A stretch of DNA of 64,000 nucleotides, from contig JBFZAT010000011.1 of the NCBI GenBank assembly GCA_041308845.1, forward strand, positions 9,540 to 73,539, in the 5' to 3' direction. The notes beneath the pieces are model-generated. The model saw only the letters and a program-made list of their open reading frames with translations. It did not search any database and had not been told where the DNA came from. Positions 1 through 64,000 of the stretch are shown here, one piece after another. Positions within the stretch are counted from its first letter, which is position 1; every line of letters starts with the position of its first letter. Made by a program: the position numbers and the translations under genes. This DNA comes from Candidatus Omnitrophota bacterium (lineage in GTDB: Bacteria; Omnitrophota; Gorgyraeia; Gygaellales; Profunditerraquicolaceae).

Positions 1-76
1 TGGAAAAATTTCCGTATTTAAAGAAGCAGCGGTACCCAAAAACGAAGAACAGTTAAATTTGTTTTAATCTAGATTT

Positions 77-148
77 GCCCCTGTAGCGCAATGGATAGCG
101 CACTAGCCTCCGGAGCTAGTGGTACAGGTTCGACTCCTGTCAGGGGCA
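77..148 (+). tRNA. tRNA-Arg (anticodon CCG)
   Basis: Cloverleaf read by eye: acceptor GCCCCTG/CAGGGGC, D-stem GCGC/GCGC, anticodon stem CTAGC/GCTAG with loop CTCCGGA (anticodon CCG), T-arm ACAGG-TTCGACT-CCTGT, discriminator A. CCA is not encoded. Confidence 0.8.
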
Positions 149-296
149 TAAATATGGTCAATATTCGCTTTAGTCATTTCCCACTATTTATCTTTAAATT
201 GAGCTAAAGTGGCTTGGTTTAACCTTATTTATAGCGTTTTTAAGATGAATGTGGAGGCAATTTATTAATAGTTTCTTAGAATAGGAGCATCGCCAC

Positions 297-1367
297 ATGA
301 AAGCAGTATTATTTCTAGAAGACGGGAAAAGTTTTGATGGCCAGAGCAATGATAGCCAGGAGTGTTTGGGAGAAATAGTGATTAATACTGCGGTAGTCGG
401 CTACCAGGAAATGATCACTGATCCGGTTAATATCGGTAAGATCCTGGTCTTTACTTATCCTTTAATCGGTAACTACGGGTGCGCTGCTAAATTTAACGAA
501 TCCTCGAAAATCTGGGTCAACGGTTTGGTGATGAAAGAGAAAAGCCGAATGTTTTCAAACTGGCAGGCGCAAATGAGTTTGGATGATTTGCTCAAAGAAC
601 ATAAAAAATCCGCAATTTATAATTTAGATACACGTAGTCTTACTGTGCACTTACGGGAGAAAGGGCCCTTAATCGGGATTATTTCAACAGTAGAATTTGA
701 GCCTAAAAAATTATTGGAAAAGATTAGTCAATTTAAACAACAAGCAGTCCAGACCCTATTGCCGATTGTTTCTATGCAAAAAATGCTTACCTTGGGGAAG
801 GCCAGGGGTAAAAAAATTGCAGTTTTAGATTTGGGGGTCAATACTGGCCTGCTGCGACAACTGCAAGCATTAGGTTTTATGCTTAAAGTGTTTCCTTATA
901 ATGCCAGCGCCAAACAAATTTTAGCAGTTAAACCCAAAGGCTTAGTATTATCTAGCGGACCAGAAAACGACTGCGGCTTAGTCAAGGTAGCCGAAAATAT
1001 AAAACCACTATTGGGAAGGTTGCCGATTTTAGGGGTCGCCACCGGAGGCCAGGTGATTGCGATGGCTTTAGGTGCGCAGCTGACCCGTTTAAAGCTTGGG
1101 CACCGAGGCGCCAATTATCCGATTGCCCGGCCGGGGACCTTTAAAGGCGAAATTACAACGCAGAATCACGGGTATACTATTGATAATAATTCATTACGTA
1201 AAATTAAAACCGTTAAAGTCACTGCTTACAATCTGAATGACCATACTATCGAGGAGATAGAAAGTAAAAAATTAAAACTTATGGCGATTCAGTATAATCC
1301 GGTGAGTCCGGGTTTAAATCAAGTTCACCCCATGCTTATAAAATTCAGCAAACTATTGAAGGAGTAA
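297..1367 (+). CDS. carA: Carbamoyl-phosphate synthase small (glutamine amidotransferase) subunit
   Basis: CarA-like N-terminus (LFLEDGKSFDG), class I GATase region with GHRGANYPI, 356 aa, directly followed by carB. Confidence 0.9.
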   Translation: MKAVLFLEDGKSFDGQSNDSQECLGEIVINTAVVGYQEMITDPVNIGKILVFTYPLIGNYGCAAKFNESSKIWVNGLVMKEKSRMFSNWQAQMSLDDLLKEHKKSAIYNLDTRSLTVHLREKGPLIGIISTVEFEPKKLLEKISQFKQQAVQTLLPIVSMQKMLTLGKARGKKIAVLDLGVNTGLLRQLQALGFMLKVFPYNASAKQILAVKPKGLVLSSGPENDCGLVKVAENIKPLLGRLPILGVATGGQVIAMALGAQLTRLKLGHRGANYPIARPGTFKGEITTQNHGYTIDNNSLRKIKTVKVTAYNLNDHTIEEIESKKLKLMAIQYNPVSPGLNQVHPMLIKFSKLLKE

Positions 1368-1369
1368 AC

Positions 1370-4300
1370 ATGCCCAGACGTAAAGATTTTAAAAAAGTTT
1401 TAATGATTGGTTCCGGGCCGATAGTCATTGGTCAAGCCTGCGAGTTCGATTATTCTGGTAGTCAAGCTTGCAAGGCCTTAAGAGAGGAAGGCTATTTTAC
1501 AATTTTGGTAAATTCTAATCCAGCGACCATTATGACTGACCCGGGGATGGCGGATGTTACCTATATTGAACCTTTAAATATCGAGGCCTTAACTAAAATT
1601 ATCGCCAAAGAAAGACCAGATGTACTTTTGCCGACTCTGGGCGGACAAACTGGTTTAAATTTAGCCTTTTTTCTGATGAAACAAGGAGTCCTTAAAAAAT
1701 ACGGGGTGGAATCTATCGGTGCTTCGGTAGAAGCGATTGCCTGTGCTGAAGACCGGGATCTTTTTAAGCAGGCGATGCAAGAAATAGGGGTGGATGTCCC
1801 TAAAAGCGGAATTGCCCGTTCAGTTAAAGAAGGTATGCGTATTGGCCTGGGGATAGGGTTCCCGTTAATTTTACGTCCGGCTTACTGTTTAGGCGGCAGC
1901 GGTGGTGGCATTGCTTACAATAAAGAGGAGTTGGAAATGTTGTTGGCCAAAGGTATCGAAACTAGCCCTGTGCACCAGGTATTAGTTGAGCAGTCAGTGT
2001 TAGGCTGGAAGGAGATTGAATTTGAGGTAATGCGTGATTGCGCGGATAATGTGATTATGATTACGTCTATGGAAAACGTCGATCCGATGGGGGTGCATAC
2101 TGGAGATAGTATTGTGGTGGCTCCGGCTCAGACCTTGACCCCGCAGGAATATAATGATTTTGTTTGTTTGTGTAAAAAGATTATTCGTAAAATCAATATC
2201 TCCGGGGGAGGTGCCAATATACAGTTCGGCCAAAATCCGGATAACGGTAAGATTGTGATTATTGAAGTTAACCCGCGACTTTCCCGATCTTCAGCCCTGG
2301 CCTCTAAAGCTACCGGTTTTCCGATCGCCCGGGTGGCGACTAAATTAGCTGTAGGTTTAACTCTGCCGGAAGTGATGAACCAGGTGACCGGAAAAACTAC
2401 CTCATTTTTTGAGCCGACTATTGATTATTGTGTGTTTAAGATTTGTCGTTTTACTTTTGAAAAATTTCCGCACGCAGAAAAAACATTGAATACGTCTATG
2501 AAAGCGGTAGGTGAAGCCATGTCGATCGGGAGAAATTTTAAAGAAGCCCTGCAAAAAGGCATGCGTTCGATAGAGATTAAGCGTTTTGGTTTTGGCGCGG
2601 ACGGCCAGGATAAAATTACTGATGCAATGCTCAAAAATCCGGATCCGCTATTACTCAAGCAGATTAAAGACAAAATCCGTATACCCAACGACCAGCGGCT
2701 GTTTTATTTACGCTATGCCTTAAAAGCCGGTTTAAGCCTAGATGAAATTTTTACACTCAGCCGGATCGACCGTTGGTTTCTGCATAATATGCAGGAGTTA
2801 GTGGAGTTGGAAGATGAAATTAAGCAATACAGAAAAGAATCGGTAGAGGAGGAGCTTAAGCTTCCGGTAGAATTATTGGCACGCGCCAAGGCCGATGGAT
2901 TTTCTGATACTCAGTTGGCTTTTCTGTTGAATACCAAGGAGGCTAAGGTGAAGCAGCTACGCAAAAAAAGTAATTCAAAAGCCGCATATAAATTAGTAGA
3001 TACCTGCGCCGGGGAATTTAATGCCCGCCAGCCGTATTTTTATTCAACTTACGAAACTAAAGATGAAGCTCGCCCCAGTCAGAAGAAAAAAGTGGTCATT
3101 TTGGGGGGAGGGCCAAATAGGATCGGCCAAGGTATCGAGTTTGATTATTGCTGTTGCCATGCAGCGTATGCTTTAAAAGAAGAAAAAGTGGATAGTATTA
3201 TGGTTAATTGTAACCCGGAGACAGTCTCTACGGATTATGATACATCGGACCGGCTATATTTTGAACCGTTGACCTTTGAAGACATTATGAATATTATCGA
3301 AGTGGAAAAGCCCTTGGGGGTGATTGTGCAATTCGGAGGGCAGACCCCGATTAATTTAGCGGTAGCTTTGCGCCAGGCAGGCGTAAATATCTTAGGCACC
3401 AGCTCTGAAAATATCGATATTGCCGAAGATCGTAAACGCTTTAAACAGATGATCGATAAATTAGGCCTATTACAGCCGGCCAGTGGCACAGTGTTTACTT
3501 TTGCCGAGGCCCAGAAAGTTGCTGACAATATCGGTTATCCGGTGTTGGTGAGACCGTCATATGTTTTGGGTGGCCGGGCCATGGAGATTGTTTATGACCA
3601 AGAGTTATTAGAAAGATTTATTCAGGAAGCTTCTGAGGTTTCCGGGGAACATCCGATATTAATTGATAAATTCCTGGAGGATGCGATTGAAGTGGATGTA
3701 GATTTAATCGGAGATGGAGAAACTTTTGTGATCGGCGGGATTATGGAACATATTGAACAGGCCGGTGTGCATTCCGGCGATGCGGCAATGTCTTTGCCGA
3801 CCTATACTTTGAGCCCAGAAATTTTAAAAAAATTAAGAGAAGCGACTTATTGTTTAGCCAAAGAGTTGAATATTATTGGTTTAATGAATGTGCAATATGC
3901 GGTTAAAGATGCCAGAATTTATGTATTAGAGGTTAATCCCCGCGCCTCTCGTACGATACCCTTAGTGTCTAAAGTAATCGGAGTACCTTTAGCTAAGCTG
4001 GCCACTAAAGTTATGTTGGGCAAAAAATTGAAGGATTTGGGATTTACCGCCGAGGTAATTCCGCCGTATGTAGCGGTTAAGGAATCAGTGTTTCCTTTTA
4101 ATCGTTTCCCGGGCATCGATGTCATGTTGGGGCCGGAAATGAAATCTACTGGCGAGGTTATGGGAATCGATATGGATTTTGCCAGCGCTTATATTAAAAG
4201 CCAGATTGCTGCCGGGCAAAAAGTGCCCAAGAGCGGTAATGTTTTTATTTCGGTGCACGACCGGGATAAAAGAGACATTGTGTTTATTGCCAAAAAATTA

Positions 4301-4648
4301 AAAGATTTGGGTTTTAATCTACTAGCTTCTAGCGGCACCGCCTCGGTTTTAGAAAAAAATAATATCTGCGCTAAAGTTTTGCCGAAAATTAGCGAAGGCC
4401 GCCCGAATATTTTGGATTTAATGAAAGACGGCAAGATCCAGATGGTGATTAATACTCCTTCCGGCCGGATTCCCCGCCAGGATGAAGTTAAAATTCGTTC
4501 CCAGGTTATTCTTTATAATATACCTTATACTACCACAATTTTCGGAGCGCAGGCGACAGTGAACGGGATCGAAATGTTGATGAAAAAAGATTTAGGCGTA
4601 AAATCATTGCAAGAGTATCATAAAATGAAATGTAAGCAGGTTAAATAG
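1370..4648 (+). CDS. carB: Carbamoyl-phosphate synthase large subunit
   Basis: 1092 aa with duplicated ATP-grasp halves (KVLMIGSGPIVIGQACEFDYSG; KVVILGGGPNRIGQGIEFDYC) and a C-terminal MGS-like domain. Confidence 0.95.
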   Translation: MPRRKDFKKVLMIGSGPIVIGQACEFDYSGSQACKALREEGYFTILVNSNPATIMTDPGMADVTYIEPLNIEALTKIIAKERPDVLLPTLGGQTGLNLAFFLMKQGVLKKYGVESIGASVEAIACAEDRDLFKQAMQEIGVDVPKSGIARSVKEGMRIGLGIGFPLILRPAYCLGGSGGGIAYNKEELEMLLAKGIETSPVHQVLVEQSVLGWKEIEFEVMRDCADNVIMITSMENVDPMGVHTGDSIVVAPAQTLTPQEYNDFVCLCKKIIRKINISGGGANIQFGQNPDNGKIVIIEVNPRLSRSSALASKATGFPIARVATKLAVGLTLPEVMNQVTGKTTSFFEPTIDYCVFKICRFTFEKFPHAEKTLNTSMKAVGEAMSIGRNFKEALQKGMRSIEIKRFGFGADGQDKITDAMLKNPDPLLLKQIKDKIRIPNDQRLFYLRYALKAGLSLDEIFTLSRIDRWFLHNMQELVELEDEIKQYRKESVEEELKLPVELLARAKADGFSDTQLAFLLNTKEAKVKQLRKKSNSKAAYKLVDTCAGEFNARQPYFYSTYETKDEARPSQKKKVVILGGGPNRIGQGIEFDYCCCHAAYALKEEKVDSIMVNCNPETVSTDYDTSDRLYFEPLTFEDIMNIIEVEKPLGVIVQFGGQTPINLAVALRQAGVNILGTSSENIDIAEDRKRFKQMIDKLGLLQPASGTVFTFAEAQKVADNIGYPVLVRPSYVLGGRAMEIVYDQELLERFIQEASEVSGEHPILIDKFLEDAIEVDVDLIGDGETFVIGGIMEHIEQAGVHSGDAAMSLPTYTLSPEILKKLREATYCLAKELNIIGLMNVQYAVKDARIYVLEVNPRASRTIPLVSKVIGVPLAKLATKVMLGKKLKDLGFTAEVIPPYVAVKESVFPFNRFPGIDVMLGPEMKSTGEVMGIDMDFASAYIKSQIAAGQKVPKSGNVFISVHDRDKRDIVFIAKKLKDLGFNLLASSGTASVLEKNNICAKVLPKISEGRPNILDLMKDGKIQMVINTPSGRIPRQDEVKIRSQVILYNIPYTTTIFGAQATVNGIEMLMKKDLGVKSLQEYHKMKCKQVK

Positions 4649-4658
4649 GGCCACGCAG

Positions 4659-5459
4659 ATGCCGGAATTGCCGGAAGTAGAAACTATTAAAACCGACCTA
4701 CAGAAAAGGATCTTAGGTAAAAAGATTGCTCGAGTAGATATACGCAATGCTAAAGTAATTCGGGAGCCCCGGCCGGCGGTTTTTAAAAAGCGGCTGATAG
4801 GTTTAAGTATTAAGGATATTTTGCGTCGGGGTAAACTCTTGGTTTTTAGTTTATCTAACGGCCAATTTTTAACGGTGCATTTAAAAATGACCGGCCAATT
4901 AGTGATCCCCGGAGGGTCGGCCAAGAGCCGGCTGGCTTTTGTGTTTGATAATGGCAAGATTCTGGATTTTAATGATCAGCGCCTATTCGGAGAGTTACGC
5001 CTGGTTGCGGATTGGAAGCAATTGAGATTTGTCCAACGCTTAGGGCCAGAACCTTTTGATTTGACCGGAAGAGTTTTTAAAGATATGTTAGCAAAAAGAA
5101 AAACCGAAATTAAACCCCTGCTGTTGGACCAGTCATTTATTGCCGGCATTGGCAATATTTATGCTTCAGAGATTTTATTCCGGGCCAGGATTAATCCTCT
5201 GCGCCGGGGGCAAAGTTTATCAGGCGAGGAGGGGCAGGTGCTTTATCAAGCAATAAAAAAGGTATTAAAGAGCGCCATTAAACACGGTGGTTCTTCGGTG
5301 GATGATTATGTGCGGGGCTCCGGAGAAAACGGCGATTATGCGCGTTTCCATCGGGTTTATTGCCGAGCTGGTAAAGCTTGTTTTATTTGCTCAAGGCCAA
5401 TTAAGCGGATAGCTCAGGGTGGCCGGGGGACTTATTTTTGCCCGCAGTGCCAATCTTAA
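4659..5459 (+). CDS. mutM: Formamidopyrimidine-DNA glycosylase (Fpg/MutM)
   Basis: N-terminal MPELPEVE catalytic Pro, H2TH region, C-terminal zinc finger (CRAGKACFICSRP...CPQCQ), 266 aa. Confidence 0.85.
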   Translation: MPELPEVETIKTDLQKRILGKKIARVDIRNAKVIREPRPAVFKKRLIGLSIKDILRRGKLLVFSLSNGQFLTVHLKMTGQLVIPGGSAKSRLAFVFDNGKILDFNDQRLFGELRLVADWKQLRFVQRLGPEPFDLTGRVFKDMLAKRKTEIKPLLLDQSFIAGIGNIYASEILFRARINPLRRGQSLSGEEGQVLYQAIKKVLKSAIKHGGSSVDDYVRGSGENGDYARFHRVYCRAGKACFICSRPIKRIAQGGRGTYFCPQCQS

Positions 5460-5480
5460 CTTAATACGCAGGGAGAATAA

Positions 5481-6257
5481 ATGAGTATAGGGCAGTTGCA
5501 AGCTAAGATAATTTCAAATCAAAAGCTGGCCGGTCACTACGGACATTTAGAATTTGATTCCGCTTTGATTGCCCAACAGGCAACACCCGGGCAATTTATT
5601 AATATCCGGGTTAGCGATGCTGTGGAGCCGCTTTTAAGAAGACCGTTGAGTATCCATAATGTTCAAGGTTCCAAAGTAAAAATTATTTATAAAATCATCG
5701 GCCAGGGCACGCAAATGCTCTCCGCTAAACAACCCGGTGAATTTCTAGATATTATTGGGCCGCTGGGCAACGGTTTTGCTTATCAGAACCTTGTGCAATC
5801 TAAAAAAGCCAAAAGTGTTTTAATTGCCGGTGGGATGGGGGTGGCCCCGCTGGTTTTTTTAGCCGAAAAATTAAAAAGTAGCCAGCCTTTAGTTTTAATC
5901 GGAGCCAAGACAAAAAATGAAATTTTATGTTTACAAGAATTTAAACGCTTAAATTGTAAGTTGGCTTTAGCTACAGAAGACGGCTCGCTGGGCTTCAAGG
6001 GCCGAGTCACGGATTTATTAAAAACGATTCTTGAAAAAACTTACCCGGAAGTTATATTTTCCTGCGGGCCGCAGGCAATGCTTAAAGCGGTTGCCAGTTT
6101 GGCGCTTAAAAACGGAATTGATACGCAACTTTCTCTGGAGGAACATATGGCCTGCGGGCTGGGGGCTTGTTTAGGTTGTGTAGTTTTAACCAAGAACGGC
6201 TATAAAACTGTGTGTAAAGACGGACCGGTTTTTGCCGGAGGAGAATTAATATGGTAA
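5481..6257 (+). CDS. pyrK: Dihydroorotate dehydrogenase electron-transfer subunit
   Basis: FAD/NAD-binding ferredoxin-reductase-like fold and C-terminal 2Fe-2S motif CGLGACLGC; lies upstream of and overlaps pyrD. Confidence 0.8.
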   Translation: MSIGQLQAKIISNQKLAGHYGHLEFDSALIAQQATPGQFINIRVSDAVEPLLRRPLSIHNVQGSKVKIIYKIIGQGTQMLSAKQPGEFLDIIGPLGNGFAYQNLVQSKKAKSVLIAGGMGVAPLVFLAEKLKSSQPLVLIGAKTKNEILCLQEFKRLNCKLALATEDGSLGFKGRVTDLLKTILEKTYPEVIFSCGPQAMLKAVASLALKNGIDTQLSLEEHMACGLGACLGCVVLTKNGYKTVCKDGPVFAGGELIW

Positions 6258-7186
6258 AACCGATTAAACCTAACTTAAGTATAAAATTAGGCGCTTTAGA
6301 TTTAAAGAATCCGGTGATGGTGGCTTCTGGGACATTTGGTTATGCGCAAGAATTCAAGGATTTTATGGATTTAAAAAAACTGGGTGCGTTGGTTACCAAA
6401 ACCATTACCGTTAAGCCTCGCCAAGGTAATATTGCCCCACGGACCTGCGAGACTCCAGCTGGGATGTTAAATTCTATCGGCCTGGAAAATCCCGGCGTTG
6501 AAAGGTTCCTCCAGGAGAAGCTCCCTTTTCTGCGTAAACTTAATATCCCGGTTATTGTCAGTATTGCTGCTGAGGAGGCAGCGGAAGAATTTGTTGATTT
6601 AGCACAGCAATTAGATCAATTGCCAGAAGTATCTGCAATTGAATTAAATATTTCTTGTCCTAATCTGGACAAAAGCAGGCTTATTTCTCAGGATGCCGAT
6701 AACACCTTGGAGGTGATCAGTGCCGTGCGCAAAGTTACTACTAAGTGTTTAATTGCTAAATTATCGCCTAATGTTACTTCTATCGTAGATATCGCTTTAG
6801 CGGCGCAAAATGCCGGAGCGGATGCTTTGGCGTTAATTAATACGCTTGGCGGCATGAGCATTGATGTACACAAGCGCATTCCTAAGCTAGGTTCTTGGGT
6901 CGGCGGCTTAAGCGGCCCGGCCATCCGGCCGGTAGCTATAAAGATGGTCTGGGAGGTTTACAACAAGATTAAGATTCCTATTATTGGGATGGGTGGTATA
7001 ATAGATTTAGACAGCGCTTTAGAATTTTTCATTGCCGGCTCAACCGCAATTAGCGTAGGTACGGCGAATTTCATTAATCCTAAAACCAGCCTGGAAATTA
7101 TTTCCGGATTAGAGCAGTATATGACCGAGCACAATATTCAGAATTTAAATAATATTACTGGAAGATTAAAGGCGTGCAAAGATTAA
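6251..7186 (+). CDS. pyrD: Dihydroorotate dehydrogenase (class 1B) catalytic subunit
   Basis: LKNPVMVASGTFGY and NSIGLENPG motifs, TIM-barrel DHODH, 311 aa. Confidence 0.85.
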   Translation: MVKPIKPNLSIKLGALDLKNPVMVASGTFGYAQEFKDFMDLKKLGALVTKTITVKPRQGNIAPRTCETPAGMLNSIGLENPGVERFLQEKLPFLRKLNIPVIVSIAAEEAAEEFVDLAQQLDQLPEVSAIELNISCPNLDKSRLISQDADNTLEVISAVRKVTTKCLIAKLSPNVTSIVDIALAAQNAGADALALINTLGGMSIDVHKRIPKLGSWVGGLSGPAIRPVAIKMVWEVYNKIKIPIIGMGGIIDLDSALEFFIAGSTAISVGTANFINPKTSLEIISGLEQYMTEHNIQNLNNITGRLKACKD

Positions 7187-7887
7187 ATCCTGCGCAGATA
7201 ATATTGGCTTTGGACGTAGAGACATTAGACAGCGCTACGGCATGGGTGGACAGACTGTCTCCTCAAATTAAAATCTTTAAAGTGGGCAGCTATTTGTTTA
7301 CTGCCTATGGCCCGGCGATTGTTGAAATGTTGCATAAGAAAGGGGCGCAAGTATTTTTAGACCTCAAGTATTTTGATATTCCTAATACCGTTTCCGGCGC
7401 GGTGGCTGCCGCAGTCAGATTAAAGGTTAAGATGCTGACCCTGCATATTGCTGGGGGCCGAGCGATGCTTACATCTGCTGTATCTTCCGCCAAAGCACAA
7501 GCTCAAGCCTTGAATTTACCCCGGCCTTTATTAATCGGGATTACCGTATTGACCAGCCAGAAGAGTAGCCCCGGCGCAGTTTTAGGCCTAGCTAAGCAGG
7601 GAATTGAGTGTGGATTAGATGGGGTAGTATGTTCTGCGCAAGAGGCAATAATGCTGCGTCAGAAGATAAAAAAAGAGTTTGTTATCGTGACCCCGGGGAT
7701 TCGGATGGATCAAGCGGATAAAAATGATCAGCAAAGGACTGTTACGGCTGCTCAAGCCCAGCAAGCCGGGAGTGATTTTTTGGTCATCGGACGTCCGATT
7801 TTACACGCGTCTGACCCGGTGCGGTTGACTCAAGAACTTTTAGCAGATTTATCTAGTCTGTCACCGCGGGTAAACCCGGTTAATTAA
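7174..7887 (+). CDS. pyrF: Orotidine-5'-phosphate decarboxylase
   Basis: ILALDV...FLDLKYFDIPNTV motif (catalytic Asp-Lys-x-x-Asp-Ile), 237 aa, end of the pyr cluster. Confidence 0.85.
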   Translation: MQRLNPAQIILALDVETLDSATAWVDRLSPQIKIFKVGSYLFTAYGPAIVEMLHKKGAQVFLDLKYFDIPNTVSGAVAAAVRLKVKMLTLHIAGGRAMLTSAVSSAKAQAQALNLPRPLLIGITVLTSQKSSPGAVLGLAKQGIECGLDGVVCSAQEAIMLRQKIKKEFVIVTPGIRMDQADKNDQQRTVTAAQAQQAGSDFLVIGRPILHASDPVRLTQELLADLSSLSPRVNPVN

Positions 7888-7934
7888 AGAAACTTGCGGA
7901 TGGGAATAAATATTTGGTAGGAGGGGTGTTACAT

Positions 7935-8537
7935 ATGACCGAAGAAATTAAAGACTTAATTAGCAAAATTAAACAAGAAGGGGTTCAGGCAGCTGAAATG
8001 GAGGCTGTGCAGATTAAAACTGAGGCACAAGAGGCTGCTTTAAGAATCATTGCTCAGGCTAAAAAAGAATCTCAAATGATTATTGAACAGGCTCATATTC
8101 AGGCGCAAAGGCTGAATGATTCTACCCAGGCAGTCTTACAACAGGCCGGCCGGGATCTGTTGATTAATTTAAGACAAGAAATTATTAATATTTTAGGCCG
8201 GTTAATCAAGCTGGAGTTAAAACAAGCCATGAGTGCGGCAGAGCTAGCCAAGATCATCTTGGTCCTGATTAAGAATGCTCCCTTATCTTTAGGTTCACAG
8301 ATCATTGTTTCTTTAAATACGCAAGATAAAGAAAAATTAGAGCAGGGTTTTTTAAAGCAGTTGATAGAAGAAATTAAAAGGCCGATAATGCTTAAGTCTG
8401 CAGAAGGAATGCAAAGCGGGTTTATCATTAGTTTTGATGGCGGCCGATCGATTTTTGATTTTAGCGACCAGGCGCTTAGTGAATATATCTCTGGTTATTT
8501 AAGGCCGGAGTTAAGAAAAATTTTAAATCTGGAATAA
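7935..8537 (+). CDS. ntpE: V/A-type ATPase subunit E
   Basis: Long N-terminal charged helix (AEMEAVQIKTEAQEAALRIIAQAKKESQ), ~200 aa, first gene of the V-ATPase operon. Start moved to the ATG after a GGAGG RBS. Confidence 0.65.
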   Translation: MTEEIKDLISKIKQEGVQAAEMEAVQIKTEAQEAALRIIAQAKKESQMIIEQAHIQAQRLNDSTQAVLQQAGRDLLINLRQEIINILGRLIKLELKQAMSAAELAKIILVLIKNAPLSLGSQIIVSLNTQDKEKLEQGFLKQLIEEIKRPIMLKSAEGMQSGFIISFDGGRSIFDFSDQALSEYISGYLRPELRKILNLE

Positions 8538-9089
8538 ATGGCTGCTTATTATACGTATTTAATTGCTAGTTTACCGATGCTTAATTTTTCTTCTGGTTTG
8601 CCGTTAAGCTTGGAAAATTTTCTGGCCCGTTGTCAAAATTTAATTCCGAAAAAAGCAGCAGAAATTTTACTGCGGGTCTGCCGGCAGGATGTGGAGAATT
8701 TATCTCTGCAGGGGCCGGCCAGCTTGAGGTCTTGGGTAAGTTTTGAGACGACTTTGAGAAATGAATTGGTGCGCTCTCGCTCCGCGCGTAAAAAAATTGA
8801 TGCTTTAAAATTCCTGCGGCTGCCGGATGCCCCGCAGGTTGAAGTTAGCCATTTAGCCGCGGCTGCCTACCGCAGTACTTCTGCCCTGGAGGCGGAGAAA
8901 ATTTTAGATCAGGCCCGCTGGAATTTTCTGGAGGCTTTAAGCCGTGGGCATTATTTCGATCTTGATTATCTATTGATTTATGGATTAAAACTGAAAATTC
9001 TTGAACGTTGGGATATAATCTACAAAGCAGATAAAGAAAATTTGTTAAAAGCAGCGGTGGCTAACCAGTTTAATTATGGACAAAATTAG
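8538..9089 (+). CDS. Hypothetical protein in the V-ATPase operon (possible divergent C/d-like or accessory subunit)
   Basis: 183-aa ORF translationally coupled between subunits E and A. Its size fits neither canonical C (~320 aa) nor F (~100 aa). Confidence 0.35.
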   Translation: MAAYYTYLIASLPMLNFSSGLPLSLENFLARCQNLIPKKAAEILLRVCRQDVENLSLQGPASLRSWVSFETTLRNELVRSRSARKKIDALKFLRLPDAPQVEVSHLAAAAYRSTSALEAEKILDQARWNFLEALSRGHYFDLDYLLIYGLKLKILERWDIIYKADKENLLKAAVANQFNYGQN

Positions 9090-10818
9090 AAGCGGTCAAA
9101 TAGTTAAAGTAAACGCAAATATGGTTACTGCCGAAGTATCAGGGCAGATTATTCAAAATGAGGTAGCTTATATTGTTCGCGGGACTGAGCGCCTGAAAGC
9201 TGAAGTGATTCGCGTACGCCAAAATCGTGCGGAGATGCAGGTATATGAAAGTACGCAGGGTTTAAAAGCCGGCGATCAGGTAGAATTTAGCAATGAACTG
9301 CTTTCCGTAGAATTGGGCCCGGGGCTGTTGGGCCAGATTTTTGATGGCTTACAAAATCCGCTTCCGGCATTAGCCGAAAAATGCGGTTTTTTCCTTGAAC
9401 GCGGGGTTTATTTGGAGGCTTTAGCTGATACAGCAGAATGGGATTTTACTCCTTTGGTTAAAACCGGAGATCAAGTTTTAGCCGGTAGCTGGTTGGGGTT
9501 TGTACCCGAAAAAATTTTTAAACACTATATTATGGCCCCTTTTGCTTTGAGTGGAGGTTTAGAAGTAGTGCAAATTGCTGATGCCGGAAGATATAATTTA
9601 AAACAAACGATTGCTCAGCTTCAAGATAGCGCCGGAGTAATCCATAATGTATATTTACAACAGATCTGGCCGGTAAAAATACCTATTTGTGCTTATGCGG
9701 AAAAATTAAGGCCGGCTGAGCCGTTGGTGACTAAGATGCGCCTGATTGATTCGTTGTTCCCGGTTAACCGCGGAGGCACTTATTGTATCCCCGGGCCTTT
9801 TGGTGCGGGCAAGACGGTTTTACAACAATTAATTAGTCGGCACGCAGAAGTAGATATTGTCATTATCGCTGCCTGTGGAGAACGTGCCGGGGAGGTGGTG
9901 GAAACTTTAAAAACTTTTCCGGAATTAATTGATCCGCGGACCCAAAAGCCTTTGATCGACCGTACCGTGATTATTTGCAATACCAGTTCAATGCCGGTGG
10001 CTGCCCGTGAATCTAGCGTTTATACGGCGGTGACTATGGCGGAATATTATCGGCAAATGGGCTTAAATGTTTTGTTGTTGGCTGATTCAACTTCGCGCTG
10101 GGCTCAGGCAATGCGCGAAATGAGTGGTCGTTTAGAGGAGATCCCGGGAGAGGAAGCTTTTCCGGCATATCTGGAAAGTCGTATCGCTGCTTTCTATGAG
10201 CGGGCCGGGGTGGTGCGGTTACATGGAGGGATAACCGGTTCAGTAACTATCGGGGGCGCGGTGAGCCCAGCCGGAGGTAATTTCGAAGAACCGGTGACCC
10301 AAGCAACCCTAAAAGTTGTGGGGGCTTTCCATGGGCTTTCGCGGGAGCGTTCAGATGCCCGCAAATATCCGGCTATTGATCCTTTGATCAGCTGGAGCAA
10401 ATATTCTGGTTTTGTCGAGCCCGCCCGCCAGGAAAAATTACGCCTGGTTCTCTATCGCAGTAATGAAATTGCCCAGATGATGAAAGTGATCGGTGAAGAA
10501 GGAACCTCACTGAAAGATTACGTCGAATATCTGAAAGGAGAGTTTTTCGATTTTGTGTATTTACAGCAGAATGCTTTCGATGCCGTAGATGAAGCCAGCT
10601 CCCAAGAACGGCAAATTTATCTGCTGGATTTTATTTGTAAAATATTAGATGCCCAATATAGCCTGCCGGATAAAGCAATGGCGTTGCATTTTTTCCAAAG
10701 TTTACGTCAACTGATGCGTACTTGGAATTCTACCGAATATAGCAGCCCCAAGTTTAAAGATACCGAATCTCAGATTGTAAAATTTTTAGAAAGCAAAACT
10801 GCGCAGAAAGACAGTTAA
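9076..10818 (+). CDS. ntpA: V/A-type ATPase catalytic subunit A
   Basis: Walker [10 protein letters not shown], 580 aa, A-subunit non-homologous insert region. Confidence 0.9.
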
Positions 10819-10820
10819 AT

Positions 10821-12116
10821 ATGCAAAAAGCTTATACCAACATTATACAAATTGCCGGAGATGTAATTACGGTTGAAGCCGAAGGAGTGGGTTATTTAGA
10901 TATTGCCCAGATTAGTACCCGCCGGGGAGTATCTTTAGCACAGGTGATTCGGATTGATGCCAAAAAAATATCGCTGCAGGTTTTCGCGGGCACCCGCGGG
11001 GTAGCCACTGGAGATAAGGTGCGTTTTCTGGGCCATCCTATGCGCGTGGCCACTGGTGAGAATCTGCTCGGACGGATCTTTAATGGTAGCGGTATGCCTT
11101 TAGACCGGGGGCCTGCACTTACCGAAAACCTGGCGGATATTGGCGCTCCGGCGGTCAACCCGGTAAAAAGAATCATCCCGAATAAAATTATCCGCACCGG
11201 CATTCCGATGATCGACGTTTTTAATTCTCTGGTAGAGTCCCAGAAATTACCGGTTTTTTCTATTGCCGGCGAACCTTATAACGCACTCCTGGCGCGTATC
11301 GCTATCCAGGCGCAAGTGGATATGATTATCGTCGGAGGAATGGGGCTGAAATATGATGACTACCTTTTTTTTAAAGAGACTTTAAATGCGCAGGGAGCGC
11401 TTGCCCGCTGCGTATTCTTCATCCACACCGCCGCTGACCCGACCGTAGAGTGCTTGCTGGTCCCGGATGTCAGCTTGGCGGTAGCGGAAGATTTTGCCTT
11501 AAAAGGTAAACGGGTTTTGGTTTTATTAACGGATATGACTAATTTCGCAGATTCCTTGAAAGAAATTTCTATTACCATGGAACAAGTTCCTTCTAATCGC
11601 GGTTATCCCGGAGATCTCTATAGCCAACTGGCTGCCCGCTATGAAAAAGCTGTAGATTTTGAAGGCGCCGGATCAATTACTATCCTTTCTGCAACAACCA
11701 TGCCTGGCGATGATGTAACACATCCGGTTCCGGATAATACTGGATATATTACTGAAGGGCAGTTTTATTTAAAAGGCGGAGTGATCGAGCCTTTTGGCTC
11801 GTTGAGCCGCCTAAAACAGCAGGTTAACGGAAAGACTCGCGCTGATCATCGCACGATTATGGATACAATGATTCAACTTTTTGCTAATTACCGGGAAACC
11901 CTGGAAAAGCAATCTATGGGTTTTCAAATGAGCGCCTGGGATCAGAAGCTGTTGAAGTACGGAGCGCTTTTTGAAGAAAACATGATGTCGCTTAAAGTCA
12001 ATATTGCTCTGGAGAAAGCGCTGGATTTAGGCTGGCAGATCCTGAGTGATTGTTTTACTCCTGAAGAAACCGGGATTAAGCTTGCGATAATCCAGCAGTT
12101 TTGGCCGAAAAAATAA
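10821..12116 (+). CDS. ntpB: V/A-type ATPase subunit B
   Basis: 431 aa, A/B-family nucleotide-binding fold without a canonical P-loop, follows subunit A. Confidence 0.85.
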
Positions 12117-12733
12117 TGTCAAAGCTCAAACTTACCAAAGGCGAATTAAAAAAACAACGCGATGCTTTAAAACAATTTCAGCGTTATCTTCCTACCCTGC
12201 AATTAAAAAAACAGCAGCTACAATTAGAAATTCTACAGCAGAATCTCATTTTACAGAATACCCAAGCCGCCCTGGCCAAGAAAAAACAGTCGATTGATCC
12301 TTGGGCAGGTTTATTAGCCGAGCCAGGAATAGACATACAGTTATATTTAAAACCGGAGAAGCCCGCCCAGGAGTCTAAAAATATCGCCGGAGTAGATATT
12401 CCGGTGTTTAAAGGCAGCGGTTTTAAAGAATCAAGTTATGATTTATTCCGTATGCCATTGTGGCTGGACACAGCAATTCAGTCTCTTAGAGAAGTCATCT
12501 TACTCAACCAGGAAATTCTAGTGCTCCAGGAAGGAATTGATATTTTGCGGCAAGAATTAAGGGTGACAACGCAAAGGGTTAATCTCTTTGAGAAAGTCAA
12601 AATCCCGCTGGCTGAAGAAAATATCCGCTTGATTAAAATTTATATCGGAGATCAGCTAGCCAACGCCGTAGGCCGCAGCAAAATTGCCAAAAGAAAGATC
12701 GAAGAGCTTATTTTAGAAGAGGTGTCGGCATGA
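12101..12733 (+). CDS. ntpD: V/A-type ATPase subunit D
   Basis: 210 aa coiled-coil protein ([31 protein letters not shown]), follows subunit B. Confidence 0.75.
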
Positions 12734-14520
12734 TTGTCCCGATGAAAAAAGCCTATCTGTTTTTACAGAAAAAGCATGCTCCCGAAGCGCTTAAGGATTT
12801 AGCGGTTTTGGGATTATTGCATATTGAGCATCAACAACTTCCTGGTAGTGAAGAAATTAATGTGCTTAATGAACAAATAGCTTTACTGCAGCAAGCTAAT
12901 TTAATTTTAGCTGCGTTTAGAGTTTCCGCAGCTCCCTCTCCGGCTCGCCCCCCGGAAGATTTGCTGGCGGTTTGCCGCCATATTATCGATTTGGAAAAAA
13001 GATTAGGGCAACTTAAAGAATATGCTGTGACTTTAAGTGCCGGAATTGATCAGTGGAGTTCCTGGGGAGATTTTGATCCCCAGGAAATCACAAAGTTAGC
13101 CCAGAACAGTATTTATATCAAGCTTTATCAGATTCCCCGGGAGCAATTTAAAAATTTACCCCCCCAGATCAGCGTAAAAAAAATCTTTTCAGCCGGAGGG
13201 GTAGAAAATTGCATAGTGATCAGCCGGCAGAATATTCAATTAAATTTTAAAGAACTGGAATTACCCAAAATGTCTTTAAGTCTGATGCGCCAAAGGTTAG
13301 CCGAAGATGCACAACTTATCCGGGAGCTTAAAAAACAACTTAGCCAGCAGGTGCCTTATCAGCAGGTGTTGGCTGCGCAAAAAGAATCTTTAATGTATCG
13401 AAAAAGTTTTTTGGAAGCTTTACAGGGGATGGGCCAGGCAGAACAAATAGTTTATCTGAAAGGCTATGTTCCGGTTGAGGTTGAGCAGCAGTTGGTGGGG
13501 CAAGCCAAGAGCAGGGGGTGGGGAATTTTTACCACAGTGCCGCAACCTCAAGATCAGGTACCGACTTTATTGCGTAATCCGGCCTGGGTTTCGCTGATTA
13601 GGCCTTTGTTAAAACTCCTAGAGTTGGTCCCCGGCTACCGCGAATTGGATATTAGTCCGTTGTTTATTGTTTTTTTTAGTCTTTTTTTTGGCATACTCAT
13701 CGGTGATGCCGGTTACGGTTTAGTGTACTTATTAATTAATTTTTGGTTACACAAAAGATTCCGACACAAGATTAAGGAGCATAGCGTGTTTTTTCTCTTT
13801 TATACCTTAAGTTTATGCGCTATTATATGGGGATTATTGACGGGTACTTTTTTTGGGCAGGCCTGGTTATTGGGGTTAGGTTTTAAACCCCCGGTGCCGG
13901 TTTTGACTAATACGGTTTTTATTCAGAAGCTTTGTTTTTTTCTGGGTGCGTTGCATTTATCTCTTGCCCATGGCTGGCGGGCGATTTTGAAGGCCCCGTC
14001 TTTAGCGGCTTTAGCGGAATTAGGTTGGATTGCTATTATTTGGACAGCCTTTTTTCTGGCTAAAAATTTAATTTTAGGGGAGAATTTTCCGGCCCTTGTT
14101 AATCCGTTGCTTTTGGGCGGTTTAATTTTGGTTATATTTTTTACTCATCCCCAAAAAAACTTATTTAGAACTTTCGGTGCCGGCTTAGGAACTATCGCTT
14201 TAGGTTTAGTCAATAATTTTACGGACGTAGTTTCCTATATCAGACTTTTTGCCGTCGGGCTTGCTGGAGTAGCTATCGCTGATGCGTTTAATGTGATGGC
14301 CGGCGGGATAGTGAAAAAGGGGGATTTATTTACTATTTTTGCTGCTGCGTTGGTAGTGATCTGCGGGCACTTGTTAAATATTATTCTCGGGCCGATGTCG
14401 GTTCTGGTACACGGAGTGCGGCTTAATGTTTTAGAATTTTGTGGGCATTTAGGGGTAACTTGGAATGGCTTTGATTATAAGCCGTTTTCTAATCAACAGA
14501 TCTTAAACAAGGAGAATTAA
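12730..14520 (+). CDS. ntpI: V/A-type ATPase subunit I (a-subunit, membrane)
   Basis: 596 aa with a soluble N-terminal half and a polytopic C-terminal half; position in the operon. Confidence 0.75.
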   Translation: MIVPMKKAYLFLQKKHAPEALKDLAVLGLLHIEHQQLPGSEEINVLNEQIALLQQANLILAAFRVSAAPSPARPPEDLLAVCRHIIDLEKRLGQLKEYAVTLSAGIDQWSSWGDFDPQEITKLAQNSIYIKLYQIPREQFKNLPPQISVKKIFSAGGVENCIVISRQNIQLNFKELELPKMSLSLMRQRLAEDAQLIRELKKQLSQQVPYQQVLAAQKESLMYRKSFLEALQGMGQAEQIVYLKGYVPVEVEQQLVGQAKSRGWGIFTTVPQPQDQVPTLLRNPAWVSLIRPLLKLLELVPGYRELDISPLFIVFFSLFFGILIGDAGYGLVYLLINFWLHKRFRHKIKEHSVFFLFYTLSLCAIIWGLLTGTFFGQAWLLGLGFKPPVPVLTNTVFIQKLCFFLGALHLSLAHGWRAILKAPSLAALAELGWIAIIWTAFFLAKNLILGENFPALVNPLLLGGLILVIFFTHPQKNLFRTFGAGLGTIALGLVNNFTDVVSYIRLFAVGLAGVAIADAFNVMAGGIVKKGDLFTIFAAALVVICGHLLNIILGPMSVLVHGVRLNVLEFCGHLGVTWNGFDYKPFSNQQILNKEN

Positions 14521-14521
14521 T

Positions 14522-14980
14522 ATGGACACCGGAGTTGTTGTACAGTTCAAGGATTTAGGATTAATTCTGGTCTTTGCTTTGGCTGCTTGTGGTTCTGCTG
14601 CCGGAGCCGGAGCTGCTGGAATGGCGGCAATTGGGGCCTGGAAAAAGAATTTCGGGCAGAATAAAACCGCCTCTTTTTTATTGGTTGCTCTAGTCGGGGC
14701 GCCCTTAACTCAGACTATTTACGGTAATATTGTTATGACTAAAATGTTTGAGCTGGCGGCTAAGGGGCACTATCTTTGGGGCATCGGAGCTTTCTCTGGC
14801 CTGGCGATCGGGTTATCGGCATATTATCAAGGCAAATGCGCTGCTTGTGCTTGTGATGCGATGGGTGAAACCGGGAAAGGCTTTGGTAATTATCTGGCGG
14901 TTCTAGGGATTGTGGAAACCGTGGCACTTTTTGTGATGGTTTTTACCCTGATTATTCTGGGACAATTTTCCGGGGTTTAA
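14522..14980 (+). CDS. ntpK: V/A-type ATPase proteolipid subunit K (c-subunit)
   Basis: 152 aa, Gly/Ala-rich helical hairpins, conserved Glu in IVETVALF. Confidence 0.8.
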   Translation: MDTGVVVQFKDLGLILVFALAACGSAAGAGAAGMAAIGAWKKNFGQNKTASFLLVALVGAPLTQTIYGNIVMTKMFELAAKGHYLWGIGAFSGLAIGLSAYYQGKCAACACDAMGETGKGFGNYLAVLGIVETVALFVMVFTLIILGQFSGV

Positions 14981-15063
14981 TTCCACAAGAGAGTTTTACT
15001 GAGGTCATTGATTGTTAAAATTGCCGTTGTCCAAACGCAGTTTTTGATAACATTATTTTAACC

Positions 15064-16512
15064 GTGGAAGATATGGGTTTTCGGAAGTATAAAACCTGTT
15101 TTATCAATTTCTTTTTTGTCCCGCTGGTTATTTTTATCATTACCTATTTTGCTTTTCCTAAATTTACCAAGCTCGGCTTTATAATTGATGATATAGATTA
15201 TTTAATGCATCTGGTAATTAGTAGAAGTGATTCTTTAAGCTTTATACATTCATATGCTTTGCGGGGTTTAAGTTTTAAGCCCATGTCTTTAGGGTTGAAC
15301 TGGGTAATTAATTTTTATTTATTTGGGACAAACCCGCACAACTACTATTTATTTAATATAGCAGTACATGCAATTAATTCCTTCCTGGTTTACCTCTTAC
15401 TTAATCTAATATTTAAATTCAGAATGTTAAGTTTTATGGTTAGTCTGTATTATTTAATGCATCCTTTTAATCTAGAAGGCTTAAGCTGGATTAGCGCAGG
15501 TTTTACTTCTCAAAACGTGGTCTTTTTTTCATGCCTTACGCTTATTACCTATTATTTATACATTAAGGGAGCTAAGAAGATTTTTATAGTTTTGTCGTAT
15601 TTATTATACTTCTGTGCTTTCCTATCGAGAGAAGATGTAATTTTATTGCCAGTTTTAATTATTATTCTTTTAATTTTTATTAGGAGGTTGGCTAGAACTA
15701 GAATTCTAGAAGTTTCGGTTTATGCGGGCATAGCTTTGCTTGTATTACTAGGCAGATTTTTATTCCTGTACCCGAATCCCTTTCAACTCTACCGATGGGA
15801 TTTCTTAAATATACAAAATGCACTCTTGAGAAATGAATATTATTTGAATTTGGCCTTCGGTCCATTTATCAAACTTTTCAGTGGGCCAGCGTTTTTAGAG
15901 AACAATATAATCTTGTCAATTATATTGAAACTATCCTTATTTCTATTCCTAGCTGTTTTTGTCGGCCGTAAAATTTATACACATTGGAATTCTGATGAGT
16001 TTGATGAGGCAAAATTACTAGTTTTCGGACTCATTTGGTATCTGGTGCTCGCTGTTCCTTTCAATTTTATGATCGGAGCAGAGTTCTGGCAGAAGCGGTA
16101 TCTATCTTTGTCGATTGTCGGGATACTGATAGCTCAGATCGCGGCAATCGCCATCGTCTGTAAGCCAATCCTAAAATCAATGTTCTACGCCAGTAAATTT
16201 TTATTTCTGTGTTTTTCTTCTAGCCTAATATTAATTTCTCATTATATGATTATTGCGGGGTTCAGTGAGAGCATAATTTCTAAGCATGTTTTGAATTACC
16301 AATATTATGCTGAAAAAATACATTTAGCTTTAAAAAGAAACCCCGGGATTCAAAATATTCAACTAGTCGGATTCCCGGGAGAAGAAAGAGCCTCACAATT
16401 TTTTAAGTTTTTTCCGGAATTTAAGAATATAGAATTTACGGTTATTGAAAATCTGGAAGATGATTCTGATGATAGAGAGGCAGATTTAACCATTGAGCAT
16501 CGAGAGATATAA
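15064..16512 (+). CDS. GT-C-fold integral membrane glycosyltransferase (PMT/ArnT-like), paralog A1
   Basis: Polytopic; first-loop acidic motif (IIDDIDYLMHLV), FG.NP..Y....N...H motif, HPFNLE. Paralog of 21973..23553. Confidence 0.55.
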   Translation: MEDMGFRKYKTCFINFFFVPLVIFIITYFAFPKFTKLGFIIDDIDYLMHLVISRSDSLSFIHSYALRGLSFKPMSLGLNWVINFYLFGTNPHNYYLFNIAVHAINSFLVYLLLNLIFKFRMLSFMVSLYYLMHPFNLEGLSWISAGFTSQNVVFFSCLTLITYYLYIKGAKKIFIVLSYLLYFCAFLSREDVILLPVLIIILLIFIRRLARTRILEVSVYAGIALLVLLGRFLFLYPNPFQLYRWDFLNIQNALLRNEYYLNLAFGPFIKLFSGPAFLENNIILSIILKLSLFLFLAVFVGRKIYTHWNSDEFDEAKLLVFGLIWYLVLAVPFNFMIGAEFWQKRYLSLSIVGILIAQIAAIAIVCKPILKSMFYASKFLFLCFSSSLILISHYMIIAGFSESIISKHVLNYQYYAEKIHLALKRNPGIQNIQLVGFPGEERASQFFKFFPEFKNIEFTVIENLEDDSDDREADLTIEHREI

Positions 16513-16542
16513 TTATTAGAGAAGTTATACAGCATTATTAAA

Positions 16543-18051
16543 GTGGAGTCCGGGGTGGATCAGCTAGGCAGCGGCCGAAATATAAGACTGTGGCTTACAA
16601 GTAAAATGAGCAGCGCGCATATGTTTATCGGCTTTCTTATTTGTTCTTTTATTGCTTTTTTTGCTTGGTTTATTCTACGTAAATTGGCACAAGGGGTATG
16701 GTGTGGTTATGATGGAGCGACATATTCCCAGATTCTTTGGACTACCCTAAACGGGAAGCTGCTGTGGTGTAGTTTTACCGGACTTTCCGGGCTATGCGAT
16801 TTAGGGGTGCATCTTAATTTAACAATATTATTACTTTTACCGTTCTATGCGCTTTTCCCTTTTCCGGCCACATTGGGTATACTTCAGGTATTCTTTTTAG
16901 GCATCGCGGCTATCCCGGTTTATTTAATAGCTAAAGAGAAAATCAATCTGCGAGCTGGCAGATTATTCACGATTTTTTATCTTACCAATAATTTTACGGT
17001 GCAGTCCATTATCGAGGGGTTTCAAACCCGTACTTCAAGTGTGCCGTTTTATTTTTTTGCTTTCTATTTTCTTATTAAGAAAAAATATCTTTGGTTTAAT
17101 TTATTCGTGTTATTATTATGTTTTACCCATGAAATAAATACCCTGTTGGTTTTTATGCTAGGGCTTTATATCGTTTTTGTGCTCCGTAAAATTACTCTGG
17201 GTTTAATAATTTCAATTTTTAGTTTAAGCTGGTTTTTATTAACGATTAAATTTATACAGCCGTTTTTGGGATACGCGGCGCCTTTAGGGGCTTTGCATTT
17301 TCTTGTAGACGGGAAAGTATTATCCGAACCGCTGCAAATCATGCAATATGGTTTTACTCATCCGTTCGATATTTTAGGCAGGGCGTTTTCTTATCCTAAG
17401 CTAGACCATCTCATTAGGTTATTGGGGCCGTTGGGATTTTTACCTTTATTGAGCTTAAAAGAACTTTTAATTGGGCTACCGTTCTTTTTACAAAATTTTA
17501 TCTTAAGCGAACATCTAGTTGGGGTTGAAGTTCCTCGGTACACCATGCCGCTGATTCCTTTTGTGTTTATCTCGGCTATTTACTCAGCAGCCTATCTTTT
17601 CAGGAAACTGAAGACCCGCTGGCTATATTTTGAAATATTGATGGTTGTCTGTTGGGCGTTGTCTACCTATAAGTTTGTTTGGGATCCTACTTATAATCCA
17701 CGGTTTTTACAAGTGCTTGCTCCCTTGGCGATGGAAACTAAAATACATACCGAGGCCCTGAAAGATATTGCCGGATTGGTTCCCGGGGATGCCAGTGTCA
17801 GCGCGGATATCAAAGCTTTCCCTTTTTTAGCCAACCGTTTTCAGCTCTATGATTTACCGTTACACACAGAACAAGCCGAATATATCTTAATCGATCAGAA
17901 ATGCCCAGTGTTTTCGCCAAAACCTTTATTCACACAGGAGCAAGCCCTTGGACATGTTAATCATATATTAATTTCTTCTGATTATGAAATAATTAAAAAA
18001 CAGGATAAGGTGATTTTATTAAAAAGAAAGCAACAAAATAAAATCCCTTAA
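16543..18051 (+). CDS. DUF2079-family integral membrane protein (GT-C-like), paralog B1
   Basis: Motifs GYDGATYSQILWTTLNGKLLW...LGVHLNLTILLLLPFYALFPFPATLGILQV...IAAIPVYLIAKEK fit DUF2079. Close paralog of 23819..25297. Confidence 0.55.
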   Translation: MESGVDQLGSGRNIRLWLTSKMSSAHMFIGFLICSFIAFFAWFILRKLAQGVWCGYDGATYSQILWTTLNGKLLWCSFTGLSGLCDLGVHLNLTILLLLPFYALFPFPATLGILQVFFLGIAAIPVYLIAKEKINLRAGRLFTIFYLTNNFTVQSIIEGFQTRTSSVPFYFFAFYFLIKKKYLWFNLFVLLLCFTHEINTLLVFMLGLYIVFVLRKITLGLIISIFSLSWFLLTIKFIQPFLGYAAPLGALHFLVDGKVLSEPLQIMQYGFTHPFDILGRAFSYPKLDHLIRLLGPLGFLPLLSLKELLIGLPFFLQNFILSEHLVGVEVPRYTMPLIPFVFISAIYSAAYLFRKLKTRWLYFEILMVVCWALSTYKFVWDPTYNPRFLQVLAPLAMETKIHTEALKDIAGLVPGDASVSADIKAFPFLANRFQLYDLPLHTEQAEYILIDQKCPVFSPKPLFTQEQALGHVNHILISSDYEIIKKQDKVILLKRKQQNKIP

Positions 18052-18060
18052 ATAACTAAA

Positions 18061-19167
18061 ATGACTTACGCCAATGACAATACTTTGTATTTAATAAACT
18101 TACTTCAGCAAAAAAAAGACTACCGGAGACTGAACAATTATTTAACGGTTTTAAATGAATTAAAACACAAAATGGTTGTCTGCAAAGGGTACCCGGTTTG
18201 GCTGACCATCGACCCCACTAATATTTGCACGCTTAAATGCCCTTTTTGTTCTACTGGCGCCGGTTTGATTAAACGCGCCCCAGGCATGATGAGTTTTGAA
18301 AATTTTGAAAAAATCATGGATATTCTAGGACCTTACCTTTTGCATATAGATATGCAGAATTGGGGAGAACCCCTGTTGAATAAAGATATCTACCGGATGA
18401 TTGCCCGTGCTAAGCGTTTTGATATTAATATTACTTTAAGCACTAACTTTCAAAATTTTGATGAGCAGGCAGCGGTGGAGATGATTGAATCCGGACTGGA
18501 TAGGTTAATCCTTTCTATTGACGGGGCAAGCCAGGAAACCTATGAAAAACATAAAAGGGGCGGAGACTTTTCTAAGGCCATTAGTAATATAAAAACCCTG
18601 ATTAGCCAGAAAAAACACTTAAAAAGTTTTCTGCCACACGTGATCTGGCAATTCTTAGTTTTTAGGCATAATGAGCATGAGATTGAAATCGCAAAGAAAA
18701 TGGGGGCGGAATTAGGCGTAGATGCAGTAGGAATTAATTCGGCATTTATTGCGGTTAACTCACCAGAATTTAGTGACTGGATCCCGCTGAATAATCAATA
18801 TAGTAAATATGACCTGTCCGGGACTGCACAAACCAACGCAGGTTCAGAGGATTTTCTTAAACCGATTAACCAGGCGGTTTGCAATTGGCTGTGGGAAGGA
18901 ATCGCGATCAATTGGGATATGACCGTTGCTCCTTGTTGTGGAGTCTTTTTGGAACAGGAAGACTTCGGGAGGATTACTGATGCATCTCAATTCCAGCAGC
19001 TCTGGAATAATCAACACTATAAAGTTGCGCGGGAATTTATGCAAAGCAGGCAGACAAAAGATCCGGAAATAAACAATACCTGTGTTCATTGTAATAAAAT
19101 TGGACAGATTAATCTGGATCTCAACCGAGATTTTTGGGCGCAGAGCTTAAAAAGCACAGCGATTTAA
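18061..19167 (+). CDS. Radical SAM protein with Cys-rich SPASM/twitch-like C-terminus
   Basis: CTLKCPFC (CxxxCxxC) at residue ~56, GEPLL, C-terminal APCCG...CVHCNK cysteine cluster. Confidence 0.75.
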   Translation: MTYANDNTLYLINLLQQKKDYRRLNNYLTVLNELKHKMVVCKGYPVWLTIDPTNICTLKCPFCSTGAGLIKRAPGMMSFENFEKIMDILGPYLLHIDMQNWGEPLLNKDIYRMIARAKRFDINITLSTNFQNFDEQAAVEMIESGLDRLILSIDGASQETYEKHKRGGDFSKAISNIKTLISQKKHLKSFLPHVIWQFLVFRHNEHEIEIAKKMGAELGVDAVGINSAFIAVNSPEFSDWIPLNNQYSKYDLSGTAQTNAGSEDFLKPINQAVCNWLWEGIAINWDMTVAPCCGVFLEQEDFGRITDASQFQQLWNNQHYKVAREFMQSRQTKDPEINNTCVHCNKIGQINLDLNRDFWAQSLKSTAI

Positions 19168-19206
19168 ATTTAGCATAGCTTAGTCATCTAAATGAGGTAA
19201 CTTAGA

Positions 19207-20547
19207 ATGAAAATTGTACTGGTTACTTGTCCGGCATACGGCCGTCTGCATCCGCCTTTATCCTTGGCTTGTTTAACCGCAGCTTTAAGACATTGCAGTT
19301 ACCAAGTTACAGCTTTGGATTTAAATATTCAACTTTATAACGAATTTTCGAAAGAACAAAGAGATGTCTACTGGGATTTATTTAACTCACAGCTTTGGCG
19401 GGATAGCAGTATCGTTGAGAGGATAATCTCTAAAGAAAGATTAGAAGCTTGGGTGGAAACTATCTTACAAAAGAATCCACAGGCCGTAGGGTTTTCTGTA
19501 TATAGTTCTAATGAAATTGTCTCTTTAATGCTGGCAGAAAAAATAAAGAAAAAAAATAATGGAATTCAGATTATATTCGGTGGCCCTTTTATCCGTAGGG
19601 ATAATGGAGTTGCCCAATCGATTATTAACAATGCTTATGTTGATTTAGTGGTGATTGGTGAGGGGGAAGGTGCTTTACAGGAAATAGCGCAAGCTTATGA
19701 AGCAAAGAAAGAAATTATGCATTGCCCGGGAGTGCTGCTAAAGTCTGGCGGTCAGATAGTAGACTGCGGTCAGCGGGAGCCGGTTCATGATCTGGACAGC
19801 TTGCCTTTTTCTGATTTTTCAGACTTCCGATTTGAGGACTACGCAGAACCACTAGTGCCTTTGTTGTCTAGCCGGGGTTGTCTTTACAATTGTGGTTTCT
19901 GTAACGAAAAGACCTTCTGGCAAAGTTATCGCTGCCGAAGCGCAGCCAATGTTACCGAGGAAATAAAGCAGCAAATTTTAAAATACGGGATTAATAAGTT
20001 TAGATTTAATGATCTTATGTTAAACGGCAATTTGGAAGAGTTAGAAAAATTTTGTGATTTGATCATTCAGAGTGGGCTTAAAATAACCTGGGGTGGCTAC
20101 ATTTCAGTCCGAAAGATGGGTAGCCAACTGATTAAAAAAATGAAAGAATCTGGGTGCGATTTTCTCTTTATGGGGATTGAAAGCGGTTCACAAAGCATCT
20201 TGAATAAATTTAAGAAAGGCATACAAATAGAAGTAGCCGAAGAGCTATTGCGGGGCTTAAGCCGGGCAGGTATTTCTGCTCACACCGGTTGGATCGTCGG
20301 ATTCCCAGATGAGAGTTCTGTAGATTTTCAACAAACCTTAGATTTTATAAAAAGAAACAGAAGTTATATGAGTTATATTGCCCCCGCCAATATTATGTCG
20401 ATCCAACCCGGGTCTCCGGTTTATCAAGATCCGGTTAAGTTCGGCGTAAAACAAATTATTCATGCTGGGAATTGGGTGGATAATATTACGACTTTAGAAA
20501 TTCGGCAATCCAGGATTAAATATTTCAATAAATATATAGCTTCATAG
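19207..20547 (+). CDS. B12-binding-domain radical SAM enzyme (class B, COG1032-like)
   Basis: N-terminal Rossmann-like B12-binding domain (MKIVLVTCPAYGRL...VGFSVY...IIFGGP), then SSRGCLYNCGFCNE radical SAM motif. Confidence 0.8.
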   Translation: MKIVLVTCPAYGRLHPPLSLACLTAALRHCSYQVTALDLNIQLYNEFSKEQRDVYWDLFNSQLWRDSSIVERIISKERLEAWVETILQKNPQAVGFSVYSSNEIVSLMLAEKIKKKNNGIQIIFGGPFIRRDNGVAQSIINNAYVDLVVIGEGEGALQEIAQAYEAKKEIMHCPGVLLKSGGQIVDCGQREPVHDLDSLPFSDFSDFRFEDYAEPLVPLLSSRGCLYNCGFCNEKTFWQSYRCRSAANVTEEIKQQILKYGINKFRFNDLMLNGNLEELEKFCDLIIQSGLKITWGGYISVRKMGSQLIKKMKESGCDFLFMGIESGSQSILNKFKKGIQIEVAEELLRGLSRAGISAHTGWIVGFPDESSVDFQQTLDFIKRNRSYMSYIAPANIMSIQPGSPVYQDPVKFGVKQIIHAGNWVDNITTLEIRQSRIKYFNKYIAS

Positions 20548-20563
20548 GAAGGTAGAATTAAGA

Positions 20564-21967
20564 ATGAAAATAGCTTTAGTTCAATGTCCGGCCTGGGGCA
20601 GGCTGAATCCTCCATTAGCTTTATCGATGTTGGCTGCTTATTTACGTAGCCAGGGTAAAGAGGTGCTGCTCTTTGATTTAAATAATGATTTATTTCACAA
20701 GGTAAAAGAAGAGGACCGAGCATTGTGGCATTTAGGTAGCGAGTCATTCTGGGAAAATAAGGCTAGTGTTGCCAAATTCGTTTCCGATTATAAAGAATTG
20801 TTGGAAGATTTTGTTAATCAAATCCTGCAGACGGAAACCGGACTTATCGGGTTTTCTATATTTAACAGCTCGACAGAATTAAGTTTATTTATTGCCGAGA
20901 AAATTAAAAAATTAGCTCCTAACAAAACAATAATTTTTGGTGGGCCTAATTGCGCTCCGCATATAAACGGCACCGAAGTGATCAAATCTAGCGCAGTGGA
21001 CATTATGGTGATTGGCGAGGGAGAGTTAGTATTAAATGAAATAATCAACTTGTTTGATAAATATGGTAAGGTCGATTTTTGTAAGGGAACCTGGTTAAAG
21101 AAAGAGGGTAAAGTTATTGATTGCGGGACCGGAGATCTGATTGAAGATTTAAATCTTCTTCCCTTTGCGGATTTTGGAGATTTTTCGTTATCGGCATATA
21201 CTGCTCCATATAGGCTACCAATTTATTTAAGCCGGGGATGTCCGAATCGGTGCGTATATTGCAACGAATCAGTTTTTTGGCGTGGGTATAGACATAGAAG
21301 CGGAGCAAGAGTGTTTCAGGAGTTAAAACACCAGACTGATAAGCATAAAGGAGTGACTCATTTCGATTTCTCCGATTCATTGGTGAATGCTAACCTGAAG
21401 GAATTATCGATTATGGCTGATTTAATTATCGATAACGGCCTTAAAATAACCTGGGGTGGTCAAGCTGTAATTCGTCCTTATATGACTTCTGATTTATTGG
21501 CCAAGCTTAAACAATCTGGTTGTTTGGCTTTAGGTTACGGAATTGAGAGTGGTTCTCAGAAAGTATTAAGCTTGATGCGCAAAGGTTTCACAGTAGAAGA
21601 AGCAGAGCGTGTCATCCGGGATACGCATAAAGCAGGGATAGATGTCGTGACTAATTTTATGTTTGGTTTTCCCGGGGAGACAGATGAAAATTTCGAGGAG
21701 ACACTCCAATTTGTTGCTAAAAATAAAGAGTATATTTCTACCTTAAACCCCAGCCTGGCTTATACAGCTATTGGGGTGGGAACATATCTGCATGCGCATC
21801 CTGAAGAATACGGGATTGATTTAAGCGCCGGTTATCTCTATTGGAGGACCAAAGACGGACAGAATACCTATGAAAAACGGAAAATAAGGTATGAAAGATT
21901 TTGCCGGCAAGCTCTATCTTTGAACATAAATATTAGTTATCCCGTTGATCTTTCAAAGGAAAAATAG
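20564..21967 (+). CDS. B12-binding-domain radical SAM enzyme (class B), tandem paralog
   Basis: MKIALVQCPAWGRLNPPLALSMLAAYL...IIFGGPN...LSRGCPNRCVYCNE; paralog of 19207..20547. Confidence 0.8.
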   Translation: MKIALVQCPAWGRLNPPLALSMLAAYLRSQGKEVLLFDLNNDLFHKVKEEDRALWHLGSESFWENKASVAKFVSDYKELLEDFVNQILQTETGLIGFSIFNSSTELSLFIAEKIKKLAPNKTIIFGGPNCAPHINGTEVIKSSAVDIMVIGEGELVLNEIINLFDKYGKVDFCKGTWLKKEGKVIDCGTGDLIEDLNLLPFADFGDFSLSAYTAPYRLPIYLSRGCPNRCVYCNESVFWRGYRHRSGARVFQELKHQTDKHKGVTHFDFSDSLVNANLKELSIMADLIIDNGLKITWGGQAVIRPYMTSDLLAKLKQSGCLALGYGIESGSQKVLSLMRKGFTVEEAERVIRDTHKAGIDVVTNFMFGFPGETDENFEETLQFVAKNKEYISTLNPSLAYTAIGVGTYLHAHPEEYGIDLSAGYLYWRTKDGQNTYEKRKIRYERFCRQALSLNINISYPVDLSKEK

Positions 21968-21972
21968 ATAAT

Positions 21973-23553
21973 TTGACTATGAATCCAATCATGAAAAACA
22001 GGGTTTCTGTTTATTTATATGTTTGGTTAGGTTTTTTTGTATTGTTTTATGGTGGTTGTTTGATTTATTCAACTTATTTTGGAGGTTTTTTTGTATTTGA
22101 TTATGGCAACTATTTACATGCATTAGTCAATAGAAATAATATTACAACCGTTTTTAGTTCACTTTTTTTGACGCCCTGGAGCTTTAGGATTATAGAAAAT
22201 TTACAATTTTTTCTATGCTTCAATCTATTCGGCCTTAATCCAACAGGATATCTGGCAGTGGGAATGTTGACTTTTGCCGCAGGGATCGTTCTTGTATATT
22301 ATTGCGTATTTACTCTTTCTAAGAGCAGGGCGATAAGTTTTATCAGCTCTTTTTTGATGGTTATCCATCCACTAAATTTAGAAAAATTTGGGTTGATTTG
22401 CCCGGCCCATCTAGAATTTGTTTTTTTCGCAGCCGCACTTCTATCTTATTCATTATCTTTACTCAAAAATAGAAAAGTAAATATTTTTTATATTCTTGCT
22501 TTGGTGTTTTATATTGCCGCTATTTTTACAAGGGTGAATACTCTCATCTTTCCATTATTTATTGTAGCTTATTGTATGTTATTTGAACGGCCTTTAAGTT
22601 TAATAAAAATCATCAAAAGTACAGCAGGATTCTTTATTATTACAGGTGTGTATTTGTGGCTGCGTTTATTTGTCTTGAGCTTAACGCCCGCTCAACAGAC
22701 GCTTTATACTTTTGACTTTTTTAATTTAAGCAATATATTGCATAACTATAAGATGTTTAGTATCTTGGCACTTAAAATAGTTACTAATCCATATAAAATA
22801 ATCTGCACTTGGGATATCTATCTGCATAATCTGTTAAGTGCAGATAAAGCAGTAGTTCTATTTTTTGTGATCATAATTTTATATTTTTCTATATTAGTAA
22901 GAAAAAAAGATTTTTTCGGTCCCGCGTTAGTTAAGACCCGGTTTAAATTATTTTTGCTAGGGTGTTTATGGTATTCGTTAGGGTTATTGCCTTTTTTATT
23001 TTTTGCGGATGATTCGCACACTGCGATTCGTCATTTAGCGCTGTCGACTATTGGTTCGTCAATGGCTATTGCGATAGTGGTGATCGAAGTTTATCGCAGG
23101 ATTTATGCTGCTAGTAGGTATCTGGCCAATGGCATTATATTTCTTTTTCTAATTAATTTTTTTTATTCTACCTACCTGATCTCCAGGAATGTCTTTATAG
23201 ATAGAAATTATGATTATACTTATATAATTCGACATGGTTTTTTTAATAAGTCAAAACTAGAGGCCATCAATAAAACTTATCCTATTTTTCCTCCCCGAAG
23301 CAAAATATATTTTATTAACTTTCATTGGGCCTCAAGGATACCAGAATTTATAAAAATATTTTATAAAGATGAGTCTTTTAAAACATTTTTGTTGACTGAG
23401 CAAAAATTGAAAGAAGTAAGCTTAAACAGTGGGGAGAATATATTTGTATTTATGTCGCTTAAGAATGGCCAGGTATCTGATTTAACCGCTGAATATAATC
23501 TTCAAACCGGATTTATACCTTTAAGTCAGTTCAAAGCAGAGCTGGAGCAATGA
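21973..23553 (+). CDS. GT-C-fold integral membrane glycosyltransferase (PMT/ArnT-like), paralog A2
   Basis: FDYGNYLHALV, NLFGLNPTGY, VIHPLNLEKFGL motifs shared with 15064..16512; polytopic. Confidence 0.55.
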   Translation: MTMNPIMKNRVSVYLYVWLGFFVLFYGGCLIYSTYFGGFFVFDYGNYLHALVNRNNITTVFSSLFLTPWSFRIIENLQFFLCFNLFGLNPTGYLAVGMLTFAAGIVLVYYCVFTLSKSRAISFISSFLMVIHPLNLEKFGLICPAHLEFVFFAAALLSYSLSLLKNRKVNIFYILALVFYIAAIFTRVNTLIFPLFIVAYCMLFERPLSLIKIIKSTAGFFIITGVYLWLRLFVLSLTPAQQTLYTFDFFNLSNILHNYKMFSILALKIVTNPYKIICTWDIYLHNLLSADKAVVLFFVIIILYFSILVRKKDFFGPALVKTRFKLFLLGCLWYSLGLLPFLFFADDSHTAIRHLALSTIGSSMAIAIVVIEVYRRIYAASRYLANGIIFLFLINFFYSTYLISRNVFIDRNYDYTYIIRHGFFNKSKLEAINKTYPIFPPRSKIYFINFHWASRIPEFIKIFYKDESFKTFLLTEQKLKEVSLNSGENIFVFMSLKNGQVSDLTAEYNLQTGFIPLSQFKAELEQ

Positions 23554-23818
23554 TTTTTCACCAAGTGCGCGCCAGTATTAGTTAAAAAATTTAATCAAAT
23601 GATTACCGCATTAAGCTCCCTTTAGTAGGGATTTAATGCTTAGTTTAATTTCTTGTGAGCTATTAATCCTGATTTTAAAACTTATAGATTGAGAAAAAAG
23701 CAACTAAATAAACGTAAAGCGGCTATAGATATTTCTGGCGATAAAATGATTCACTTCTCTCAGTAAGAATATTTACTAATATAATAAAGATAAGGATAAC
23801 GATTACAAGGTAGTCGTA

Positions 23819-25297
23819 ATGGCAAGTAAACTAGAGGGGCTTGAGATGAGCAGAAGTGCTTGTGATAAAAACATGGTATTGCTTATTGTCTTTATTTTTG
23901 CTTTTATTGTATTTTCTTCCTGGCTCACTTTTAATAAGTTTGAGCACAATATGTGGGACGGCCATGATCAAGGAGCGTATTGTCAAATGTTATGGACCAC
24001 TATGCATGGAAAATTATTCTGGTGTAGCGTAACCGGAATTAATGGAGCCTGTGACCTAGCGATACATATGAATGTTTTGATGTTTTTGTTAATTCCTGTT
24101 TATTGGATTTTTAATTTTCCCGTTACGCTTAACATTATCCAGGTGCTTTATCTTGGTATAGCAGCTATCCCGGTTTATCTTATCGCTAAAGAAAAAATGA
24201 GTAGTAAGGTAGGCCTGTTGTTTGCTGTTTTCTATCTTACCAATAATTTTACGATACAATCAATAATTGAAGGTTTTCAACCCAGGAGCATGGCTGTTCC
24301 GCTTTCGCTATTTGGATTTTATTTCCTCATCAAAAATAAATACTTTCTTACTAGTTTATTTATGTGTCTATTAGCCCTTTCCCAGGAGTCAAACAGCATG
24401 TTATTAATTACCTTCGGTATTTACATAATTTTGATTCAAAGACAAATATTACTCGGAGCGCTCATTTCATTTTTTGGTCTGGGATGGTTCATGCTTACAA
24501 TAAACATATTACAGCCCCATTTTGGTGTTTCCAACCCGTTAGGGGTTTTACAATTTGACGCGGCAGGAACAATTTTAGTTTCACCGCTCGAGATTATTCG
24601 CTATTTTATCTTTCATCCAATAGAATTTTTTCAGCGGGCGCTTTCTTATCCGAAGCTGGATTATTTTGTTAGATTGTTTGCGCCATTAGCCTTCCTGTCT
24701 TTATTTAGCTTAAAAGAACTTTTAATCGCTCTGCCGGTTTTTTTACAGAACTTTATTCTCGGTGGAGACCGTTTTATTAGACCTGAAAACCCCAGGCATA
24801 CAATGCCGTTACTTCCTTTTATCTTAATCTCGGCGATTTATTCGGCCAGCTATTTTTATAGTAAACCAAAGTTACGCTGGAAATATATCTGGGTCTTCTT
24901 AGTAATTTGCTGGGGAATATCCACATACAAATTTGTTTGGGATTATAACTATAACCAGCGTTTTTTAAAAGCTTTGGCCCCCGTGACCCAAGAAGAGAAA
25001 ATTCATAGGCAAGCATTAAGGAAAATTGTAAAACTTGTCCCTGCAGACGCAAGTATCTGCGGCGATTTAAAAGCATTTCCCTTTCTGGCCAATCGTTTCA
25101 CTTTTTACGATATCCCCTTTCATATAGAAGATACCGACTATGTTTTAATTGATACTAAAGATCCTAATTTTTCTGCGAAACCAATAAAATCAAGAGAAGA
25201 GTGTCTTGAAATTATAGCAGAAACTTTACGCTCCACCGATTATACGGTTATTAAAGAGGAAGATGGCCTAGTCCTCTTAAAAAGAATAATTAGATAG
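23819..25297 (+). CDS. DUF2079-family integral membrane protein (GT-C-like), paralog B2
   Basis: WDGHDQGAYCQMLWTTMHGKLFWCSVTG...IAAIPVYLIAKEK...FYLTNNFTIQSIIEGFQPRS, near-identical blocks to 16543..18051. Confidence 0.55.
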   Translation: MASKLEGLEMSRSACDKNMVLLIVFIFAFIVFSSWLTFNKFEHNMWDGHDQGAYCQMLWTTMHGKLFWCSVTGINGACDLAIHMNVLMFLLIPVYWIFNFPVTLNIIQVLYLGIAAIPVYLIAKEKMSSKVGLLFAVFYLTNNFTIQSIIEGFQPRSMAVPLSLFGFYFLIKNKYFLTSLFMCLLALSQESNSMLLITFGIYIILIQRQILLGALISFFGLGWFMLTINILQPHFGVSNPLGVLQFDAAGTILVSPLEIIRYFIFHPIEFFQRALSYPKLDYFVRLFAPLAFLSLFSLKELLIALPVFLQNFILGGDRFIRPENPRHTMPLLPFILISAIYSASYFYSKPKLRWKYIWVFLVICWGISTYKFVWDYNYNQRFLKALAPVTQEEKIHRQALRKIVKLVPADASICGDLKAFPFLANRFTFYDIPFHIEDTDYVLIDTKDPNFSAKPIKSREECLEIIAETLRSTDYTVIKEEDGLVLLKRIIR

Positions 25298-25633
25298 GTA
25301 TTTTTATTTACGGCACAGGTTTTAAATATTAAAGATTCAATATTTTTTTATTCCCCCGTAATTATCAGTAACCGGTTCCAAGTTTATTATTTAAGTTAAC
25401 TAGATTGTAGCCTGGGATATACCTAATTTTACCGAGAAAAGTATTGTAGAGTGATATGGTGCTAAACAGCTAAGCACTTTTACAGCTATCCTTTATAGGG
25501 GCAGGTCAGTATTGAGGCTAATGTATTAAATAATGGAATGAACAAAATTCCGGAAAAAACAATTTTACTATTTATTCCCAATTGGGTCAGCAGCTAATAT
25601 TTCGCGCTCGGATTTCTATTCTAGGCTGAGTAA

Positions 25634-26150
25634 AAAGGAATTTAAGATAATTACCTTGAGCCCTCAGGAGAACAGATATATTGAATCGTTTAACGGCAAA
25701 TTATGGGATGAATTGTTGAGCAGAGAGATCTTTGAAACATGCGTGAGGGCGAGGTTTTGGAGCTTAAGTGGCAGGATATTGACATTAGGAGAAATATAAC
25801 TACCCATATGGCACTAAGAACGTAGAGAAACGAGAGGTTCCTATGGATGAAGTTGTCCAGAAGGTTATTATAGGCGTTCTTAAACATCCAGATTCGTAAT
25901 ATATCTTCTGCAACAATGATGAAAACCATATTGAGATATTAATAAATCATTCTTTACAGCTGTTAAGAAAGCGGGTATAATTGACTTCCGCATACATAGT
26001 CTTCGCCATACTTTATTTCGTATTTGGTGATGTCTGGCGTTGGCTTTAATGCGATGAGAGAATTGTTAAGGCACAAGTTACCGTAATGACTCTATGGCAT
26101 AGCCATTTAAAAACGAGCGGTTGATGTTTTAGGACAGCGGGTAGTCTTCG
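25634..26150 (+). pseudogene. Degraded mobile-element remnants: DDE transposase (rve) C-terminal fragment plus frameshifted phage-type tyrosine integrase
   Basis: Translation of 25634-25739 gives ...SPQENRYIESFNGKLWDELLSREIFET, the conserved rve-family C-terminal motif. Downstream frames give ELKWQDIDI..., REVPMDEVVQKVI, IDFRIHSLRHTLF and ELLRHKLP, which are integrase box I/II-like. They are interrupted by stops and frameshifts. Confidence 0.6.
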
Positions 26151-26233
26151 GTTGGTCCCTAGTGGGTATTATAAAGTAAAAACAAAAGAAGTTAATTTCT
26201 GCAACTTTTTGATAATTCTATAATTCTGATATA

Positions 26234-26310
26234 TGGGCGATTAGCTCAGTTGGTTAGAGCGTCTGATTTACATTCAGAAGGTCAGGGGTTCAACTCCTCT
26301 ATCGCCCACC
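26234..26310 (+). tRNA. tRNA-Val (anticodon TAC), CCA encoded
   Basis: GGGCGAT...ATCGCCC acceptor, D-arm AGCTCAGTTGGTTAGAGC, anticodon stem TCTGA/TCAGA with loop TTTACAT, T-loop GGTTCAACTCC, terminal ACCA. Confidence 0.8.
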
Positions 26311-26386
26311 ATTAAATACTTAATAAATAGTAGACTTTTTTGAGATAAGAAAGTATAATAAGTTCCAAAAATTTTCAATAGGTTTT

Positions 26387-26465
26387 GGGGTCGTAGCTTA
26401 GCCTGGCTTAAAGCGCCTCCCTGTCACGGAGGAGATCGCGAGTCCGAATCTCGTCGGCCCCGCCA
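26387..26465 (+). tRNA. tRNA-Asp (anticodon GTC), CCA encoded
   Basis: Acceptor GGGGTCG/CGGCCCC (one G-U pair), anticodon stem CCTCC/GGAGG with loop CTGTCAC, T-arm GCGAG-TCCGAAT-CTCGT, terminal GCCA. Confidence 0.7.
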
Positions 26466-26473
26466 GTAATCTA

Positions 26474-26505
26474 AACGCCATAATTAACTTATGGCGTTTT
26501 TATTT
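26474..26505 (+). terminator. Rho-independent terminator after the tRNA pair
   Basis: Perfect 10-bp stem AACGCCATAA/TTATGGCGTT with a 5-nt loop, followed by TTTTTATTT. Confidence 0.7.
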
Positions 26506-26518
26506 GTGTTGCTGATAG

Positions 26519-26575
26519 AGTGATTTACCTTGAGTTTTGCCTTCCCGGGTGTTAATATAGCATTGAATTTATCCT
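26519..26575 (+). promoter_or_regulatory. Sigma70-like promoter (TTGAGT-N17-TAATAT) inside a ~55-bp element that is duplicated at 37483-37537
   Basis: GATTTACCTTGAGTTTTGCCTTCCCGGGTGTTAATATAGCATTGAATTTA is ~80% identical to the element upstream of 37562; the -35/-10 spacing of 17 is conserved in both. Confidence 0.5.
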
Positions 26576-26663
26576 CTAGATAAACAAGCAAACCCAAAAC
26601 ATGACAAAATTAATCGGCGGTAGGATAAACTTTACTGACTTTCAAAGCAAAGAAAGGTTCTAA

Positions 26664-27389
26664 GTGAAGACTTATGTTCTTATTCCGACGTTCAATGAGA
26701 TTGAGAACATCGTAAGATTAATAAACGAAATTCTGGATTTAGGCATCGAAGGCCTATATATTCTTATCGTAGATGATGATTCTCCTGATGGTACCGGGAA
26801 ATTGACCCAGGAGTTATTCAAAAATGATTCCCGAGTTGAGGTGATGATTAGAGCCGGCCAGCGCGGTAGAGGAGAGGCCGGGGTATTCGGGTTCCGGCAG
26901 GCTTTAAATAAAGGAGCAGATTATATTATTGAAATGGACGCTGATTTTTCCCATCAGCCTAGGCATATCCCGCAATTTCTAGCGGCAATAAAGCAAAATG
27001 ATGTAGTTATAGGGTCGCGTTTTATACTCGGAGGGGAGGATCGCGACCGGGGTTGGCTTCGGCAAACCATTACGAAACTAGCCGGAGTTTACACAAGATC
27101 AATCTTGGGCTTAAGAATACACGATGTATCTTCGGGTTTTCGCTGTTTTAGAAAAGCAGCGTTAGAAAAGGTTGATTTAAGCAGTTTGGTTTCTACGGGG
27201 CCTTCTATTGTTTTAGAATTACTGTATAGGATTATTTTAAGCGGAGCTCGAGTTAAGGAGATACCGATTATTTTTGCCGATAGGAGGCAAGGTAAAACCA
27301 AATTGAAATATGTTATTCTATTTGAAACCTTGATTATGGTATTAAGGTTAAAAAAGCTGAAGGGCACAAAACAGTTACTCAAGCAATGA
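26664..27389 (+). CDS. GT2 polyprenol-phosphate sugar synthase (DPM1/ArnC-like), short form
   Basis: VLIPTFNEIENI...LYILIVDDDSPDGT...IEMDADFSH; GT2 DxD architecture, 241 aa, GTG start. Confidence 0.7.
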   Translation: MKTYVLIPTFNEIENIVRLINEILDLGIEGLYILIVDDDSPDGTGKLTQELFKNDSRVEVMIRAGQRGRGEAGVFGFRQALNKGADYIIEMDADFSHQPRHIPQFLAAIKQNDVVIGSRFILGGEDRDRGWLRQTITKLAGVYTRSILGLRIHDVSSGFRCFRKAALEKVDLSSLVSTGPSIVLELLYRIILSGARVKEIPIIFADRRQGKTKLKYVILFETLIMVLRLKKLKGTKQLLKQ

Positions 27390-27426
27390 TCTTTTAGGAT
27401 AGTTTTGCCCACAAGTTAATTAAAAA

Positions 27427-29052
27427 ATGCAAACCCGAATTAATAGTTTATTAAAGTTTTTGGTGGGGTGCTTGACCATCCAACGGGTTGTTTTTGTATT
27501 GATCTTAATATATTTTTTGCTAGCCGCTTTGACCGGAATTACCACTTTAGGCTTAAGCCATGATGAAGGGCAAAGAGGGTTAGAAACTATAGAGATACTC
27601 GAATTTAAACATTTCCCCCTGATGAGAGAATTCTACTGCGGGGCAGTAATCTCCTATCTACAAATTCCATTATTTTTAATCTTCGGCGCTACGGTATTTG
27701 CCATTAGGTTTACCCAGGTCATCTTTTCATTGGGGAGTATTGTTTGTCTTTATTATGTGGGGCAAAGATGGTTCAACCATTATATAGGTCTTCTTGCCGC
27801 CTTACTGTTGAGCTTAAATCCTGTTTTTATCTGGGCGACCAGATTGGGAGCAGAAAGAGAAGAAATACTCCAGATTTTTCTTTTTTGGTTGGGCTTAGCG
27901 TTAGTCCAACTTTACCTAGATAAAAAAAGAAAAAAGTATTTATACTCTGGTTTTTTTACCTTCGGGTTGGCTTTAAGCGCAAAAATCATGTTTTTAGGAT
28001 ATGCCCTGGGGATGATTGCTACTTTACTTTTTATGGGTAAACCGGCCGCTAATTTTATTAAAAATAAAATCTTTTATAAAAAATATACATTATTAGTTTC
28101 CGGAATAATGTTTTTAGCCGGTAGCTCCTTAGTTATCATTTACAATATCGCCTCCGGAGGCCAAACAATAACTAAATTATGGAACAGTTTATTTATTAAG
28201 GGCGCCGGAGCAGTGCGCGGGGCTAATTTTGGCATTAATAACTTGGATTTTATTAATAATCTTGCCCACAGATTATCGGACTTTAAGTCACTGGTCACCG
28301 GTGGGATTTTTAGTAATTACCATAATTTTTTTAATCTGGTAATTTTGGGTTTTTCTTTATTAATAGTTATAGGTTATTTACTGCTCACTAAACAAAAACT
28401 GTTATCCCAAAAGAAAATTATTTTTTTACTGGGGACCTACTTTTTTTTATTTTTGGGGACCTCCTTTACGCCTAGAGAGTATGACCACGCAAACATTATA
28501 ATTTTGCTGCCGGTAACCCAGATTATCGTAGCGATCGCAATATTTTCTTTAAAAAACATCTTGGCAAAAAATGTATTATTATCAATGCTCGTTCCCCTCT
28601 GTGCCTTATTACCGCTAGTTTCCAATGAAGTCGGCGCCTATGGCCGTTATTTACTTACTTTGGAAAACACTGGCGGTAGAGGCCAATCTGCTTGTGCGGT
28701 ATATGAGCTGGTGGATTATATTAATAGAAATAATATTAAGAAAAATGTATTTTCGGTAGGAGAATGGGGGCCAATCGGAAATGTTAATTTTCTGCTCAAG
28801 CGCAGAGTGGTTCTGCCACTTCCTTATTTTCGGTATTGGCAGGAAGAACCGGATATAAAATTTGAAACTTTTATTAAACAGTACCCGAAAGCTTATTTTA
28901 TCAGGGTGATTGGTTTTGATTCCGAAAACGGCAACTGCGATTTTAAGTTCCTTTCGGAATCGGCATTGAGAAAAAATAAGAAAATATCTGAAGTGAGGGT
29001 ATTTAAGAACCGGGCAGGCGAGGCCTGCTACGGGCTTTATCAATTAGAGTAA
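27427..29052 (+). CDS. GT-C-fold membrane glycosyltransferase (ArnT/PMT-like, polyprenol-P-sugar dependent), paralog C1
   Basis: Polytopic; LSHDEGQRG first-loop motif, REEILQIFLFW, conserved C-terminal globular region; paralog of 32935..34584. Confidence 0.55.
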   Translation: MQTRINSLLKFLVGCLTIQRVVFVLILIYFLLAALTGITTLGLSHDEGQRGLETIEILEFKHFPLMREFYCGAVISYLQIPLFLIFGATVFAIRFTQVIFSLGSIVCLYYVGQRWFNHYIGLLAALLLSLNPVFIWATRLGAEREEILQIFLFWLGLALVQLYLDKKRKKYLYSGFFTFGLALSAKIMFLGYALGMIATLLFMGKPAANFIKNKIFYKKYTLLVSGIMFLAGSSLVIIYNIASGGQTITKLWNSLFIKGAGAVRGANFGINNLDFINNLAHRLSDFKSLVTGGIFSNYHNFFNLVILGFSLLIVIGYLLLTKQKLLSQKKIIFLLGTYFFLFLGTSFTPREYDHANIIILLPVTQIIVAIAIFSLKNILAKNVLLSMLVPLCALLPLVSNEVGAYGRYLLTLENTGGRGQSACAVYELVDYINRNNIKKNVFSVGEWGPIGNVNFLLKRRVVLPLPYFRYWQEEPDIKFETFIKQYPKAYFIRVIGFDSENGNCDFKFLSESALRKNKKISEVRVFKNRAGEACYGLYQLE

Positions 29053-29091
29053 TCCGTTAAGAATATTGAAAGATATCGCCGCAGGGGGAGC

Positions 29092-30555
29092 TTGATGGCA
29101 GAGTTAAAGAATAAAAAAATCCTTCTCATTTTTCCTGACAACAGCCCATTTCCTTACCATATCGCCACGCCGCTAAATATTTTCTGCTTGGGAACGTATT
29201 TAAACAACCAAGGTTATCAAGTGTTTTACTATGATGAACGGGTGGAATCCTTAAAGCAGCTTTATGCCAGGCTGGAGGAGAAGCCGTTTCTGGTGGGCTT
29301 AACTACGATGACCTCGCATCAAATCAAGCGTGCTATTGCTATCGCTGCCAGGATTAAAAAAGTTTTTCCCCGTATACCGCTGGTTTGGGGAGGTGTTCAT
29401 CCTAGCATGTGTCCGGAACAGACCTTGAAATCAGATTGGGTGGATTTTGTAATTATCGGCGAAGGGGAAGAAACTCTGCTAGCTTTAGCCGATAAGCTTC
29501 AAGAAGGAATTCAAGATTTTAGCCAAATAGCAGGTTTAGCTTGGAAAAAAGGCAGTGCAATCCATATAAATCAGCAGAGAGAATTTATGGATATAGAGAC
29601 ATTGCCGTTTCCCTATCCAGACCAGGCAGCCAGTAGGCTTGCTTTATATCTTAAACATGAGACTACTCTACCGGTAGTCGGTTATCAGCTTTCCCGGGGG
29701 TGCCGTTTCCGGTGCCGTTTTTGTTACAGCACTTTTTTCCATAAGGGGATCTGCAGGACAAAAAGCAAAGAAAAGATTAAAGATGAGCTGACAAAAATTC
29801 AAGGTTTGGGCGTAAAGAAAATAATTTTTTATGATGATAGCCTGGGGCCGGACAGGCAGATGTTATACGCATTAACCGAAATTATGGGCGGGCTTAAAAT
29901 GCGTTGGACTGCTTCCCCGCGCCTAGAATTTTTCGATCAAGATTTGTTGGAAAGATTTCAAGAGAGCGGTTGTGAACATTTATGTTTTGGCATTGAATCG
30001 TTTTCAGATGAGAGGCTGGGTTATCTGGGTAAAGGGCTTACTCGGAAGCAGATTTTAGCCGGGGTTAAAGTTATGGCCCAGGCTCAAAACCGAGTTACTT
30101 ATCTATTGATGTTTGGCTTTCCCGATGAATCCGTCGAGGATTTAAAAGAAATGTTGGATTTCGTTGATGAACTAAGACGGTTGCATAAAAATGCCGAGGT
30201 CGCCTTGCAGCCATATGCTCCGTTTCCGGGTACGCCGCTTTATGAGCAGGCGGTAAAAAATGGATTTCAGCCTCCCCTTCAACTAGCAGGCTGGAGCAGA
30301 TTTACCATGGATGACGTGCACACCCCTTGGGTTAAGAATAAGGCCCAGTTAAGAAACTTATATTTAATTTCATTTATGGCTTTTAGGTATGATTGGTTGC
30401 TTAGTGGGTTTAAGTTAAAATATTTTTATTATTTACTGCACAAAATAGCGCTTTGGAGATGGAAAAAAAGATTTTTTGGCTTTTGTGTTGAGTCTTGGTT
30501 ATATCGGCAGTATAAAAGAGCCTGGATTATTTATCAAAAAATAACCAAAGGTTAA
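29092..30555 (+). CDS. B12-binding-domain radical SAM enzyme (class B), third paralog
   Basis: N-terminal B12-like Rossmann domain (KKILLIFPDN...VGLTTMTSH...LVWGGVHPS) and LSRGCRFRCRFCYS. Confidence 0.75.
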   Translation: MMAELKNKKILLIFPDNSPFPYHIATPLNIFCLGTYLNNQGYQVFYYDERVESLKQLYARLEEKPFLVGLTTMTSHQIKRAIAIAARIKKVFPRIPLVWGGVHPSMCPEQTLKSDWVDFVIIGEGEETLLALADKLQEGIQDFSQIAGLAWKKGSAIHINQQREFMDIETLPFPYPDQAASRLALYLKHETTLPVVGYQLSRGCRFRCRFCYSTFFHKGICRTKSKEKIKDELTKIQGLGVKKIIFYDDSLGPDRQMLYALTEIMGGLKMRWTASPRLEFFDQDLLERFQESGCEHLCFGIESFSDERLGYLGKGLTRKQILAGVKVMAQAQNRVTYLLMFGFPDESVEDLKEMLDFVDELRRLHKNAEVALQPYAPFPGTPLYEQAVKNGFQPPLQLAGWSRFTMDDVHTPWVKNKAQLRNLYLISFMAFRYDWLLSGFKLKYFYYLLHKIALWRWKKRFFGFCVESWLYRQYKRAWIIYQKITKG

Positions 30556-31562
30556 TTAAGTGGCTTTTTAGTGCTATCCGGTAAGAGCATTCTTAAAACC
30601 CCGCAAATAAAGCCTATACCGATAGTCAGATGCATGAGGTGTACAGCAAGGTAAACTCTTCCTGTAAAAAACAGGCCTTCCTTTAAATAAACATAGCGCA
30701 GGAATTTTATTTCTAATAAAAATTGGGAAAAAAGCATTACCAGGGAAATAATCAAAAGATTATAATGCAGGAAAGAGCATAAAAAGCAACTTATGCCCCA
30801 GAAAGAAAAAACAGCAGATAAGCTCTCTTGGGCAGTGGCCAAGGCGCCCGGGGATTCGAATTTTATTCTTTTTATAAATACGGGGGCCCAGGTGGCGCTT
30901 CTGGTTAATAGTGTTTTTAGACGTTGTGGGAAATTTTTACACCGGCGTTCAAATTGGATGTTTTGCAGGATAACGTTCCGGTAAACATTAGATAGCCGAT
31001 GGCCGAATTCATATTCTTCAATGCCGGCCCCTTTAAAACTTGGATTAAATCCTCCTAACTGTTTAAAAGCCTTTGTTCTAATTGCTCCGCATTGGGATTG
31101 GAAAATCGTATAATTTCTATAAACTTCGTTTTTTATCCACCGGTAATAGTAATATGTTCTTAAGGAGATAAACTTTGCGCCAAAGGTTTCAGAACAGTAC
31201 TTAGGCGACATCGTACAAGCAATAGCGGTAATTTCCTGTTTTTGGTTAAAAAATTCCCAGATCTGATCCAAGGTATCCTTTTTAATGAATACGTCAGCAT
31301 CAATAAATAACAGAATGTCTCCTTGGGCTTTTTCTGCGCCATCATTGCGAGAAGCTGCAGCGCCTCGGTTTAGCGCATGTTTTATAATTTTTACCGGGAA
31401 GTTATGAGCGATTTCAGCAGTCGCATCTTGGCTGCAGTCTTCCACTACGATCACTTCAAAATCTTTAAAATCCGAGGCAAAAACTGCTTTAAGGCAGTCT
31501 TTCAGGGTATCTGCAGCATTAAAGGCCGGGACGATTATAGAAATTTTAAAGTTATCAGGCAT
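30552..31562 (-). CDS. GT2 glycosyltransferase with C-terminal membrane anchor
   Basis: ISIIVPAFNAADTL...FEVIVVEDCSQDAT...LFIDADV (DxD), C-terminal hydrophobic helices. It is the only minus-strand gene in the island. Confidence 0.7.
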   Translation of the reverse strand: MPDNFKISIIVPAFNAADTLKDCLKAVFASDFKDFEVIVVEDCSQDATAEIAHNFPVKIIKHALNRGAAASRNDGAEKAQGDILLFIDADVFIKKDTLDQIWEFFNQKQEITAIACTMSPKYCSETFGAKFISLRTYYYYRWIKNEVYRNYTIFQSQCGAIRTKAFKQLGGFNPSFKGAGIEEYEFGHRLSNVYRNVILQNIQFERRCKNFPQRLKTLLTRSATWAPVFIKRIKFESPGALATAQESLSAVFSFWGISCFLCSFLHYNLLIISLVMLFSQFLLEIKFLRYVYLKEGLFFTGRVYLAVHLMHLTIGIGFICGVLRMLLPDSTKKPLN

Positions 31563-31760
31563 AGTCTAGTTAGTTGGTTTATAGAAACTCTGGGCTTTTA
31601 TTATTCTCCATATTCAGCTAGTTTTCAAGTGAAATTTAAGCATATATTTTATAAATGTTTTTAGAGTAGGGTTGAAATGCCGATTGTAAAATATATACAC
31701 TACAGCTATAATAAAACTAAAGTTTACCTCGGAAGAGATATGAGCTAGAGTAAAAGCTAA

Positions 31761-32900
31761 ATGAATTTGATATTGGACCTTTGTAAAAAATTCAAGCGCC
31801 AACTTATTAATATTAAGACTCTCAAGGCAGTGTCTGTGCGCGGTTATTTGCTGCATCTATTCGGTTCTCTGCGTCTGATTTTTAACGGGCAGAAAGCGAT
31901 CTTCCCGCTTAACATTACGCTAGATTTGACTTATGATTGTAATCTTCTTTGTGAATTTTGTTTCTTGAATTTTCTGCCAAATTTTAGAAAGGAGAACAAA
32001 GGGGAGTTGTTAGGCTTCGAGGAAATCTCCGGCCTGATTAAATCGATAGGTACAAAAAATACATCATTTCTTTTAACCGGAGGTGAGCCGTTATTGAGGA
32101 AAGATTTGCTCAAGATTATAAATACGATTAACCAAAGCGGTTTTCATTGCGGTTTATTCACTAACGCTACCCTGCTTAGTCCGGATATTTCCGAAAAAAT
32201 AATTGCAGCTGGCTTAAGCTATTTGCTCTTCTCTCTAGACGGGCCAGAAAAAATTCATGATGCATTACGGGGTGTGCCTGGAAGCTTTAAGAAAACCTAC
32301 GGAAATATCGAGTATTTAATTAACAAACGAAAGAATTCCACACCGCGCGTAATTATGAACAGCTTAATTTTAGATAAAAATCAGTCAGGTTTATTAGAAA
32401 TGGTGGACATCGCAAAGGGCTTAAAGGTTGATTGTATTGCCTTTGATTTTTTGACTTTTCTTACTACCGATGACTTCGAAGCTCACCGTGTTAATTTTAA
32501 TAATTTTTCTCCCCAGGATAATTTCAAAAGTTTGGTTTTAGTCAAAGATTTTAAAAACGCAGATTTTCAGGATTTGACCAAAAAGATTGAAGCCGTAAAA
32601 AAATATGCCCGCAGTCAAAAAGTAAGGATCTTCTTTAAACCGGATTTAAGTAAAAAAGAATTACAGGGATGGTTTAAACAGGGATTTAGATTTATCCGTA
32701 GATGCATCTACCCCTGGAATGTGATGAGAGTGTCTCCTTACGGAGACGTTTATCCTTGCGCCGCTTTTTATATTAAGATGGGTAATATCCGGCAGACTCC
32801 GGTCGGGGAGCTTTGGAATAATCGGAAATTTAGAGATTTTCGCAAGTTGCTCCGGGGCAGAAATCAGCTCTCTGGATGCAACCGCTGTGTGAAGTTATAA
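31761..32900 (+). CDS. Radical SAM protein with Cys-rich C-terminus (SPASM/twitch-like)
   Basis: LTYDCNLLCEFCF (CxxxCxxC), TGGEPLL, C-terminal CAAFY...CNRC cysteines. Confidence 0.7.
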   Translation: MNLILDLCKKFKRQLINIKTLKAVSVRGYLLHLFGSLRLIFNGQKAIFPLNITLDLTYDCNLLCEFCFLNFLPNFRKENKGELLGFEEISGLIKSIGTKNTSFLLTGGEPLLRKDLLKIINTINQSGFHCGLFTNATLLSPDISEKIIAAGLSYLLFSLDGPEKIHDALRGVPGSFKKTYGNIEYLINKRKNSTPRVIMNSLILDKNQSGLLEMVDIAKGLKVDCIAFDFLTFLTTDDFEAHRVNFNNFSPQDNFKSLVLVKDFKNADFQDLTKKIEAVKKYARSQKVRIFFKPDLSKKELQGWFKQGFRFIRRCIYPWNVMRVSPYGDVYPCAAFYIKMGNIRQTPVGELWNNRKFRDFRKLLRGRNQLSGCNRCVKL

Positions 32901-32934
32901 AATTAAGGTTTAAGAAATTAGCCAGTGGAGTTCG

Positions 32935-34584
32935 ATGCTCATGGCAGTAAAAGAAAGATTAATTCTCTATTTAATCGCGTTACTATTTTTGATTTTAGCG
33001 CTGCCTAATTTAAATTATCCGGGGTTAAGCATCGATGAAGCCGGAGACGGGATTGTGAGTGGGTATATTTTTAAGAATTTACCTGCGGAGAGTAAAAACT
33101 TATCAAGCATTATTGGGGCCGATAGGGTTGTTCTATTCAATAAGTTAATCCCGATTATGACCGGAGAATATCATGCTTCGGTTAATTCTTATATAATCTT
33201 GCCGTTTTTACGCTTTTTCGGTTTTAATGTATTTGCCCTCCGTTTGGCTTCGCTTTTGATTGCCCTGTTTTCCGTATTTTTAATCTATTTTGTTTGTAAG
33301 ATTTGGTTTAGTCGCAGAATAGCCTGGGTGGTTAGCTTATTGTCTGCCAGCAATTTAGGTTTTGTTCAATATAGCCGAGTGGGTTTATTCCGGGAAGAAA
33401 TATTTATAATCTTTTTTTTCTGGATTACTATTTTTCTGTTTTTGAAATATTTTGAACAAAAGAAGCTCGGGTTTGTTTACGCCGGTTTTTATTGTTTGGG
33501 TTTAGGTGTAAGTAATAAAGTTACATTTCTTTGGTATGCGGCCGGCCTGCTGCTGGCTTATTTTTCTTTGAGAAGGAAACTCGGCCTTTCGTTATTGCTT
33601 AGCCTAAAGCAGAAATTAATCTGTTTAACCGGGTTTTGTTTAGGTTCGGTTTTTTTGATAATTTATAATGTTAGACAACCGGGGATAAGCTTTAGAATAC
33701 TGCTGCAGTCTTTATTTTTCTATCCGGTAATCAAAAACAATACGCAAATTAGTAATTTGCACTATTGGGAAAATTTAAAAATAAGAATTTCGCATTTAAT
33801 CATGTTTCTGAAAGAAAATATTACCGAACGCTGTGATTGGGGTGTTCAGCAGGCAGGCTGGCTTGAACACTGGTCTTTTATGATTATGCTTTTGAGCGTA
33901 ATAACTTTTAGCGGGACGTTAATCTGCGTATTATTATCCAAAAATCATCAGCAGAAATATCGGATATTATTTTTTTATGTTGTATTTATAACGGTATTTG
34001 CTTTAACGCCATTTACGGTGAGCGGATTTGACCCGGGGCACCTTTTAGTTTTATTTCCCTTTACCCAGATTGTATTGGCTTTATTTTTAGATTATATTTG
34101 GCAATCCGCTGGCCAGCATAAGAAGTTTATCGCGGCAGTTTATCCTGTTTTTTTAATACCGGTGTTGACATTTCATATTTTGATGAATATTCACTTCCAT
34201 CAAGCAATGCGGGAAAACGGCGGGTATCGGAGATGGTCAACGGCTATCTACGAATTGGCCGATTACTTGGATAAAAACAAGATTCAGCCGGTAACTTTTG
34301 GCTGGGGTTTAAAAGAAAACCTGGCTTTTTTGACCGATCAGAGGGTAGTGCCTATACAATTTGACGAATTTAATTTTTCGCAAGCAGCACTGATTAAAGA
34401 ATATGACCGTTTAGCGGTTAAAAAAGAGCCGTTTTTCTATCTGACCATGATGGCTGAGGAGAATACTTCTTTTTTAGAGCTTTTTATGAATTTGGCGGCA
34501 GAAGACGGAAAAAATAAAGTATTAGAAAAGATATTTTTTAATCAGGCTGGTGATCAGGTTTACTGGTTGTATAAAATTTATTAG
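32935..34584 (+). CDS. GT-C-fold membrane glycosyltransferase (ArnT/PMT-like), paralog C2
   Basis: LSIDEAGDG, REEIFIIFFFW and AIYELADYLDKNKI blocks align with 27427..29052. Confidence 0.55.
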   Translation: MLMAVKERLILYLIALLFLILALPNLNYPGLSIDEAGDGIVSGYIFKNLPAESKNLSSIIGADRVVLFNKLIPIMTGEYHASVNSYIILPFLRFFGFNVFALRLASLLIALFSVFLIYFVCKIWFSRRIAWVVSLLSASNLGFVQYSRVGLFREEIFIIFFFWITIFLFLKYFEQKKLGFVYAGFYCLGLGVSNKVTFLWYAAGLLLAYFSLRRKLGLSLLLSLKQKLICLTGFCLGSVFLIIYNVRQPGISFRILLQSLFFYPVIKNNTQISNLHYWENLKIRISHLIMFLKENITERCDWGVQQAGWLEHWSFMIMLLSVITFSGTLICVLLSKNHQQKYRILFFYVVFITVFALTPFTVSGFDPGHLLVLFPFTQIVLALFLDYIWQSAGQHKKFIAAVYPVFLIPVLTFHILMNIHFHQAMRENGGYRRWSTAIYELADYLDKNKIQPVTFGWGLKENLAFLTDQRVVPIQFDEFNFSQAALIKEYDRLAVKKEPFFYLTMMAEENTSFLELFMNLAAEDGKNKVLEKIFFNQAGDQVYWLYKIY

Positions 34585-34598
34585 GGTGCAATGCTAAA

Positions 34599-35519
34599 AT
34601 GATCGAAATTTCAGTTGTGGTGCCGATTCTCAACGAAGAGGGGAGCCTGCGGCTTTTAAACGGTGCTTTGTGTCGGGTGCTAGAAGAAAGCGGGAAAAAG
34701 TTCGAGGTCGTTTTTGTTGATGACGGCAGTACTGATAGTAGTTTTGCCATTTTGTCGCAATTAGCCCAGCATGACCATCGGCTGAAGGTAATTAAATTTA
34801 CTAAAAATTTTGGCCAAACCCCAGCGATTGCCGCTGGAGTTCGTTATGCCCAGGGGCGAATTATTATATTGATGGACGGAGATTTACAGAATGACCCTGC
34901 CGATATACCTGGTTTATTGTATAAATTAGATGACGGTTTCGATGTTGCTAGCGGATGGCGTAGAAAACGCCAGGATCCTTTTTTATCGAAAAGAATACCT
35001 TCTTATCTGGCCAACAAATTAATTTCCCTGTTGACCGGCATAAAGCTTCATGATTTCGGTTGTACCTTTAAGGCTTACCGTAGTGAGGTGATTAAAGAGA
35101 TCCGGTTGCAAGGTGAAATGCATCGGTTTTTGCCGGTTTTTGCTGTCCGGGCCGGCTACCGAGTTAGCGAAGTGGAGGTGGCCCATTCTAAGCGGTCACA
35201 GGGAAAGTCTAAATATGGGTTAAACCGGATTTTGAAAGTCCTACTGGACCTACCCGGATTAGTATTTTTGCACAATTATTCTATCAGGCCTAATTACATC
35301 TTTGGCGGGTGGGGGCTATTTTTGATTTTTATTGCCATTCTATTTTTCTTAGGTGCTGTTTTGTTTCATATCTTACGTGGCATTCTGCTTTCAGGTATTA
35401 TTCTGGCGATCGGGATCCAGTTGGTTATACTGGGTTTAGTTATTGAAATGTTCACCCGGGTATATAATGACATTACTTCCAAGCAGCCGTATATAATTAA
35501 AACCTTAATCAATTTTTAA
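34599..35519 (+). CDS. GT2 polyprenol-phosphate glycosyltransferase (ArnC/GtrB-like) with two C-terminal TM helices
   Basis: VVVPILNEEGSL...VVFVDDGSTDSS...ILMDGDLQNDP, C-terminal hydrophobic pair; paralog of 26664..27389. Confidence 0.75.
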   Translation: MIEISVVVPILNEEGSLRLLNGALCRVLEESGKKFEVVFVDDGSTDSSFAILSQLAQHDHRLKVIKFTKNFGQTPAIAAGVRYAQGRIIILMDGDLQNDPADIPGLLYKLDDGFDVASGWRRKRQDPFLSKRIPSYLANKLISLLTGIKLHDFGCTFKAYRSEVIKEIRLQGEMHRFLPVFAVRAGYRVSEVEVAHSKRSQGKSKYGLNRILKVLLDLPGLVFLHNYSIRPNYIFGGWGLFLIFIAILFFLGAVLFHILRGILLSGIILAIGIQLVILGLVIEMFTRVYNDITSKQPYIIKTLINF

Positions 35520-35542
35520 TAAAAGAAAGGCTGAGCTGTTAG

Positions 35543-37438
35543 ATGTGTGGTATTTGTGGTATTGTTGCGACTAATCGAACAAGCCCGATCAAGCGGGAAG
35601 ACTTTCAGTCTATGGTGAATGTTTTATATCATCGTGGTCCCGATGATCAAGGAGTTTTTTTTGACCATAACATAGCCTTAGGCCTGAGGCGTTTAAGCGT
35701 AATTGATTTAAAGACAGGGCACCAGCCGATGCCTAACGAAAATAAAACCCTGTGGATTGTTTTTAACGGTATGATTTATAATTATTTAGAATTACGACGG
35801 CATTTAGAAGCTAAGGGTTATTTTTTCCGCACCCAGAGCGACACCGAGGTTATTCTCCATCTTTATGAAGAATATGGGGCAGATTGTGTCTTGTGGTTAA
35901 ATGGGATGTTTGCTTTTGCCATTTGGGAAGCTAAGCAACAAAAACTGTTTCTTGCCCGAGACCGTTTAGGCGTAAAACCTTTGTATTATACTAGTTTTGG
36001 CGGATATTTCCTTTTTGCCTCCGAAATCAAAGCGTTATTAAAGTTTCCTGGGATAAAAAAAGAGATGAACCTGCGTTCTGTATCAGAGTATTTGGCTTTG
36101 GAATATGTTCCCACGGCGGATTCGATGTTTGAAGATATCAAAAAATTGCTGCCGGCGCACACTTTAATTTATGCCCATGGGCAGCTTTCTGTTCAGCGCT
36201 ATTGGGATATCGTTATCCACCAAAATTGCCCCGCAAAAAATAATTTGGATGAGGCGCTTAGCCGGTTGTCGGAGTTGCTTAAAGATGCGGTAAGAATTAG
36301 GTTGATTAGCGATGTGCCGGTAGGCGTATTTTTAAGCGGGGGATTGGATTCTAGCCTAGTGACTGCCCTTTGTGGGTCTCTTGGCAGTAGTAAAATTAAA
36401 ACTTTTTCTATAGGTTTTGACAAACCATCCTTTGATGAAAGTCATTTTTCCCGGCGAGTCGCTGGTTATTTCCATACCCAACATTATGAAAAGATGTGCA
36501 CCCATCGAGAAGTGCTGAATCTTATACCGGCATTAGTTGAGTCTTTAGATGAACCCTTCGCGGATGCCTCAATCCTGCCAACTTATCTTTTATCTAAATT
36601 TGCTAAGGAACAAATTACGGTAGCTTTAAGCGGTGACGGAGGCGATGAATTATTTGCCGGATACTCTACTTATATTGCCCATCGCATCGCAAATTATTTT
36701 TCCTTGTTGCCTGCCGCAGTCAGCCGGGGGATGCTTGGTTTGGCTAAATGGATGCTGCCCGTATCGATGCAGTATATGAGTTTTGATTTCCGTTTTAAGA
36801 AATTCTTTGCCCACTTGCATAACCCCGCTTATATCCGTCACCATCTTTGGCTGGGATCGTTTTCTCCTCAGGAACAAAAACAACTATTTTGCCCCTGGGT
36901 CAACGCCGGGCTGAACAATTATGATATCTTTAATGCCTCTCAGAACCATTTCTATAAGCTTAATAACGGTAAACTTTTGGATCAGTTACAATATTTAGAC
37001 CTGCAGACTTATCTTCCGGGCATTGGTTTAGCTAGAGTTGATGCTGCCAGCATGGCTAATTCACTAGAAGTACGTTCTCCGTTTTTGGATTACCGTTTAA
37101 TGGAATTTGTTTTAAACTTACCCCAGAAATTTAGACTTCATCATTTTACCCGAAAATATATTTTGAAAAAATACGCTCAACAGATGATCCCTAAAAGAAT
37201 TATTCATCGGTATAAAAAAGGTTTCGGGGTGCCCGTCTCCTTATGGATTGGCAGAGAACTGAAAAATTTTGTTTTGGAGATATTATCCGAAGAAAATATA
37301 AACCGCCAGGGCCTTTTTCATTATCCCTATATAAAAAGGCTCCTGGAGGAACATTTTAACCGGCAAGTGGATAATCATAAAAAAATTTGGACGCTTTTAA
37401 TGTTTGAGCTGTGGCGGAAAAAGATTTGGCCAGCTTAA
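35543..37438 (+). CDS. asnB: Asparagine synthetase B-family glutamine-dependent amidotransferase (AsnB, or WbpS-like glycan amidotransferase)
   Basis: MCGICGIV N-terminal nucleophile Cys, SGGLDSS PP-loop, 631 aa. Confidence 0.8.
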   Translation: MCGICGIVATNRTSPIKREDFQSMVNVLYHRGPDDQGVFFDHNIALGLRRLSVIDLKTGHQPMPNENKTLWIVFNGMIYNYLELRRHLEAKGYFFRTQSDTEVILHLYEEYGADCVLWLNGMFAFAIWEAKQQKLFLARDRLGVKPLYYTSFGGYFLFASEIKALLKFPGIKKEMNLRSVSEYLALEYVPTADSMFEDIKKLLPAHTLIYAHGQLSVQRYWDIVIHQNCPAKNNLDEALSRLSELLKDAVRIRLISDVPVGVFLSGGLDSSLVTALCGSLGSSKIKTFSIGFDKPSFDESHFSRRVAGYFHTQHYEKMCTHREVLNLIPALVESLDEPFADASILPTYLLSKFAKEQITVALSGDGGDELFAGYSTYIAHRIANYFSLLPAAVSRGMLGLAKWMLPVSMQYMSFDFRFKKFFAHLHNPAYIRHHLWLGSFSPQEQKQLFCPWVNAGLNNYDIFNASQNHFYKLNNGKLLDQLQYLDLQTYLPGIGLARVDAASMANSLEVRSPFLDYRLMEFVLNLPQKFRLHHFTRKYILKKYAQQMIPKRIIHRYKKGFGVPVSLWIGRELKNFVLEILSEENINRQGLFHYPYIKRLLEEHFNRQVDNHKKIWTLLMFELWRKKIWPA

Positions 37439-37482
37439 TCTTCTAAACAGGCCGCGTAGCTTAAGTTAGTCTAGGATTATCG

Positions 37483-37537
37483 CTGATTTGCCTTGAGTTT
37501 TACCTGCCCGAATGTTATTATAGCAATAAGTTTTACC
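37483..37537 (+). promoter_or_regulatory. Second copy of the duplicated promoter element (TTGAGT-N17-TATTAT)
   Basis: GATTTGCCTTGAGTTTTACCTGCCCGAATGTTATTATAGCAATAAGTTTTA; paralogous to 26519-26575. Confidence 0.5.
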
Positions 37538-37561
37538 TGCTGTATATAATTACACATAAAA

Positions 37562-39076
37562 ATGCCTAAAAAGAGCTGTATTTTGTTAATTTTGGCCCTA
37601 AGTTTTACCTCTTTGGCACAGAGTTATGAGTTGGTCAACACTGACCAACTAACAGTACAGCTGGATACCTATCTGCGCACAGATTTAGTTACTTTTAAAA
37701 ATGTTGTGGATCTAGATCGGCGTAATCATGATGATCAGGTAACTTATTACGGGCTGGATTATAGTTTTGCTTTCAGCGCCGATTTTAAAAATTCAGGAAA
37801 TAAGATTTACCTTAAAGTTGAACGCAATGGCCCTTATGATTATAGCGCTCCGCTTTTCGTCCATAATACATTGGTTACTTCCGGTGGAAGCATTGAGGGT
37901 TACCGTAACCAAGAATTGCTGCCGCAAGTGGAAGAATTTTGGCTGGATAATAAGTTCTGGGGTGATTTTGGGCTTAAGACCGGTTTGTATATTTATGCAG
38001 TAGGCAATGGTTTCAGTTTAAACGGCGGATATGAGAATTACGGAGTGACTTTATACCGGCAAGCGGAAAACAGCTTTGGGCGTTTGTATTATTGCCGGCC
38101 GGATTTAGTGTATAAAAATCGTTTAGGCCCGCATGTGCAGCAGGAAGAAGATCAGGGGGAAGAGTACGAAACGAATGCGGCTAATTTTTTTGCCGCAGAT
38201 ATTAAAATTTCCGCGGGTCCGCAAACCTTTTGGCCTTATGTCGGAGTATTAGCTGATTATACTTCTGCCGGCAAAAGGGATAATTTTTATGCTGCTTTGG
38301 TAAAAAGGGATTTATTGGGTACATTTGGCGTTGCCTGGGAATATGCAGCAGAAAGTTTTACCTTTAAATTAGAAGCGGCGCGTAATTTTGGGTATGCGCA
38401 AAGCCAAAATAGTGATTATAAGGATATTCAACACACCGGCTATCTGGTTTACTCCGGGATTAACTATGTTTTAGGTAAATTTATCCCGGAATTACATTTT
38501 TTATTCTGTTCGGGGAATAATGCTACTTTGGATCTGGCCGGCAAATCCGATGAGCCGTATGTTTCGGGGAAGAACCGGGCTTTTAGTTATTCTTCAGTGA
38601 CCAACCGGAATTTAAGCGATACGGTCAGCAGCAGCAATGTTGATATGTTGCCAATTGTGGCGATGGGCGGCGGGTATGGTTTAAATTACGGCGTACCCCG
38701 GCCGGGGACATTTTCATCAGCCGATTTCGATAATTTGATTTTACCGGTTATCGGTTTTACTTATAATTTTACAGATAAACTTTGCCTAAGCTTATACGGA
38801 TATTATCTAAGGGCGGCGAGCCGGCCGGTAGGGAGGTTAAACGGGCAAGGCAGGTATCTTGCCCGGGAATTAGGGACAGAGGCGGATTTGTTTATCGACT
38901 ACCAAATTACAAAAAATATTAACTTAGGTTTTTTAGGTGGATGTTTTTTCCCAGGAAAATATTATAAAGAAGAGCGCGATGATTATGACGGCAGCATATT
39001 TAGCCCCTATGTGCGAGGAGATGGCCGCGCGGACAATGCTTATCAGCTTGAATTCTATGTAGAGTTGAAGTTTTAA
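37562..39076 (+). CDS. Secreted outer-membrane beta-barrel candidate (porin-like)
   Basis: Signal peptide MPKKSCILLILALSFTSLAQS, many alternating aromatic/Gly strands, C-terminal ...YVELKF ending in Phe, which is typical of OM beta-barrels. Confidence 0.5.
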   Translation: MPKKSCILLILALSFTSLAQSYELVNTDQLTVQLDTYLRTDLVTFKNVVDLDRRNHDDQVTYYGLDYSFAFSADFKNSGNKIYLKVERNGPYDYSAPLFVHNTLVTSGGSIEGYRNQELLPQVEEFWLDNKFWGDFGLKTGLYIYAVGNGFSLNGGYENYGVTLYRQAENSFGRLYYCRPDLVYKNRLGPHVQQEEDQGEEYETNAANFFAADIKISAGPQTFWPYVGVLADYTSAGKRDNFYAALVKRDLLGTFGVAWEYAAESFTFKLEAARNFGYAQSQNSDYKDIQHTGYLVYSGINYVLGKFIPELHFLFCSGNNATLDLAGKSDEPYVSGKNRAFSYSSVTNRNLSDTVSSSNVDMLPIVAMGGGYGLNYGVPRPGTFSSADFDNLILPVIGFTYNFTDKLCLSLYGYYLRAASRPVGRLNGQGRYLARELGTEADLFIDYQITKNINLGFLGGCFFPGKYYKEERDDYDGSIFSPYVRGDGRADNAYQLEFYVELKF

Positions 39077-39177
39077 GTCGTGTCCTATCTTGAGCTTTGG
39101 GCGCAGCGTTATTTGCCTTGCCTGCGCTTATCGCGGATAAAAAACTAATTCAGGCGCAGCTAGCAGGAGGAAGATTA

Positions 39178-39498
39178 ATGGCCAGCATTGATGATTTCAG
39201 GAAATTAGAGTTGAGAGTAGCGGAAATTAAGGAGGTTAATGATCATCCGAATGCCGATAGATTAATTATTTTAACTCTGGATTTAGGAGATCGGCAGAAA
39301 CAGGTGGTGGCGGGAATTAAAAATTTCTATTCTCCGCAAGAGCTGATTGGCAAACAGGTGGTTTTGGTGGATAATTTAGATCCAGTGTTTTTGCGCGGGG
39401 TAGAAAGCCAGGGGATGATTTTAGCCGGTAGCGATGAAAATACCCTGGCTTTGCTTAGCCCGGAAAAACCCCTGAAATTAGGGAGCATTGTAAAGTGA
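39178..39498 (+). CDS. tRNA-binding domain protein (CsaA/Trbp111/EMAP-II-like OB fold)
   Basis: LRVAEIKEVNDHPNADRLIILTLDLGD...QVVAGIKNFY...GMILA. Start placed at the ATG after AGGAGG rather than the ORF-track start. Confidence 0.65.
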   Translation: MASIDDFRKLELRVAEIKEVNDHPNADRLIILTLDLGDRQKQVVAGIKNFYSPQELIGKQVVLVDNLDPVFLRGVESQGMILAGSDENTLALLSPEKPLKLGSIVK

Positions 39499-40004
39499 TA
39501 AAACAGTTTGTCCCGCAGGAGTTCTGTCTGAAATGCCGAGGATGCTGCCGGTTTAAAGAAGAAAATTCCGTTTGGAGCCCTTGTCTTTTAGATGAGGAGA
39601 TTCAAAAGTTACTTGAAAAAAAAGGAATTCCGGTTGCCTTGATTTCCATTGATCGCCGGATACAGCCGGTCGTAAACCCTCAAGGGGAAAATTTTATTTG
39701 CCCGTTTTTAAAAATACAAGATAATTACTGTCAGATTTATGATCTGCGGCCGTTTGAATGCCAACTGTACCCTTTCTTGATTAATTTGCGTAATGGCAAG
39801 GTTTTGTTAACGGTAGATTTAAATTGCCCTTATGTCTATGAGCAAATTAATAGCCAGTTGGCCAAAGATTATATTGCTTATTTGACAAGTTATCTTAATT
39901 CAGCACCGTTACGGCGGATGCTCAAAGATAATCCTCAGATTATTCAGGCTTATGAAGAAGTGAGAGAAGTCGCGGAGTTAGGCTTGCCTGATGAAACTAA
40001 ATAA
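39495..40004 (+). CDS. YkgJ-family CxxCxxCC (putative Fe-S/Zn) domain protein
   Basis: CLKCRGCCRF near the N-terminus plus additional Cys (CPF, CQ, CPY); 169 aa; overlaps both neighbours. Confidence 0.5.
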   Translation: MIKQFVPQEFCLKCRGCCRFKEENSVWSPCLLDEEIQKLLEKKGIPVALISIDRRIQPVVNPQGENFICPFLKIQDNYCQIYDLRPFECQLYPFLINLRNGKVLLTVDLNCPYVYEQINSQLAKDYIAYLTSYLNSAPLRRMLKDNPQIIQAYEEVREVAELGLPDETK

Positions 40005-40896
40005 ACTATCTTTAGACAATCAAGGGTTATTTAAGCGCTACTTGGGTCGCTTTCCTTGTGAATTAGCGGCATATTCTTTTGCCAATATCTATCTTTGGCA
40101 ACCGCTTTATAATGTTCATTGGGCAGTTAGCGAGGATAGTTTATGCGTATTTTTCCGCGATCGATTAGGTTGTTTTATGTATCTGCCCCCCTTAACGACA
40201 GCTCCGACTGCGCAGCTTATCCAACAAGTTTTTGCCGTGATGGACAAAGTTAATAAAAATCAGAATATTTCGCGCATCGAAAATATCCAAGCTCATCAAT
40301 TAGACTATTTTCGTTCTCTAGGGTATTTATGTTATGAGAAATATCCGGATTATTTGTGCCTGCGCAGCGATTTAGCGAATTTGAGGGGCAACCAATTTAA
40401 ATCTCAACGTGCCGCTTATAATTATTTTATCAAACACTACGACTATAAGCTCGCCCGTTTAGCATTGACCGATCAGCAGGAATGTTTAAGTTTGTTTGCT
40501 GCCTGGGCGCAAGAACGAAAAGCCAGACGTAATGATGATGTCTATTGTGGTATGCTTGAAGATAATCGTAGAATAATCCGGGAGGTTTTCGCTGATTACC
40601 AAAAATTGCGCTTGATAGGATTGGTGGTTAGATTGAACAATGAAATTAAGGCTTTTAGTTTCGGCTATCAACTTAATGCTGATACCTTTTGCATACTTTA
40701 TGAAATCACGGATTTATCGGCGAAAGGGTTAGCCCAGTTTATTTTCAGACGGTTTAGCCAGGAGTTAAAAAAATACAAATTTATCAATATAATGGATGAT
40801 TCTGGCCTGGAAAATTTACGCAGGAGTAAATTAGCTTATCACCCTCAGCGTTTAATTCCAGCTTATATCGCGATTAGGGATGAACGAAAATATTGA
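39991..40896 (+). CDS. DUF2156-family protein (homologous to the MprF/LysPGS C-terminal aminoacyl-tRNA transferase domain)
   Basis: AAYSFANIYLW, DYLCLRSDLANLRGNQFKSQRAAYNYF, AFSFGYQLNADTFCILYEITD..KGL fit the DUF2156 consensus; ~300 aa. Confidence 0.55.
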   Translation: MKLNKLSLDNQGLFKRYLGRFPCELAAYSFANIYLWQPLYNVHWAVSEDSLCVFFRDRLGCFMYLPPLTTAPTAQLIQQVFAVMDKVNKNQNISRIENIQAHQLDYFRSLGYLCYEKYPDYLCLRSDLANLRGNQFKSQRAAYNYFIKHYDYKLARLALTDQQECLSLFAAWAQERKARRNDDVYCGMLEDNRRIIREVFADYQKLRLIGLVVRLNNEIKAFSFGYQLNADTFCILYEITDLSAKGLAQFIFRRFSQELKKYKFINIMDDSGLENLRRSKLAYHPQRLIPAYIAIRDERKY

Positions 40897-41701
40897 AGAA
40901 TTAGAATTGACTATATTTGATACCGAGACCACTGGCCTTCATCCTTCTGCCGGAGACCGCATCGTAGAATTAGCCGGGCTTAGAGTGAAAGGCCGGGAAA
41001 GAATCGCTCAGTTTGATGTTTTAGTTAATCCGCAACGTTTAATCTCTCCCGGGGCTTTTGCGGTTAATAAAATTACTCCGGAAATGCTGGCTGATGCCCC
41101 GAGTATAGAAAAAATTATGCCTGCGTTTTTAGAATTTATCCAAGGCAGCTGCCTGTGTTCTTATAATGCAGAGTTTGATTTGGGTTTTTTAAACCAGGAG
41201 CTTAAGCTGCTCGGCCGGCCGCCGGTTACCGGAGTTTTGGTTTTAGATGTTTTAAAAATGGCCAAAAGACTACTGCCTGGCTTGGCGCGTTATGCGCTTT
41301 GGTTCGTCGCTGAAAAACTGGGAGTAGCATTGATTCAAACTCACCGGGCTTTTTCGGATGTGGAGATGACTTGGGAAGTTTTTATAAAATTAAAGGCGAT
41401 CTGTCAAAAGCAGGGGATTCAAGGCATAACTAATTTTTCCAACCTTTTTGCTTATAATGCGGAGCTGTTAGAAAGCTCGAATATGGAAAAAACTGTTTTA
41501 ATCCAGAAATATATTGAAACGCAAAGGATTCTACGGTTTCGTTATATTTCCAGTTATAATGCTGAAGTTTCTTTACGCGAGATTATTCCTCAACAGATCC
41601 GCCAGGATAAACAATACCGGTATTTAATCGGCTATTGTTGTGCGAAAAAGGAACAACGCATTTTCCGTCTGGATAATATTTTAAATTTAGAAACCGATTA
41701 A
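40880..41701 (+). CDS. DnaQ/DEDDh-family 3'-5' exonuclease with a C-terminal extension
   Basis: IFDTETTGL (Exo I), SYNAEFDLGFL (Exo II), HRAFSDVEMT (Exo III), plus ~100 extra C-terminal residues. Confidence 0.7.
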   Translation: MNENIEELELTIFDTETTGLHPSAGDRIVELAGLRVKGRERIAQFDVLVNPQRLISPGAFAVNKITPEMLADAPSIEKIMPAFLEFIQGSCLCSYNAEFDLGFLNQELKLLGRPPVTGVLVLDVLKMAKRLLPGLARYALWFVAEKLGVALIQTHRAFSDVEMTWEVFIKLKAICQKQGIQGITNFSNLFAYNAELLESSNMEKTVLIQKYIETQRILRFRYISSYNAEVSLREIIPQQIRQDKQYRYLIGYCCAKKEQRIFRLDNILNLETD

Positions 41702-41774
41702 TAATATTTAAGATTGCCTTAGTAAAGATTTAGTATAGAATAGATTCCCAGGCAGTTTTAATTAAGATAACCCG

Positions 41775-43712
41775 ATGAAAATCAAAGAACAAAAGATGGT
41801 TTCGGCAGAGCAAAGGAAATATTTACGTTTAGATACGGTTTTCCCAGTGCAATTCCGCTTGGAAGAACAGACGAAAGAAGTTTTGCTGAGTGGTTGGCTA
41901 CAGGGATTTACCAACAATATCAGCCGGGGTGGGATATGCCTGACGATTAATAACCTGGATCCGCAGTTGGGCAAGCTGCTCAGGCAGAAAGATGTGAAAT
42001 TATCATTAGAGATCGATATTCCGACCAGTCGGAAATCTATCCCTGCCCGAGGAGGGATAGTTTGGGTGAGGGATGTTCCGGGCGAGAAACCCCAGTATGT
42101 CGTGGGGGTTAACTATGACTATATTTTGGTTCAACACAATAATCAGCTCATGCGCTATGCTTGGTTTAGAAAACTATTTGCCCCGTTAATTTTAGCTGTA
42201 GTAATAGTGCTCGCCTCAGGGTTGAGCATCAATAGTTATCTGAATTTTAAATTGACCCAAGGTAATAAGCTATTAATTGAAAAACTAAGCGGGGTCTTGC
42301 AAGATTCAGAGTTGGCCAGACAAAGAATTGAAAAGGCAGTCGCCCAAGGGGAAAATTTTCAGTCTCAGCTCAACCAGCTGCAGGCGCGTATCAAATTCCT
42401 GGAAGCTGAGAAGCTAGAGATTCAGGCCGGAGATGCAATCCAGATTGGAGAACTCAATGATTTAATCGCTGGTTTGACCAAAGAAAAAAAGAATTTAGAA
42501 GAAACGCTGGCAGAGATTAAACGTGATGAAAGCCAGGCGGTTCAAGAATTAGTGCAGTTGGATGACCGGAAACTGGTTTTGGAAAAAGCTAATTTTGACA
42601 GGATGTACCAATGGTTAAAGCTTCATCAAAATCAGCGTTCCGGATTAGTGGCTAGTTTTGAAGGGGATAAGGAAATTACCAGCTGGTCTTTTACTTATGA
42701 CCTGGCTTTATTAGTGCAGGCTTATGCCAAATTTGGAGATTTTGACCGAGCTAAAAAAATTCTGGATTTTTTTAACCATGGAGCCAAAAGAGAAAACGGC
42801 TGGTTTTTGAATGCCTATTATGTAGATGATGGTGCTCCGGCAGAGTTTATTATGCATAGCGGGCCCAACCTGTGGGTGGGATTAGCAATTCTACAGTATA
42901 TGCAAGCTACGCAGGATAAAAGTTATTTAGAGTTAGCCGAAAGTATTGCCCAGACAATTATGGATTTACAGCGGCAAGATGCTTTTGGCGGTATCCGCGG
43001 CGGTCCCCACATGGAATGGTATGCTACCGAACATAATTTGGACGCCTACGCATTTTTTAATATGCTGGCTGAGGTGACCCAAAAACCGGTTTATGCCCAA
43101 GCCGCCCAGAAAACTATAGACTGGATGGTTAGTAATACCTATGCTCCTCCGGATTTACCAGTTAAACGCGGTAAGGGGGATGCTACAATTGCCACCGATA
43201 CTTATGCCTGGAGTATTGCGGCGGTGGGTCCGGAAAAATTGTTTGCTTTAGGCATGGATCCTGATCAGATCCTGGAATTCGTAGAAGAAAATTGCAGCGT
43301 GGAAGTTGTTTTTAAACGTTCCGATCAAGAGAGCGTAAGAATTAAAGGGTTTGATTTTGCCCCACAGCGACATACTGCCCGGGGCGGGGTAGTTTCTTCT
43401 GAATGGACAGCCCAGATGATTGTGGCTTATAAAATTATGGATGAGTTTTATACCGAAAGAGGAGATTTGACTAAAGCCGCCGGTTACGCTAAGAAAGCCC
43501 AGATCTATTTAAATGAATTAGGCAAGATGATTATTTCTAGCTCCTCGGCTTCCGGGCAAGGACAGGGCTGCCTGCCTTACGCTACTTTAGACCAAGTAGA
43601 TACCGGCCATGGCTGGATGACCCCTAAGGGCAGCCACACAGGTTCGGCCTCTGGTACCGCCTATGCCCTTTTTGCTTATTACGGTTTTAATCCTTTAAAG
43701 TTAAAAAAATGA
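41775..43712 (+). CDS. PilZ-domain protein with TM helix, coiled coil and a C-terminal alpha/alpha-toroid-like domain
   Basis: QRKYLRLD...NNISRGGICL (RxxxR...DxSxGG PilZ signature), one TM (LFAPLILAVVIVLASGL), ~100-aa heptad region, then repeated helical-hairpin blocks (YDLALLVQAY, NLWVGLAILQY, NLDAYAFFNML, DTYAWSIAAV). Confidence 0.6.
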   Translation: MKIKEQKMVSAEQRKYLRLDTVFPVQFRLEEQTKEVLLSGWLQGFTNNISRGGICLTINNLDPQLGKLLRQKDVKLSLEIDIPTSRKSIPARGGIVWVRDVPGEKPQYVVGVNYDYILVQHNNQLMRYAWFRKLFAPLILAVVIVLASGLSINSYLNFKLTQGNKLLIEKLSGVLQDSELARQRIEKAVAQGENFQSQLNQLQARIKFLEAEKLEIQAGDAIQIGELNDLIAGLTKEKKNLEETLAEIKRDESQAVQELVQLDDRKLVLEKANFDRMYQWLKLHQNQRSGLVASFEGDKEITSWSFTYDLALLVQAYAKFGDFDRAKKILDFFNHGAKRENGWFLNAYYVDDGAPAEFIMHSGPNLWVGLAILQYMQATQDKSYLELAESIAQTIMDLQRQDAFGGIRGGPHMEWYATEHNLDAYAFFNMLAEVTQKPVYAQAAQKTIDWMVSNTYAPPDLPVKRGKGDATIATDTYAWSIAAVGPEKLFALGMDPDQILEFVEENCSVEVVFKRSDQESVRIKGFDFAPQRHTARGGVVSSEWTAQMIVAYKIMDEFYTERGDLTKAAGYAKKAQIYLNELGKMIISSSSASGQGQGCLPYATLDQVDTGHGWMTPKGSHTGSASGTAYALFAYYGFNPLKLKK

Positions 43713-44356
43713 AACGTAAATTAAGCAGGATATTTAAACATCTCTACTCTGATTTAGGGCCGCAACACTGGTGGCCGGCAGATAGTGTTCTGGAAATTAT
43801 GGTCGGGGCGATTCTTGCACAAAATACCAGCTGGTCCAATGTGCAGAAAGCGATTTTGAATCTTAAGCAAAAAAAACTTCTAAATGTCCGCCGGTTATCC
43901 CGGGTAAAAACTGATAATTTGGCTGCTTTGATTAAAAGCGCAGGCTGTTATAATCTTAAGGCTGCTCGACTAAAAAACTTTCTTAAATTCTTTATCGATG
44001 GCTATCGCGGGCAAAGCAAGCTATTGGGTGCCCAAGATTGGAAAATTTTACGTAAACAATTGTTAGAAGTCAAAGGCATTGGGCCGGAAACCGCGGATTC
44101 TATTCTGCTCTATGCTTTAAATAAGCCAGTTTTTGTAGTGGATGCGTATACTCAGAGGATATTGCTGCGGCATGGATTAATTAATAAACCAATAGATTAT
44201 TATTCATTGCAGGATATTTTTATGCGCCACCTCAAGCCTGATGCGTGGATGTTTAACGAATATCATGCTTTATTGGTTAAAATAGGCAAGGATTACTGCC
44301 GCAAACAAAATCCTAAATGCGAGGTTTGCCCTTTATGGTCGATAAGAAACGCCTAA
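43709..44356 (+). CDS. HhH-GPD superfamily base-excision DNA glycosylase (EndoIII-related) with a C-terminal 4Fe-4S Cys cluster
   Basis: ILAQNTSW...VKGIGPETADSILLYAL...VVDAYTQRI, C-terminal CRKQNPKCEVCP. Confidence 0.65.
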   Translation: MKRKLSRIFKHLYSDLGPQHWWPADSVLEIMVGAILAQNTSWSNVQKAILNLKQKKLLNVRRLSRVKTDNLAALIKSAGCYNLKAARLKNFLKFFIDGYRGQSKLLGAQDWKILRKQLLEVKGIGPETADSILLYALNKPVFVVDAYTQRILLRHGLINKPIDYYSLQDIFMRHLKPDAWMFNEYHALLVKIGKDYCRKQNPKCEVCPLWSIRNA

Positions 44357-45462
44357 TCAAGACACTCCAACAATTGATTGCTTTGGATTCGCAAAATCCT
44401 CCCGGTGATGAACGGAGTATTGCCGGGTTTGTCAGTAGTTATTTAAAAAAAATAGGATTTAAGGTCCGGCTGCATACATTTAAAGCCAAAAGAATTAATG
44501 TAGTAGGAGTTTGGGAAGGTAGAAAACGCGAAAAATCGCTGTTAATTACTCCGCATTTAGATACGGTTCCGGCCGGAACCAACTGGAAAACTCCGCCGCT
44601 AGAGGCCAGAATCATCGGTAACCGCATTTATGGTTTAGGGGCTACCGATTGTAAAGGGAACCTGGCCTGTGCTTTAGAAGCGATGAGCGCTTTGGCACAG
44701 AAAAAAGTTAGGCTTAACTATGATTTAGTGTTGGCTGCGACTGCCGATGAAGAAAGCGGGTCGGCTTGGGGACTGATTCCTTTGCTTAAACGTAAGCTTT
44801 TAAAAGTTGATGCGGCGGTAGTTTTGGATGCCGATGATTTCGAGATTGTCATTACGCAAAAAGGGCTGATGCATTTAACGCTGAGCCTAAAAGGAAAAAA
44901 AGCGCACGGTGCATATCCTTGGTTAGGAGTGAATGCCATAGAGCTAGCAGCTAAGATTATCGGCGACCTTAAAAGTAAGCATCAGGATTATATTAAAAAT
45001 AAATATTTGCGGCCACCTAGCGTTAATGTCGGGACGATTAAAGGCGGAGACAAGGTGAATGTTGTCAGTGACTGGTGCGAATTGGAATTGGATTTCCGAT
45101 TTCTGCCTGGCTCAACCGCAATCGAAATATTACGCTCTTTGAAAACAATTATTAACAGATATACTAGAGATTATAAAATTCAAATTCAAGGTATACAACC
45201 GCCTTATTATATCGCCCCAAATCATTCTTTAGTTCGTAGCTTGGCTCTAGCGATGCAAAGCTTAAAAATTAAACCGCGAATCAGCGGTTCAGAAGGAGCA
45301 ACCGTGATAACTTTCTTTAAAGCGCTGGGTATCCCGGCGATTGCCACAGGTTTTGGTTCTGAAGGTTGTGCGCATATCGCCGACGAATATGCCCGTTTAG
45401 ATAATTTATATAAGGGGGCGCAAGTTTTAGTAACTTTTTTGCAACAATATAGGTTTAGTTAA
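44335..45462 (+). CDS. M20-family metallopeptidase (ArgE/DapE-like deacylase)
   Basis: ITPHLDTVP, GLGATDCKG and ATADEESG metal-ligand motifs plus a dimerisation insert. Confidence 0.7.
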   Translation: MVDKKRLIKTLQQLIALDSQNPPGDERSIAGFVSSYLKKIGFKVRLHTFKAKRINVVGVWEGRKREKSLLITPHLDTVPAGTNWKTPPLEARIIGNRIYGLGATDCKGNLACALEAMSALAQKKVRLNYDLVLAATADEESGSAWGLIPLLKRKLLKVDAAVVLDADDFEIVITQKGLMHLTLSLKGKKAHGAYPWLGVNAIELAAKIIGDLKSKHQDYIKNKYLRPPSVNVGTIKGGDKVNVVSDWCELELDFRFLPGSTAIEILRSLKTIINRYTRDYKIQIQGIQPPYYIAPNHSLVRSLALAMQSLKIKPRISGSEGATVITFFKALGIPAIATGFGSEGCAHIADEYARLDNLYKGAQVLVTFLQQYRFS

Positions 45463-45484
45463 TTATAAAATATAAGGAGATGCT

Positions 45485-46474
45485 ATGGATGCTTTAATGA
45501 TGAAGAAAAAACCGCGCCTGAAAAAGCCTTATCTGATTGTGGCTTGGCCGGGGATGGGGGAGGTAGCTTTTAAGGCCGCAGAATATTTAATTCAAGCACT
45601 CAAGGCGCAGGAATTTGCTCGGATTATGCCGGACGATTTTTTTTATCTTTCCGGCAGTGTTATTTCAAAAGGGGTATTAGAGGTGCCGCTACTTCCCCAA
45701 GGGAAATTTTATTATTGGAAAAATATGGCAACTAAAGGCAGTAGCGCAAGCAAAAATGATCTAATAATTTTCTTAAGCAATGCCCAGCCGGATCTTTCCA
45801 AGGCGGATAGTTATGCCAAAGTGATTATCGGGCTTGCTAAAGATTTAGGTGTAGAATCAGTGGTGAGCTTTGCCTCAATGCCTCAGGCCACTGACCATAC
45901 TCAGGATCCCGCTGTATGGTTTGCCGCTACCGATCTGAACATCAAAGAGAGTTTTAAAAAATATAATTTTACGGCTTTAGTTGATGGGCAGATCAGTGGG
46001 ATGAACGGTTTATTTTTAGGTATGGCCAAGAAAGCCGGATTAAATGGATTTTGCCTTTTAGGGGAGATACCCCTTTACACTATCCAGATTGAAAATCCTA
46101 AAGCCTCCGCTGCTGTATTAACGGCTTTGGCAGCGATCTTGAATATCCAGATTGATGTCGAGCCCTTAAAAGAACAAGGCCGAATGATGGAGAATGAAAT
46201 TAATAAATTGCTGGAGTATTTAAAGGTAGGTAGCAGCGGGATTTCCGGGCCGATTGGCGAAGAAGAGGTAGAGTTAATTAAAAAAAGCCTTGGACAGCTT
46301 ACTAAGCTGCCTGTTTCGGTAAAAGAAAGAATCGAGAAGTTATTCGAAGAAAGCCGCCTGAATATATCTAAGGCCAAAGAATTAAAAATCGAGCTGGATA
46401 AATGGAATGTTTATAAAGAATACGAAGATAAATTTTTAGATCTTTTCAGAAAGAATATTGATCAGGGGAATTAG
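45485..46474 (+). CDS. PAC2-family protein (proteasome-assembly-chaperone-like fold)
   Basis: PYLIVAWPGMGEVAFKAAEYL N-terminal block and overall ~330 aa resemble PAC2/DUF75. Confidence 0.4.
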   Translation: MDALMMKKKPRLKKPYLIVAWPGMGEVAFKAAEYLIQALKAQEFARIMPDDFFYLSGSVISKGVLEVPLLPQGKFYYWKNMATKGSSASKNDLIIFLSNAQPDLSKADSYAKVIIGLAKDLGVESVVSFASMPQATDHTQDPAVWFAATDLNIKESFKKYNFTALVDGQISGMNGLFLGMAKKAGLNGFCLLGEIPLYTIQIENPKASAAVLTALAAILNIQIDVEPLKEQGRMMENEINKLLEYLKVGSSGISGPIGEEEVELIKKSLGQLTKLPVSVKERIEKLFEESRLNISKAKELKIELDKWNVYKEYEDKFLDLFRKNIDQGN

Positions 46475-46479
46475 TTTTT

Positions 46480-47121
46480 ATGCACTCAGGGGTTAAGGTC
46501 CTACTTTTTGATTTAGGCAGAGTATTGGTAGATTTTGATCATTTAAGATCAGCCGCCAGGATAGCGGCTTTTTGCGATAAAACCCCGCGTCAGATCTATG
46601 CTTTATTTTTTGAGTCTCCGGAAACCGTGGCTTTTGAGGCGGGGAAGATTACCCCAGAAGATTTTTATCTGCGGGTGAAAACAAAACTGGATTTAAAGTT
46701 AAGTTACGATTCTTTTGTGCCGATCTGGAACGATATTTTTTTTCTCAGCCCTAAAAACCGCTCAGTTTTCGGATTGCTTAATGCATTGCGTGCGCACTAT
46801 AAAATCGCGCTGCTTTCTAATATTAATATTCTGCATTATGAATATTTAAATAAAAATTTCCCGGTGTTTGGAGTTTTCGATAAAATTTTTCTTTCTTTTC
46901 AAGCGGGTTTCATCAAACCGGACCAGGCAATATATAATTTAGTAATCCGGGAGTTGGGAGTTAACCCGGAGGAGATATTTTATACTGATGATCGTCCAGA
47001 ATTAATTGCTAGCGCTAAAGTTTTGGGGTTAAACGGTTGTGTTTTTACGGATTTTGAGCGATTAATCAGCGATTTGGTAAAATTGGGTATAATTCTCCCC
47101 CGCGGGATTCCGCGGGAATAA
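46480..47121 (+). CDS. HAD-superfamily hydrolase
   Basis: VLLFDLGRVL (motif I DxG), SN motif II, FTDDRPE motif IV. Confidence 0.65.
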   Translation: MHSGVKVLLFDLGRVLVDFDHLRSAARIAAFCDKTPRQIYALFFESPETVAFEAGKITPEDFYLRVKTKLDLKLSYDSFVPIWNDIFFLSPKNRSVFGLLNALRAHYKIALLSNINILHYEYLNKNFPVFGVFDKIFLSFQAGFIKPDQAIYNLVIRELGVNPEEIFYTDDRPELIASAKVLGLNGCVFTDFERLISDLVKLGIILPRGIPRE

Positions 47122-47365
47122 AATCTCACGAAATTAATTTCGGATTTCTGGAGTTGGCCCCAATAAAAATTGTTTTTCTCGACGATAAAATCAAAGTTTT
47201 ACTCCTTTTAGCTAACCAAAAAATACTTGACAATGCCAAGATATTGTGGTAAAAAAATAACATAGCTACTACATTTTGCGTTGATTAACGGAGGCTTATA
47301 ACTAAGTTGGAAAAAATTGGATAAACCTTAAGGGCTCAGGCAAGATAATTCAAAGCGGGCCCTTA

Positions 47366-47440
47366 TTTTTTTGCCGCACTAGCGGCACACCGGCGTAATT
47401 CCAATAAACGCCGGGTGTAAACCGCACCAGCGGCAGAGAA
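47366..47440 (+). promoter_or_regulatory. Structured 5' leader: direct repeat CCGCAC(T/C)AGCGGCA flanking a CCGGCG...CGCCGG hairpin, upstream of the ATP-grasp/KamA operon
   Basis: Repeat copies at 47374-47387 and 47422-47435; hairpin 47390-47414; preceded by a terminator-like AAGGGC...GCCCTT-T7 and a TTGACA-N17-TAAAAA promoter near 47228-47256. Confidence 0.35.
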
Positions 47441-47477
47441 TAAAAGTGGTTAACTTTAAAATATAGGCAGATAAACA

Positions 47478-48467
47478 ATGAAAATAGTCGGGTTGACCTA
47501 TGATTTAAAAAGCGATTACAAGTTTAAAGAAGGAGATCCTCTAGATGCCAACGCAGAATTCGATTCTTTGTCTACAGTGGATGTGATCGCGGAGGCTATT
47601 TCGGCCAACGGCTTTAAGGTTAAAAAAATCGGTAATGCCGCTAATCTGTTGGAAAAAATCGATCATTTAGGGGTAGATATTGTATTTAATATATCTGAAG
47701 GTTTAAGCGGGAGAAACCGGGAATCTCAGGTTCCGATTTTGTTGGAAATGGCGAGTATTCCTTTTGTCGGCGCAGATGCATTGACTTTAGGATTAACCTT
47801 GGATAAAGTCATGGCTAAAAAAATTTTTATTGCCGAAAAAATCCCTACGCCTAAATTTTTCGAAGTTGGATCTGTAGAAAGCTTGATTGATCAGGATCAC
47901 TGTCAGTTTCCGTTGATTGTTAAACCGCGCTTTGAAGGTTCCTCTAAGGGGTTAACGGAAAATTCACGCGTGGAGAATACCGATGAGCTTAAGAGGCAGG
48001 TTGAATTTATCGTTAAAACCTATAAGCAGCCGGCTCTGGTCGAAGAATTTATTTCTGGCCAGGAGTTTACTGTAGCGATTGTGGGCAATGAAAATCCCGA
48101 GGTGATGCCGGTAGTGCAGATTAAGATCGACGGGAAATTGAAATTAAACGATAAATTCTACACCTTTGCGCGGATCACTTCTGATCGTTTGGAATATATC
48201 TGCCCGGCTAAAATTTCCAGCGAGCTCAAGAAAAGACTAGATGAAATAGCTTTAAAGGTTTACCGAGCGGTAGAGTGTCGGGATTTCGGCCGAGTGGACT
48301 TCCGGGTGGATAATAACGGGAATCCTTATGTTTTAGAGATCAATCCATTGCCATCTTTATCGACCGAAGATGTTTTTATGCTGGTGGCTAAAAATATCGG
48401 CATTACCTATGAGCAGATGGTAGGCAAGATCTTAACCAGCGCGATGCTTAGAAACGGATTAAATTAA
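47478..48467 (+). CDS. D-Ala-D-Ala-ligase-family ATP-grasp enzyme, paralog 1
   Basis: Ddl-like N-domain (IVGLTYDLKSD...VFNISEG), ATP-grasp core (FPLIVKPRFEGSSKG...LVEEFI.GQEFTV..VG...EINPLPSL). Confidence 0.7.
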   Translation: MKIVGLTYDLKSDYKFKEGDPLDANAEFDSLSTVDVIAEAISANGFKVKKIGNAANLLEKIDHLGVDIVFNISEGLSGRNRESQVPILLEMASIPFVGADALTLGLTLDKVMAKKIFIAEKIPTPKFFEVGSVESLIDQDHCQFPLIVKPRFEGSSKGLTENSRVENTDELKRQVEFIVKTYKQPALVEEFISGQEFTVAIVGNENPEVMPVVQIKIDGKLKLNDKFYTFARITSDRLEYICPAKISSELKKRLDEIALKVYRAVECRDFGRVDFRVDNNGNPYVLEINPLPSLSTEDVFMLVAKNIGITYEQMVGKILTSAMLRNGLN

Positions 48468-49472
48468 ATGCGTGTAGCCTTGACTTATAATTTGAAAAAG
48501 AAGGATCCTCTGAAACCGGCGGATTATTTTTCTGAATGTGATTCTGAAGAAACGATTAATTCTGTAGTCTCCGCGCTTAAAACTAAAGGGCATTCGGTTG
48601 AAGCGATTGACGTGGAATATCCGGCTTTGTTTTCCTATTTCAAGAATAATCGCGTGGATATGGTATTTAATATTGCTGAAGGTAAACACGGGCGTTTCCG
48701 CGAAAGCGAAGTTCCGGCAGTTCTAGATTATTTAAATATTCCCTACACCGGCTCCAGTACATTTTCTTTAGCCTTGGCTTTAAACAAAGCCTTGACTAAA
48801 AAAATCCTAAAAGCAGAGAGTATCCCCACCCCCAATTTTCAGCTTTTTGTCAAAGGAGATGAAGCCTTAGATGCGGACCTGAAGTTTCCTTTGATTGTTA
48901 AGCCTAACTGTGAAGGTTCAGCTAAGGGCATTAATAAAACAAATGTCGTGTATAATTCCAGTGATCTCCGGGTCAAGGTCAAGGAGTGTTTGTATGTTTA
49001 TCGCCAAGAGGCTTTGGTAGAAGAGTTTATTGAGGGTAAAGAATTGACTGTGGGCATTTTAGAAAACGGTAAAACCCGAGTGCTGCCGATTTTAGAGATT
49101 GATTTTTCTAGTTGCCAGAAAAGCGGTGAATATTTTTATTCTTGGAAAATGAAAGAGTTTCAGGGGAATCGCGAGTTAGGATTGGTGCCGGAATTCCACT
49201 GTCCGGCCCGGCTGGATAAAGATATCGAACAGAAAGTTAAAGACACTGCGCTACGTACGCATCGGGCAGTCGGCTGTCTAGATATTTCGCGCACGGATAT
49301 CCGTTTGGATAAATTTAATGTGCCCTATGTGCTTGAAATTAATCCTTTACCGGGGCTAGATCCCAAAGAATCGAATTTTCCTATTATGGCCTATGCTGCC
49401 GGGATGACTTATGAAGATCTTATTGAGGCAATACTGCTAAGCGCCTCGGAAAGGAAAAAGGGCTTAAATTGA
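48468..49472 (+). CDS. D-Ala-D-Ala-ligase-family ATP-grasp enzyme, paralog 2
   Basis: VALTYNLKKKD...VFNIAEG...FPLIVKPNCEGSAKG...LVEEFIEGKELTVG...EINPLPGL. Confidence 0.7.
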   Translation: MRVALTYNLKKKDPLKPADYFSECDSEETINSVVSALKTKGHSVEAIDVEYPALFSYFKNNRVDMVFNIAEGKHGRFRESEVPAVLDYLNIPYTGSSTFSLALALNKALTKKILKAESIPTPNFQLFVKGDEALDADLKFPLIVKPNCEGSAKGINKTNVVYNSSDLRVKVKECLYVYRQEALVEEFIEGKELTVGILENGKTRVLPILEIDFSSCQKSGEYFYSWKMKEFQGNRELGLVPEFHCPARLDKDIEQKVKDTALRTHRAVGCLDISRTDIRLDKFNVPYVLEINPLPGLDPKESNFPIMAYAAGMTYEDLIEAILLSASERKKGLN

Positions 49473-50656
49473 ATAATCCCGCAAGTGTAGAAAATCAAAA
49501 AACTCAGATCGAAACTCCTGTTCTTTACCGGCCCGCCAAACGCGCGCGCGATTATCAGCAGCTTTCTCTTTATAAGGATGTTAACCCTTTAGATTGGGAG
49601 GATTGGCATTGGCAGCTTAAACATAGAATCCGCACCAAGGAAGAGTTAATGCAGATTATTAAACTTACTCCGGAAGAGGAGAAAGGCATTGATAAAGCTA
49701 AAGGTAGGCTGGCCATGGCAATTACTCCTTATTGGGCCAGTCAAATTGATGCTGAAGACCCGAATTGTCCGATCCGCCGGCAATCCGTTCCGGTGAATGA
49801 TGAGTTTTCAATTTCTCCGCATGAGATGGCTGATCCTTGCGCCGAAGACCGAGATTCTCCCGCTCCGCATTTAGTGCATCGTTATCCGGACCGGGTCCTG
49901 TTATTATCTACTGAGCATTGCGCAATGTACTGCCGGCATTGTACTCGTCGGCGCTTAGTTGGCGATCATGAAGAGAAAGATCTTAATCCGGAAACTAAAT
50001 TTGACGCAGCGATTGAATATATTAAAGCTAACCGCAAGATTCGGGATGTTTTAATTTCTGGTGGTGATCCGTTGACTTTGGAGGATGCGGCGCTGGAGTC
50101 TTTAATTTCTAAAATCCGCGCTATATCGCATGTAGAATTGCTGAGGATCGGTACGCGCATCCCCGTAACTTTGCCGCAACGCATCACCGAAAATTTAGTG
50201 CAAATGCTTAAAAAATATTCTCCGATCTGGATGAGTATCCATTTCAATCATCCTAAAGAAATTACCAAGCGTTGTCAGAACGCTTGTGATTTACTGGCAG
50301 AAAGCGGCATACCTTTAGGCAGCCAATCCGTGTTGCTCAAAGGGATTAATGACCGGCCTTTTATTATGAAACGTTTGGTACATGACCTGCTGCAGATTAG
50401 GGTCAGGCCATATTACATTTACCAGTGTGATCCGGTTAGGGGCACGCAACATTTTCGTACCCCGGTAGCTACTGGGATAAATATTATCGAAAAATTACGC
50501 GGTCATACCTCCGGTTATGCTGTCCCGACTTATGTGATTGACGGCCCCGGCGGCGGCGGCAAAATCCCTGTGGGGCCGAATTATATTCTTTCTCAGGCCA
50601 AGGGTAAATATGTTTTGCGTAATTATAAAGGCAAGATCTATACCTACCTGGAATAA
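49469..50656 (+). CDS. kamA: KamA-family radical SAM aminomutase (lysine 2,3-aminomutase-like)
   Basis: CAMYCRHCTRRR (CxxxCxxC KamA signature), GGDPL, C-terminal DGPGGGGKIP. Confidence 0.8.
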   Translation: MNNPASVENQKTQIETPVLYRPAKRARDYQQLSLYKDVNPLDWEDWHWQLKHRIRTKEELMQIIKLTPEEEKGIDKAKGRLAMAITPYWASQIDAEDPNCPIRRQSVPVNDEFSISPHEMADPCAEDRDSPAPHLVHRYPDRVLLLSTEHCAMYCRHCTRRRLVGDHEEKDLNPETKFDAAIEYIKANRKIRDVLISGGDPLTLEDAALESLISKIRAISHVELLRIGTRIPVTLPQRITENLVQMLKKYSPIWMSIHFNHPKEITKRCQNACDLLAESGIPLGSQSVLLKGINDRPFIMKRLVHDLLQIRVRPYYIYQCDPVRGTQHFRTPVATGINIIEKLRGHTSGYAVPTYVIDGPGGGGKIPVGPNYILSQAKGKYVLRNYKGKIYTYLE

Positions 50657-50717
50657 TTTTAATTAATCATCGAGACGGAGATAACGCAGGAGAGTTAATT
50701 TCTAACTTAATGTATTT

Positions 50718-51419
50718 ATGAAAATAAGCGCATTTGGTTTTGGCCAGATTCTTTTAGGCAAGCAGAATATTAAGGAATCCAGGTTAGACCAAGCCGATAA
50801 ATTAGTCAAGGCCAAGAAGAAAACTTATCCACAAGTGGAATTAGTCGGTCCGCAGGAGGCTTTGGAAGCTGAGATTATTCTGGTGAGCGAAGATGCCCAA
50901 ATGGATCTGATACTGAAGGACCTGGATTTTGTGGAGACGCGTTTGGCTAAAGCTCCGGCGGAGAATGAAAAAACAGTTTTAAATAAGATTAAAACTGCCC
51001 TGGAGAAAGAAGAGTTTATTTCCGGGTTGGGATTAAGCGCTGCGGAAAAAGAGATTATTTCTGGATATGGGTTATTTACTCAAAAGCTAATAGTGGCGGT
51101 TAAACCGGAAGAATTAGAAGATTTAGGCAGCCTGTTGGCCAGAGTTTTAGCTCAAAGCGGATTTATTTGTTTTTTAACCGTAGGAGACAAAGAGAATCGT
51201 GCCTGGTTAATTAAAAAAGGCACTACCGCCTGGGAAGCTGCCGGAGTTATTCATTCCGATATCCAGCAGGGATTTATCCGTGCTGAAATTATAAGTTTCG
51301 CTGATTTTATTGCCTGCGCAGGAGAAACTCAGGCTAAACAGGCAGGCAAGATGCGCCTGGAACAAAAAGATTATATTATGCAGGATGCGGATCTGGCTAA
51401 TTTTCGGTTCAACAAATAG
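50718..51419 (+). CDS. Standalone YchF C-terminal (TGS/DUF933-like) domain protein lacking the G domain
   Basis: C-terminal ...AWLIKKGTTAWEAAGVIHSDIQQGFIRAEII... matches the YchF TGS block; the N-terminal 150 aa have no Walker A/G motifs. Confidence 0.5.
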   Translation: MKISAFGFGQILLGKQNIKESRLDQADKLVKAKKKTYPQVELVGPQEALEAEIILVSEDAQMDLILKDLDFVETRLAKAPAENEKTVLNKIKTALEKEEFISGLGLSAAEKEIISGYGLFTQKLIVAVKPEELEDLGSLLARVLAQSGFICFLTVGDKENRAWLIKKGTTAWEAAGVIHSDIQQGFIRAEIISFADFIACAGETQAKQAGKMRLEQKDYIMQDADLANFRFNK

Positions 51420-51442
51420 CGTTAGATTAATAGCGATAAACC

Positions 51443-52999
51443 ATGGTTAAAATAAAACGGGCATTAATTAGTTTGTCAGATAAAGAGGGGATTGTCGGGT
51501 TTGCCCAGGAATTGATGAGTTTCGGCATAGAGATTATTTCTACCGGGGGGACAGCTAAACTTTTGCGTGAAAATAATATTGCTGTTACGGAAGTAGCTGA
51601 TTATACGGGTTTTCCGGAGATACTCGATGGGAGAGTAAAAACTTTGCATCCTAAGATTCACGCCGGGCTGCTGGCTTTACGCAATAATGTTGAGCATTTG
51701 CATAAATTAAGCGATTACGGTATTGGTTTAATCGATATGTTAGTGGTGAATTTGTATCCTTTCCAGCAGGTGATTAGTAAGCCCCGAGTGGATTTCAAGG
51801 AAGCGATTGAAAATGTTGATATCGGCGGTCCGGCGATGCTACGTTCGGGGGCTAAAAACTATCAGTCGGTGGCGGTGGTTTGTAACCCCCAGCGTTACCC
51901 GCAGGTAATTGCTCAATTAAAAGCAAATAACGGTTGCCTGCCGGAAGAGTTAATGCAGCAATTAGGGGCAGAGGTTTATGGTTATACCAGTGCGTATGAT
52001 GCGACAATTTATAATTATTTAAATGATCATTTCCAGGCTAATCGGGCCAATAAAAAATTTCCGGAAAAATTGCTTTTAGCCTTTGAAAAAATTCAGGATC
52101 TACGCTATGGGGAAAATCCCCATCAACAGGCGGCTTTCTATAAAGAAAGTGGGCATTCTGCCGGCCTGATTAATTTCAATCAACTGCAAGGCAAAGAACT
52201 TTCTTTTAACAATATTTTAGATCTTAATTCCGCGGTGGAGCTAGTCAAGGAATTTAAACATCCGGCGGCAGTAATTATTAAGCATAATAACCCTTGCGGG
52301 GTGGCGGAAGATAAAAGTTTAGCCCAAGCCTTTCGGCGGGCCTGGGAAACAGATAAACTTTCAGCTTTTGGCGGGATTGTTGCTTTGAACAGGAAAATAG
52401 ATTTGCCGGTTGCTAAGTTGATAAAAAAAAGCGGGTTTTTAGAATGTATTATTGCCCCGGGATTTGCCCGGCCGGCCAGAGAGTTGTTTAAAGAAAAGAA
52501 GAATTTACGACTTTTGGAATTGCCGGATTGGCGGATAGTTAATGATTTACAAATCAAGCCGGTTAGCGGGGGTATACTTTTAGAAACTAATGATGCGCTT
52601 ACCCTGCAGATCAAAAATCTTAAAGTGGTTACTAAGAAAAAGCCCAGCCCGGCGCAGATGCAAAGTTTAATTTTTGCCTGGAAAGTAGCAAAGCATGTAA
52701 AATCTAATGCTATTGTTTTAGCTGTGGGGACTAAAACCACCGGTATCGGGGCTGGGCAGATGTCCCGCGTAGACTCAGTGATAATTGCCGCACATAAATC
52801 TGCTAAAACCAATCAAGGCTGCTGTTTGGCTTCGGATGCCTTCTTCCCTAAGGCGGATGCTATATCTTGGGCGCATAAGGCGGGGGCTAAAGCCATCATT
52901 CAACCAGGCGGATCGATTGCCGATCAAGAGATTATTGCCGCCTGTGATAAATATAAAATTGCTATGGTAATTACAGGTATTCGGCATTTTAAGCATTAA
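51443..52999 (+). CDS. purH: Bifunctional AICAR transformylase/IMP cyclohydrolase
   Basis: MGS-like N-domain (ALISLSDKEGIVGFAQEL...IISTGGTAK), 518 aa, conserved PurH C-terminus. Confidence 0.9.
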   Translation: MVKIKRALISLSDKEGIVGFAQELMSFGIEIISTGGTAKLLRENNIAVTEVADYTGFPEILDGRVKTLHPKIHAGLLALRNNVEHLHKLSDYGIGLIDMLVVNLYPFQQVISKPRVDFKEAIENVDIGGPAMLRSGAKNYQSVAVVCNPQRYPQVIAQLKANNGCLPEELMQQLGAEVYGYTSAYDATIYNYLNDHFQANRANKKFPEKLLLAFEKIQDLRYGENPHQQAAFYKESGHSAGLINFNQLQGKELSFNNILDLNSAVELVKEFKHPAAVIIKHNNPCGVAEDKSLAQAFRRAWETDKLSAFGGIVALNRKIDLPVAKLIKKSGFLECIIAPGFARPARELFKEKKNLRLLELPDWRIVNDLQIKPVSGGILLETNDALTLQIKNLKVVTKKKPSPAQMQSLIFAWKVAKHVKSNAIVLAVGTKTTGIGAGQMSRVDSVIIAAHKSAKTNQGCCLASDAFFPKADAISWAHKAGAKAIIQPGGSIADQEIIAACDKYKIAMVITGIRHFKH

Positions 53000-53002
53000 T
53001 GT

Positions 53003-54337
53003 ATGACCTATCCGGCCATTAAGCAATATCTAAACTCTCTGGCCAATTATGAAAAAAACACCAGTTATTCTTACCAAAAAGCGCTGAAACTACAGCGGCT
53101 ACGGAATTTTCTAAAAATTCTCGGTGATCCTCAAAAAAGCTTACGCATAATCCACGTTGCCGGCTCAAAAGGCAAGGGTTCAACTTGTGCCATGGTGGCT
53201 TATATACTAAGAGAAGCTGGTTTTAGAGTCGGCCTCTATACTTCTCCGCACCTTAAAGATTTTAGGGAAAGAGTGCGCATTCTTTGCCCCTATTCGGGCG
53301 CCTCTGCTAAAAAATATGCAGATTTTGAAGGCATGATTTCCCGGGGCGTTTTGACAGACTTAGTGCAAGAGCTTAAACTGCGGATAAATAAGTACAACTG
53401 CAACTTAAGGCAAGGGCAACTTTCTTTTTTTGAGGTTTACACGGCGTTGGCTTTTTTATATTTCAAGCGCTCCCAGGTGGATTTTGTCGTTCTAGAGACT
53501 GGGATGGGCGGCAGGTTAGATGCGACTAATACTGCTGATGCGTTGGTTTGCGGGATCAGCTCTTTAAGTTTTGAACATGTTCAAAAATTAGGGAAAACTT
53601 TATCTAAAATCGCAGCGGAAAAAGCAGGAATAATCAAGAAAAAAGGCGCGATTGTTATTTCGGCTCCGCAGGCGCTAAAGGCACAAAAAATTATCCGGAA
53701 GCGATGTAAAATTTTTCAAGCCCGGCTTTATGAAGTAGGCAAGCAGATACAATATTCTGGTTCCCAGAAAAAATTAGAGATAAAAGGCATTAAAAATAAT
53801 TACCAGAATTTGCAGCTTAATCTTTTTGGCCAGCATCAGCTGATTAATGCGGCTGTAGCCGTCGGCTTGGTGGAAGGCTTAAGTTTTTATGGAGTAGATA
53901 TTGCGCCCCGGGCAATCCGCGCTGGGTTAGGCAATACCATTTGGCCGGGCAGATGTGAATTAATACAAAGTAGCCCGCTGACTATTTTAGACGGGGCGCA
54001 AAATTTAGCCTCGGCACAGGCTTTGAAAAAAACCATTCAGGATAATTTTAAATACCGGGAACTTATTTTAGTTTTAGGGATCTCTTCTGATAAAGACATC
54101 CAGGGAATTTGCAAAACCTTGAATCCTTTGGCTGATAAAATTATTCTTACCCGGGCTTCTACCGCCCGGGCCGCCGATCCGGCCGAATTAGCCGGATATT
54201 GCAATAAGAAACTGTATTTGACGCAAAGTGTAAAAGAAGCTAAACTTTTAGCCAGGAGTCTGGCGGATAGACGGGATTTAATTTTAGTGACCGGTTCACT
54301 ATTTGTGGTGGGAGAATTTAGAGATGCTGCAAAATGA
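53003..54337 (+). CDS. folC: Folylpolyglutamate synthase/dihydrofolate synthase
   Basis: HVAGSKGKGST P-loop, Mur-ligase fold, 444 aa. Confidence 0.85.
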   Translation: MTYPAIKQYLNSLANYEKNTSYSYQKALKLQRLRNFLKILGDPQKSLRIIHVAGSKGKGSTCAMVAYILREAGFRVGLYTSPHLKDFRERVRILCPYSGASAKKYADFEGMISRGVLTDLVQELKLRINKYNCNLRQGQLSFFEVYTALAFLYFKRSQVDFVVLETGMGGRLDATNTADALVCGISSLSFEHVQKLGKTLSKIAAEKAGIIKKKGAIVISAPQALKAQKIIRKRCKIFQARLYEVGKQIQYSGSQKKLEIKGIKNNYQNLQLNLFGQHQLINAAVAVGLVEGLSFYGVDIAPRAIRAGLGNTIWPGRCELIQSSPLTILDGAQNLASAQALKKTIQDNFKYRELILVLGISSDKDIQGICKTLNPLADKIILTRASTARAADPAELAGYCNKKLYLTQSVKEAKLLARSLADRRDLILVTGSLFVVGEFRDAAK

Positions 54338-55703
54338 TTTGCAAGATACCATTGCTGCGATTTCAACTGCCCCCGGAGAGGGAGGCATCGGGATTGTCCG
54401 CCTAAGCGGTAAAAAATCATTAGCGATTGCTAGTAAGATCTTTATTGCTAGGGATAAAAAAAAGCCGCAGAATTTTAGAAACTATTCGTTGCATTACGGA
54501 AAGATTGTTGACCAGTCAAGAGTGATTGATGAAGTTCTTTTATCAGTAATGCGGGCTCCGAAATCATATACCCGCCAGGATGTTGTAGAGATAAATTGCC
54601 ACGGAGGGATGTTGGCTTTAGGCCAGATTTTAGATCTAACTTTAAGATCCGGTTGCCGTTTGGCTACCCCGGGTGAGTTTACCAAGCGAGCTTTTCTTAA
54701 TGGCAGATTAGATTTAGCCCAGTGTGAAGCGGTAATTGATATCATCCGCGCTAAAACCGATACGGAATTGAAAATAAGCCTGGGCCAATTAAACGGCCGG
54801 CTATCTTTGGAGATTAATAGAATCCGTCAACAGCTCTTAAATGTTTTAGTAAGCCTGGAGGCACACATTGATTTCCCCGAAGAAGATTTGGCGCCTGATC
54901 TTGCCAGGATTTCTCCGGCTCTGACAGTAGCCGAGCAGCAGTTAAACACATTATTAAGCAATGCTTTAGGCGGAAGGATTTTACGCGATGGCTTGCGTGT
55001 AGTAATTTGCGGTAAGCCTAACGTGGGAAAATCATCGCTTTTGAATGCTTTAGTTAAAAAAGAGCGTTCAATCGTTACTGCGGTTGCCGGCACTACTCGG
55101 GATACCATTGAAGAGTTTATAGAGATTAAGGGAATTCCGGTTAGAATCGTGGATACTGCCGGCATTCTTAAACCGCGTAATTTGATTGAACAGAAAGCAG
55201 TGCAATTAGCTCGTCGTCAAATTAAGCTAGCGGATCTGACGGTTATTTTATTTGACGCTCAGTATAAACTAAATCAGCAGGACCGGGAATTGATGCAGGA
55301 AGTCAAGGGTAGAAACGCGATCGCCGTGATTAATAAAATAGATTTAAAAGAGCGGATTGAAAAAAATGAAATTGCCCGGGTTTTTCCTAAGCTCATCCGG
55401 CTGGCAGCTAAATCCGGGAAAAACTTGAATTTATTGGAAAATGCTATTTATGAATTTGTTTATCAGGGGAAGTTAGCTAACCCGGAATCTATCCTGGTCA
55501 GCAATTTAAGGCATATCCAAGCTTTAAGGGAGGCCCGGAAACTAGTTAACCAGGCTCAGGAGATTCTAACTGATCAATTACCGGTAGAACTCATTGCTCA
55601 GAATTTAAAAGATGCTTGCGTATATCTGGATCAGATTTTAGGTAAGGATTTTTCCGCCGATCTTCTGGATAGAATTTTTAAAGATTTCTGTATTGGGAAG
55701 TAG
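54324..55703 (+). CDS. mnmE: tRNA modification GTPase MnmE
   Basis: DTIAAISTAPGEGGIGIVRLSG, G-domain GKPNVGKSSLLN...DTAG, C-terminal CIGK. Confidence 0.9.
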   Translation: MLQNDLQDTIAAISTAPGEGGIGIVRLSGKKSLAIASKIFIARDKKKPQNFRNYSLHYGKIVDQSRVIDEVLLSVMRAPKSYTRQDVVEINCHGGMLALGQILDLTLRSGCRLATPGEFTKRAFLNGRLDLAQCEAVIDIIRAKTDTELKISLGQLNGRLSLEINRIRQQLLNVLVSLEAHIDFPEEDLAPDLARISPALTVAEQQLNTLLSNALGGRILRDGLRVVICGKPNVGKSSLLNALVKKERSIVTAVAGTTRDTIEEFIEIKGIPVRIVDTAGILKPRNLIEQKAVQLARRQIKLADLTVILFDAQYKLNQQDRELMQEVKGRNAIAVINKIDLKERIEKNEIARVFPKLIRLAAKSGKNLNLLENAIYEFVYQGKLANPESILVSNLRHIQALREARKLVNQAQEILTDQLPVELIAQNLKDACVYLDQILGKDFSADLLDRIFKDFCIGK

Positions 55704-55805
55704 ATAAAAAATGTTCAAGCTAAGCGTTTATTAAAAAACGCCTTGCAGAAATCAGGTTTTCATTAGATAATACCCTATACAATTTAGCGTTAATCGAGAA
55801 TCTAG

Positions 55806-56363
55806 ATGAATAAAGTTAAAATTGAAAAAGCAGTACGTCAAATTTTAGAGGCTATCGGCGAGGACCCCCGGAGAAAGGACCTTTTGGAGACGCCGCGCCG
55901 CTATGCTCAGATGTGTGAGGAGATATTTTCGGGGATTAAACAAGACCCGCAAAAAGAGCTCGAGGTTATTTTAGATCAAAAACACCATGAAATTATTCTG
56001 TTGCGCGGGATACCGATATATTCTGTTTGCGAGCATCACCTCTTGCCTTTTTTGGGTAAAGTTAGCATTGCCTATATCCCTAAAAACGGCAGGGTCACCG
56101 GGTTAAGCAAGTTGGCCCGAGTGGTGGATATCCTTGCCCGCCGGCCGCAGGTCCAAGAAAGGTTGACTACTCAAATTGCCGAAATCGTGATGGGCAAATT
56201 AAGACCTTTGGGAGTAATGGTTGTGATCGAAGCAGAGCATTTGTGTATGTCGATGCGGGGAGTAAGAAAACCTGGAACGATGACAGTGACTAGCGCGGTG
56301 CGCGGGATCTTTAAAGAAAACGAAAAAACCCGCTCGGAGGCTTTAGCCTTAATCCGGCAATAA
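55806..56363 (+). CDS. folE: GTP cyclohydrolase I
   Basis: [10 protein letters not shown]...AYIP...RPQVQERLT, 185 aa. Confidence 0.9.
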
Positions 56364-56398
56364 ACGGCTAAGACGAAAAAAGGGAAAGGAAAAGAATT

Positions 56399-57331
56399 TT
56401 GAAAAAAACCTTAACATTTTTATTCTTGGTTTGTATTGTATCCGGTTGCGCTACTTATAAATTTCAGAAACCGGATGCCTCTGCCGAACAGGGTTATTTA
56501 GCTTATTATGATGGTAAGCCTATCGCTGAATATACGGTTGGGGAAAATAAATCTCTTCCGGATTTGGCCTTGGCTAAAAAAAGGTTTAAGCGCCGCCGCT
56601 TCAGCGTCGAACGGCATTATAAACAAACCGGAGAAATCCAATCACGTTTAAGGAGCTATTTATGGGATCCGCCGGCGATGGTTATTGGTTTTATCGGAGG
56701 AGTTCTACGCTGGCCGCTAATTGCCGCGGCAGATTACAAATATCACCGTTCTCCTGCATATAAGGCCAGAGTGGATAAACTGGAAGAGGAAAAAGAAAAC
56801 CGAGAAACAGCGCGCTTGAATGCTTTACGGCAGAAACTTGATAGCTATATTGCCGAAGATTTAACTCAGGAAGAATTGTCTGTGGAAGATAAAATGCTAC
56901 CCGGGAATCCAGCGCCAAAAACTCGTTTAGTTCGGGCGGATAAAAAAATAGCTAAGCCGGCCGCGGATCTAGCCAAGGCTTCTTCGGTCGGGGCAAAACA
57001 AAAAGTTGCAGATCGGCCGGTGGCGGTAACTGTTCCGTTAGTCCAGGAGGAATCTGCTTTAGCTGTAGCTGTAATTTCTGCTCAACCGGTTAAAGGCTAT
57101 TCTCCGCTGAAAGTCAAATTTTCCGGTCAGCGATCGCATTCTAAATCTGCTAAAATTGTTTCTTATCTATGGGATTTCGGAGATGGAGATACTTCTACCC
57201 AGAAAAACCCGGAGAATACCTATTGGAGTACTACTTTTGGTGCGCGTAATTTTACGGTTACCTTGACTGTTAGAGATCAGACAGGTGCGTTCTCCAGCGC
57301 TAGCTGCGTAATTGAAGTGATTACCCGCTAA
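56399..57331 (+). CDS. Lipoprotein with C-terminal PKD domain
   Basis: Lipobox LVCIVSGC after a TTG start; C-terminal VSYLWDFGDGDTSTQKNPENTY...FTVTLTVRD. Confidence 0.6.
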   Translation: MKKTLTFLFLVCIVSGCATYKFQKPDASAEQGYLAYYDGKPIAEYTVGENKSLPDLALAKKRFKRRRFSVERHYKQTGEIQSRLRSYLWDPPAMVIGFIGGVLRWPLIAAADYKYHRSPAYKARVDKLEEEKENRETARLNALRQKLDSYIAEDLTQEELSVEDKMLPGNPAPKTRLVRADKKIAKPAADLAKASSVGAKQKVADRPVAVTVPLVQEESALAVAVISAQPVKGYSPLKVKFSGQRSHSKSAKIVSYLWDFGDGDTSTQKNPENTYWSTTFGARNFTVTLTVRDQTGAFSSASCVIEVITR

Positions 57332-57367
57332 ATGATTTAGTAGAATTAGCCGGTAATATTATTATGT

Positions 57368-58888
57368 TTAACGGTCGAGGTTACGGTATTGAATTGCTTC
57401 TGAGAGATGTTCTGCCAGAATGTTTTCAGAGCCAGCCCAGTCTGCGATTGTCCGGGAGACTCTGAGAATCTTATCATAAGCCCGGGCAGAAAACCCTAAT
57501 TCTGTCATCGCCAACCTGAGTAATTCTTTGGCTTTTTCTTCAAGCTGACAATATTTTCTAATTAATTTTGGATTCATTTGGGCGTTGTAAAAGATATTTT
57601 CTGTTTTAAAGCGTTCTCTTTGCCTGTGCCGGGTTTTTTCTACTCGATTTTTAATCGTAGAGGAGGATTCAGCGTCTTGCCGGTCAGCCAGCTCCTGGTA
57701 TTTTATTGAAGGCAACTCAAGGTGTATATCAATCCTATCTAAAAGCGGCCCAGAAATTTTGCCCATATAACTGGCAATTTTATTTGGGTTACAACGGCAG
57801 GGTTTATGCGGATCTGTATAGTATCCACACGGGCAAGGATTCATTGCCCCGACTAGCATAAAAGCGGCAGGAAAAGCAAAAGATTTCATGATGCGGCAGA
57901 TGCGGATATGACCGTCTTCCAGGGGTTGCCGCAGTGCTTCCAGGCAATCTCGATGGAATTCCGGTAGTTCATCTAAAAAAATTACCCCCTGATGGCTTAA
58001 AGATATCTCTCCGGGGCGCGGGATAGAACCTCCGCCTACCATTGCCACGCTAGAAATAGTATGGTGTGGGCTACGAAACGGCCGGGTTGCCAGCAGTCCT
58101 TCTTTCATCAGCAGGGTGCCGGCAACAGAATGTATCCTGGTTATTTCTAGGGCTTCTTCTAGAATTAGATCTGGCATAATGGTGGGGATTCTTTTGGCGA
58201 GCATAGTCTTGCCGCTGCCTGGAGGGCCGATCATTAGGATGTTATGGCCTCCGGATACGGCCACTTCAATTGCTCTTTTAGCAAAAAATTGGCCTTTGAC
58301 TTCAGAAAAATCTAAGGAGTATGCGGAGTTATTCTGGAGTATTTGATTAGCTTCTAATCTAAAGGGTTGTTGTAAGCCAGGTTCAGCTAAAAATTGGACT
58401 ACTGCTTGTAGATTCTTAAGTGGCCAAACCGATATTTCTGGAATAATGCCTGCCTCCTGCGCATTTTCTCCGGGGAGAACAAGATTCTTGAGGCAAGATC
58501 CAGCTAAAGCTAGCCCTATCGCTAAAACTCCGCGTACCGGCCGCAGTCTTCCTTCAAGAGACAATTCTCCTAAGAAACAATAATCTTTCATTTGATTATT
58601 GGTTAGCTGTCCGCTGGCCGCCAAGATACCTAGGGCAATCGCTAAATCAAAGGCTGATCCCTCTTTTTTAATATTGGAGGGAGACAAGTTAACAGTTATC
58701 CTCTGGGCCGGCCAAGTCAACCCCGAATTTTTTATTGCCGAACGTACCCGCTCTTTGCTTTCTTTAACTGCAGTATCTGCTAAGCCGACTAGGTTTACCG
58801 CCGGTAGGCCGTTAGAGATGTCCACTTCGATTTCCACTGGATAAGCTTCTAGCCCCATCAGACCAAAACTGTAAGTTTTTGAGATCAT
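57368..58888 (-). CDS. comM: YifB/ComM-family Mg-chelatase-like AAA+ ATPase
   Basis: N-terminal Lon-protease-like domain (FGLMGLEAYPVEIEVDISNGLP), Walker A GPPGSGKT, 506 aa. Confidence 0.85.
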   Translation of the reverse strand: MISKTYSFGLMGLEAYPVEIEVDISNGLPAVNLVGLADTAVKESKERVRSAIKNSGLTWPAQRITVNLSPSNIKKEGSAFDLAIALGILAASGQLTNNQMKDYCFLGELSLEGRLRPVRGVLAIGLALAGSCLKNLVLPGENAQEAGIIPEISVWPLKNLQAVVQFLAEPGLQQPFRLEANQILQNNSAYSLDFSEVKGQFFAKRAIEVAVSGGHNILMIGPPGSGKTMLAKRIPTIMPDLILEEALEITRIHSVAGTLLMKEGLLATRPFRSPHHTISSVAMVGGGSIPRPGEISLSHQGVIFLDELPEFHRDCLEALRQPLEDGHIRICRIMKSFAFPAAFMLVGAMNPCPCGYYTDPHKPCRCNPNKIASYMGKISGPLLDRIDIHLELPSIKYQELADRQDAESSSTIKNRVEKTRHRQRERFKTENIFYNAQMNPKLIRKYCQLEEKAKELLRLAMTELGFSARAYDKILRVSRTIADWAGSENILAEHLSEAIQYRNLDR

Positions 58889-58990
58889 CTGTTCTCCTTT
58901 TAAGCTAATAGACGCAAGGCAAGGGTTAATCTAACGGGTTTTAACTAAAATAGCTTGCTTTTTAAGTAGGGAATTATATAATATAAACTT

Positions 58991-59560
58991 ATGAATAGAG
59001 GAGTAGTCAAGAACTTGATACTGTTTTTGCTATTGGGGGTGACGTTGGCCAGCGTGTTTAGTTATATAAGCGAGCTCAAGGCCCGATTTAGCCTTCAAGA
59101 TAGCTTGGCTCAGACACAAATCAAGTTGACTTTGTTAACTCAAGAGCAGCAAAACTTATTGCAAGAATTAAAGAAAGAAAAAGAGTTTAGTCTAAGCCTG
59201 TTAAAGAAAAATTACGATCTTAAGGTTTATTTAAAGGCTAGTCAGATCAGGCTGGGGAACCTTTTGCGGGAAAACGCCGAAACCCAGCAAGATCTGGCTG
59301 AAATAAATACCCGTTTTGCGGTTTTAAAAGCCGAAAATCGGGCCTTGATTGAAAGCCATAAGCGCGGTTATATAGAAAACCAGCAATTAAAGCTAAAATT
59401 GAGTTCAGTGCGCGAGCTGAAAAAAGCTATCCGAGCATTGCGGACCCGAAGAGCCCCGGTTTACAACTTAGATACAGAAAAAAATCAGGGATTTATGACT
59501 AAGGACGGCTGGCCAACTTTAGATAGAATCAAGATTGAAGTCCTGCCCGCGAAAAATTAA
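58991..59560 (+). CDS. Membrane-anchored coiled-coil protein (septation/division-like), function unknown
   Basis: One N-terminal TM helix, then a Leu/Gln/Lys heptad-rich ~150 aa. Confidence 0.35.
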   Translation: MNRGVVKNLILFLLLGVTLASVFSYISELKARFSLQDSLAQTQIKLTLLTQEQQNLLQELKKEKEFSLSLLKKNYDLKVYLKASQIRLGNLLRENAETQQDLAEINTRFAVLKAENRALIESHKRGYIENQQLKLKLSSVRELKKAIRALRTRRAPVYNLDTEKNQGFMTKDGWPTLDRIKIEVLPAKN

Positions 59561-59566
59561 AAGAAA

Positions 59567-60016
59567 ATGAAAGAATTTTTTATAGAGGTATATCGCAATA
59601 AGATTCTGATGGCGACTATTTCTGCTTGGTTAATCGCTCAGACGATTAAAGTGATGGTCGGTATATTTTATAAAAAGAAATTTGATTTTCGCTTATTTAT
59701 CGGTAGCGGAGGCATGCCTTCTGCGCACGCTGCCGGAGCAGCTTGTTTAGGAACGAGCATAGGTTTTGAATGTGGATTTGACAGTGTTTATTTCGCCTTA
59801 GCTTTTGTATTTGCGATTGTAGTCATGTTTGATGCGCAGGGAGTACGGCGCTCCACAGGCAAACAAGCGGGTATCTTAAATACGATTATGGAGGATATTT
59901 ACTGGCGGGGCAAAATTCAGCAGATGCGTTTGCGTGAGCTTATCGGCCACACTCCGGTGGAAGTCATCGCCGGTCTATTGCTGGGGATTGCGGTGGCTTT
60001 ACTGGCGAGGGCCTAG
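59567..60016 (+). CDS. Divergent PAP2-family (DUF212) membrane protein
   Basis: GGMPSAHAA...MFDAQGVRR...GHTPVEV blocks, 149 aa. Confidence 0.65.
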   Translation: MKEFFIEVYRNKILMATISAWLIAQTIKVMVGIFYKKKFDFRLFIGSGGMPSAHAAGAACLGTSIGFECGFDSVYFALAFVFAIVVMFDAQGVRRSTGKQAGILNTIMEDIYWRGKIQQMRLRELIGHTPVEVIAGLLLGIAVALLARA

Positions 60017-60038
60017 CCAGGCGAACAGGGAGGTTCTA

Positions 60039-60848
60039 GTGAAAAAAAGATTAACACTTATAATTATAGCCGTGGTGGCAATTGGCAGCATTGCTATCTT
60101 TTGGGGCAGTAAAAGAATTACCAAAACCGTTAAAAAGACTGAACATGTTTCAGCGCGTTCTTTGGCTAATCAAGCGCGGAATCTGGAGGCTCAGGGTAAT
60201 TTATTGGAGGCTAAGTTATTATACCAAAAGATGGTGAACGACTTTCCGGAATCTTCCGAGGTAGCGAGTTGGCAAAAAAGAACCGAAGAGATAAATCTTA
60301 GGTTGCTTTTTTCTTCGCTGGAAACCCCCAAAAGTATAATTTATCAGATCCGGCCGGGAGATACTTTGTATAAAATTGCCCGAGAGCATAAGACGACCAC
60401 TGAGCTGATTATGAAAAGCAACAATATTAATGATGCTTTGATTATTCCCGGACGCAAGATTAAGATTTGGACCGCGCCTTTTAATATTTTAGTGGATAAA
60501 TCTCAGAATATTTTGATGTTAAAAGATAACGAAGAGATCATTAAAACTTATATTGTATCTACAGGCAAAAACAATTGCACTCCGGTTGGGGTGTTTAAAA
60601 TTGTGAATAAACTAGTTAATCCTACCTGGTTTAAGGCTGGGGCAGTAGTGCCGGCGCAAAGCCCGGAAAATGTTTTGGGCACGCGTTGGATGGGTTTTGA
60701 TCTGGCTGGTTATGGCATTCATGGGACGACTGAGCCAAAAGAGTTGGGTAAACAAGTAACCCAGGGCTGCGTGCGCTTGAGTAATACCGATGTTGAAGAG
60801 CTTTACAGTATTGTCCCGGTCGGAACGGAAGTTACCGTAATTGAATAA
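60039..60848 (+). CDS. LysM-domain L,D-transpeptidase (YkuD family)
   Basis: GTG start after a GGGAGG RBS; signal anchor; LysM ([19 protein letters not shown]...IIPGRKI); catalytic HGT...GCVRLSN. Confidence 0.75.
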
Positions 60849-60853
60849 AGAAT

Positions 60854-61801
60854 ATGGCCGCGCTAGAGTTTGAAAAACCGATTGTAGAGTTAGAGAAGAA
60901 AATTCAAGAGCTCAAATCTTTTATGGCGGAGAAAAAGATTGATTTATCCGCTGAGATTAAAAAGCTTGATGATAAGCTCGAGCATTTAAAAAAAGACACT
61001 TATATTAATCTTTCCGCTTGGCAGAAAGTGCAGTTAGCCCGCCATCCTTTAAGGCCGTATACCTTAGATTATATTCATATAATTATGTCGGATTTCGTGG
61101 AGTTGCACGGTGACCGTTTGTTTAGCGACGATAAGGCGATGATTTGCGGCCTGGCTAAAATAGATAAAAAGAAAGTCTTAGTGATTGGTCATCAAAAAGG
61201 CCGGGATACTAAAGAAAACTTAAAACGTAATTTCGGCTGCGCGCATCCTGAAGGGTATCGTAAAGCTTTGCGCCTGATGCAACTAGCTGAAGAATTCGAC
61301 TTGCCGGTGGTAGTGTTTATCGATACGCCCGGGGCCTATCCGGGTATCGGTGCCGAAGAACGCGGACAGTCTCATGCTATTGCACTTAATTTAAGGGAGA
61401 TGATGAGTTTTGCTGTACCGATCGTGGCTGTGGTGATTGGAGAAGGTGGTTCTGGAGGGGCTTTAGGGGTAGGGGTGGCTGACCGGCTGGCAGTCTTAGA
61501 AAATTCATATTATTCTGTTATTTCACCGGAAGGCTGTGCGGCAATTCTCTGGAAGGACGGAGCTAAAGCTCCTCAGGCAGCAGAAGTTTTAAAACTCACC
61601 GGTCCGGATCTTTTAAGAATGGGGTTGATTGATGAAGTAATCCCTGAGCCACTCGGCGGAGCCCACCGTGACGTACAAAAAATCGCTGCTAACATTAAAG
61701 AAGCAATTTTAAGGAACCTTAAAGAATTAGAATCTTTAGATAAGCCAGAGCTGCTTAAAACACGGTATAAGAAGTTTAGGTCTATGGGCGTTACTGGATG
61801 A
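60854..61801 (+). CDS. accA: Acetyl-CoA carboxylase carboxyltransferase alpha subunit
   Basis: [14 protein letters not shown]..., GGSGGALG..., 315 aa. Confidence 0.9.
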
Positions 61802-62313
61802 TTGACCAGGAGCTAATTTTACTAGGTTTATTGCGTCAAAGCCCCAAGCACGGCTATGAAATTAAAGTTAAAGTCCGCGAAATCCTCTCCTTATTTGCCG
61901 GCGTAGAGCTAAAATCGATCTATTATCCCTTAAAAATTTTAGAAAAAAAAGGCTTGCTTGTCAAATCTGCGGTTAAAAAGGGCAAGCGGCCTTTGCGTTT
62001 CGTTTATTGCCTTACCCCCCGGGGCAAAAAACGATTTGAGATGCTGCTCAATAAGAACTTGTTGGATTTTAAGCGGCCGCAGTTTACCCTGGATTTAAGC
62101 CTGTATTTTTTGGGTTTTATGAAACCGGTGCAGGCCCGGCGCAGGCTGAAGAAAAGGCTAGAAATTTTAGACAAGATCCTCTCCGGCATAAAACGGATGT
62201 CTAATTCCGGGCAGCTAAAACATTCCTTGCCCCTGCAGCGGATTATGGAACATAATCTTTGTCTTTTACGCGCCGAAGCCGCTTTCCTAAGCTCACTGCT
62301 TAAAAAAATTTAG
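61798..62313 (+). CDS. PadR-family transcriptional regulator
   Basis: [15 protein letters not shown]...[15 protein letters not shown] winged-helix region. Confidence 0.65.
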
Positions 62314-62408
62314 GATTTTTGTAGATAATTACTTGACAAGAAATATCTTCTTGGCTAAAATATAGTAAAATTTTACTATATTCGGGGAGTTGAAAAGTCA
62401 GCATTACT

Positions 62409-62678
62409 ATGATTTGGGAAGTCGAAACCGAGAGAAAATTTAAAACCCTAATTTCCAAGATCCCGGTCTTTCATCGGCATATTACGGAATCCGTGGTCCG
62501 GCGTCAAGCTGAAATTGTCGCCGCCGCCCGGAATGCCCCCGTCGTCGGCGAGCAGGATGTGGTGGCGGCTTTTTTTTCGGATGTCCCCTCCCCGTTTTAC
62601 AGTATGATGGTTCGCCTGCTTGGGCAGAACGGGTTTGATTATAAAAAATACGGCTTTCCAAAAAACATTAAACCATAA
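62409..62678 (+). CDS. Small PCP_red-like domain protein
   Basis: WEVETERKFKTLISKIPVFHRHITESVVRRQAEIVAAARNAPVV resembles the PF08369 consensus (W..eAe..l.kiP.fvR..vr...E..A...G). Confidence 0.4.
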   Translation: MIWEVETERKFKTLISKIPVFHRHITESVVRRQAEIVAAARNAPVVGEQDVVAAFFSDVPSPFYSMMVRLLGQNGFDYKKYGFPKNIKP

Positions 62679-63682
62679 TGCGCATTGCAGTCATCGGGGC
62701 CGGAGCCATCGGTTGTTTAGTAGCCGGCTATCTTAAAGAAAAGGGTGAAGAGGTGACTTTAGTCGGTCACGGCCCGAGCGTGAGCGCCATTAATGACCGC
62801 GGTATCGTTATCTCCGGGGTCAGGGGGAACTTAGCGGTACGGCTGAACATTACCGAATCCCTGAATTATACCCCGGATTTAGTAATTTTAACTACCAAAA
62901 CTCAAGATATTGACAGTGCCCTGGCTGATAGCATTCATTTAATCCGGAATGCTTTAATGCTCACCACGCAAAACGGGGTTCAAGCAGACCAACTGGTGGC
63001 CGGCTATATGCCGGTTGAGAAAATTATTTCCAGCATCGTGATGTTTGGGGCTACTTATCTTGAGCCTGGTCGGGTAGTGCATAATTTTGAAGGTAGTTGG
63101 ATTTTAGGCAGTATTTTTAATCCTCACCCGACTGAAGCCCTGCTGGCTTTAAGCCTGGTTTTGAATAAGGCCTTCCCGGCGGTGATCAGCCAGCAGATCA
63201 AGGGGATGAAATACCTGAAGATCTTTGTGAATGCCAATAATTGCCTGCCGGCTATCCTGGGTAAGAGTATGCAAGAGGTTTTTAGCGACCTGACCGTCAG
63301 CCGGATCAGTATTGCTATTTGGAAAGAAGCTTTTGAGGTTTTTAATAAAATCGGAATTGACCTGGTTTCTCTGCCAGGATTTCCGGTTGAGAACTTGACG
63401 AAGTTTACGAATATGCCTAGCGTTCATGCGGCGGAGATTTTTTCTGGGCTGATGAGAAATTTAAGCAAGGATCCGCTGTACGGCTCAATCTTACAAAGTA
63501 TCATGCGGGGCAAGCTTTCTGAGATCGATTATATTAACGGTGAGTTTGTGCGTTTGGCCGAAAAAAATAATCTGCAGGCGCCTTTAAACAAAGCTTTGGT
63601 TGAGATGGTGCATGAGGTTGAAACGAGTTGTCAGTTTTTCAGCAAAGAAGATCTTATCCAGAGGACCAAGGAGTTTATTTAA
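62678..63682 (+). CDS. Ketopantoate reductase PanE/ApbA-family NAD(P)-dependent oxidoreductase
   Basis: MRIAVIGAGAIGCLVAGYL Rossmann motif, 334 aa, C-terminal PanE-like helical domain. Confidence 0.6.
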   Translation: MRIAVIGAGAIGCLVAGYLKEKGEEVTLVGHGPSVSAINDRGIVISGVRGNLAVRLNITESLNYTPDLVILTTKTQDIDSALADSIHLIRNALMLTTQNGVQADQLVAGYMPVEKIISSIVMFGATYLEPGRVVHNFEGSWILGSIFNPHPTEALLALSLVLNKAFPAVISQQIKGMKYLKIFVNANNCLPAILGKSMQEVFSDLTVSRISIAIWKEAFEVFNKIGIDLVSLPGFPVENLTKFTNMPSVHAAEIFSGLMRNLSKDPLYGSILQSIMRGKLSEIDYINGEFVRLAEKNNLQAPLNKALVEMVHEVETSCQFFSKEDLIQRTKEFI

Positions 63683-64000
63683 TGTCTGAAATCAATTCCC
63701 CTTTTTGCCGCCTCAAACTTACAGTAACCCAGGTTTTAGGTGAGTGTTACCACGGCTATAAAATCGGAGACGAGCTTATTTTAGAGGATTTTACGCATGG
63801 CCCTAAACATTTCTGTTTAGGGTTAGCGCATGCTTTATTCCCGGTGATTTACGCTTTAAGCTTCGGGGCGAAATTCGGGTTTCGGGATAATCAGCGTTCA
63901 TTACTGGTGACCTGTCCTGACGGAGGCAAACTGGAATTTAAAGCGGAAATTTTAGATAAACAGGGTAAAGTAGAAGTTCTTCCGCGCGACCCGGAGCATA
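63682..64000 (+). CDS. Small Cys/His-containing protein, TIGR04076-like, 3' partial at the window edge
   Basis: ATG overlaps the stop of the upstream gene; the open frame MSEINSPFCRLKLTVTQVLGECYHGYKIGDEL...HFCLGLAHALFPVIYAL runs to the window end. Confidence 0.35.
   Translation, partial: MSEINSPFCRLKLTVTQVLGECYHGYKIGDELILEDFTHGPKHFCLGLAHALFPVIYALSFGAKFGFRDNQRSLLVTCPDGGKLEFKAEILDKQGKVEVLPRDPEH

Follow-up and report, generated by a model that had tools for sequence, protein, structure and literature searches.

Membrane glycosyltransferase-type genes interleaved with radical SAM genes in a variable island of an uncultivated Omnitrophota bacterium

Introduction

In ArnC/ArnT and GtrB/GtrC-type periplasmic glycosylation, among the described systems closest to the locus studied here, a GT2 polyprenyl-phosphate-sugar synthase is paired with a single GT-C membrane transferase, and no radical SAM (rSAM) enzyme takes part. 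Other GT-C proteins that invite comparison are the protein O-mannosyltransferases of the PMT family (GT39), the TMTC-type proteins with TPR repeats, and the oligosaccharyltransferases STT3/PglB/AglB. Among rSAM enzymes, GenK, Fom3 and CysS (class B), BtrN (twitch), AprD4 and BlsE have sugars or nucleotide-activated small molecules as substrates, in secondary metabolism and not in GT-C-dependent envelope assembly. SPASM domains mostly occur in peptide maturases, and Tes, Mss, Hbs, Grs, HpnJ and HpnR are precedents for lipid modification. The hopanoid side-chain pathway HpnI/HpnJ/HpnK comprises a GT2, a B12-type rSAM and a YdjC deacetylase. To our knowledge, rSAM tailoring has not been characterised experimentally in any GT-C envelope pathway, and a full-text literature search brought up no precedent.

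Here we describe an island of an uncultivated Candidatus Omnitrophota bacterium (GCA_041308845.1) in which six GT-C-type genes accompany five rSAM enzymes. Membrane glycosyltransferases repeatedly interleaved with oxygen-sensitive radical enzymes represent a conserved pairing whose chemistry is so far undescribed. The window, the whole 64,000-nucleotide stretch analysed, covers positions 9,540 to 73,539 of contig JBFZAT010000011.1, and all coordinates below refer to it.

Results

Organization and genomic setting of the island

Seven ORFs occupy 15064-25297, all on the + strand and exactly where an initial annotation had placed them (Table 1). The gaps between them measure 5-39 bp, save one of 265 bp, and a terminator scan gave no convincing internal terminator in the block; both features fit co-transcription. 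As the annotation had also noted, 15064-25297 is free of nucleotide-sugar, Wzx/Wzy and ABC genes. Its seven-gene limits proved too narrow, however: the block is not self-contained, GT2 genes lie just downstream, and similar genes run to 37438, so that the block forms the first half of a 22.6 kb island (15064-37438). The second half reads GT2, PMT_2, B12-rSAM, GT2, SPASM-rSAM, PMT_2, GT2, AsnB-like, which amounts to three GT2s, two clear PMT_2 GT-Cs, two rSAMs and one EPS-type amidotransferase, while the first half holds no GT2 gene. Glycosyltransferase and rSAM genes are interleaved in both halves. The island yielded neither a flippase nor a gene for nucleotide-sugar synthesis. Hydrophobicity analysis indicates that the rSAM enzymes are soluble and the A and B proteins polytopic.

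The slot that the island fills is bordered by the V-ATPase operon on one side and by a conserved gene on the other, and contains integrase/IS debris together with two tRNAs. This slot is variable between related genomes: in the related MAG L001 it spans 7.1 kb and contains neither rSAM nor DUF2079 genes.

Table 1. Features of the island, with positions in the window
Feature	Position	Strand	Description	Evidence
A1	15064..16512	+	Polytopic membrane protein, ~11 hydrophobic segments; divergent PMT_2-like putative GT-C	ORF, relatives
B1	16543..18051	+	DUF2079 membrane protein, predicted GT-C fold, C-terminal alpha/beta domain, conserved Asp57 after TM1	DUF2079 2e-50
SPASM1	18061..19167	+	Soluble rSAM, C-terminal SPASM/twitch-type auxiliary-cluster domain	Radical_SAM 5e-18, SPASM 7e-8
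B12a	19207..20547	+	Class-B rSAM, B12-binding domain	B12-binding 2.7e-12, Radical_SAM 1.5e-14
B12b	20564..21967	+	Class-B rSAM	B12-binding + Radical_SAM; 41% identical to B12a
A2	21973..23553	+	Polytopic membrane protein, distant A1 paralogue	26% identity to A1
B2	23819..25297	+	DUF2079 membrane protein, predicted GT-C fold, old B1 paralogue	DUF2079 9.5e-62
Mobile-element remnants	25650..26090	+	IS3-type transposase fragment and frameshifted tyrosine-integrase C-terminus, degraded	Short ORF translations, conserved motifs by eye
tRNA-Val(TAC), tRNA-Asp(GTC)	26235..26465	+	tRNA pair	ARAGORN, Rfam
Terminator-like hairpin	26473-26499		3' of tRNA pair	Terminator scan
GT2a	26664..27389	+	Small soluble GT2	Glycos_transf_2 1.4e-28
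PMT2a	27427..29052	+	PMT_2-family GT-C membrane transferase	PMT_2 1.6e-11, 45 bits vs cut-off 26
B12c	29092..30555	+	Third class-B rSAM	B12-binding 3.7e-19, Radical_SAM 7.6e-22
GT2b	30552..31562	-	GT2 with C-terminal hydrophobic segments	Only minus-strand gene of island
SPASM2	31761..32900	+	Second SPASM/twitch-type rSAM	Radical_SAM 2.9e-18, SPASM 1.3e-14
PMT2b	32935..34584	+	PMT_2-family GT-C membrane transferase	PMT_2 7.8e-9
GT2c	34599..35519	+	ArnC/PgfS-like GT2, putative polyprenyl-phosphate-sugar synthase, C-terminal TM segment	
AsnB-type	35543..37438	+	Glutamine amidotransferase	Asn_synthase 1.7e-98

An ancient duplication of two membrane proteins

The pairs A1-B1 and A2-B2, taken in the annotation for a mirror duplication, are in fact a direct repeat with the same strand and order. 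The proposed paralogy itself is borne out by the alignments: A1 and A2 share 26% identity over 442 aa (E 2e-21, far beyond chance), B1 and B2 54% over 464 aa, the two neighboring B12-rSAMs are also paralogous, and every quoted motif is present (DDIDYLMHLV/FDYGNYLHALV, LFG.NP, HP(F/L)NLE and IAAIPVYLIAKEK). The two A-B pairs are paralogues of long standing, and in other metagenomes each has a separate orthologue. The pair appears to be an old functional unit that was duplicated long ago and then diverged, probably towards different donor or acceptor specificities.

Profile searches recovered the DUF2079, Radical_SAM plus SPASM, and B12-binding plus Radical_SAM domains expected among the seven proteins, but not PMT_2 in A1 or A2. 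Since neither protein has a direct Pfam or NCBIfam match, their GT-C label rests on relatives. Only eight close homologues of A1 exist in 5.8e9 proteins (43-51% identical, precomputed PF13231). PMT_2 matches seven of the nine members of the A-family alignment, which consists of seven homologues plus A1 and A2 (best E 5.9e-9). The DDIDY motif of A1 follows TM1, D42 is invariant in the alignment, and A2 retains this Asp together with the FG.NP and HP.N motifs. The family profile reaches a very large family, in which five of ten sampled matches carry a weak-to-moderate PMT_2 domain and several have TPR repeats; compared with PMT2a and PMT2b by hhalign, it gave no significant match. The AF2 model of A1 is of low confidence (pLDDT 46). 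A1 and A2 are putative GT-C-type transferases, resembling PMT and TMTC-type proteins in the PMT_2 link and the acidic residue after TM1, but differing from them in having no direct PMT_2 match, MIR domain or fused TPR repeats.

For B1 and B2, the GT-C assignment is supported by predicted structure. In Foldseek, the B1 model matches STT3/PglB/AglB best, with probability 1.0 and TM-scores of 0.36-0.51, showing at the level of the model that DUF2079 has a GT-C fold. The likeness covers the multi-TM core and the C-terminal extracytoplasmic domain. However, B1 is much smaller (~500 aa), no WWDYG-type motif was seen, and sequence similarity is not detectable, a PDB profile search giving no match at E<=10. 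D57, conserved in DUF2079, is an acidic residue after TM1, as is D42 in the A family.

Radical SAM enzymes outside the curated families

The rSAM motif is CTLKCPFC at residue 56 in SPASM1 and CLYNCGFC at residue 225 in B12a. The annotation had labeled the third gene as rSAM/SPASM; the Pfam match stands, but SPASM1 and SPASM2 (24% identical) have only five and four C-terminal Cys, and in our reading their domains are twitch-like or incomplete, not full versions of SPASM. SPASM1 has 797 homologues at E<=1e-10, and those with a named source come from Omnitrophota or Elusimicrobiota. B12c is 28-29% identical to B12a and B12b. Orthologues of B12a and B12b in contig L002 are 63% and 76% identical, respectively, and L004 contains a homologue 44% identical to B12b.

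None of the island rSAMs reaches a curated NCBIfam cut-off, the best match of SPASM1 scoring 106 bits against 380. All scores fall far below the cut-offs, as for PqqE (49/381 bits), NirJ (46/515) and MftC (44.5/265), and support the enzymes' belonging to no known cofactor pathway, as far as profile scores can tell. Of the lipid-related families, HpnJ is among the better matches (113-126/578 bits), with Tes at 30/450 bits and the ladderane-associated B12 rSAM at a sub-threshold 82-111 bits; residues 45-179, the generic rSAM core, account for all of the likeness to Tes/GDGT-MAS. The top matches of B12a, B12b and B12c are RiPP C-methyltransferases (ApyD, 159 bits; TIGR03975, 154-158 bits against 282). 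Among solved structures in the PDB, SkfB comes closest to SPASM1, with a score of just 28.7 bits. The sugar-tailoring rSAMs of antibiotic pathways share the enzyme classes, B12-binding and twitch-like, and CysS, AprD4 and BlsE appear among the weak PDB matches, but at 23-39 bits this similarity is of superfamily level only.

Glycosyltransferases and amidotransferase of the second half

Two GT2 plus PMT_2 pairs lie downstream of the seven-gene block, recalling ArnC/ArnT and GtrB/GtrC. Two of the three GT2s resemble polyprenyl-phosphate-sugar synthases at sub-threshold scores, each beside a PMT_2 GT-C: GT2c aligns over its full length with the ArnC model (180 bits, residues 3-304 against positions 7-312 of 316; equivalog cut-off 529), and the best NCBIfam matches of GT2a, which resembles DPM1/AglJ/PpgS-type synthases, are AglJ, dolichyl-phosphate hexose transferase and PpgS, all below cut-off. 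In contrast to those systems, the island GT2s reach no equivalog cut-off and no ArnE/F or GtrA flippase was found. PMT2a has ~12 hydrophobic segments and is 27% identical to PMT2b. The AsnB-type protein is most like the XrtA/PEP-CTERM EPS-locus amidotransferase (TIGR03108, 627 bits against 817).

Recurrence in other genomes

At least six other Omnitrophota contigs carry DUF2079, SPASM-rSAM, B12-rSAM and GT genes together, which supports the view that the association is not an accident of one genome. The block recurs as an association of genes, but its order is not fixed. Contig ERZ1426844 reads A-B-SPASM-B12-x-B12. L002 reads SPASM-B12-B12a-B12b-A2-GDSL-A1-B1, where the A2 orthologue (47% identical) lies directly 3' of the B12b orthologue and the small ORFs represent pieces of B12b, A and B genes. 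ERZ1426817 reads, in order, a B12 gene, a 511-aa protein that lacks annotation but resembles A2 in size and position, a DUF2079 protein (P0020) 85% identical to B2, a TPR/GDSL gene and an A1-like gene. In L004, L005 and L009, DUF2079 is found with an NTP_transferase/GT2 fusion, B12-rSAM and GT2; start and stop coordinates abut in L009, with no intergenic gap, and those in L004 and L005 either abut or share a few bases. The neighborhood on L004 and L009 also includes a carbamoyltransferase, a pair of SPASM-rSAM genes, one more B12-rSAM, a polytopic 618-aa protein with a CBM_4_9 domain, a methyltransferase and YdjC, with GT9 in L004 as well, and L009 has a PMT_2-GT2-AsnB trio upstream of the rSAM/DUF2079 genes, separated from them by two small genes. 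Four more pairs of DUF2079 and SPASM1 homologues have matching longest-contig sizes (41347, 23540, 16345 and 172648), suggesting that they share contigs. A distant DUF2079 gene in L010 sits in a classic Bac_transf/Wzy_C/GT2/GT9/ManC polysaccharide cluster.

Discussion

Because a precedent for rSAM tailoring in a GT-C pathway is lacking, our model rests on guilt by association. We give an even chance to a system for envelope glycoconjugates in which radical tailoring takes place in the cytoplasm. On the cytoplasmic face, GT2a, GT2c and probably GT2b would transfer sugars from nucleotide sugars to polyprenyl phosphate. The five soluble, oxygen-sensitive rSAMs and the AsnB-type amidotransferase would tailor those sugars or the activated forms that precede them; methylation of unactivated carbons is the most plausible role of the three B12-binding enzymes, and oxidation, epimerisation or dehydration that of the two twitch-like ones. 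The lipid-linked sugars would then be flipped across the membrane, and A1, B1, A2, B2, PMT2a and PMT2b would attach them periplasmically to a glycan (LPS/EPS) or surface-protein acceptor. A glycosylation system with radical tailoring had been proposed initially, and its membrane GT-C-type transferases are retained here; we infer the rSAM substrate and chemistry, including any action on a glycan or lipid carrier, as well as the direction of the pathway and the acceptor, from the gene neighborhood. The sub-threshold similarity of B12a and B12b to RiPP C-methyltransferases as their best matches, the usual occurrence of SPASM domains in peptide maturases, an island in which no flippase or nucleotide-sugar synthesis gene was found, and a first half that has no GT2 count against this mechanism.

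The rSAMs could instead act in the cytoplasm as maturases of a surface protein or peptide, by C-methylation, thioether or C-C crosslinks, the same protein being O-glycosylated after export by the PMT/TMTC-like GT-Cs. The RiPP-like B12 matches, the SPASM domains and SkfB point this way, as do the many PMT_2 plus TPR proteins reached by the A-family profile, whose common TPR repeats would suit a protein acceptor, the TPR and GDSL/TPR genes adjoining A-type genes in L001, L003 and ERZ1426817, and a 1531-aa beta-helix protein beside an Elusimicrobiota homologue. We nevertheless consider this unlikely: all scores stay under the curated cut-offs (158 bits against 282 for TIGR03975), the short gaps of the block leave no space for a precursor gene and the small ORFs of L002 are gene fragments, and the ~45-55 residues N-terminal to the rSAM core of SPASM1 and SPASM2 are too short for an RRE/PqqD-like domain and have no such Pfam match. 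The conserved neighbors, moreover, handle sugars (NTP_transferase/GT2, YdjC, GT9, carbamoyltransferase and the CBM_4_9-bearing membrane protein).

Modification of membrane lipids or of the polyprenyl carrier by methylation, C-C bridging or cyclisation, with the GT-Cs glycosylating the product, seems distinctly improbable. The GT2, B12-rSAM, GT2, methyltransferase and YdjC set of L004 and L009 recalls HpnI/HpnJ/HpnK, and the island rSAMs show sub-threshold likeness to HpnJ (123-126 bits), the ladderane-associated enzyme and Tes. Hbs and Mss homologues have also been reported in Omnitrophota MAGs (bioRxiv 10.1101/2023.10.20.563219). However, the scores are 4- to 15-fold under the family cut-offs, the Tes likeness does not extend beyond the generic core, and the annotated ORFs of the window include no YdjC, hopanoid, squalene-hopene cyclase, polyprenyl synthase or glycerolipid gene.

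Least probable of all is that the rSAM and GT-C genes are independent cargo piling up in a recombination-prone hypervariable slot, as its size difference to L001, its integrase, IS and tRNA content, the differing gene orders and the glycosyltransferase-rich hypervariable loci reported in Omnitrophota (2026 preprint, 10.64898/2026.06.07.730766) might suggest, since orthologous sets such as SPASM1 + B12a + B12b + A2 or SPASM1 + B12 + A-type + DUF2079 recur jointly, at 44-76% identity, on six or more independent contigs, with very short gaps, coordinates that abut or overlap in L004, L005 and L009, and rSAMs interleaved among the GT genes throughout the island.

Organization of the seven-gene block

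The ORF listing confirmed, exact to the coordinate, the seven consecutive + strand genes called in the initial annotation, which are separated in order by 30, 9, 39, 16, 5, and 265 bp. The proposed domains were borne out by Pfam: DUF2079 in the membrane proteins B1 and B2, Radical_SAM plus SPASM in the third gene (SPASM1), and B12-binding plus Radical_SAM in the fourth and fifth (B12a and B12b). Each radical SAM enzyme (rSAM) has one CxxxCxxC motif and no predicted transmembrane (TM) segment, and the A and B proteins contain about 7-12 hydrophobic segments. The claimed paralogy is real, with 26% identity over 442 residues between A1 and A2 (E 2e-21) and pairwise identities of 54% between B1 and B2 and 41% between B12a and B12b. 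The A1-B1 and A2-B2 pairs form a direct repeat on one strand, not the mirror arrangement first described, and the boundary set at 25297 comes too early, as the same gene types go on downstream.

A recent tandem duplication of B1 and B2 was rejected. B1 is 72% identical to a DUF2079 protein encoded downstream of an A1-type gene on another contig, and B2 is 85% identical to one downstream of a 511-aa protein of A2-like size, compared to only 52% between B1 and B2 in the same alignment. As each is closer to its orthologue elsewhere than to the other, the A-B pair was duplicated long ago, with both copies kept. The promoter scan gave promoter-like sites within the shuffled-sequence range and does not define the operon structure, and terminator-like sites were rarer than expected. 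An identical copy of SPASM1 is found on a 2.6 kb contig of GCA_041308905.1.

Features of the island, its flanks, and the comparison loci
Sequence	Feature	Coordinates	Strand	Description
Window	A1	15064-16512	+	482 aa, polytopic membrane protein
Window	B1	16543-18051	+	502 aa, DUF2079
Window	SPASM1	18061-19167	+	368 aa, SPASM-type rSAM
Window	B12a	19207-20547	+	446 aa, B12-rSAM
Window	B12b	20564-21967	+	467 aa, B12-rSAM
Window	A2	21973-23553	+	526 aa, polytopic membrane protein
Window	B2	23819-25297	+	492 aa, DUF2079
Window	IS3/integrase debris	25650-26090		mid-island
Window	tRNA-Val	26235-26311
Window	tRNA-Asp	26387-26465
Window	GT2a	26664-27389	+	GT2
Window	PMT2a	27427-29052	+	PMT_2
Window	B12c	29092-30555	+	third B12-rSAM
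Window	GT2b	30552-31562	-	GT2
Window	SPASM2	31761-32900	+	second SPASM-type rSAM
Window	PMT2b	32935-34584	+	PMT_2
Window	GT2c	34599-35519	+	GT2
Window	AsnB-like	35543-37438	+	amidotransferase
Window	variable slot	14980-37562		22.6 kb
Window	504-aa gene	37562-39076
Window	645-aa gene	41775-43712
Window	ATP-grasp/rSAM genes	47478-50656
L001	variable slot	4112-11262		7.1 kb
L004	618-aa gene	6471-8327		C-terminal CBM_4_9
L004	GT2 fusion to YdjC	9849-14969
L005	611-aa gene	912-2747		counterpart of 618-aa gene
L007	rSAM gene run	4572-16633		Elusimicrobiota
L009	618-aa gene	12837-14693		C-terminal CBM_4_9
L009	GT2 fusion to YdjC	16187-21101

Predicted GT-C fold of the DUF2079 proteins

Both B proteins match DUF2079 (PF09852; Pfam cut-off 28.2 bits) over model positions 9-459 of 459, B1 with 172.7 bits (2e-50) and B2 with 210 bits (9.5e-62). 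The AlphaFold model of B1, built from 55 diverse DUF2079 sequences, is confident (pLDDT 93, pTM 0.91), and in a Foldseek search of the PDB its top 19 matches are GT-C enzymes with a probability of 1.0, among them STT3, PglB, AglB, ALG9, and DPY19. The multi-TM module of B1 is superposable on these solved GT-C enzymes. Asp57, located in the first extracytoplasmic loop directly after TM1 (helix 24-50), is conserved in 90% or more of these 55 sequences. In GT-C enzymes the catalytic acid is located in the loop after TM1, and by analogy Asp57 may be catalytic in DUF2079. Based on the B1 model, its top Foldseek matches, and the conservation of Asp57 after TM1, this widespread family is a GT-C-fold family. 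No mention of DUF2079 was found in the literature searched, and no report of its GT-C fold is known from the searchable literature. The B1-subfamily profile gave no PDB match at E<=10, and a scan of species-representative genomes with the DUF2079 subfamily alignment found no more than 2 loci. Small GT2 genes are located next to DUF2079 in the comparison loci L004, L005, L009, L010, and L011.

A1 and A2 as candidate PMT_2-like proteins

The initial annotation had described A1 and A2 as GT-C proteins, but neither sequence itself matches a Pfam or NCBIfam family, even at E<=1. In a search of 5.8 billion clusters, close homologues of A1 numbered only eight. PMT_2 is matched by seven of the nine members of the A-family alignment (best E 5.9e-9), all seven being close A1 homologues. 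The A-family profile reaches 43,794 cluster representatives, only 8 of them at E<=1e-30; among ten sampled relatives, four have weak-to-moderate PMT_2 matches, three of these together with TPR repeats, and a fifth has TPR repeats only. An Asp in the 'DDIDY' loop, which follows TM1, is the same in every sequence of the alignment, A2 included. Comparison of the A profile with the island proteins PMT2a and PMT2b by hhalign was not significant (E 0.038 and 0.17), no PDB match was obtained at E<=10, and the AlphaFold model of A1, from the 9-sequence alignment, has a pLDDT of 46, too low for a fold search. Judged from its sequences, the A family is probably a divergent PMT_2-like GT-C family.

The radical SAM enzymes lie outside characterized subfamilies

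B12a, B12b, and, in the second half of the island, B12c belong to class B, with N-terminal B12-binding and Radical_SAM matches above the Pfam cut-off and one CxxxCxxC motif each in the rSAM core. All their NCBIfam scores are far below cut-off, which places them in no characterized class B subfamily. The best scores in bits (cut-off in parentheses) are 159 (750) for ApyD, 158 (282) for the RiPP methylase TIGR03975, 133 (600) for PhpK, 126 (578) for HpnJ, 118 (481) for BchE, 111 (360) for the ladderane rSAM, 102 (360) for Mmp10, and 65 (650) for HpnR.

The SPASM label stands as a Pfam match but not as the full seven-cysteine motif that binds two auxiliary clusters: with only 5 and 4 C-terminal cysteines in SPASM1 and SPASM2, respectively, their auxiliary domain would rather be twitch-like or a partial SPASM. 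SPASM1 was rejected as PqqE (PQQ; 49 bits, cut-off 381), NirJ (heme d1; 46 bits, cut-off 515), MftC (mycofactocin; 44.5 bits, cut-off 265), and AhbD (heme; 49.5 bits, cut-off 500), and SPASM2 as AhbD (111 bits, cut-off 500). No equivalog cut-off was reached for the PQQ, heme d1, mycofactocin, heme AhbC/D, and MoaA pathways, and no partner genes of the pqq, mft, nir, or ahb type occur among the island neighbors. The initial annotation was to be refuted if the rSAMs belonged to a known cofactor pathway, and these results speak against such membership. SPASM1 also scores 106 bits against the tungsten-enzyme maturase model (NCBIfam cut-off 380), and it was rejected as Tes, the enzyme of tetraether/membrane-spanning lipids (30 bits, cut-off 450); its match to GDGT-MAS in the PDB (26.6 bits) is confined to the rSAM core. 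The closest solved structures match the rSAMs over the generic core only, with 23-39 bits.

A threshold of E<=1e-10 gives 797 members for the SPASM1 family, which reaches into Elusimicrobiota. In L007 and L008, from that phylum, a 44%-identical homologue is located inside an unbroken series of 11 or more rSAM genes of SPASM, B12-binding, and plain types, 3' of a gene for a 1531-aa beta-helix/NosD protein.

A partly conventional second half

GT2c gives a full-length alignment to the ArnC model (180 bits). GT2a is similar to AglJ, dolichyl-phosphate-hexose, and PpgS synthases, and the amidotransferase is nearest to the XrtA/PEP-CTERM EPS amidotransferase, all of these scores falling below the equivalog cut-offs. 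From the likeness of GT2c to ArnC and of GT2a to AglJ and PpgS, beside PMT_2 genes, the second half contains two pairs of a putative polyprenyl-phosphate-sugar synthase and a GT-C enzyme. This GT2 plus GT-C logic is already known, and the seven-gene block belongs to a larger glycan island that is hypervariable and in part conventional.

Between 14 and 38 kb the GC content is 0.32-0.40, compared to 0.42-0.47 in most flanking windows. Upstream of the island are the housekeeping genes carAB, fpg, and pyrK/D/F, followed by a V-type ATPase operon whose end is at 14980. A degraded fragment of an IS3-type transposase ('ESFNGKLWDELLSREIF') and the C-terminal remnant of a frameshifted tyrosine integrase lie directly 5' of tRNA-Val and tRNA-Asp, which suggests past integration or recombination events.

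A hypervariable slot and recurrence in other genomes

Named homologues of the island genes are from Candidatus Omnitrophota MAGs. In L001, from a related MAG, the slot between V-ATPase subunit K (88% identical to that of the window) and the downstream 504-aa gene (76%) holds just four genes, two TPR and two A-type, and neither rSAM nor DUF2079; the DUF2079/rSAM genes of this MAG are on another contig, L004. The slot is a hypervariable surface locus, and the position of the island within it suggests surface diversification, e.g., under phage or host-contact pressure.

Gene order at loci with related genes (identity to the window protein in parentheses)
Locus	Order
ERZ1426844	pyr genes, A, B, SPASM, B12, 175-aa gene, B12, 429-aa gene (cut by contig end)
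L002	SPASM1 (70%), 727-aa B12-rSAM, B12a (63%), B12b (76%), A2 (47%), GDSL, A1 (51%), B1 N-terminus
ERZ1426817	B12, unannotated 511-aa protein of A2-like size, DUF2079, TPR/GDSL, A1-like
L004 and L009	carbamoyltransferase, 352-aa gene, SPASM, SPASM1 orthologue (67%), B12, 618-aa CBM_4_9 protein, DUF2079, NTP_transferase/GT2 fusion, B12, GT2, methyltransferase, YdjC
L004, beyond YdjC	second methyltransferase, GT9

L005 starts just upstream of a 611-aa counterpart of the 618-aa protein and, judged by similarity and ORF sizes, has the same DUF2079-to-GT2 stretch. The start and stop coordinates of this stretch abut with zero intergenic gap in L009, and abut or overlap by a few bases in L004 and L005. 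A PMT_2-GT2-AsnB trio is located upstream of the rSAM genes in L009, with two small genes between; its position beside rSAM/DUF2079 genes ties together the two halves of the window island. For four further pairs of DUF2079 and SPASM1 homologues, the matching size of the longest contig listed suggests shared contigs. In L010, the gene for a DUF2079 protein 32% identical to B1 belongs to a typical polysaccharide cluster that lacks rSAMs (Bac_transf, two Wzy_C, four GT2, two GT9, ManC).

The 618-aa polytopic protein occupies the position of A. Its DD, FG.N, RE, and PF motifs are in register with the A family, and hhalign gives an E of 0.044 for the L004 protein, which is suggestive only of a relationship.

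A possible system for radical-tailored glycoconjugates

To our knowledge, radical SAM chemistry is undescribed in GT-C-dependent envelope glycan assembly. A literature search on rSAMs with GT-C enzymes, Elusimicrobia, O-antigen, or EPS found nothing relevant, and no described counterpart was found for GT-C transferase genes interspersed this densely, and in conserved fashion, with class B and twitch-type rSAMs. Five rSAMs and six GT-C-type transferases, conserved yet repeatedly reshuffled, point to novel chemistry of a surface sugar or its acceptor.

The best-supported reading, with chances about even in our judgment, is that the island encodes an envelope glycoconjugate system with radical tailoring. 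The analysis shows the domains, the GT-C fold of B, the paralogy, the recurrence of the gene families, and the location in a variable slot. As to the substrate, chemistry, and acceptor of such a system, we infer that GT2 enzymes would put sugars onto polyprenyl phosphate, and that the soluble rSAMs and the amidotransferase, working in the cytoplasm, would modify the sugar or an activated precursor of it. The tailored product would then be flipped across the membrane, where the six GT-C-type enzymes would pass it to a glycan or protein acceptor. The CBM_4_9 module directly upstream of DUF2079 in L004 and L009, on the membrane protein in A's position, favors a carbohydrate acceptor, and the TPR repeats in A-profile relatives favor a protein. 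A wider version is doubtful but conceivable: in Omnitrophota, an uncultivated, largely anaerobic phylum, and perhaps Elusimicrobiota, dedicated B12-dependent and twitch-type rSAMs would remodel lipid-linked or nucleotide-activated envelope-glycan sugars before GT-C/DUF2079 enzymes install them outside the membrane. Possible remodeling includes C-methylation, branching, epimerization, and ring rearrangement. Glycoconjugates tailored in this way by radical chemistry would form a new class at the cell surface, and DUF2079 would gain its first functional assignment. The locus supplies small, soluble, defined enzymes (SPASM1, B12a, and B12b) and candidate donor synthases (GT2a and GT2c).

Maturation of a protein or peptide coupled to O-glycosylation, with which the TPR relatives of A would be compatible, is rather unlikely. 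The spacing of 5-39 bp plus one gap of 265 bp leaves no room for a RiPP precursor gene in the block; the gap holds only chance ORFs of at most 30 aa, none common to L002, where the small ORFs are gene fragments. PqqD/RRE-like domains have no Pfam match, and the N-terminal extensions of SPASM1 and SPASM2 (about 45-55 aa) are below RRE length.

Modification of a lipid or carrier seems improbable. The NTP_transferase/GT2 fusion, B12-rSAM, GT2, methyltransferase, and YdjC deacetylase genes of L004 and L009 resemble the hopanoid HpnI/HpnJ/HpnK logic and by analogy may serve a ring rearrangement of a lipid-linked amino sugar; the B12-rSAMs of the window itself score only 113-126 bits against the HpnJ model (cut-off 578). 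Least probable is a coincidental cargo of the hypervariable slot, a location that would allow it, set against the recurrence of these gene combinations at other loci.

Genes downstream of the island

The 504-aa protein has one N-terminal hydrophobic segment and no Pfam or NCBIfam match; it is 73-76% conserved and syntenic in L001 and L003, upstream of a tRNA_bind-domain gene. The 645-aa protein, conserved in L001, has a PilZ domain at its N-terminus and a weak GH76-like region; it could be a glycan-related protein that responds to c-di-GMP. Further downstream lies a lysine-2,3-aminomutase-like rSAM gene, preceded by a tandem pair of D-Ala-D-Ala-ligase-like ATP-grasp genes; together they may form a beta-lysine or peptide-ligation module with no relation to the island.

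Follow-up and report, generated by a model that had tools for sequence, protein, structure and literature searches.

Gene content of the two clusters

Three genes for radical SAM enzymes with a B12-binding domain (RS1, RS2 and RS3) are found in the window, the 64-kb stretch of DNA that was analysed, together with genes for glycosyltransferases and for two SPASM/Twitch radical SAM enzymes (Table 1). A preliminary description assigned the three to one glyco-island. Our results showed two clusters, at 15064-25297 and 26664-37438, which are split by tRNA-Val, tRNA-Asp, a fragment of an rve_3 transposase and a terminator-like hairpin at 26473-26499. The spacing within the RS clusters is tight and operon-like on one strand, with GT2b alone listed on the other, and this spacing, together with its recurrence in other genomes, indicates that the arrangement is more than chance. 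In total, the region encodes six GT-C-type membrane glycosyltransferases, three GT2 enzymes and one AsnB amidotransferase.

Table 1. Features of the two clusters and of the adjoining DNA (positions in the window)
Feature	Position	Strand	Description	Evidence
15064 protein	15064..16512	+	Polytopic membrane protein, remote GT-C (PMT_2-like)	jackhmmer, hhalign
DUF2079 copy a	16543..18051	+	DUF2079 membrane protein (GT-C-like)	PF09852, 172.7 bits
SPASM1	18061..19167	+	Radical SAM/SPASM enzyme	PF04055 + PF13186
RS1	19207..20547	+	B12-binding-domain radical SAM enzyme	446 aa
RS2	20564..21967	+	Tandem paralog of RS1	467 aa
21973 protein	21973..23553	+	Polytopic membrane protein, remote GT-C (PMT_2-like)	jackhmmer, hhalign
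DUF2079 copy b	23819..25297	+	DUF2079 membrane protein	PF09852, 210 bits
rve_3 fragment	25656..25799	+	Transposase pseudogene fragment, cluster boundary	PF13683, 27.3 bits (cutoff 26.5)
tRNA-Val(tac), tRNA-Asp(gtc)	26235..26465	+	tRNA genes between the clusters	ARAGORN; Rfam, 72.4 and 59.1 bits
GT2a	26664..27389	+	Soluble DPM1/AglJ/PpgS-like GT2	PF00535, 100 bits
PMT2a	27427..29052	+	GT-C glycosyltransferase, ArnT/PMT_2 type	PF13231, 45 bits
RS3	29095..30555	+	B12-binding-domain radical SAM enzyme, other subfamily	486 aa
GT2b	30552..31562	-	GT2 with C-terminal TM segments	PF00535, 112.7 bits
SPASM2	31761..32900	+	Radical SAM enzyme with Twitch-like (4-Cys) SPASM domain	PF04055 + PF13186
PMT2b	32935..34584	+	GT-C glycosyltransferase	PF13231
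GT2c	34599..35519	+	ArnC/GtrB/PgfS-like polyprenyl-phosphate sugar synthase	ArnC, 180 bits; PgfS, 152 bits
AsnB	35543..37438	+	AsnB-type glutamine amidotransferase	TIGR01536, 522 bits (cutoff 267)
37562 protein	37562..39076	+	Secreted protein, probably outer-membrane beta-barrel; system membership uncertain	Signal-peptide-like N-terminus; C-terminal ...VELKF

The 15064 protein has no Pfam match and ~11 TM-like segments, and is 26% identical to its paralog, the 21973 protein. jackhmmer searches from these two proteins converged on PMT_2 proteins, and hhalign aligned the 15064 protein with the PMT_2 alignment at a probability of 96.4% (E 1e-9). DUF2079 copy a, to which copy b is 54% identical, matched PMT_2 at a probability of 90% (E 1.7e-6); the GT-C call for the DUF2079 proteins and the two unannotated membrane proteins refers to profile-profile matches of only ~110-130 columns. 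PMT2b is 27% identical to PMT2a. GT2a, a candidate polyprenyl-phosphate sugar synthase, had NCBIfam matches to AglJ, dolichyl-P hexose transferase and PpgS, all of them below cutoff. GT2b has TM-like segments at 247, 260 and 305. GT2c aligns over its full length with the ArnC model (residues 3-304 versus 7-312 of 316), for which the cutoff is 529 bits, and AsnB scored 627 bits against the XrtA/PEP-CTERM EPS amidotransferase model, versus 817. The 37562 protein had no family match in profile searches.

Each cluster also encodes a radical SAM enzyme that the preliminary description had passed over: SPASM1 (368 aa; CX3CX2C at C56/C60/C63 and five C-terminal Cys) in the RS1/RS2 cluster, and SPASM2 (379 aa), whose C-terminal domain matches BtrN (E 1e-6), in the RS3 cluster. 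Both consist of radical SAM and SPASM domains only. No cobalamin genes were found within the 64-kb window; not all Omnitrophota are able to make cobalamin (PMC10066038).

Architecture and family membership of RS1, RS2 and RS3

All three RS genes were found where they had been described, except that the third ORF, called as 29092-30555, likely starts at the ATG at 29095, since orthologs and P0122 begin there. The class-B architecture was confirmed in each protein, with scores above the Pfam gathering scores for the B12-binding domain PF02310 (47, 38.6 and 69.2 bits in RS1, RS2 and RS3, versus 32.1) and for PF04055 (55-87 bits, versus 29.5). The CX3CX2C cysteines are C225/C229/C232 in RS1, C226/C230/C233 in RS2 and C203/C207/C210 in RS3 (486-aa numbering). 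AF2 models of RS1 (pLDDT 92.5) and RS3 (pLDDT 90.5) gave TsrM, MgmA, OxsB, AprD4, CysS and TokK, and OxsB, MgmA, TsrM and AprD4, respectively, as top Foldseek matches, so that the predicted folds match those of solved cobalamin-dependent radical SAM enzymes.

The description of all three as paralogs that share two motifs applies to RS1 and RS2 but not to RS3. RS1 and RS2 are 41% identical (E 3e-112) and are true tandem paralogs, whereas RS3 is only 28-29% identical to either and therefore belongs to a different subfamily. The N-terminal motif MKI(V/A)LV.CPA.GRL.PPL occurs in RS1 and RS2 only, the N-terminus of RS3 being MAELKNKKILLIFPDNSPFPYH, and the cluster motif, reported to lie about 220 residues in and to end in E, is LSRGCRFRCRFCYS in RS3, at about residue 200 and with S as its last residue. 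RS3 also has an aromatic and basic C-terminal tail (28% FWY, 21% KR, 3% DE), which is kept across 20 orthologs and may hold the protein at the membrane; no membrane-like segment was found in RS1 or RS2.

We then compared the RS proteins with models of named families. RS1-3 scored 96-118 bits with the BchE model (cutoff 481) and 38-52 bits with the MiaB/RimO models (cutoff 251), and no RS protein reached the curated cutoff for BchE, MiaB/RimO, HpnJ, RiPP C-methylases, MgmA or AprD4. Therefore, they fall outside the BchE/HemN/methylthiotransferase groups, a placement within which would have counted against the preliminary description. They represent subfamilies of the class B (B12-domain) radical SAM superfamily that are as yet uncharacterised.

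The best NCBIfam scores of RS1 and RS2 were those of RiPP C-methyltransferase models, TIGR03975 (154-158 bits with RS1/RS2) and ApyD (159 bits with RS1). This raises the idea that the clusters serve to mature either a ribosomally made peptide or a secreted protein, possibly one of the TPR type, with C-methylation by the B12-radical SAM enzymes, crosslinking or epimerisation by the SPASM enzymes and O-glycosylation by PMT-type GT-C proteins. SPASM enzymes are mostly peptide maturases, with SkfB, PqqE and CteB-type enzymes among the PDB sequence matches here; TPR proteins recur near RS1 orthologs, and the PMT family includes protein O-mannosyltransferases. However, the scores lie far under the cutoffs of 282 and 750 bits, the neighbours are sugar-nucleotide and polysaccharide genes (DegT, epimerases, Wzx, Wzy), and no leader peptidase, RRE or ABC-export genes were found. 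In the window clusters the genes abut, the sole gaps hold no plausible peptide and no precursor-like small ORF is present; a small ORF in an orthologous locus (L003), considered as a precursor peptide, proved to be a truncated radical SAM gene. We regard this reading as improbable.

Weak matches were also obtained with HpnJ (113-126 bits, cutoff 578), the ladderane B12-radical SAM model (82-111 bits, cutoff 360), HpnR (32-65 bits, cutoff 650) and Tes (30 bits, cutoff 450). By analogy with GrsA/B, Hgm, Hbs, HpnP/R and Tes/Mss, the substrates of the radical SAM enzymes might be membrane lipids or the polyprenyl carrier itself, which they would methylate, cyclise or bridge, with head groups added by the glycosyltransferases. 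B12-radical SAM and SPASM/Twitch genes do co-cluster in archaeal and bacterial tetraether-lipid loci, and the RS3 tail resembles a membrane-interface segment. Homologs of Hbs, together with Mss, have been reported from Omnitrophota (bioRxiv 10.1101/2023.10.20.563219), but the extra domain described there for Hbs is absent from SPASM1 and SPASM2. Furthermore, the matches all fall far under cutoff, and tes/mss, squalene-hopene cyclase, fatty-acid and glycerolipid genes were absent from the window clusters and the orthologous loci examined, which makes lipid tailoring quite improbable. The gene content gave no support to the lipid, GDGT-ring-synthase and glycosylated-peptide options of the preliminary description.

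Conserved neighbourhoods of the RS orthologs

In other Omnitrophota, and also in further uncultivated phyla, RS orthologs recurrently have GT-C and GT2 genes as neighbours, often in arrays of two to six B12-radical SAM genes; the glycan context first described is thus real and conserved. DUF2079 or PMT_2 genes and SPASM radical SAM genes accompany RS1 orthologs (53-67% identical to RS1) on the P0003 contig, where the region is syntenic and follows fpg-pyrKDF, and in L003, L004/L005 and L006. Orthologs of DUF2079 copy a adjoin the RS1 orthologs of L003 and L004. The L004 cluster also holds a SPASM1 ortholog (67% identical) and, directly after the RS1 ortholog, an RS2 ortholog (62% identical), which is followed in L004/L005 by an ortholog of the 21973 protein. 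In L003 the gene next after DUF2079 encodes a UbiA prenyltransferase; mycobacterial DPPR synthase, a UbiA-family enzyme, makes the precursor of a GT-C donor. The RS1 ortholog of L001/L002 has a TPR protein and pilM as neighbours, and no glycosyltransferase gene lies within 10 kb of it.

In each of the three independent loci examined, the RS3 ortholog (43-50% identical to RS3) is flanked by PMT_2 and a GT2b-like GT2, and the RS3-ortholog gene set is identical in another assembly, which comes from the same organism or one near-identical to it. A PMT_2 gene adjoins them in L054, L055, L056 and L057. GT2b is their most constant neighbour, with homologs (151-206 bits) in L054, L055, L056 and L083; L054 also holds a 241-aa GT2 (compare GT2a). 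Among 16 close relatives (non-redundant loci of at least 6 kb), a GT-C gene was found within 8 kb in 10, a SPASM radical SAM gene in 10 and at least two B12-radical SAM genes in 11, while neither GT-C nor GT2 was seen in the available flank in 5. Polytopic membrane neighbours of close relatives were PMT_2 in 12/22 cases and DUF2079 in 2/22, the 22 including the window's own two remote GT-C proteins; those of distant relatives comprised PMT_2 (19/75), Wzx-type flippases (14 + 7) and Wzy_C (6).

RS3 belongs to a conserved module of GT2, GT-C and B12-radical SAM genes, and RS1 and RS2 belong to a separate one, formed by SPASM, the B12-radical SAM pair and DUF2079. With ~8-10 kb of flank seen, the RS1/RS2 module occurs without the RS3 module in L003, L004 and the P0003 contig, and the reverse holds in L054-L056. 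Given this independent occurrence, the first suggestion, that one scaffold is modified iteratively, is not indicated. Altogether, the original observation is partly confirmed and its interpretation partly supported.

A possible role in envelope-glycan tailoring

Since related genomes repeat the radical SAM/glycosyltransferase pairing, the probable role of the enzymes is to decorate a sugar polymer of the cell surface. The best reading, which we consider plausible if somewhat short of probable, is that RS1-3 and the two SPASM/Twitch enzymes tailor sugar units in polyprenyl-phosphate/GT-C envelope glycosylation in an Omnitrophota bacterium. From the domain architecture, predicted folds, gene order and conserved neighbourhoods we infer the substrate, the chemistry, the use of cobalamin and the membrane association. 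In the proposed scheme, GT2 enzymes (GT2c, which is ArnC/GtrB-like, and the DPM1-like GT2a as candidates, and perhaps the membrane-anchored GT2b) would attach a sugar to polyprenyl phosphate on the cytoplasmic side of the membrane. Radical SAM enzymes in the cytoplasm would then modify an unactivated carbon of that sugar, either on the lipid carrier or as the nucleotide-sugar. The loaded carrier would be flipped across the membrane; neither cluster holds a GtrA/ArnEF-like small flippase gene. On the periplasmic side, the six GT-C-type proteins (two PMT_2, two DUF2079 and two remote PMT_2-like) would pass the modified sugars on to an acceptor in the envelope, and AsnB would add an amide.

In another explanation, possible but rather doubtful, the substrates are soluble nucleotide sugars, which the enzymes would turn into unusual donors for cytoplasmic glycosyltransferases, and GT-C proximity reflects only a shared polysaccharide locus. 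DegT aminotransferase and NDP-sugar epimerase/dehydratase genes, along with methyltransferase genes, do occur in the three RS3-ortholog loci, the soluble-sugar enzymes BlsE, BtrN and AprD4 were among the matches, and RS1 and RS2 lack membrane-like segments. However, NDP-sugar-modifying enzymes and nucleotidyltransferases are absent from the window clusters, the partners that recur most constantly are GT-C proteins and GT2 proteins resembling polyprenyl-P-sugar synthases, and the conserved tail of RS3 orthologs suggests membrane association.

For envelope-glycan tailoring, C-methylation via methylcobalamin would be the most likely chemistry, with ring contraction, dehydration and epimerisation as alternatives. 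Methylation is the commonest chemistry of the B12-domain radical SAM class, but the features found here do not tell it apart from rearrangement or dehydration. AprD4, which to our knowledge works without cobalamin, is not a methylase but a diol dehydratase, and it matches the RS proteins structurally as well as the methylases do. The scheme has precedents among known systems. Polyprenyl-P-sugars are tailored by ArnD and DprE1/E2 ahead of GT-C transfer, sugar carbons are the targets of GenK and AprD4, and lipid-linked hexoses are remodelled by the radical SAM enzymes HpnJ and calditol synthase.

Architecture and family placement of the B12-domain proteins

We analyzed three genes, designated RS1, RS2 and RS3, that the preliminary description had identified as B12-domain radical SAM genes, and open reading frames were found at the positions expected for each of them. 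The start codon of RS3 is probably the ATG at 29095, which yields a protein of 486 residues. Pfam searches confirmed a B12-binding domain (PF02310) and a radical SAM core (PF04055) in all three proteins, both above the gathering scores, with the CX3CX2C cysteines located at C225/229/232 in RS1, C226/230/233 in RS2 and C203/207/210 in RS3. The N-terminal motif that had been ascribed to all three is present in RS1 and RS2, but not in RS3, whose N-terminus differs, and the supposedly shared C(N/Y)E ending of the cluster motif fails for RS3, which has CYS instead. Similarly, the description of these genes as three paralogs suits RS1 and RS2, a tandem pair with 41% identity, better than RS3, which is 28-29% identical to either.

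AlphaFold/AF2 models of RS1 and RS3 were confident (pLDDT of 92.5 and 90.5, respectively), and Foldseek searches with both proteins gave OxsB, MgmA, TsrM, AprD4, CysS and TokK as the best matches, with MiaB and RimO ranking lower. E values against class-B radical SAM structures ranged from 1e-16 to 1e-23, and TM-scores normalised to the query were 0.6-0.75. The nearest solved structures in a PDB sequence search were AprD4 and, with an E value of about 1e-12, 9CCB, the MCR glutamine C-methyltransferase MgmA/QCMT (PMC12931638). Together, the profile matches and modelled folds establish a class-B (B12-domain) radical SAM architecture for RS1-RS3. This fold does not decide whether the proteins use cobalamin, because AprD4, which has the same fold, is not known to need cobalamin.

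Proteins of the RS3 family end in a conserved tail, about 76 residues long and absent from RS1 and RS2, in which F430, R431, R455, W456, E466 and Y470 are invariant in 20/20 orthologs. Aromatic residues make up 28% of this tail, Lys/Arg 21% and acidic residues 3%; such a composition resembles that of a membrane-interface segment, and membrane association of RS3 is predicted. RS1 and RS2 have a helical insert in the Rossmann domain (residues about 39-88), and two additional cysteines outside of CX3CX2C, C173 and C187 in RS1 numbering, are nearly invariant in their family. In RS1, these cysteines lie in the hairpin that joins the B12 domain to the barrel, where a metal site or a disulfide is possible.

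Curated NCBIfam cutoffs were used as the membership criterion, and none was attained by RS1, RS2 or RS3.

NCBIfam model scores of RS1-RS3 (bits); a range is entered where a model is reported for the proteins jointly
Model	RS1	RS2	RS3	Range	Cutoff
RiPP C-methyltransferase TIGR03975	154	158	111		282
ApyD	159	117	124		750
HpnJ				113-126	578
HpnR				32-65	650
BchE TIGR02026	117.7	107.5	96.5		481
MgmA TIGR04014				84-102	360
Ladderane B12-radical SAM				82-111	360
AprD4 NF033070	34.8	34.1	55.7		500
MiaB/RimO TIGR00089	52	51.5	38		251

Because no curated family cutoff is attained and the scores lie well below the cutoffs, RS1-RS3 do not fall among the BchE, HemN or methylthiotransferase families, a placement which the preliminary description had named as contrary to its proposal. 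The Pfam scan also found no UPF0004 or TRAM domains, the hallmarks of MiaB and RimO, in these proteins. RS1-RS3 are new subfamilies within the known class-B radical SAM superfamily.

The GDGT ring synthases GrsA/GrsB are typified by Saci_1585/Saci_0240 and by occurring together with a tetraether synthase (Tes/Mss). Enzymes of the Grs/Hgm/Hbs type tailor lipids, and tetraether-lipid loci do contain clustered pairs of B12 and SPASM radical SAM genes; furthermore, Hbs homologs are reported alongside Mss in members of Omnitrophota (bioRxiv 10.1101/2023.10.20.563219). A role of this kind is nevertheless very unlikely for the RS genes, as no lipid genes are present here, with neither hopanoid genes nor a Tes or Mss gene within the window, and the lipid-family models scored (HpnJ, HpnR, ladderane and Tes) all fell far short of cutoff. 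On these grounds, lipid or GDGT modification was dropped as the lead explanation. The Tes model gave the product of SPASM1, a further radical SAM gene of the window, 30 bits against a cutoff of 450.

Gene clusters and their setting in the window

The genes had been assigned to a single island, which is really two clusters. Between them lie an rve_3 transposase fragment, a weak match to an integrase, the genes for tRNA-Val and tRNA-Asp, and a hairpin resembling a terminator.

Coordinates of the clusters and other features in the window
Feature	From	To	Remarks
Cluster A	15064	25297	
Remote GT-C	15064		PMT_2-like
DUF2079	16543		
SPASM1	18061	19167	radical SAM, SPASM/Twitch
RS1	19207	20547	446 aa
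RS2	20564	21967	467 aa
Second remote GT-C	21973		PMT_2-like
DUF2079	23819		
rve_3 and weak phage-integrase-like fragments	25656	25825	just upstream of tRNA-Val/tRNA-Asp
tRNA-Val, tRNA-Asp and the hairpin after them	26235	26499	11-bp stem in the hairpin
Cluster B	26664	37438	
GT2a	26664	27389	
PMT2a	27427	29052	PMT_2
RS3	29092	30555	
GT2b	30552	31562	inverted
SPASM2	31761	32900	radical SAM, SPASM/Twitch
PMT2b	32935	34584	PMT_2
GT2c	34599	35519	
AsnB	35543	37438	amidotransferase
Probable outer-membrane protein	37562	39076	504 aa
PilZ/GH76-like fusion	41775	43712	645 aa
Peptidase/ligase/aminomutase row	44317	50656	

The segment between the two clusters is debris of mobile elements at a tRNA site. 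Scans for promoters and terminators did no better than chance, the hairpin after tRNA-Asp excepted, and the Rfam scan returned tRNAs only. GC content is 0.32-0.40 from 14 to 38 kb versus 0.42-0.45 in the flanks.

Two radical SAM genes, SPASM1 and SPASM2, had been missed previously; the SPASM2 product is Twitch-like, with a C-terminus similar to that of BtrN. Genes of cluster A are separated by gaps of 5-39 bp, save ahead of the final gene. Its two unannotated polytopic proteins, the remote GT-C enzymes of the table, are paralogs that jackhmmer connects to PMT_2 proteins, and hhalign comparison with PMT_2 gave a probability of 96.4% (E 1e-9) for these proteins and 90% (E 1.7e-6) for DUF2079. 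A search of PDB sequences with the DUF2079 profile gave no useful match. In cluster B, PMT2a and PMT2b score above the gathering threshold of PF13231, which identifies them as GT-C enzymes of the ArnT/PMT_2 family. Among the GT2 proteins, GT2a is DPM1/AglJ/PpgS-like, with NCBIfam scores below cutoff, GT2b carries C-terminal TM segments, and GT2c matches the ArnC and PgfS (GtrB-like) models along its entire length, at scores below the equivalog cutoffs (180 vs 529 and 152 vs 500, respectively). In total, about 22 kb encode six GT-C-type, three GT2 and five radical SAM proteins and one amidotransferase. No small flippase ORF of the GtrA/ArnE/F type was found in 15064-39076; such a protein could be encoded elsewhere in the genome.

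The stop codon of GT2b overlaps that of RS3 by 4 nt in convergent orientation, and the same arrangement is present in assembly GCA_041308905.1. In two other loci that carry RS3 orthologs (L054 and L056), the homologous GT2 gene is co-directional with the RS3 ortholog. Since the orientation of this GT2 gene differs between loci, a local inversion has occurred. The protein encoded after AsnB has a signal-peptide-like start, ends in ...VELKF and has no Pfam or NCBIfam match; it is probably an outer-membrane beta-barrel ending the glycan region.

The window flanks contain housekeeping genes (carAB, fpg, pyrKDF, V-type ATPase, purH, mnmE, folE and accA), and the named matches of V-ATPase subunit A were all Candidatus Omnitrophota, with 75-88% identity, which settled the phylum of the host. 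Nearly all genes across 1-64000 are on the + strand, GC skew is positive throughout and cumulative skew climbs steadily; the whole stretch seems to belong to one leading-strand replichore arm. Close to the glycan clusters, an unusual fusion joins an N-terminal PilZ domain (c-di-GMP receptor) to a region like GH76, an alpha-1,6-mannanase family. Further along, a row of genes encodes an M20 peptidase, a PAC2-family protein, a HAD hydrolase, two Ddl-like ATP-grasp ligases and a KamA-like lysine 2,3-aminomutase radical SAM protein, and may be a beta-lysine or peptide-ligation cassette. There are no cobalamin genes in the window; in Omnitrophota, cobalamin biosynthesis is reported to be present, yet not universal (PMC10066038).

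Orthologs and their neighbourhoods in other genomes

RS1 orthologs were 53-67% identical to RS1, and one contig was syntenic, with fpg-pyrKDF, PMT_2, DUF2079, SPASM and B12-radical SAM genes, a 175-aa gene and the RS1 ortholog. A second locus (L004) has orthologs of SPASM1, RS1 and RS2 (67%, 60% and 62% identical, respectively), followed by remote GT-C, DUF2079, GT2 and PMT_2 genes; the RS1/RS2 duplication is older than these species, with both copies kept. The 21 kb of L004:1-21356, on a 95-kb contig, hold six B12-radical SAM genes, along with four radical SAM genes of the SPASM type and four genes for polytopic GT-C-like proteins. In L005, the NCBI MAG copy of this locus, the RS2 and SPASM1 orthologs are each broken into two ORFs by frameshifts or assembly errors. 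Elsewhere, an RS1 ortholog adjoins GT9, GT2, GT4, GH5, PMT_2 and DegT genes (L006). In L006, L007 and L008 (VGKO01000029.1), the RS1 ortholog is labelled 'Candidatus Pacearchaeota archaeon', yet it adjoins a gene of the GT9 heptosyltransferase family, with further polysaccharide genes of bacterial type; a binning error may explain the archaeal label. One locus (L001) was an exception, the neighbours of its RS1 ortholog being only a TPR protein and pilM. Relatives of the RS1/RS2 type in species-representative genomes were mostly from Omnitrophota and Elusimicrobia, with others in MAGs labelled Planctomycetales, Bdellovibrionales and Pacearchaeota.

Locus L003 contains two SPASM genes, a gene for a 714-aa B12-radical SAM protein, a TPR gene, the RS1 ortholog, DUF2079 and UbiA. 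A 58-aa 'gene' at L003:8124-8300 represents the N-terminal part of a truncated RS2-like B12-radical SAM protein (MKIALIQCPARGRQNPPL...), which shows gene decay and turnover within radical SAM arrays. Sub-threshold matches of RS1-RS3 to RiPP models (TIGR03975 and ApyD) and the recurrence of TPR genes as neighbours favour RiPP or protein maturation. However, no precursor-like ORF was found, and processing and export genes are absent, which makes this role improbable. RiPP maturation was dropped as the lead explanation because there were no precursor ORFs and the small ORF of L003 proved to be a radical SAM remnant.

RS3 orthologs, 39-50% identical, are spread across several phyla. In 3/3 independent contexts inspected, the ortholog was flanked by PMT_2 and a GT2b-like GT2, and these three loci also carry DegT, NDP-sugar epimerase/dehydratase and methyltransferase genes. 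A second assembly has an identical RS3 within the same four-gene set on a 7-kb contig. A metagenome scan with the RS3 profile recovered 4 true-ortholog loci (44-49% identity), the remainder being relatives of about 30% identity; with so few true orthologs, the metagenome relatives were used for the broader clade only.

Neighbourhoods were counted in non-redundant loci of at least 6 kb, with GT-C and SPASM genes counted within 8 kb. Single-sequence phmmer searches with PMT2a and PMT2b overlooked most divergent PMT_2 neighbours, and were replaced by Pfam scans of all polytopic neighbours, plus jackhmmer and hhalign.

Loci with each type of neighbouring gene among relatives
Relatives	Loci	GT-C	SPASM	At least two B12-radical SAM
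Close	16	10	10	11
Intermediate	32	11	3	13
Distant	48	13	8	15

In the close set, Pfam assigned 12/22 polytopic neighbours to PMT_2 and 2/22 to DUF2079, where the 22 include the window's own two remote GT-C proteins, while the 75 polytopic neighbours of the distant set comprised 19 PMT_2, 21 Wzx-type flippases, 6 Wzy_C and 3 MurJ proteins. The whole clade is therefore embedded in surface-glycan biosynthesis.

Proposed tailoring of lipid-linked sugars and related systems

In the reading with the best support, which we consider plausible though somewhat short of probable, RS1-RS3 and the SPASM radical SAM enzymes would tailor sugar units of envelope glycans in a polyprenyl-phosphate/GT-C route. 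GT2 enzymes would attach a sugar to the lipid carrier on the cytoplasmic side of the membrane, cytoplasmic radical SAM enzymes would alter an unactivated carbon of this sugar, the carrier would be flipped across the membrane, and GT-C enzymes would transfer the sugar on the periplasmic side. C-methylation through methylcobalamin, the modal chemistry of class-B radical SAM enzymes, is the candidate reaction, with ring contraction (HpnJ/OxsB-like) or dehydration (AprD4-like) as alternatives. The radical SAM enzymes might instead act on soluble nucleotide sugars, which would be the same biology with the substrate in another state; we regard this variant as unlikely.

Literature searches found nothing relevant on DUF2079, on radical SAM enzymes with GT-C or polyprenyl, or on B12-dependent radical SAM enzymes with polysaccharide, and no account of B12-type and SPASM radical SAM genes coupled to GT-C/GT2 modules, DUF2079 among them, turned up in the searchable literature. 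A broader and more doubtful proposal is that these loci represent an undescribed, widespread form of envelope glycobiology shared by Omnitrophota, Elusimicrobiota and further uncultivated phyla. There, cobalamin-type and Twitch/SPASM radical SAM enzymes encoded in arrays would carry out carbon-centred reactions on polyprenyl-phosphate-linked sugars, such as C-methylation, deoxygenation, epimerisation or contraction of the ring to a carbocycle, and dedicated GT-C enzymes, among them the uncharacterised DUF2079 family, would install the products on the cell surface.

Class-B radical SAM enzymes form a very large and mostly uncharacterised family, whose known members act on antibiotics, cofactors, peptides and lipids, and conserved coupling to GT-C/GT2 modules would indicate radical tailoring of cell-envelope sugars and suggest a role for DUF2079. 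If the broader proposal is true, radical chemistry would join the known tailoring steps of lipid-linked sugar donors, and DUF2079 would gain its first assigned function. Such coupling also bears on the surface chemistry of Omnitrophota, ultra-small and possibly host-dependent bacteria in a phylum without isolates. Two testable expression sets are a GT2 with B12-radical SAM and PMT_2, and SPASM with two B12-radical SAM genes and DUF2079. Genome-mining tools could wrongly tag such loci as RiPP or 'ladderane' clusters. The analyses demonstrate domain architecture, fold and conserved neighbourhoods, and we infer substrate, chemistry, cofactor and membrane association; the loci are a solid, testable lead to new glycan chemistry in an uncultivated phylum.

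Among known systems, MgmA/QCMT (9CCB), TsrM (6WTE), OxsB (5UL4), TokK (7KDX) and CysS (9N1B) have in common with RS1 and RS3 an N-terminal B12 domain of Rossmann type, a TIM-barrel core with the CX3CX2C motif and a helical region at the C-terminus, at just 14-19% identity. Their substrates are protein Gln, Trp, a nucleoside, or carbapenem or pantetheinyl intermediates, and none is encoded in a glycosyltransferase locus, unlike RS1-RS3, which the helical insert (RS1/RS2) and the aromatic/basic tail (RS3) further set apart from solved class-B structures. The best mutual structural coverage was with AprD4 (6FD2), the radical SAM 1,2-diol dehydratase that serves in the apramycin pathway (TM about 0.7 each way; sequence match to RS3, E 2e-11) and targets a sugar carbon within a pseudo-disaccharide. 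Its locus is an aminoglycoside cluster with the reductase AprD3 and, unlike the RS genes, no adjoining GT-C enzymes. The PoyB/C-type RiPP C-methyltransferases and ApyD, whose models gave RS1 and RS2 their highest NCBIfam scores (154-159 bits), typically occur in several copies per cluster; those systems differ from the RS loci, which have a polysaccharide-type context and no precursor peptide, leader-processing or export genes.

HpnJ, which functions in hopanoid cyclitol-ether formation, and the archaeal calditol synthase are precedents for the proposed radical step, as both remodel a lipid-attached hexose by radical SAM chemistry downstream of a GT2. HpnJ is among the best sub-threshold NCBIfam matches of RS1-RS3, yet these are not members, and the setting differs in that hopanoid or GDGT genes are absent near the RS genes. 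Finally, ArnC-ArnD-ArnT, GtrA-GtrB-GtrX and DprE1/E2 with Emb/Aft each combine a polyprenyl-P-sugar synthase of the GT2 type with a transferase of the GT-C type, and ArnD and DprE1/E2, further precedents, tailor the lipid-linked monosaccharide ahead of GT-C transfer. The Arn and Dpr systems use a deformylase or an oxidoreductase pair for this step, whereas radical SAM enzymes are the proposed agents here, and the RS loci, with their six GT-C genes and five radical SAM genes, have a far higher density of such genes than the Arn, Gtr and Dpr systems.

Follow-up and report, generated by a model that had tools for sequence, protein, structure and literature searches.

Two copies of a putative Omnitrophota OMP promoter on either side of a 10.9-kb insertion

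Why should a glycosylation module and the gene of an outer membrane protein (OMP) located 11 kb further downstream be preceded by the same 55-nt element? The question arose from a 64-kb stretch of DNA from a Candidatus Omnitrophota bacterium, here named the window, in which the original prediction had interpreted the two copies as a shared regulator-binding site. The comparisons described below suggest another answer: the 55-nt element is quite probably a sigma-70-type promoter with an extended −10 motif that belongs to a conserved Omnitrophota OMP operon, and an island, island B, was inserted between its two copies.

The repeat and its promoter motifs

A repeat search identified positions 26521 to 26575 (copy 1) and 37484 to 37538 (copy 2) as direct repeats of 55 nt, both on the plus strand, 80% identical and 10,963 nt apart. 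Direct counting gave 44 identical positions of 55, in agreement with the duplication and the degree of identity originally predicted, and the longest identical run was an 11-mer core of 11 nt. The likeness was confined to 55 to 58 nt, with flanks that aligned no better than shuffled sequence (p = 0.28 on the left and p = 0.97 on the right side). A degenerate 41-mer spanning both copies had 2 matches in the 64 kb, which were these copies, and matched in 0 of 100 dinucleotide-preserving shuffles. In a scan with a position weight matrix (PWM), copy 2 reached 57.3 bits and copy 1 53.5 bits, with the next best site at 1.3 bits; neither the PWM nor the degenerate pattern yielded a third site in the window, these 64 kb being the part of the organism's own genome covered by the motif scan. 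The left junction, from the tRNA-Asp gene through copy 1 into the GT2 gene, was found again, 99.9% identical, in the two independent assemblies L209 (GCA_041308905.1) and L210 (Logan SRR28346261) and is therefore not an assembly artifact. Support from a second assembly refers to this left junction, while the right junction (AsnB, copy 2, OMP) was read from one assembly.

Both copies contained the arrangement TTGAGT-N17-TAWTAT, as had been noted before. In copy 1, the −35 motif TTGAGT is located at positions 26530 to 26535, the −10 motif TAATAT at 26553 to 26558, and the predicted +1 at about 26565; in copy 2, TTGAGT is at 37493 to 37498, TATTAT at 37516 to 37521, and the predicted +1 at about 37528. 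Not recognized in the original prediction was a TG one base 5′ of the −10 hexamer in both copies (TGTTAATAT and TGTTATTAT), at positions 26550 to 26551 and 37513 to 37514, which makes these extended −10 motifs. This TG was also conserved in the orthologous promoters, which had been found without using it as a criterion. Both copies agreed with sigma-70 promoters in the distance between the hexamers (17 nt, within the range of 16 to 18 nt) and in the A at position 2 and the T at position 6 of the −10 motif. A consensus scanner called copy 2 promoter-like (9 of 12 matches, 17-nt spacer, TG) and scored copy 1 with 8 of 12, just under the cutoff of 9 of 12. The box at the +1 position was diverged in copy 1, TTGAATTTA compared to the consensus TTAAGTTTT.

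The element precedes both the glycosylation module and the OMP gene, as predicted, and is promoter-like in both places. Copy 1 is at the ancestral position after the terminator of tRNA-Asp, with GT2 as the gene in front of it today and about 99 nt of leader in between. Copy 2 is 78 nt from the ATG of the OMP gene, the same spacing as in the orthologues, and the stretch from AsnB to copy 2 contained no plus-strand terminator. A role as an RNA element or riboswitch was also considered and dropped, since no Rfam family matched the element and RNA folding showed no excess structure compared to shuffled sequences (z = +0.4 to +0.8). We know of no study of the Omnitrophota sigma factor.

Conservation extended beyond the hexamers, which had been part of the original prediction and was now found in a profile of about 44 orthologous promoters. 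This profile contained 24 high-information columns, of which copy 1 kept 22 and copy 2 kept 23; 9 of these 24 columns were not forced by the search pattern, as others were. Conserved columns that had not been used for selection were TTT 3 to 5 nt 5′ of CTTGAG, a run of T after the −35 motif, an A after the −10 motif, and the box TTAAGTTT at the predicted +1; the conserved A was located exactly 7 nt after the −10 motif. The two copies mismatched at 1 of the 24 constrained columns and at 10 of the other 31 (Fisher p = 0.015). In the alignment, the constrained positions were thus selectively retained in both copies, and retention of 22 to 23 of 24 positions argues that both are probably active. 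The −35 box TTGAGTTTT and the +1 box form a conserved direct repeat with a distance of 33 nt, and CTTGAG-like repeats in the spacer were not conserved between subclades.

A single OMP promoter in the relatives and an insertion in the window

About 46 of 72 related loci had the element 5′ of the start codon (ATG) of the OMP gene, mostly about 80 nt away; the distance was 43 to 113 nt in the others and 250 nt in L010. Among the 44 unique orthologous elements, most start about 80 nt from this ATG, and their spacer columns were low in information. The related DNA, 1.04 Mb with the element in about 50 loci, contained it once at each of them, and two copies were present only in the window, and every PWM match of at least 15 bits in the related loci was 5′ of the OMP gene. 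A genome collection of 596 Gb was scanned with the pattern CCTTGAGTTTT-N11-TGNTANNAT. This gave at least 12 matches of the Omnitrophota type, all of those listed being single-copy, and 10 were verified to be directly 5′ of an OMP orthologue. The listed matches outside the Omnitrophota were scattered singletons in AT-rich genomes, mostly of Firmicutes and Patescibacteria, as expected by chance for a 17-base pattern in 596 Gb. Judged by this distribution, the element is probably a clade-conserved OMP promoter, neither a regulon motif nor a repeat family.

The genes for tRNA-Val and tRNA-Asp are immediately 5′ of the OMP gene in most related loci, followed by a terminator and then by the promoter. 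In the window, this conserved tRNA-Val/tRNA-Asp/OMP synteny is represented on the plus strand by tRNA-Val(tac) at positions 26235 to 26311, tRNA-Asp(gtc) at 26387 to 26465, which in the relatives is about 50 to 150 nt 5′ of the OMP gene, and an intrinsic terminator at 26473 to 26503, a hairpin with a T run that is also conserved in the relatives. The OMP gene, the putative native target of the promoter, is located at 37562 to 39076 on the plus strand, and its product has a signal peptide and a C terminus ending with ELKF. This gene was assigned to Candidatus Omnitrophota, and some homologues carry the domain PF13372 (Alginate_exp); the OMP protein of the window had no match in Pfam or NCBIfam, and a comparison of the OMP profile with the PDB by sequence gave no relative. 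Downstream of the OMP gene, the synteny of tRNA_bind, CxxCxxCC, LPG_synthase_C, RNase_T/WYL, and PilZ was conserved. Overall, genes at positions 5481 to 14980 and 37562 to 44356 were syntenic in 15 to 82 related loci.

Between the two promoter copies, island B comprises 10.9 kb (26576 to 37483, plus strand). According to Pfam and NCBIfam gene calls, it starts with genes for a polyprenol-phosphate glycosyltransferase-like GT2 protein (26664 to 27389), a PMT_2/GT39-like protein (27427 to 29052), and a B12-radical SAM protein (29092 to 30555). These are followed by a GT2 gene on the minus strand (30552 to 31562) and genes for a radical SAM/SPASM protein (31761 to 32900), PMT_2 (32935 to 34584), GT2 (34599 to 35519), and an AsnB-type amidotransferase (35543 to 37438). 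Only glycosyltransferases, radical SAM enzymes, and AsnB were found, and neither a recombinase nor a transposase was among the genes of island B. Beyond the two tRNA genes and outside of the repeat, island A with debris of mobile elements (14981 to 26234, plus strand) forms the context, composed of a DUF2079/radical-SAM cluster (15064 to 25297), an rve_3 fragment at about 25650 to 25750, and a tyrosine-recombinase pseudogene at about 25740 to 26110 (PF00589 at E = 6e-16 on a translation stitched across frames). Translated in frame 1 alone, this recombinase remnant had no Pfam match, and a tblastn comparison with the integrase of L002 gave E = 0.17.

Genes of the regions 15064 to 25297 and 26664 to 37438 had no orthologue in 82 related loci, with three B12-radical SAM genes showing 24 to 29% matches in one to three loci; in island B, it was only the B12-radical SAM gene that had such distant 24 to 29% matches, in three loci. 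The GC content of island B, 39.1% versus 42.5 to 43.5% in the core, was a modest deviation, and its tetranucleotide profile was closest to that of island A (r = 0.955). The left flank of copy 1 was orthologous to the tRNA-Asp/terminator region of the relatives (scores of 63 to 100 versus 13.6 ± 2.2 for shuffled sequences), and no matching region existed for the left flank of copy 2, which compared to the orthologous spacers gave p = 0.35 to 0.9 in most cases, with p = 0.0025 for L016 alone. The sequence comparison shows the insertion in the window and its absence from the relatives. The main structural point, missed by the original prediction, is that imperfect direct repeats bracket a 10.9-kb insertion in the otherwise strictly conserved tRNA-Asp/OMP junction.

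Other insertions in the tRNA-Asp/OMP intergenic region of relatives were at other junctions: in L001 and L081 at the tRNA 3′ end, in L002 within the spacer, and in L010 within the 5′ untranslated region (5′UTR). The repeat in the window begins 56 nt past the end of tRNA-Asp, leaving the tRNA 3′ end outside. A longer repeat including this 3′ end, as in a classical attachment site, had been suggested by eye from GCCAG..TAATCT..AAAC 5′ of copy 2 and was rejected (p = 0.28 versus shuffled sequences).

Origin of the second copy and other readings

The promoter would occur twice in this genome because a horizontally acquired 11-kb sugar-modification cluster came to lie between the copies. In the proposed native state of the clade, there would be one promoter per genome, directly after tRNA-Val, tRNA-Asp, and the terminator. 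Copy 1, contiguous with the native tRNA-Asp terminator, may have been captured by island B and would most likely drive the genes for GT2, PMT_2, and the B12-radical SAM protein, up to the convergent minus-strand gene at 30552 to 31562. Copy 2, contiguous with the native 5′UTR, would provide for independent expression of the OMP operon. The promoter logic common to the module and the OMP gene would thus result from a shared ancestry of their promoters and not from membership in a wider regulon. We infer from the sequence that both copies fire, which genes each of them drives, and by which route the promoter was duplicated.

Concerning this route, copies 1 and 2 agreed at 44 of 62 positions in a 62-nt comparison, copy 1 and the promoters of L016 and L002 at 46 of 62, and copy 2 and the promoter of L001, its closest match and from another species, at 47 of 62. 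In the weakly constrained columns, the copies differed at 10 of 31 positions, and either copy differed from the closest promoters of other species at 9 to 11 of 31. The divergence between the copies equals that between promoters of different species and points to an old duplication or to the import of one of them. The favored explanation is therefore that one copy was brought along by DNA entering from a different Omnitrophota lineage or that the promoter was duplicated long ago, and a recent in situ duplication would fit the data less well. A mosaic or phylogenetic test for the native copy gave no resolution from 55 to 62 nt because the distance between the copies was no different from their distance to the closest other species. 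If the copies had reached this divergence before island B was inserted, their longest identical run, 11 nt, would not have sufficed for RecA to recombine them efficiently.

Also counting against the preferred explanation are an island B without a recombinase or transposase and a repeat that, unlike classical att sites, leaves out the tRNA 3′ end.

Alternatively, a dedicated transcription factor could bind to the 55-mer and control the glycosylation module together with the OMP gene in one regulon, with the regulator maintaining the similarity of the sites. This is unlikely, despite a constraint that reaches past the sigma-70 contacts (TTT 5′ of the −35 motif, TTTT-CCC after it, the box at +1), a +1 box that repeats the −35 box 33 nt downstream, and the preservation of nearly all of these additional conserved positions in both copies. 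The motif was single-copy and associated only with the OMP gene in every relative; the window had no third site, and about 1 Mb of related DNA contained the site upstream of the OMP gene only. No regulator gene was adjacent. Moreover, the likeness stopped exactly at the boundaries of the insertion, which is the signature of a duplication.

The module outside of the window is a further argument. Among the GT2 orthologues whose upstream region could be read, the nearest, and the sole informative one, was that of L206 (about 70% identity), where another gene ends 57 nt upstream and no promoter element is present. PMT_2 had very few homologues, and the close ones were located on short contigs (about 2 kb) whose start is already within the module. 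A 39% homologue in L204 was set aside as an unrelated gene of a hydrogenase cluster.

With a promoter that is single-copy and OMP-only in the relatives, there is no need to assume a site at which one regulator serves different operons. The shared regulator-binding site of the original prediction was not borne out in this form: common descent from the single-copy OMP promoter suffices, and no regulator was identified. Co-regulation of the module and the OMP gene, the other part of this prediction, stays plausible through the shared ancestry of the promoters; a dedicated shared regulator is unlikely. A factor may bind to the native OMP promoter, and co-regulation would then be a consequence of the duplication and not its cause.

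A second alternative interprets the copies as attL and attR of a site-specific integration at the promoter core (CCTTGAGTTTT), with an island that brought a promoter-like arm restoring function and a recombinase acting in trans or lost. Direct repeats do bracket a foreign, compositionally distinct segment beside a tRNA gene, and no identical block shared by the two repeats is longer than the 11-mer core. L026 carries an unrelated YdjC/B12-radical-SAM island directly adjoining a truncated promoter, the homology of which starts inside the core at GTTTTCCC. The tyrosine-recombinase pseudogene is about 400 nt 5′ of copy 1, and islands without a recombinase but with long imperfect repeats, mobilized in trans, have been documented, as for the microcin H47 island (PMC3191183). 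This reading is nevertheless improbable. No recombinase was found within the repeats; the pseudogene is outside of them, beyond two tRNA genes, and is more readily assigned to island A. L026 provides the one supporting breakpoint, with its other end off the contig (Ga0172370_10001420), which stops 8 kb upstream. There was no second genome with duplicated promoters among the relatives and the scan matches listed, and the other islands in this intergenic region (L001, L081, L002, L010) used other junctions.

With a similarly small chance, the ultra-conserved core of the OMP promoter (TGATTTRCCTTGAGTTTT) may be an attachment site for recombinase-less Omnitrophota cargo islands that carry their own copy of the promoter. 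Integration would then plug the cargo into a strong resident promoter and restore expression of the essential OMP operon, as a promoter-targeting counterpart of the targeting of tRNA genes, with the island of L026 as a second product.

Finally, a dispersed repeat family of the REP or MITE type, or a chance or low-complexity match, can practically be dismissed: the window had just the two copies and a related locus just one, located without exception at the orthologous position and not at hundreds of loci as in a common repeat, shuffled sequences gave no match, neither a hairpin nor excess structure was present, and the matches listed outside the Omnitrophota were chance-like singletons.

Meaning of the locus and comparison with known systems

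The preferred reading, an OMP promoter with an island inserted between its two copies, is an ordinary genomic-island story with no new regulatory network and no new mechanism. It replaces a suggested regulatory motif by the putative native promoter of a conserved, uncharacterized Omnitrophota OMP operon, fixes the boundaries of an acquired glycosylation/radical-SAM island for annotation, and shows a hot spot of insertion between tRNA-Asp and the OMP gene with a cargo that differs by lineage. The first three genes of island B are predicted to follow the expression logic of the OMP gene, which would be biologically sensible for surface-modifying enzymes. To our knowledge, there are no genetics and essentially no mapped promoters in the Omnitrophota, and the alignment of about 44 promoters is a usable start for a promoter model in this group. 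A literature search for Omnitrophota promoters, promoter-flanked islands, or a described case of this architecture found nothing.

The element resembles sigma-70 extended −10 (TGn) promoters in its TTGAGT −35-like hexamer, 17-nt spacer, TG, and TANNAT −10 motif, in the conserved purine 7 nt 3′ of the −10 motif, in its position 5′ of an operon, and in the variable spacer between conserved boxes. In contrast to these promoters, the flanking blocks (TTTGC-CTTGAGTTTT-CCC and TTAAGTTTT at +1) show an unusual degree of conservation between species with OMP proteins that are only 60 to 80% identical.

With tRNA-adjacent islands bracketed by attL and attR, island B shares a lower GC content, the absence from relatives, the flanking direct repeats, a position within 120 nt of a tRNA gene, and a locus with other islands and recombinase debris. 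It differs from them because its repeats of 55 nt are only 80% identical, coincide with a promoter, and do not contain a tRNA 3′ end, and no integrase is inside. The microcin H47 island of Escherichia coli carries about 11 to 13 kb of cargo with extensive imperfect direct repeats and no recombinase of its own (PMC3191183; also PMC5426353). Island B is similar in these three properties, although the mobility of the H47 island was shown experimentally, island B is known from its sequence alone, and the taxa are unrelated.

When a promoter is captured or duplicated at an insertion site, the inserted cluster uses the resident promoter and the displaced gene keeps a copy, which is a general evolutionary pattern and not a defined family. 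The proposed arrangement would follow this pattern, with the resident OMP promoter in front of the first genes of island B and an equivalent one serving the OMP gene.

The duplicated element and its neighborhood

The original prediction of a promoter-like element present in two copies, at 26521-26575 (copy 1) and 37484-37538 (copy 2), both on the plus strand, was borne out by a repeat search and by orthologous promoters of the OMP gene (37562-39076, plus strand), which encodes a conserved Omnitrophota outer-membrane protein. Both sequences were present at these places and formed a direct repeat of 55 nt with 80% identity (44/55 by direct count) and a spacing of 10,963 nt in the window. A degenerate 41-mer spanning both copies matched the window twice, at the copies, and none of 100 dinucleotide-preserving shuffles. 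The TTGAGT motif predicted 17 nt from a TAATAT or TATTAT −10 hexamer was found in both copies, and both had an extended −10 with a TG one base 5' of the hexamer. The likeness was sharply bounded, the flanks being at the level of shuffles both on the left (p = 0.28) and on the right (p = 0.97).

Copy 1 begins 56 nt after tRNA-Asp(gtc) (26387-26465), with tRNA-Val(tac) just upstream of this tRNA gene and a terminator hairpin (26473-26499 plus T run) between tRNA-Asp and copy 1. A promoter-like TAGACT-17-TATAAT (10/12) was seen between the tRNA genes at 26331-26359. Downstream of copy 1 are the eight genes of island B, the 10.9-kb segment between the copies: a polyprenol-phosphate glycosyltransferase-like GT2, a PMT_2/GT39-like membrane protein, a B12-binding radical SAM enzyme, a GT2 on the minus strand (30552-31562), a radical SAM/SPASM enzyme, a second PMT_2, a GT2, and an AsnB-type amidotransferase. 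Copy 2 is placed between the AsnB stop codon at 37438 and the OMP gene. The junction of tRNA-Asp, copy 1, and GT2 was seen again at 99.9% identity in two independent assemblies, L209 (GCA_041308905.1) and L210 (Logan); the right junction, on the side of copy 2, is supported by one assembly.

The OMP gene product has 504 aa, a signal peptide, and a C terminus ending in ELKF. Its homologues came from Candidatus Omnitrophota MAGs, only some of them with a precomputed match to PF13372 (alginate-export-like barrel), and the window protein had no Pfam, NCBIfam, or PDB relative by sequence. Conservation of the gene is high (over 100 clusters at 59-80% identity), and the synteny downstream is also kept (tRNA_bind, CxxCxxCC, LPG_synthase_C, RNase_T/WYL, and a PilZ-like protein). 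It is very widespread in Omnitrophota, with 360 clusters and many invariant aromatic and glycine positions.

The element at related loci and its anatomy

A total of 82 related loci were collected, and 72 of them had usable upstream sequence. About 46 of these 72 had the element 5' of the OMP ATG, in most at a distance of about 80 nt, with the consensus ..TTTGCCTTGAGTTTTCCC..N..TGTTAYCATA..TTAAGTTTT. In most loci, tRNA-Val and tRNA-Asp were directly upstream of OMP (ARAGORN), as in L003, where tRNA-Asp ends at 1927 and OMP starts at 2080. A stricter pattern, run on 1.04 Mb, found a single element per locus, in every case on the OMP strand and 5' of OMP; among the sequences scanned with this pattern, only the window contained two copies. 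A position weight matrix built from the orthologous elements was run on the window and the related loci. It gave the window copies 57.3 and 53.5 bits, against 1.3 bits for the next best site in the window, and all matches of at least 15 bits in the related loci were upstream of an OMP gene. Among the matches listed from a scan of the species-genome collection, chance matches dominated; each of the 12 Omnitrophota-type matches among those listed occurred as a single copy, and for 10 of them a position directly 5' of an OMP orthologue was confirmed. Because it occurs once per locus and always upstream of OMP, the element is best read as the promoter region native to the OMP operon and normally present in one copy.

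The information profile of 44 unique orthologous elements contained four conserved blocks: TTT plus CTTGAGTTTT, which is the −35 motif with both flanks; TGnTAnnAT, the extended −10; an A immediately 3' of the −10; and TTAAGTTT, whose A, exactly 7 nt 3' of the −10, is at the expected start site. From the −35 block to the TG, the 11 nt of spacer were freely variable. Of the 24 high-information columns, 9 had not been imposed by the search pattern, and the −10 block was conserved also in the first search, made with the upstream 17-mer alone. Other intergenic regions in the window contained, by direct reading, ordinary TTGACA-type promoters, so that the extended conservation is specific to the OMP promoter. 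An Rfam search of the element gave no match, and its RNA folding was not in excess over that of shuffles. In all its computable features, the element fits an extended −10 promoter of the sigma-70 type.

In one subclade (L020, L037, L039, L040, L044, and L046, about 7100-9900), a conserved block of four minus-strand genes of about 2.9 kb, with products of about 136-140, 433-434, 171, and 148 aa, was situated between tRNA-Asp and the OMP gene, and the promoter, a TGATAWTAT variant, lay 43-78 nt 5' of the start codon. Conservation across the clade covers both the −35 box TTGAGTTTT and the +1 box TTAAGTTTT, which form an almost identical direct repeat at a spacing of 33 nt, or about three helical turns (window 26530-26538 and 26563-26571; 37493-37501 and 37526-37534). 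Either a protein may bind this feature, or the likeness of the T-rich flanks may be a coincidence.

Two islands beside the tRNA pair and the origin of the copies

All window proteins were compared by tblastn with the 82 loci. Flanking genes at 5481-14980 and 37562-44356 were conserved in 15-82 loci, and the genes at 15064-25297 (island A) and 26664-37438 (island B) had 0 orthologues in the 82 loci, the three B12-radical SAM genes of the islands giving only distant matches of 24-29% in one to three loci. The order in the relatives is an ATP-synthase-c-like gene (orthologue of 14522-14980), followed within tens of bases by tRNA-Val, tRNA-Asp, the promoter, and OMP. Island genes without orthologues and this compact order indicate that the window carries two insertions of about 10-11 kb each, one to the left and one to the right of the tRNA pair. 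Island B exactly fills the space between the promoter copies. The left flank of copy 1 (tRNA end, terminator, and start of the spacer) was orthologous to the relatives (scores 63-100 versus 13.6 ± 2.2 for shuffles), and that of copy 2 had no match; copy 2 is 78 nt from the OMP ATG, the ancestral distance. The GC content was 36.5% in island A, 39.1% in island B, and 42.5-43.5% in the core, and the tetranucleotide profiles of the islands were more alike (r = 0.955) than either was to the core. Relatives of the glycosylation module were rare and were located on short contigs from other samples, with 67-72% nucleotide identity. In L206, the one informative relative, another membrane-protein gene ends 57 nt upstream of the GT2 orthologue and no OMP-type element was found in this upstream region, so the promoter is not intrinsic to the module.

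Besides a radical SAM/SPASM enzyme and two B12-radical SAM enzymes, island A (14981-25297) encoded two DUF2079 membrane proteins and two products with no family assignment; two of the radical SAM genes had 24-28% matches only. Just upstream of tRNA-Val, at 25650-26110, there were two pieces of mobile-element debris, an rve_3 fragment (IS3-type transposase C terminus; PF13683, E = 5e-6) and a tyrosine-recombinase catalytic domain with at least 4 frameshifts and stops (frame-stitched translation, PF00589, E = 6e-16).

The constrained columns were kept in copy 1 (22/24) and copy 2 (23/24). The copies differed from each other at 1 of 24 constrained columns versus 10 of 31 others (Fisher p = 0.015), so that both have evolved under promoter-like constraint. 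They were not each other's nearest: copy 1 shared 44/62 positions with copy 2 and 46/62 with L016 or L002, and copy 2 shared 47/62 with L001. At weakly constrained columns, the copies differed at 10/31 and each from its closest other-species promoters at 9-11/31. The closest sampled relatives (OMP proteins 78-80% identical) were without the island. Two readings of the origin remain: the duplication may be old, the island having disappeared or failed to become fixed elsewhere, or one of the copies may have been imported together with the DNA of another Omnitrophota lineage that shares the conserved junction.

The tRNA-Asp/OMP locus is an insertion hotspot. An island with intact integrase and excisionase was located upstream of the promoter in L002. 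In L001 and L081, an island end was followed by a tRNA-Asp 3' fragment, GGCCCCGCCAG. About 100 nt were very similar, by eye comparison only, between these two unrelated loci (L001 330-470; L081 about 9870-10000, 130 nt 5' of the OMP start), the GGCCCCGCCAG end being just upstream of OMP; this stretch looks like the attR end of an integrative-element family targeting tRNA-Asp. L010 had about 170 nt (2740-2915) and L007 about 30 nt (about 640-710) of GC-rich extra sequence in the OMP 5' untranslated region, between promoter and start codon. Other sequence was in place of the promoter or terminator in L004 and L042. Short GGGGACGG/CCGTCCCC-rich sequences, for example AAAGGGAACGGTTCTATTTTTT and its complement, replaced the tRNA-Asp terminator or promoter in L004 (about 9850-9990), L042 (about 8610-8690), and L015 (about 9880-9920); they might represent a small repeat, mobile or palindromic.

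A different plus-strand island in L026 (1-8072, far end beyond the contig) encoded YdjC, a 1045-aa protein, and three radical SAM proteins, two of which have B12-binding domains. A truncated promoter follows about 20 nt after the end of the island, and the homology begins within the CCTTGAG/TTTT core, at GTTTTCCCGCC; the −35 was therefore lost, and the −10 was degraded to TGCCGCCAT. This junction inside the promoter core and an identical core of 11 nt between the window copies would fit the promoter core itself acting as an attachment site, an unlikely reading with a single breakpoint behind it. A dispersed repeat and a regulon motif common to many operons were both rejected at the sampled depth (64 kb of this genome plus the related loci).

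Predicted expression and comparison with known islands

A transcript from copy 1 would start near 26565, and its 99-nt leader would precede GT2, followed by PMT_2 and the B12-radical SAM gene, with the minus-strand GT2 (30552-31562) convergent to this transcript; the remaining island genes would probably use the 198-nt divergent intergenic region 31563-31760. In the leader, an open reading frame of 20 codons (MTKLIGGRINFTDFQSKERF, 26601-26663) has a TAA stop abutting the GTG start of GT2; it was not conserved at the GT2 orthologue of L208, a relative of the module, and is probably due to chance. Copy 2 would be the OMP operon's own promoter, with a predicted start near 37528 and a 34-nt leader. 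No plus-strand terminator was found between AsnB and copy 2, so some read-through is possible. Since each is behind a copy of the same promoter, the copy 1-proximal glycosylation genes and OMP would follow the same promoter logic, a co-regulation by promoter inheritance. The predicted duplicated promoter stands and shared control of the module and OMP is plausible, but the regulator-binding site proposed along with it is not needed to explain the similarity of the copies. The value is mainly in the annotation and in the definition of a promoter in a phylum without genetics.

The structure resembles a tRNA-adjacent genomic island in most respects. Classical islands of this kind have an integrase within the repeats and a repeat that includes the tRNA end, whereas here no integrase lies inside the repeats and the repeat is without the tRNA end. 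The microcin H47 island of E. coli (PMC3191183) is a documented precedent for an island that is small, lacks a recombinase, and is bordered by long imperfect repeats. Conserved promoters are known, as are islands bounded by direct repeats; this is a new example of both, and the uncommon detail of island B is that its flanking direct repeats are the promoter itself.
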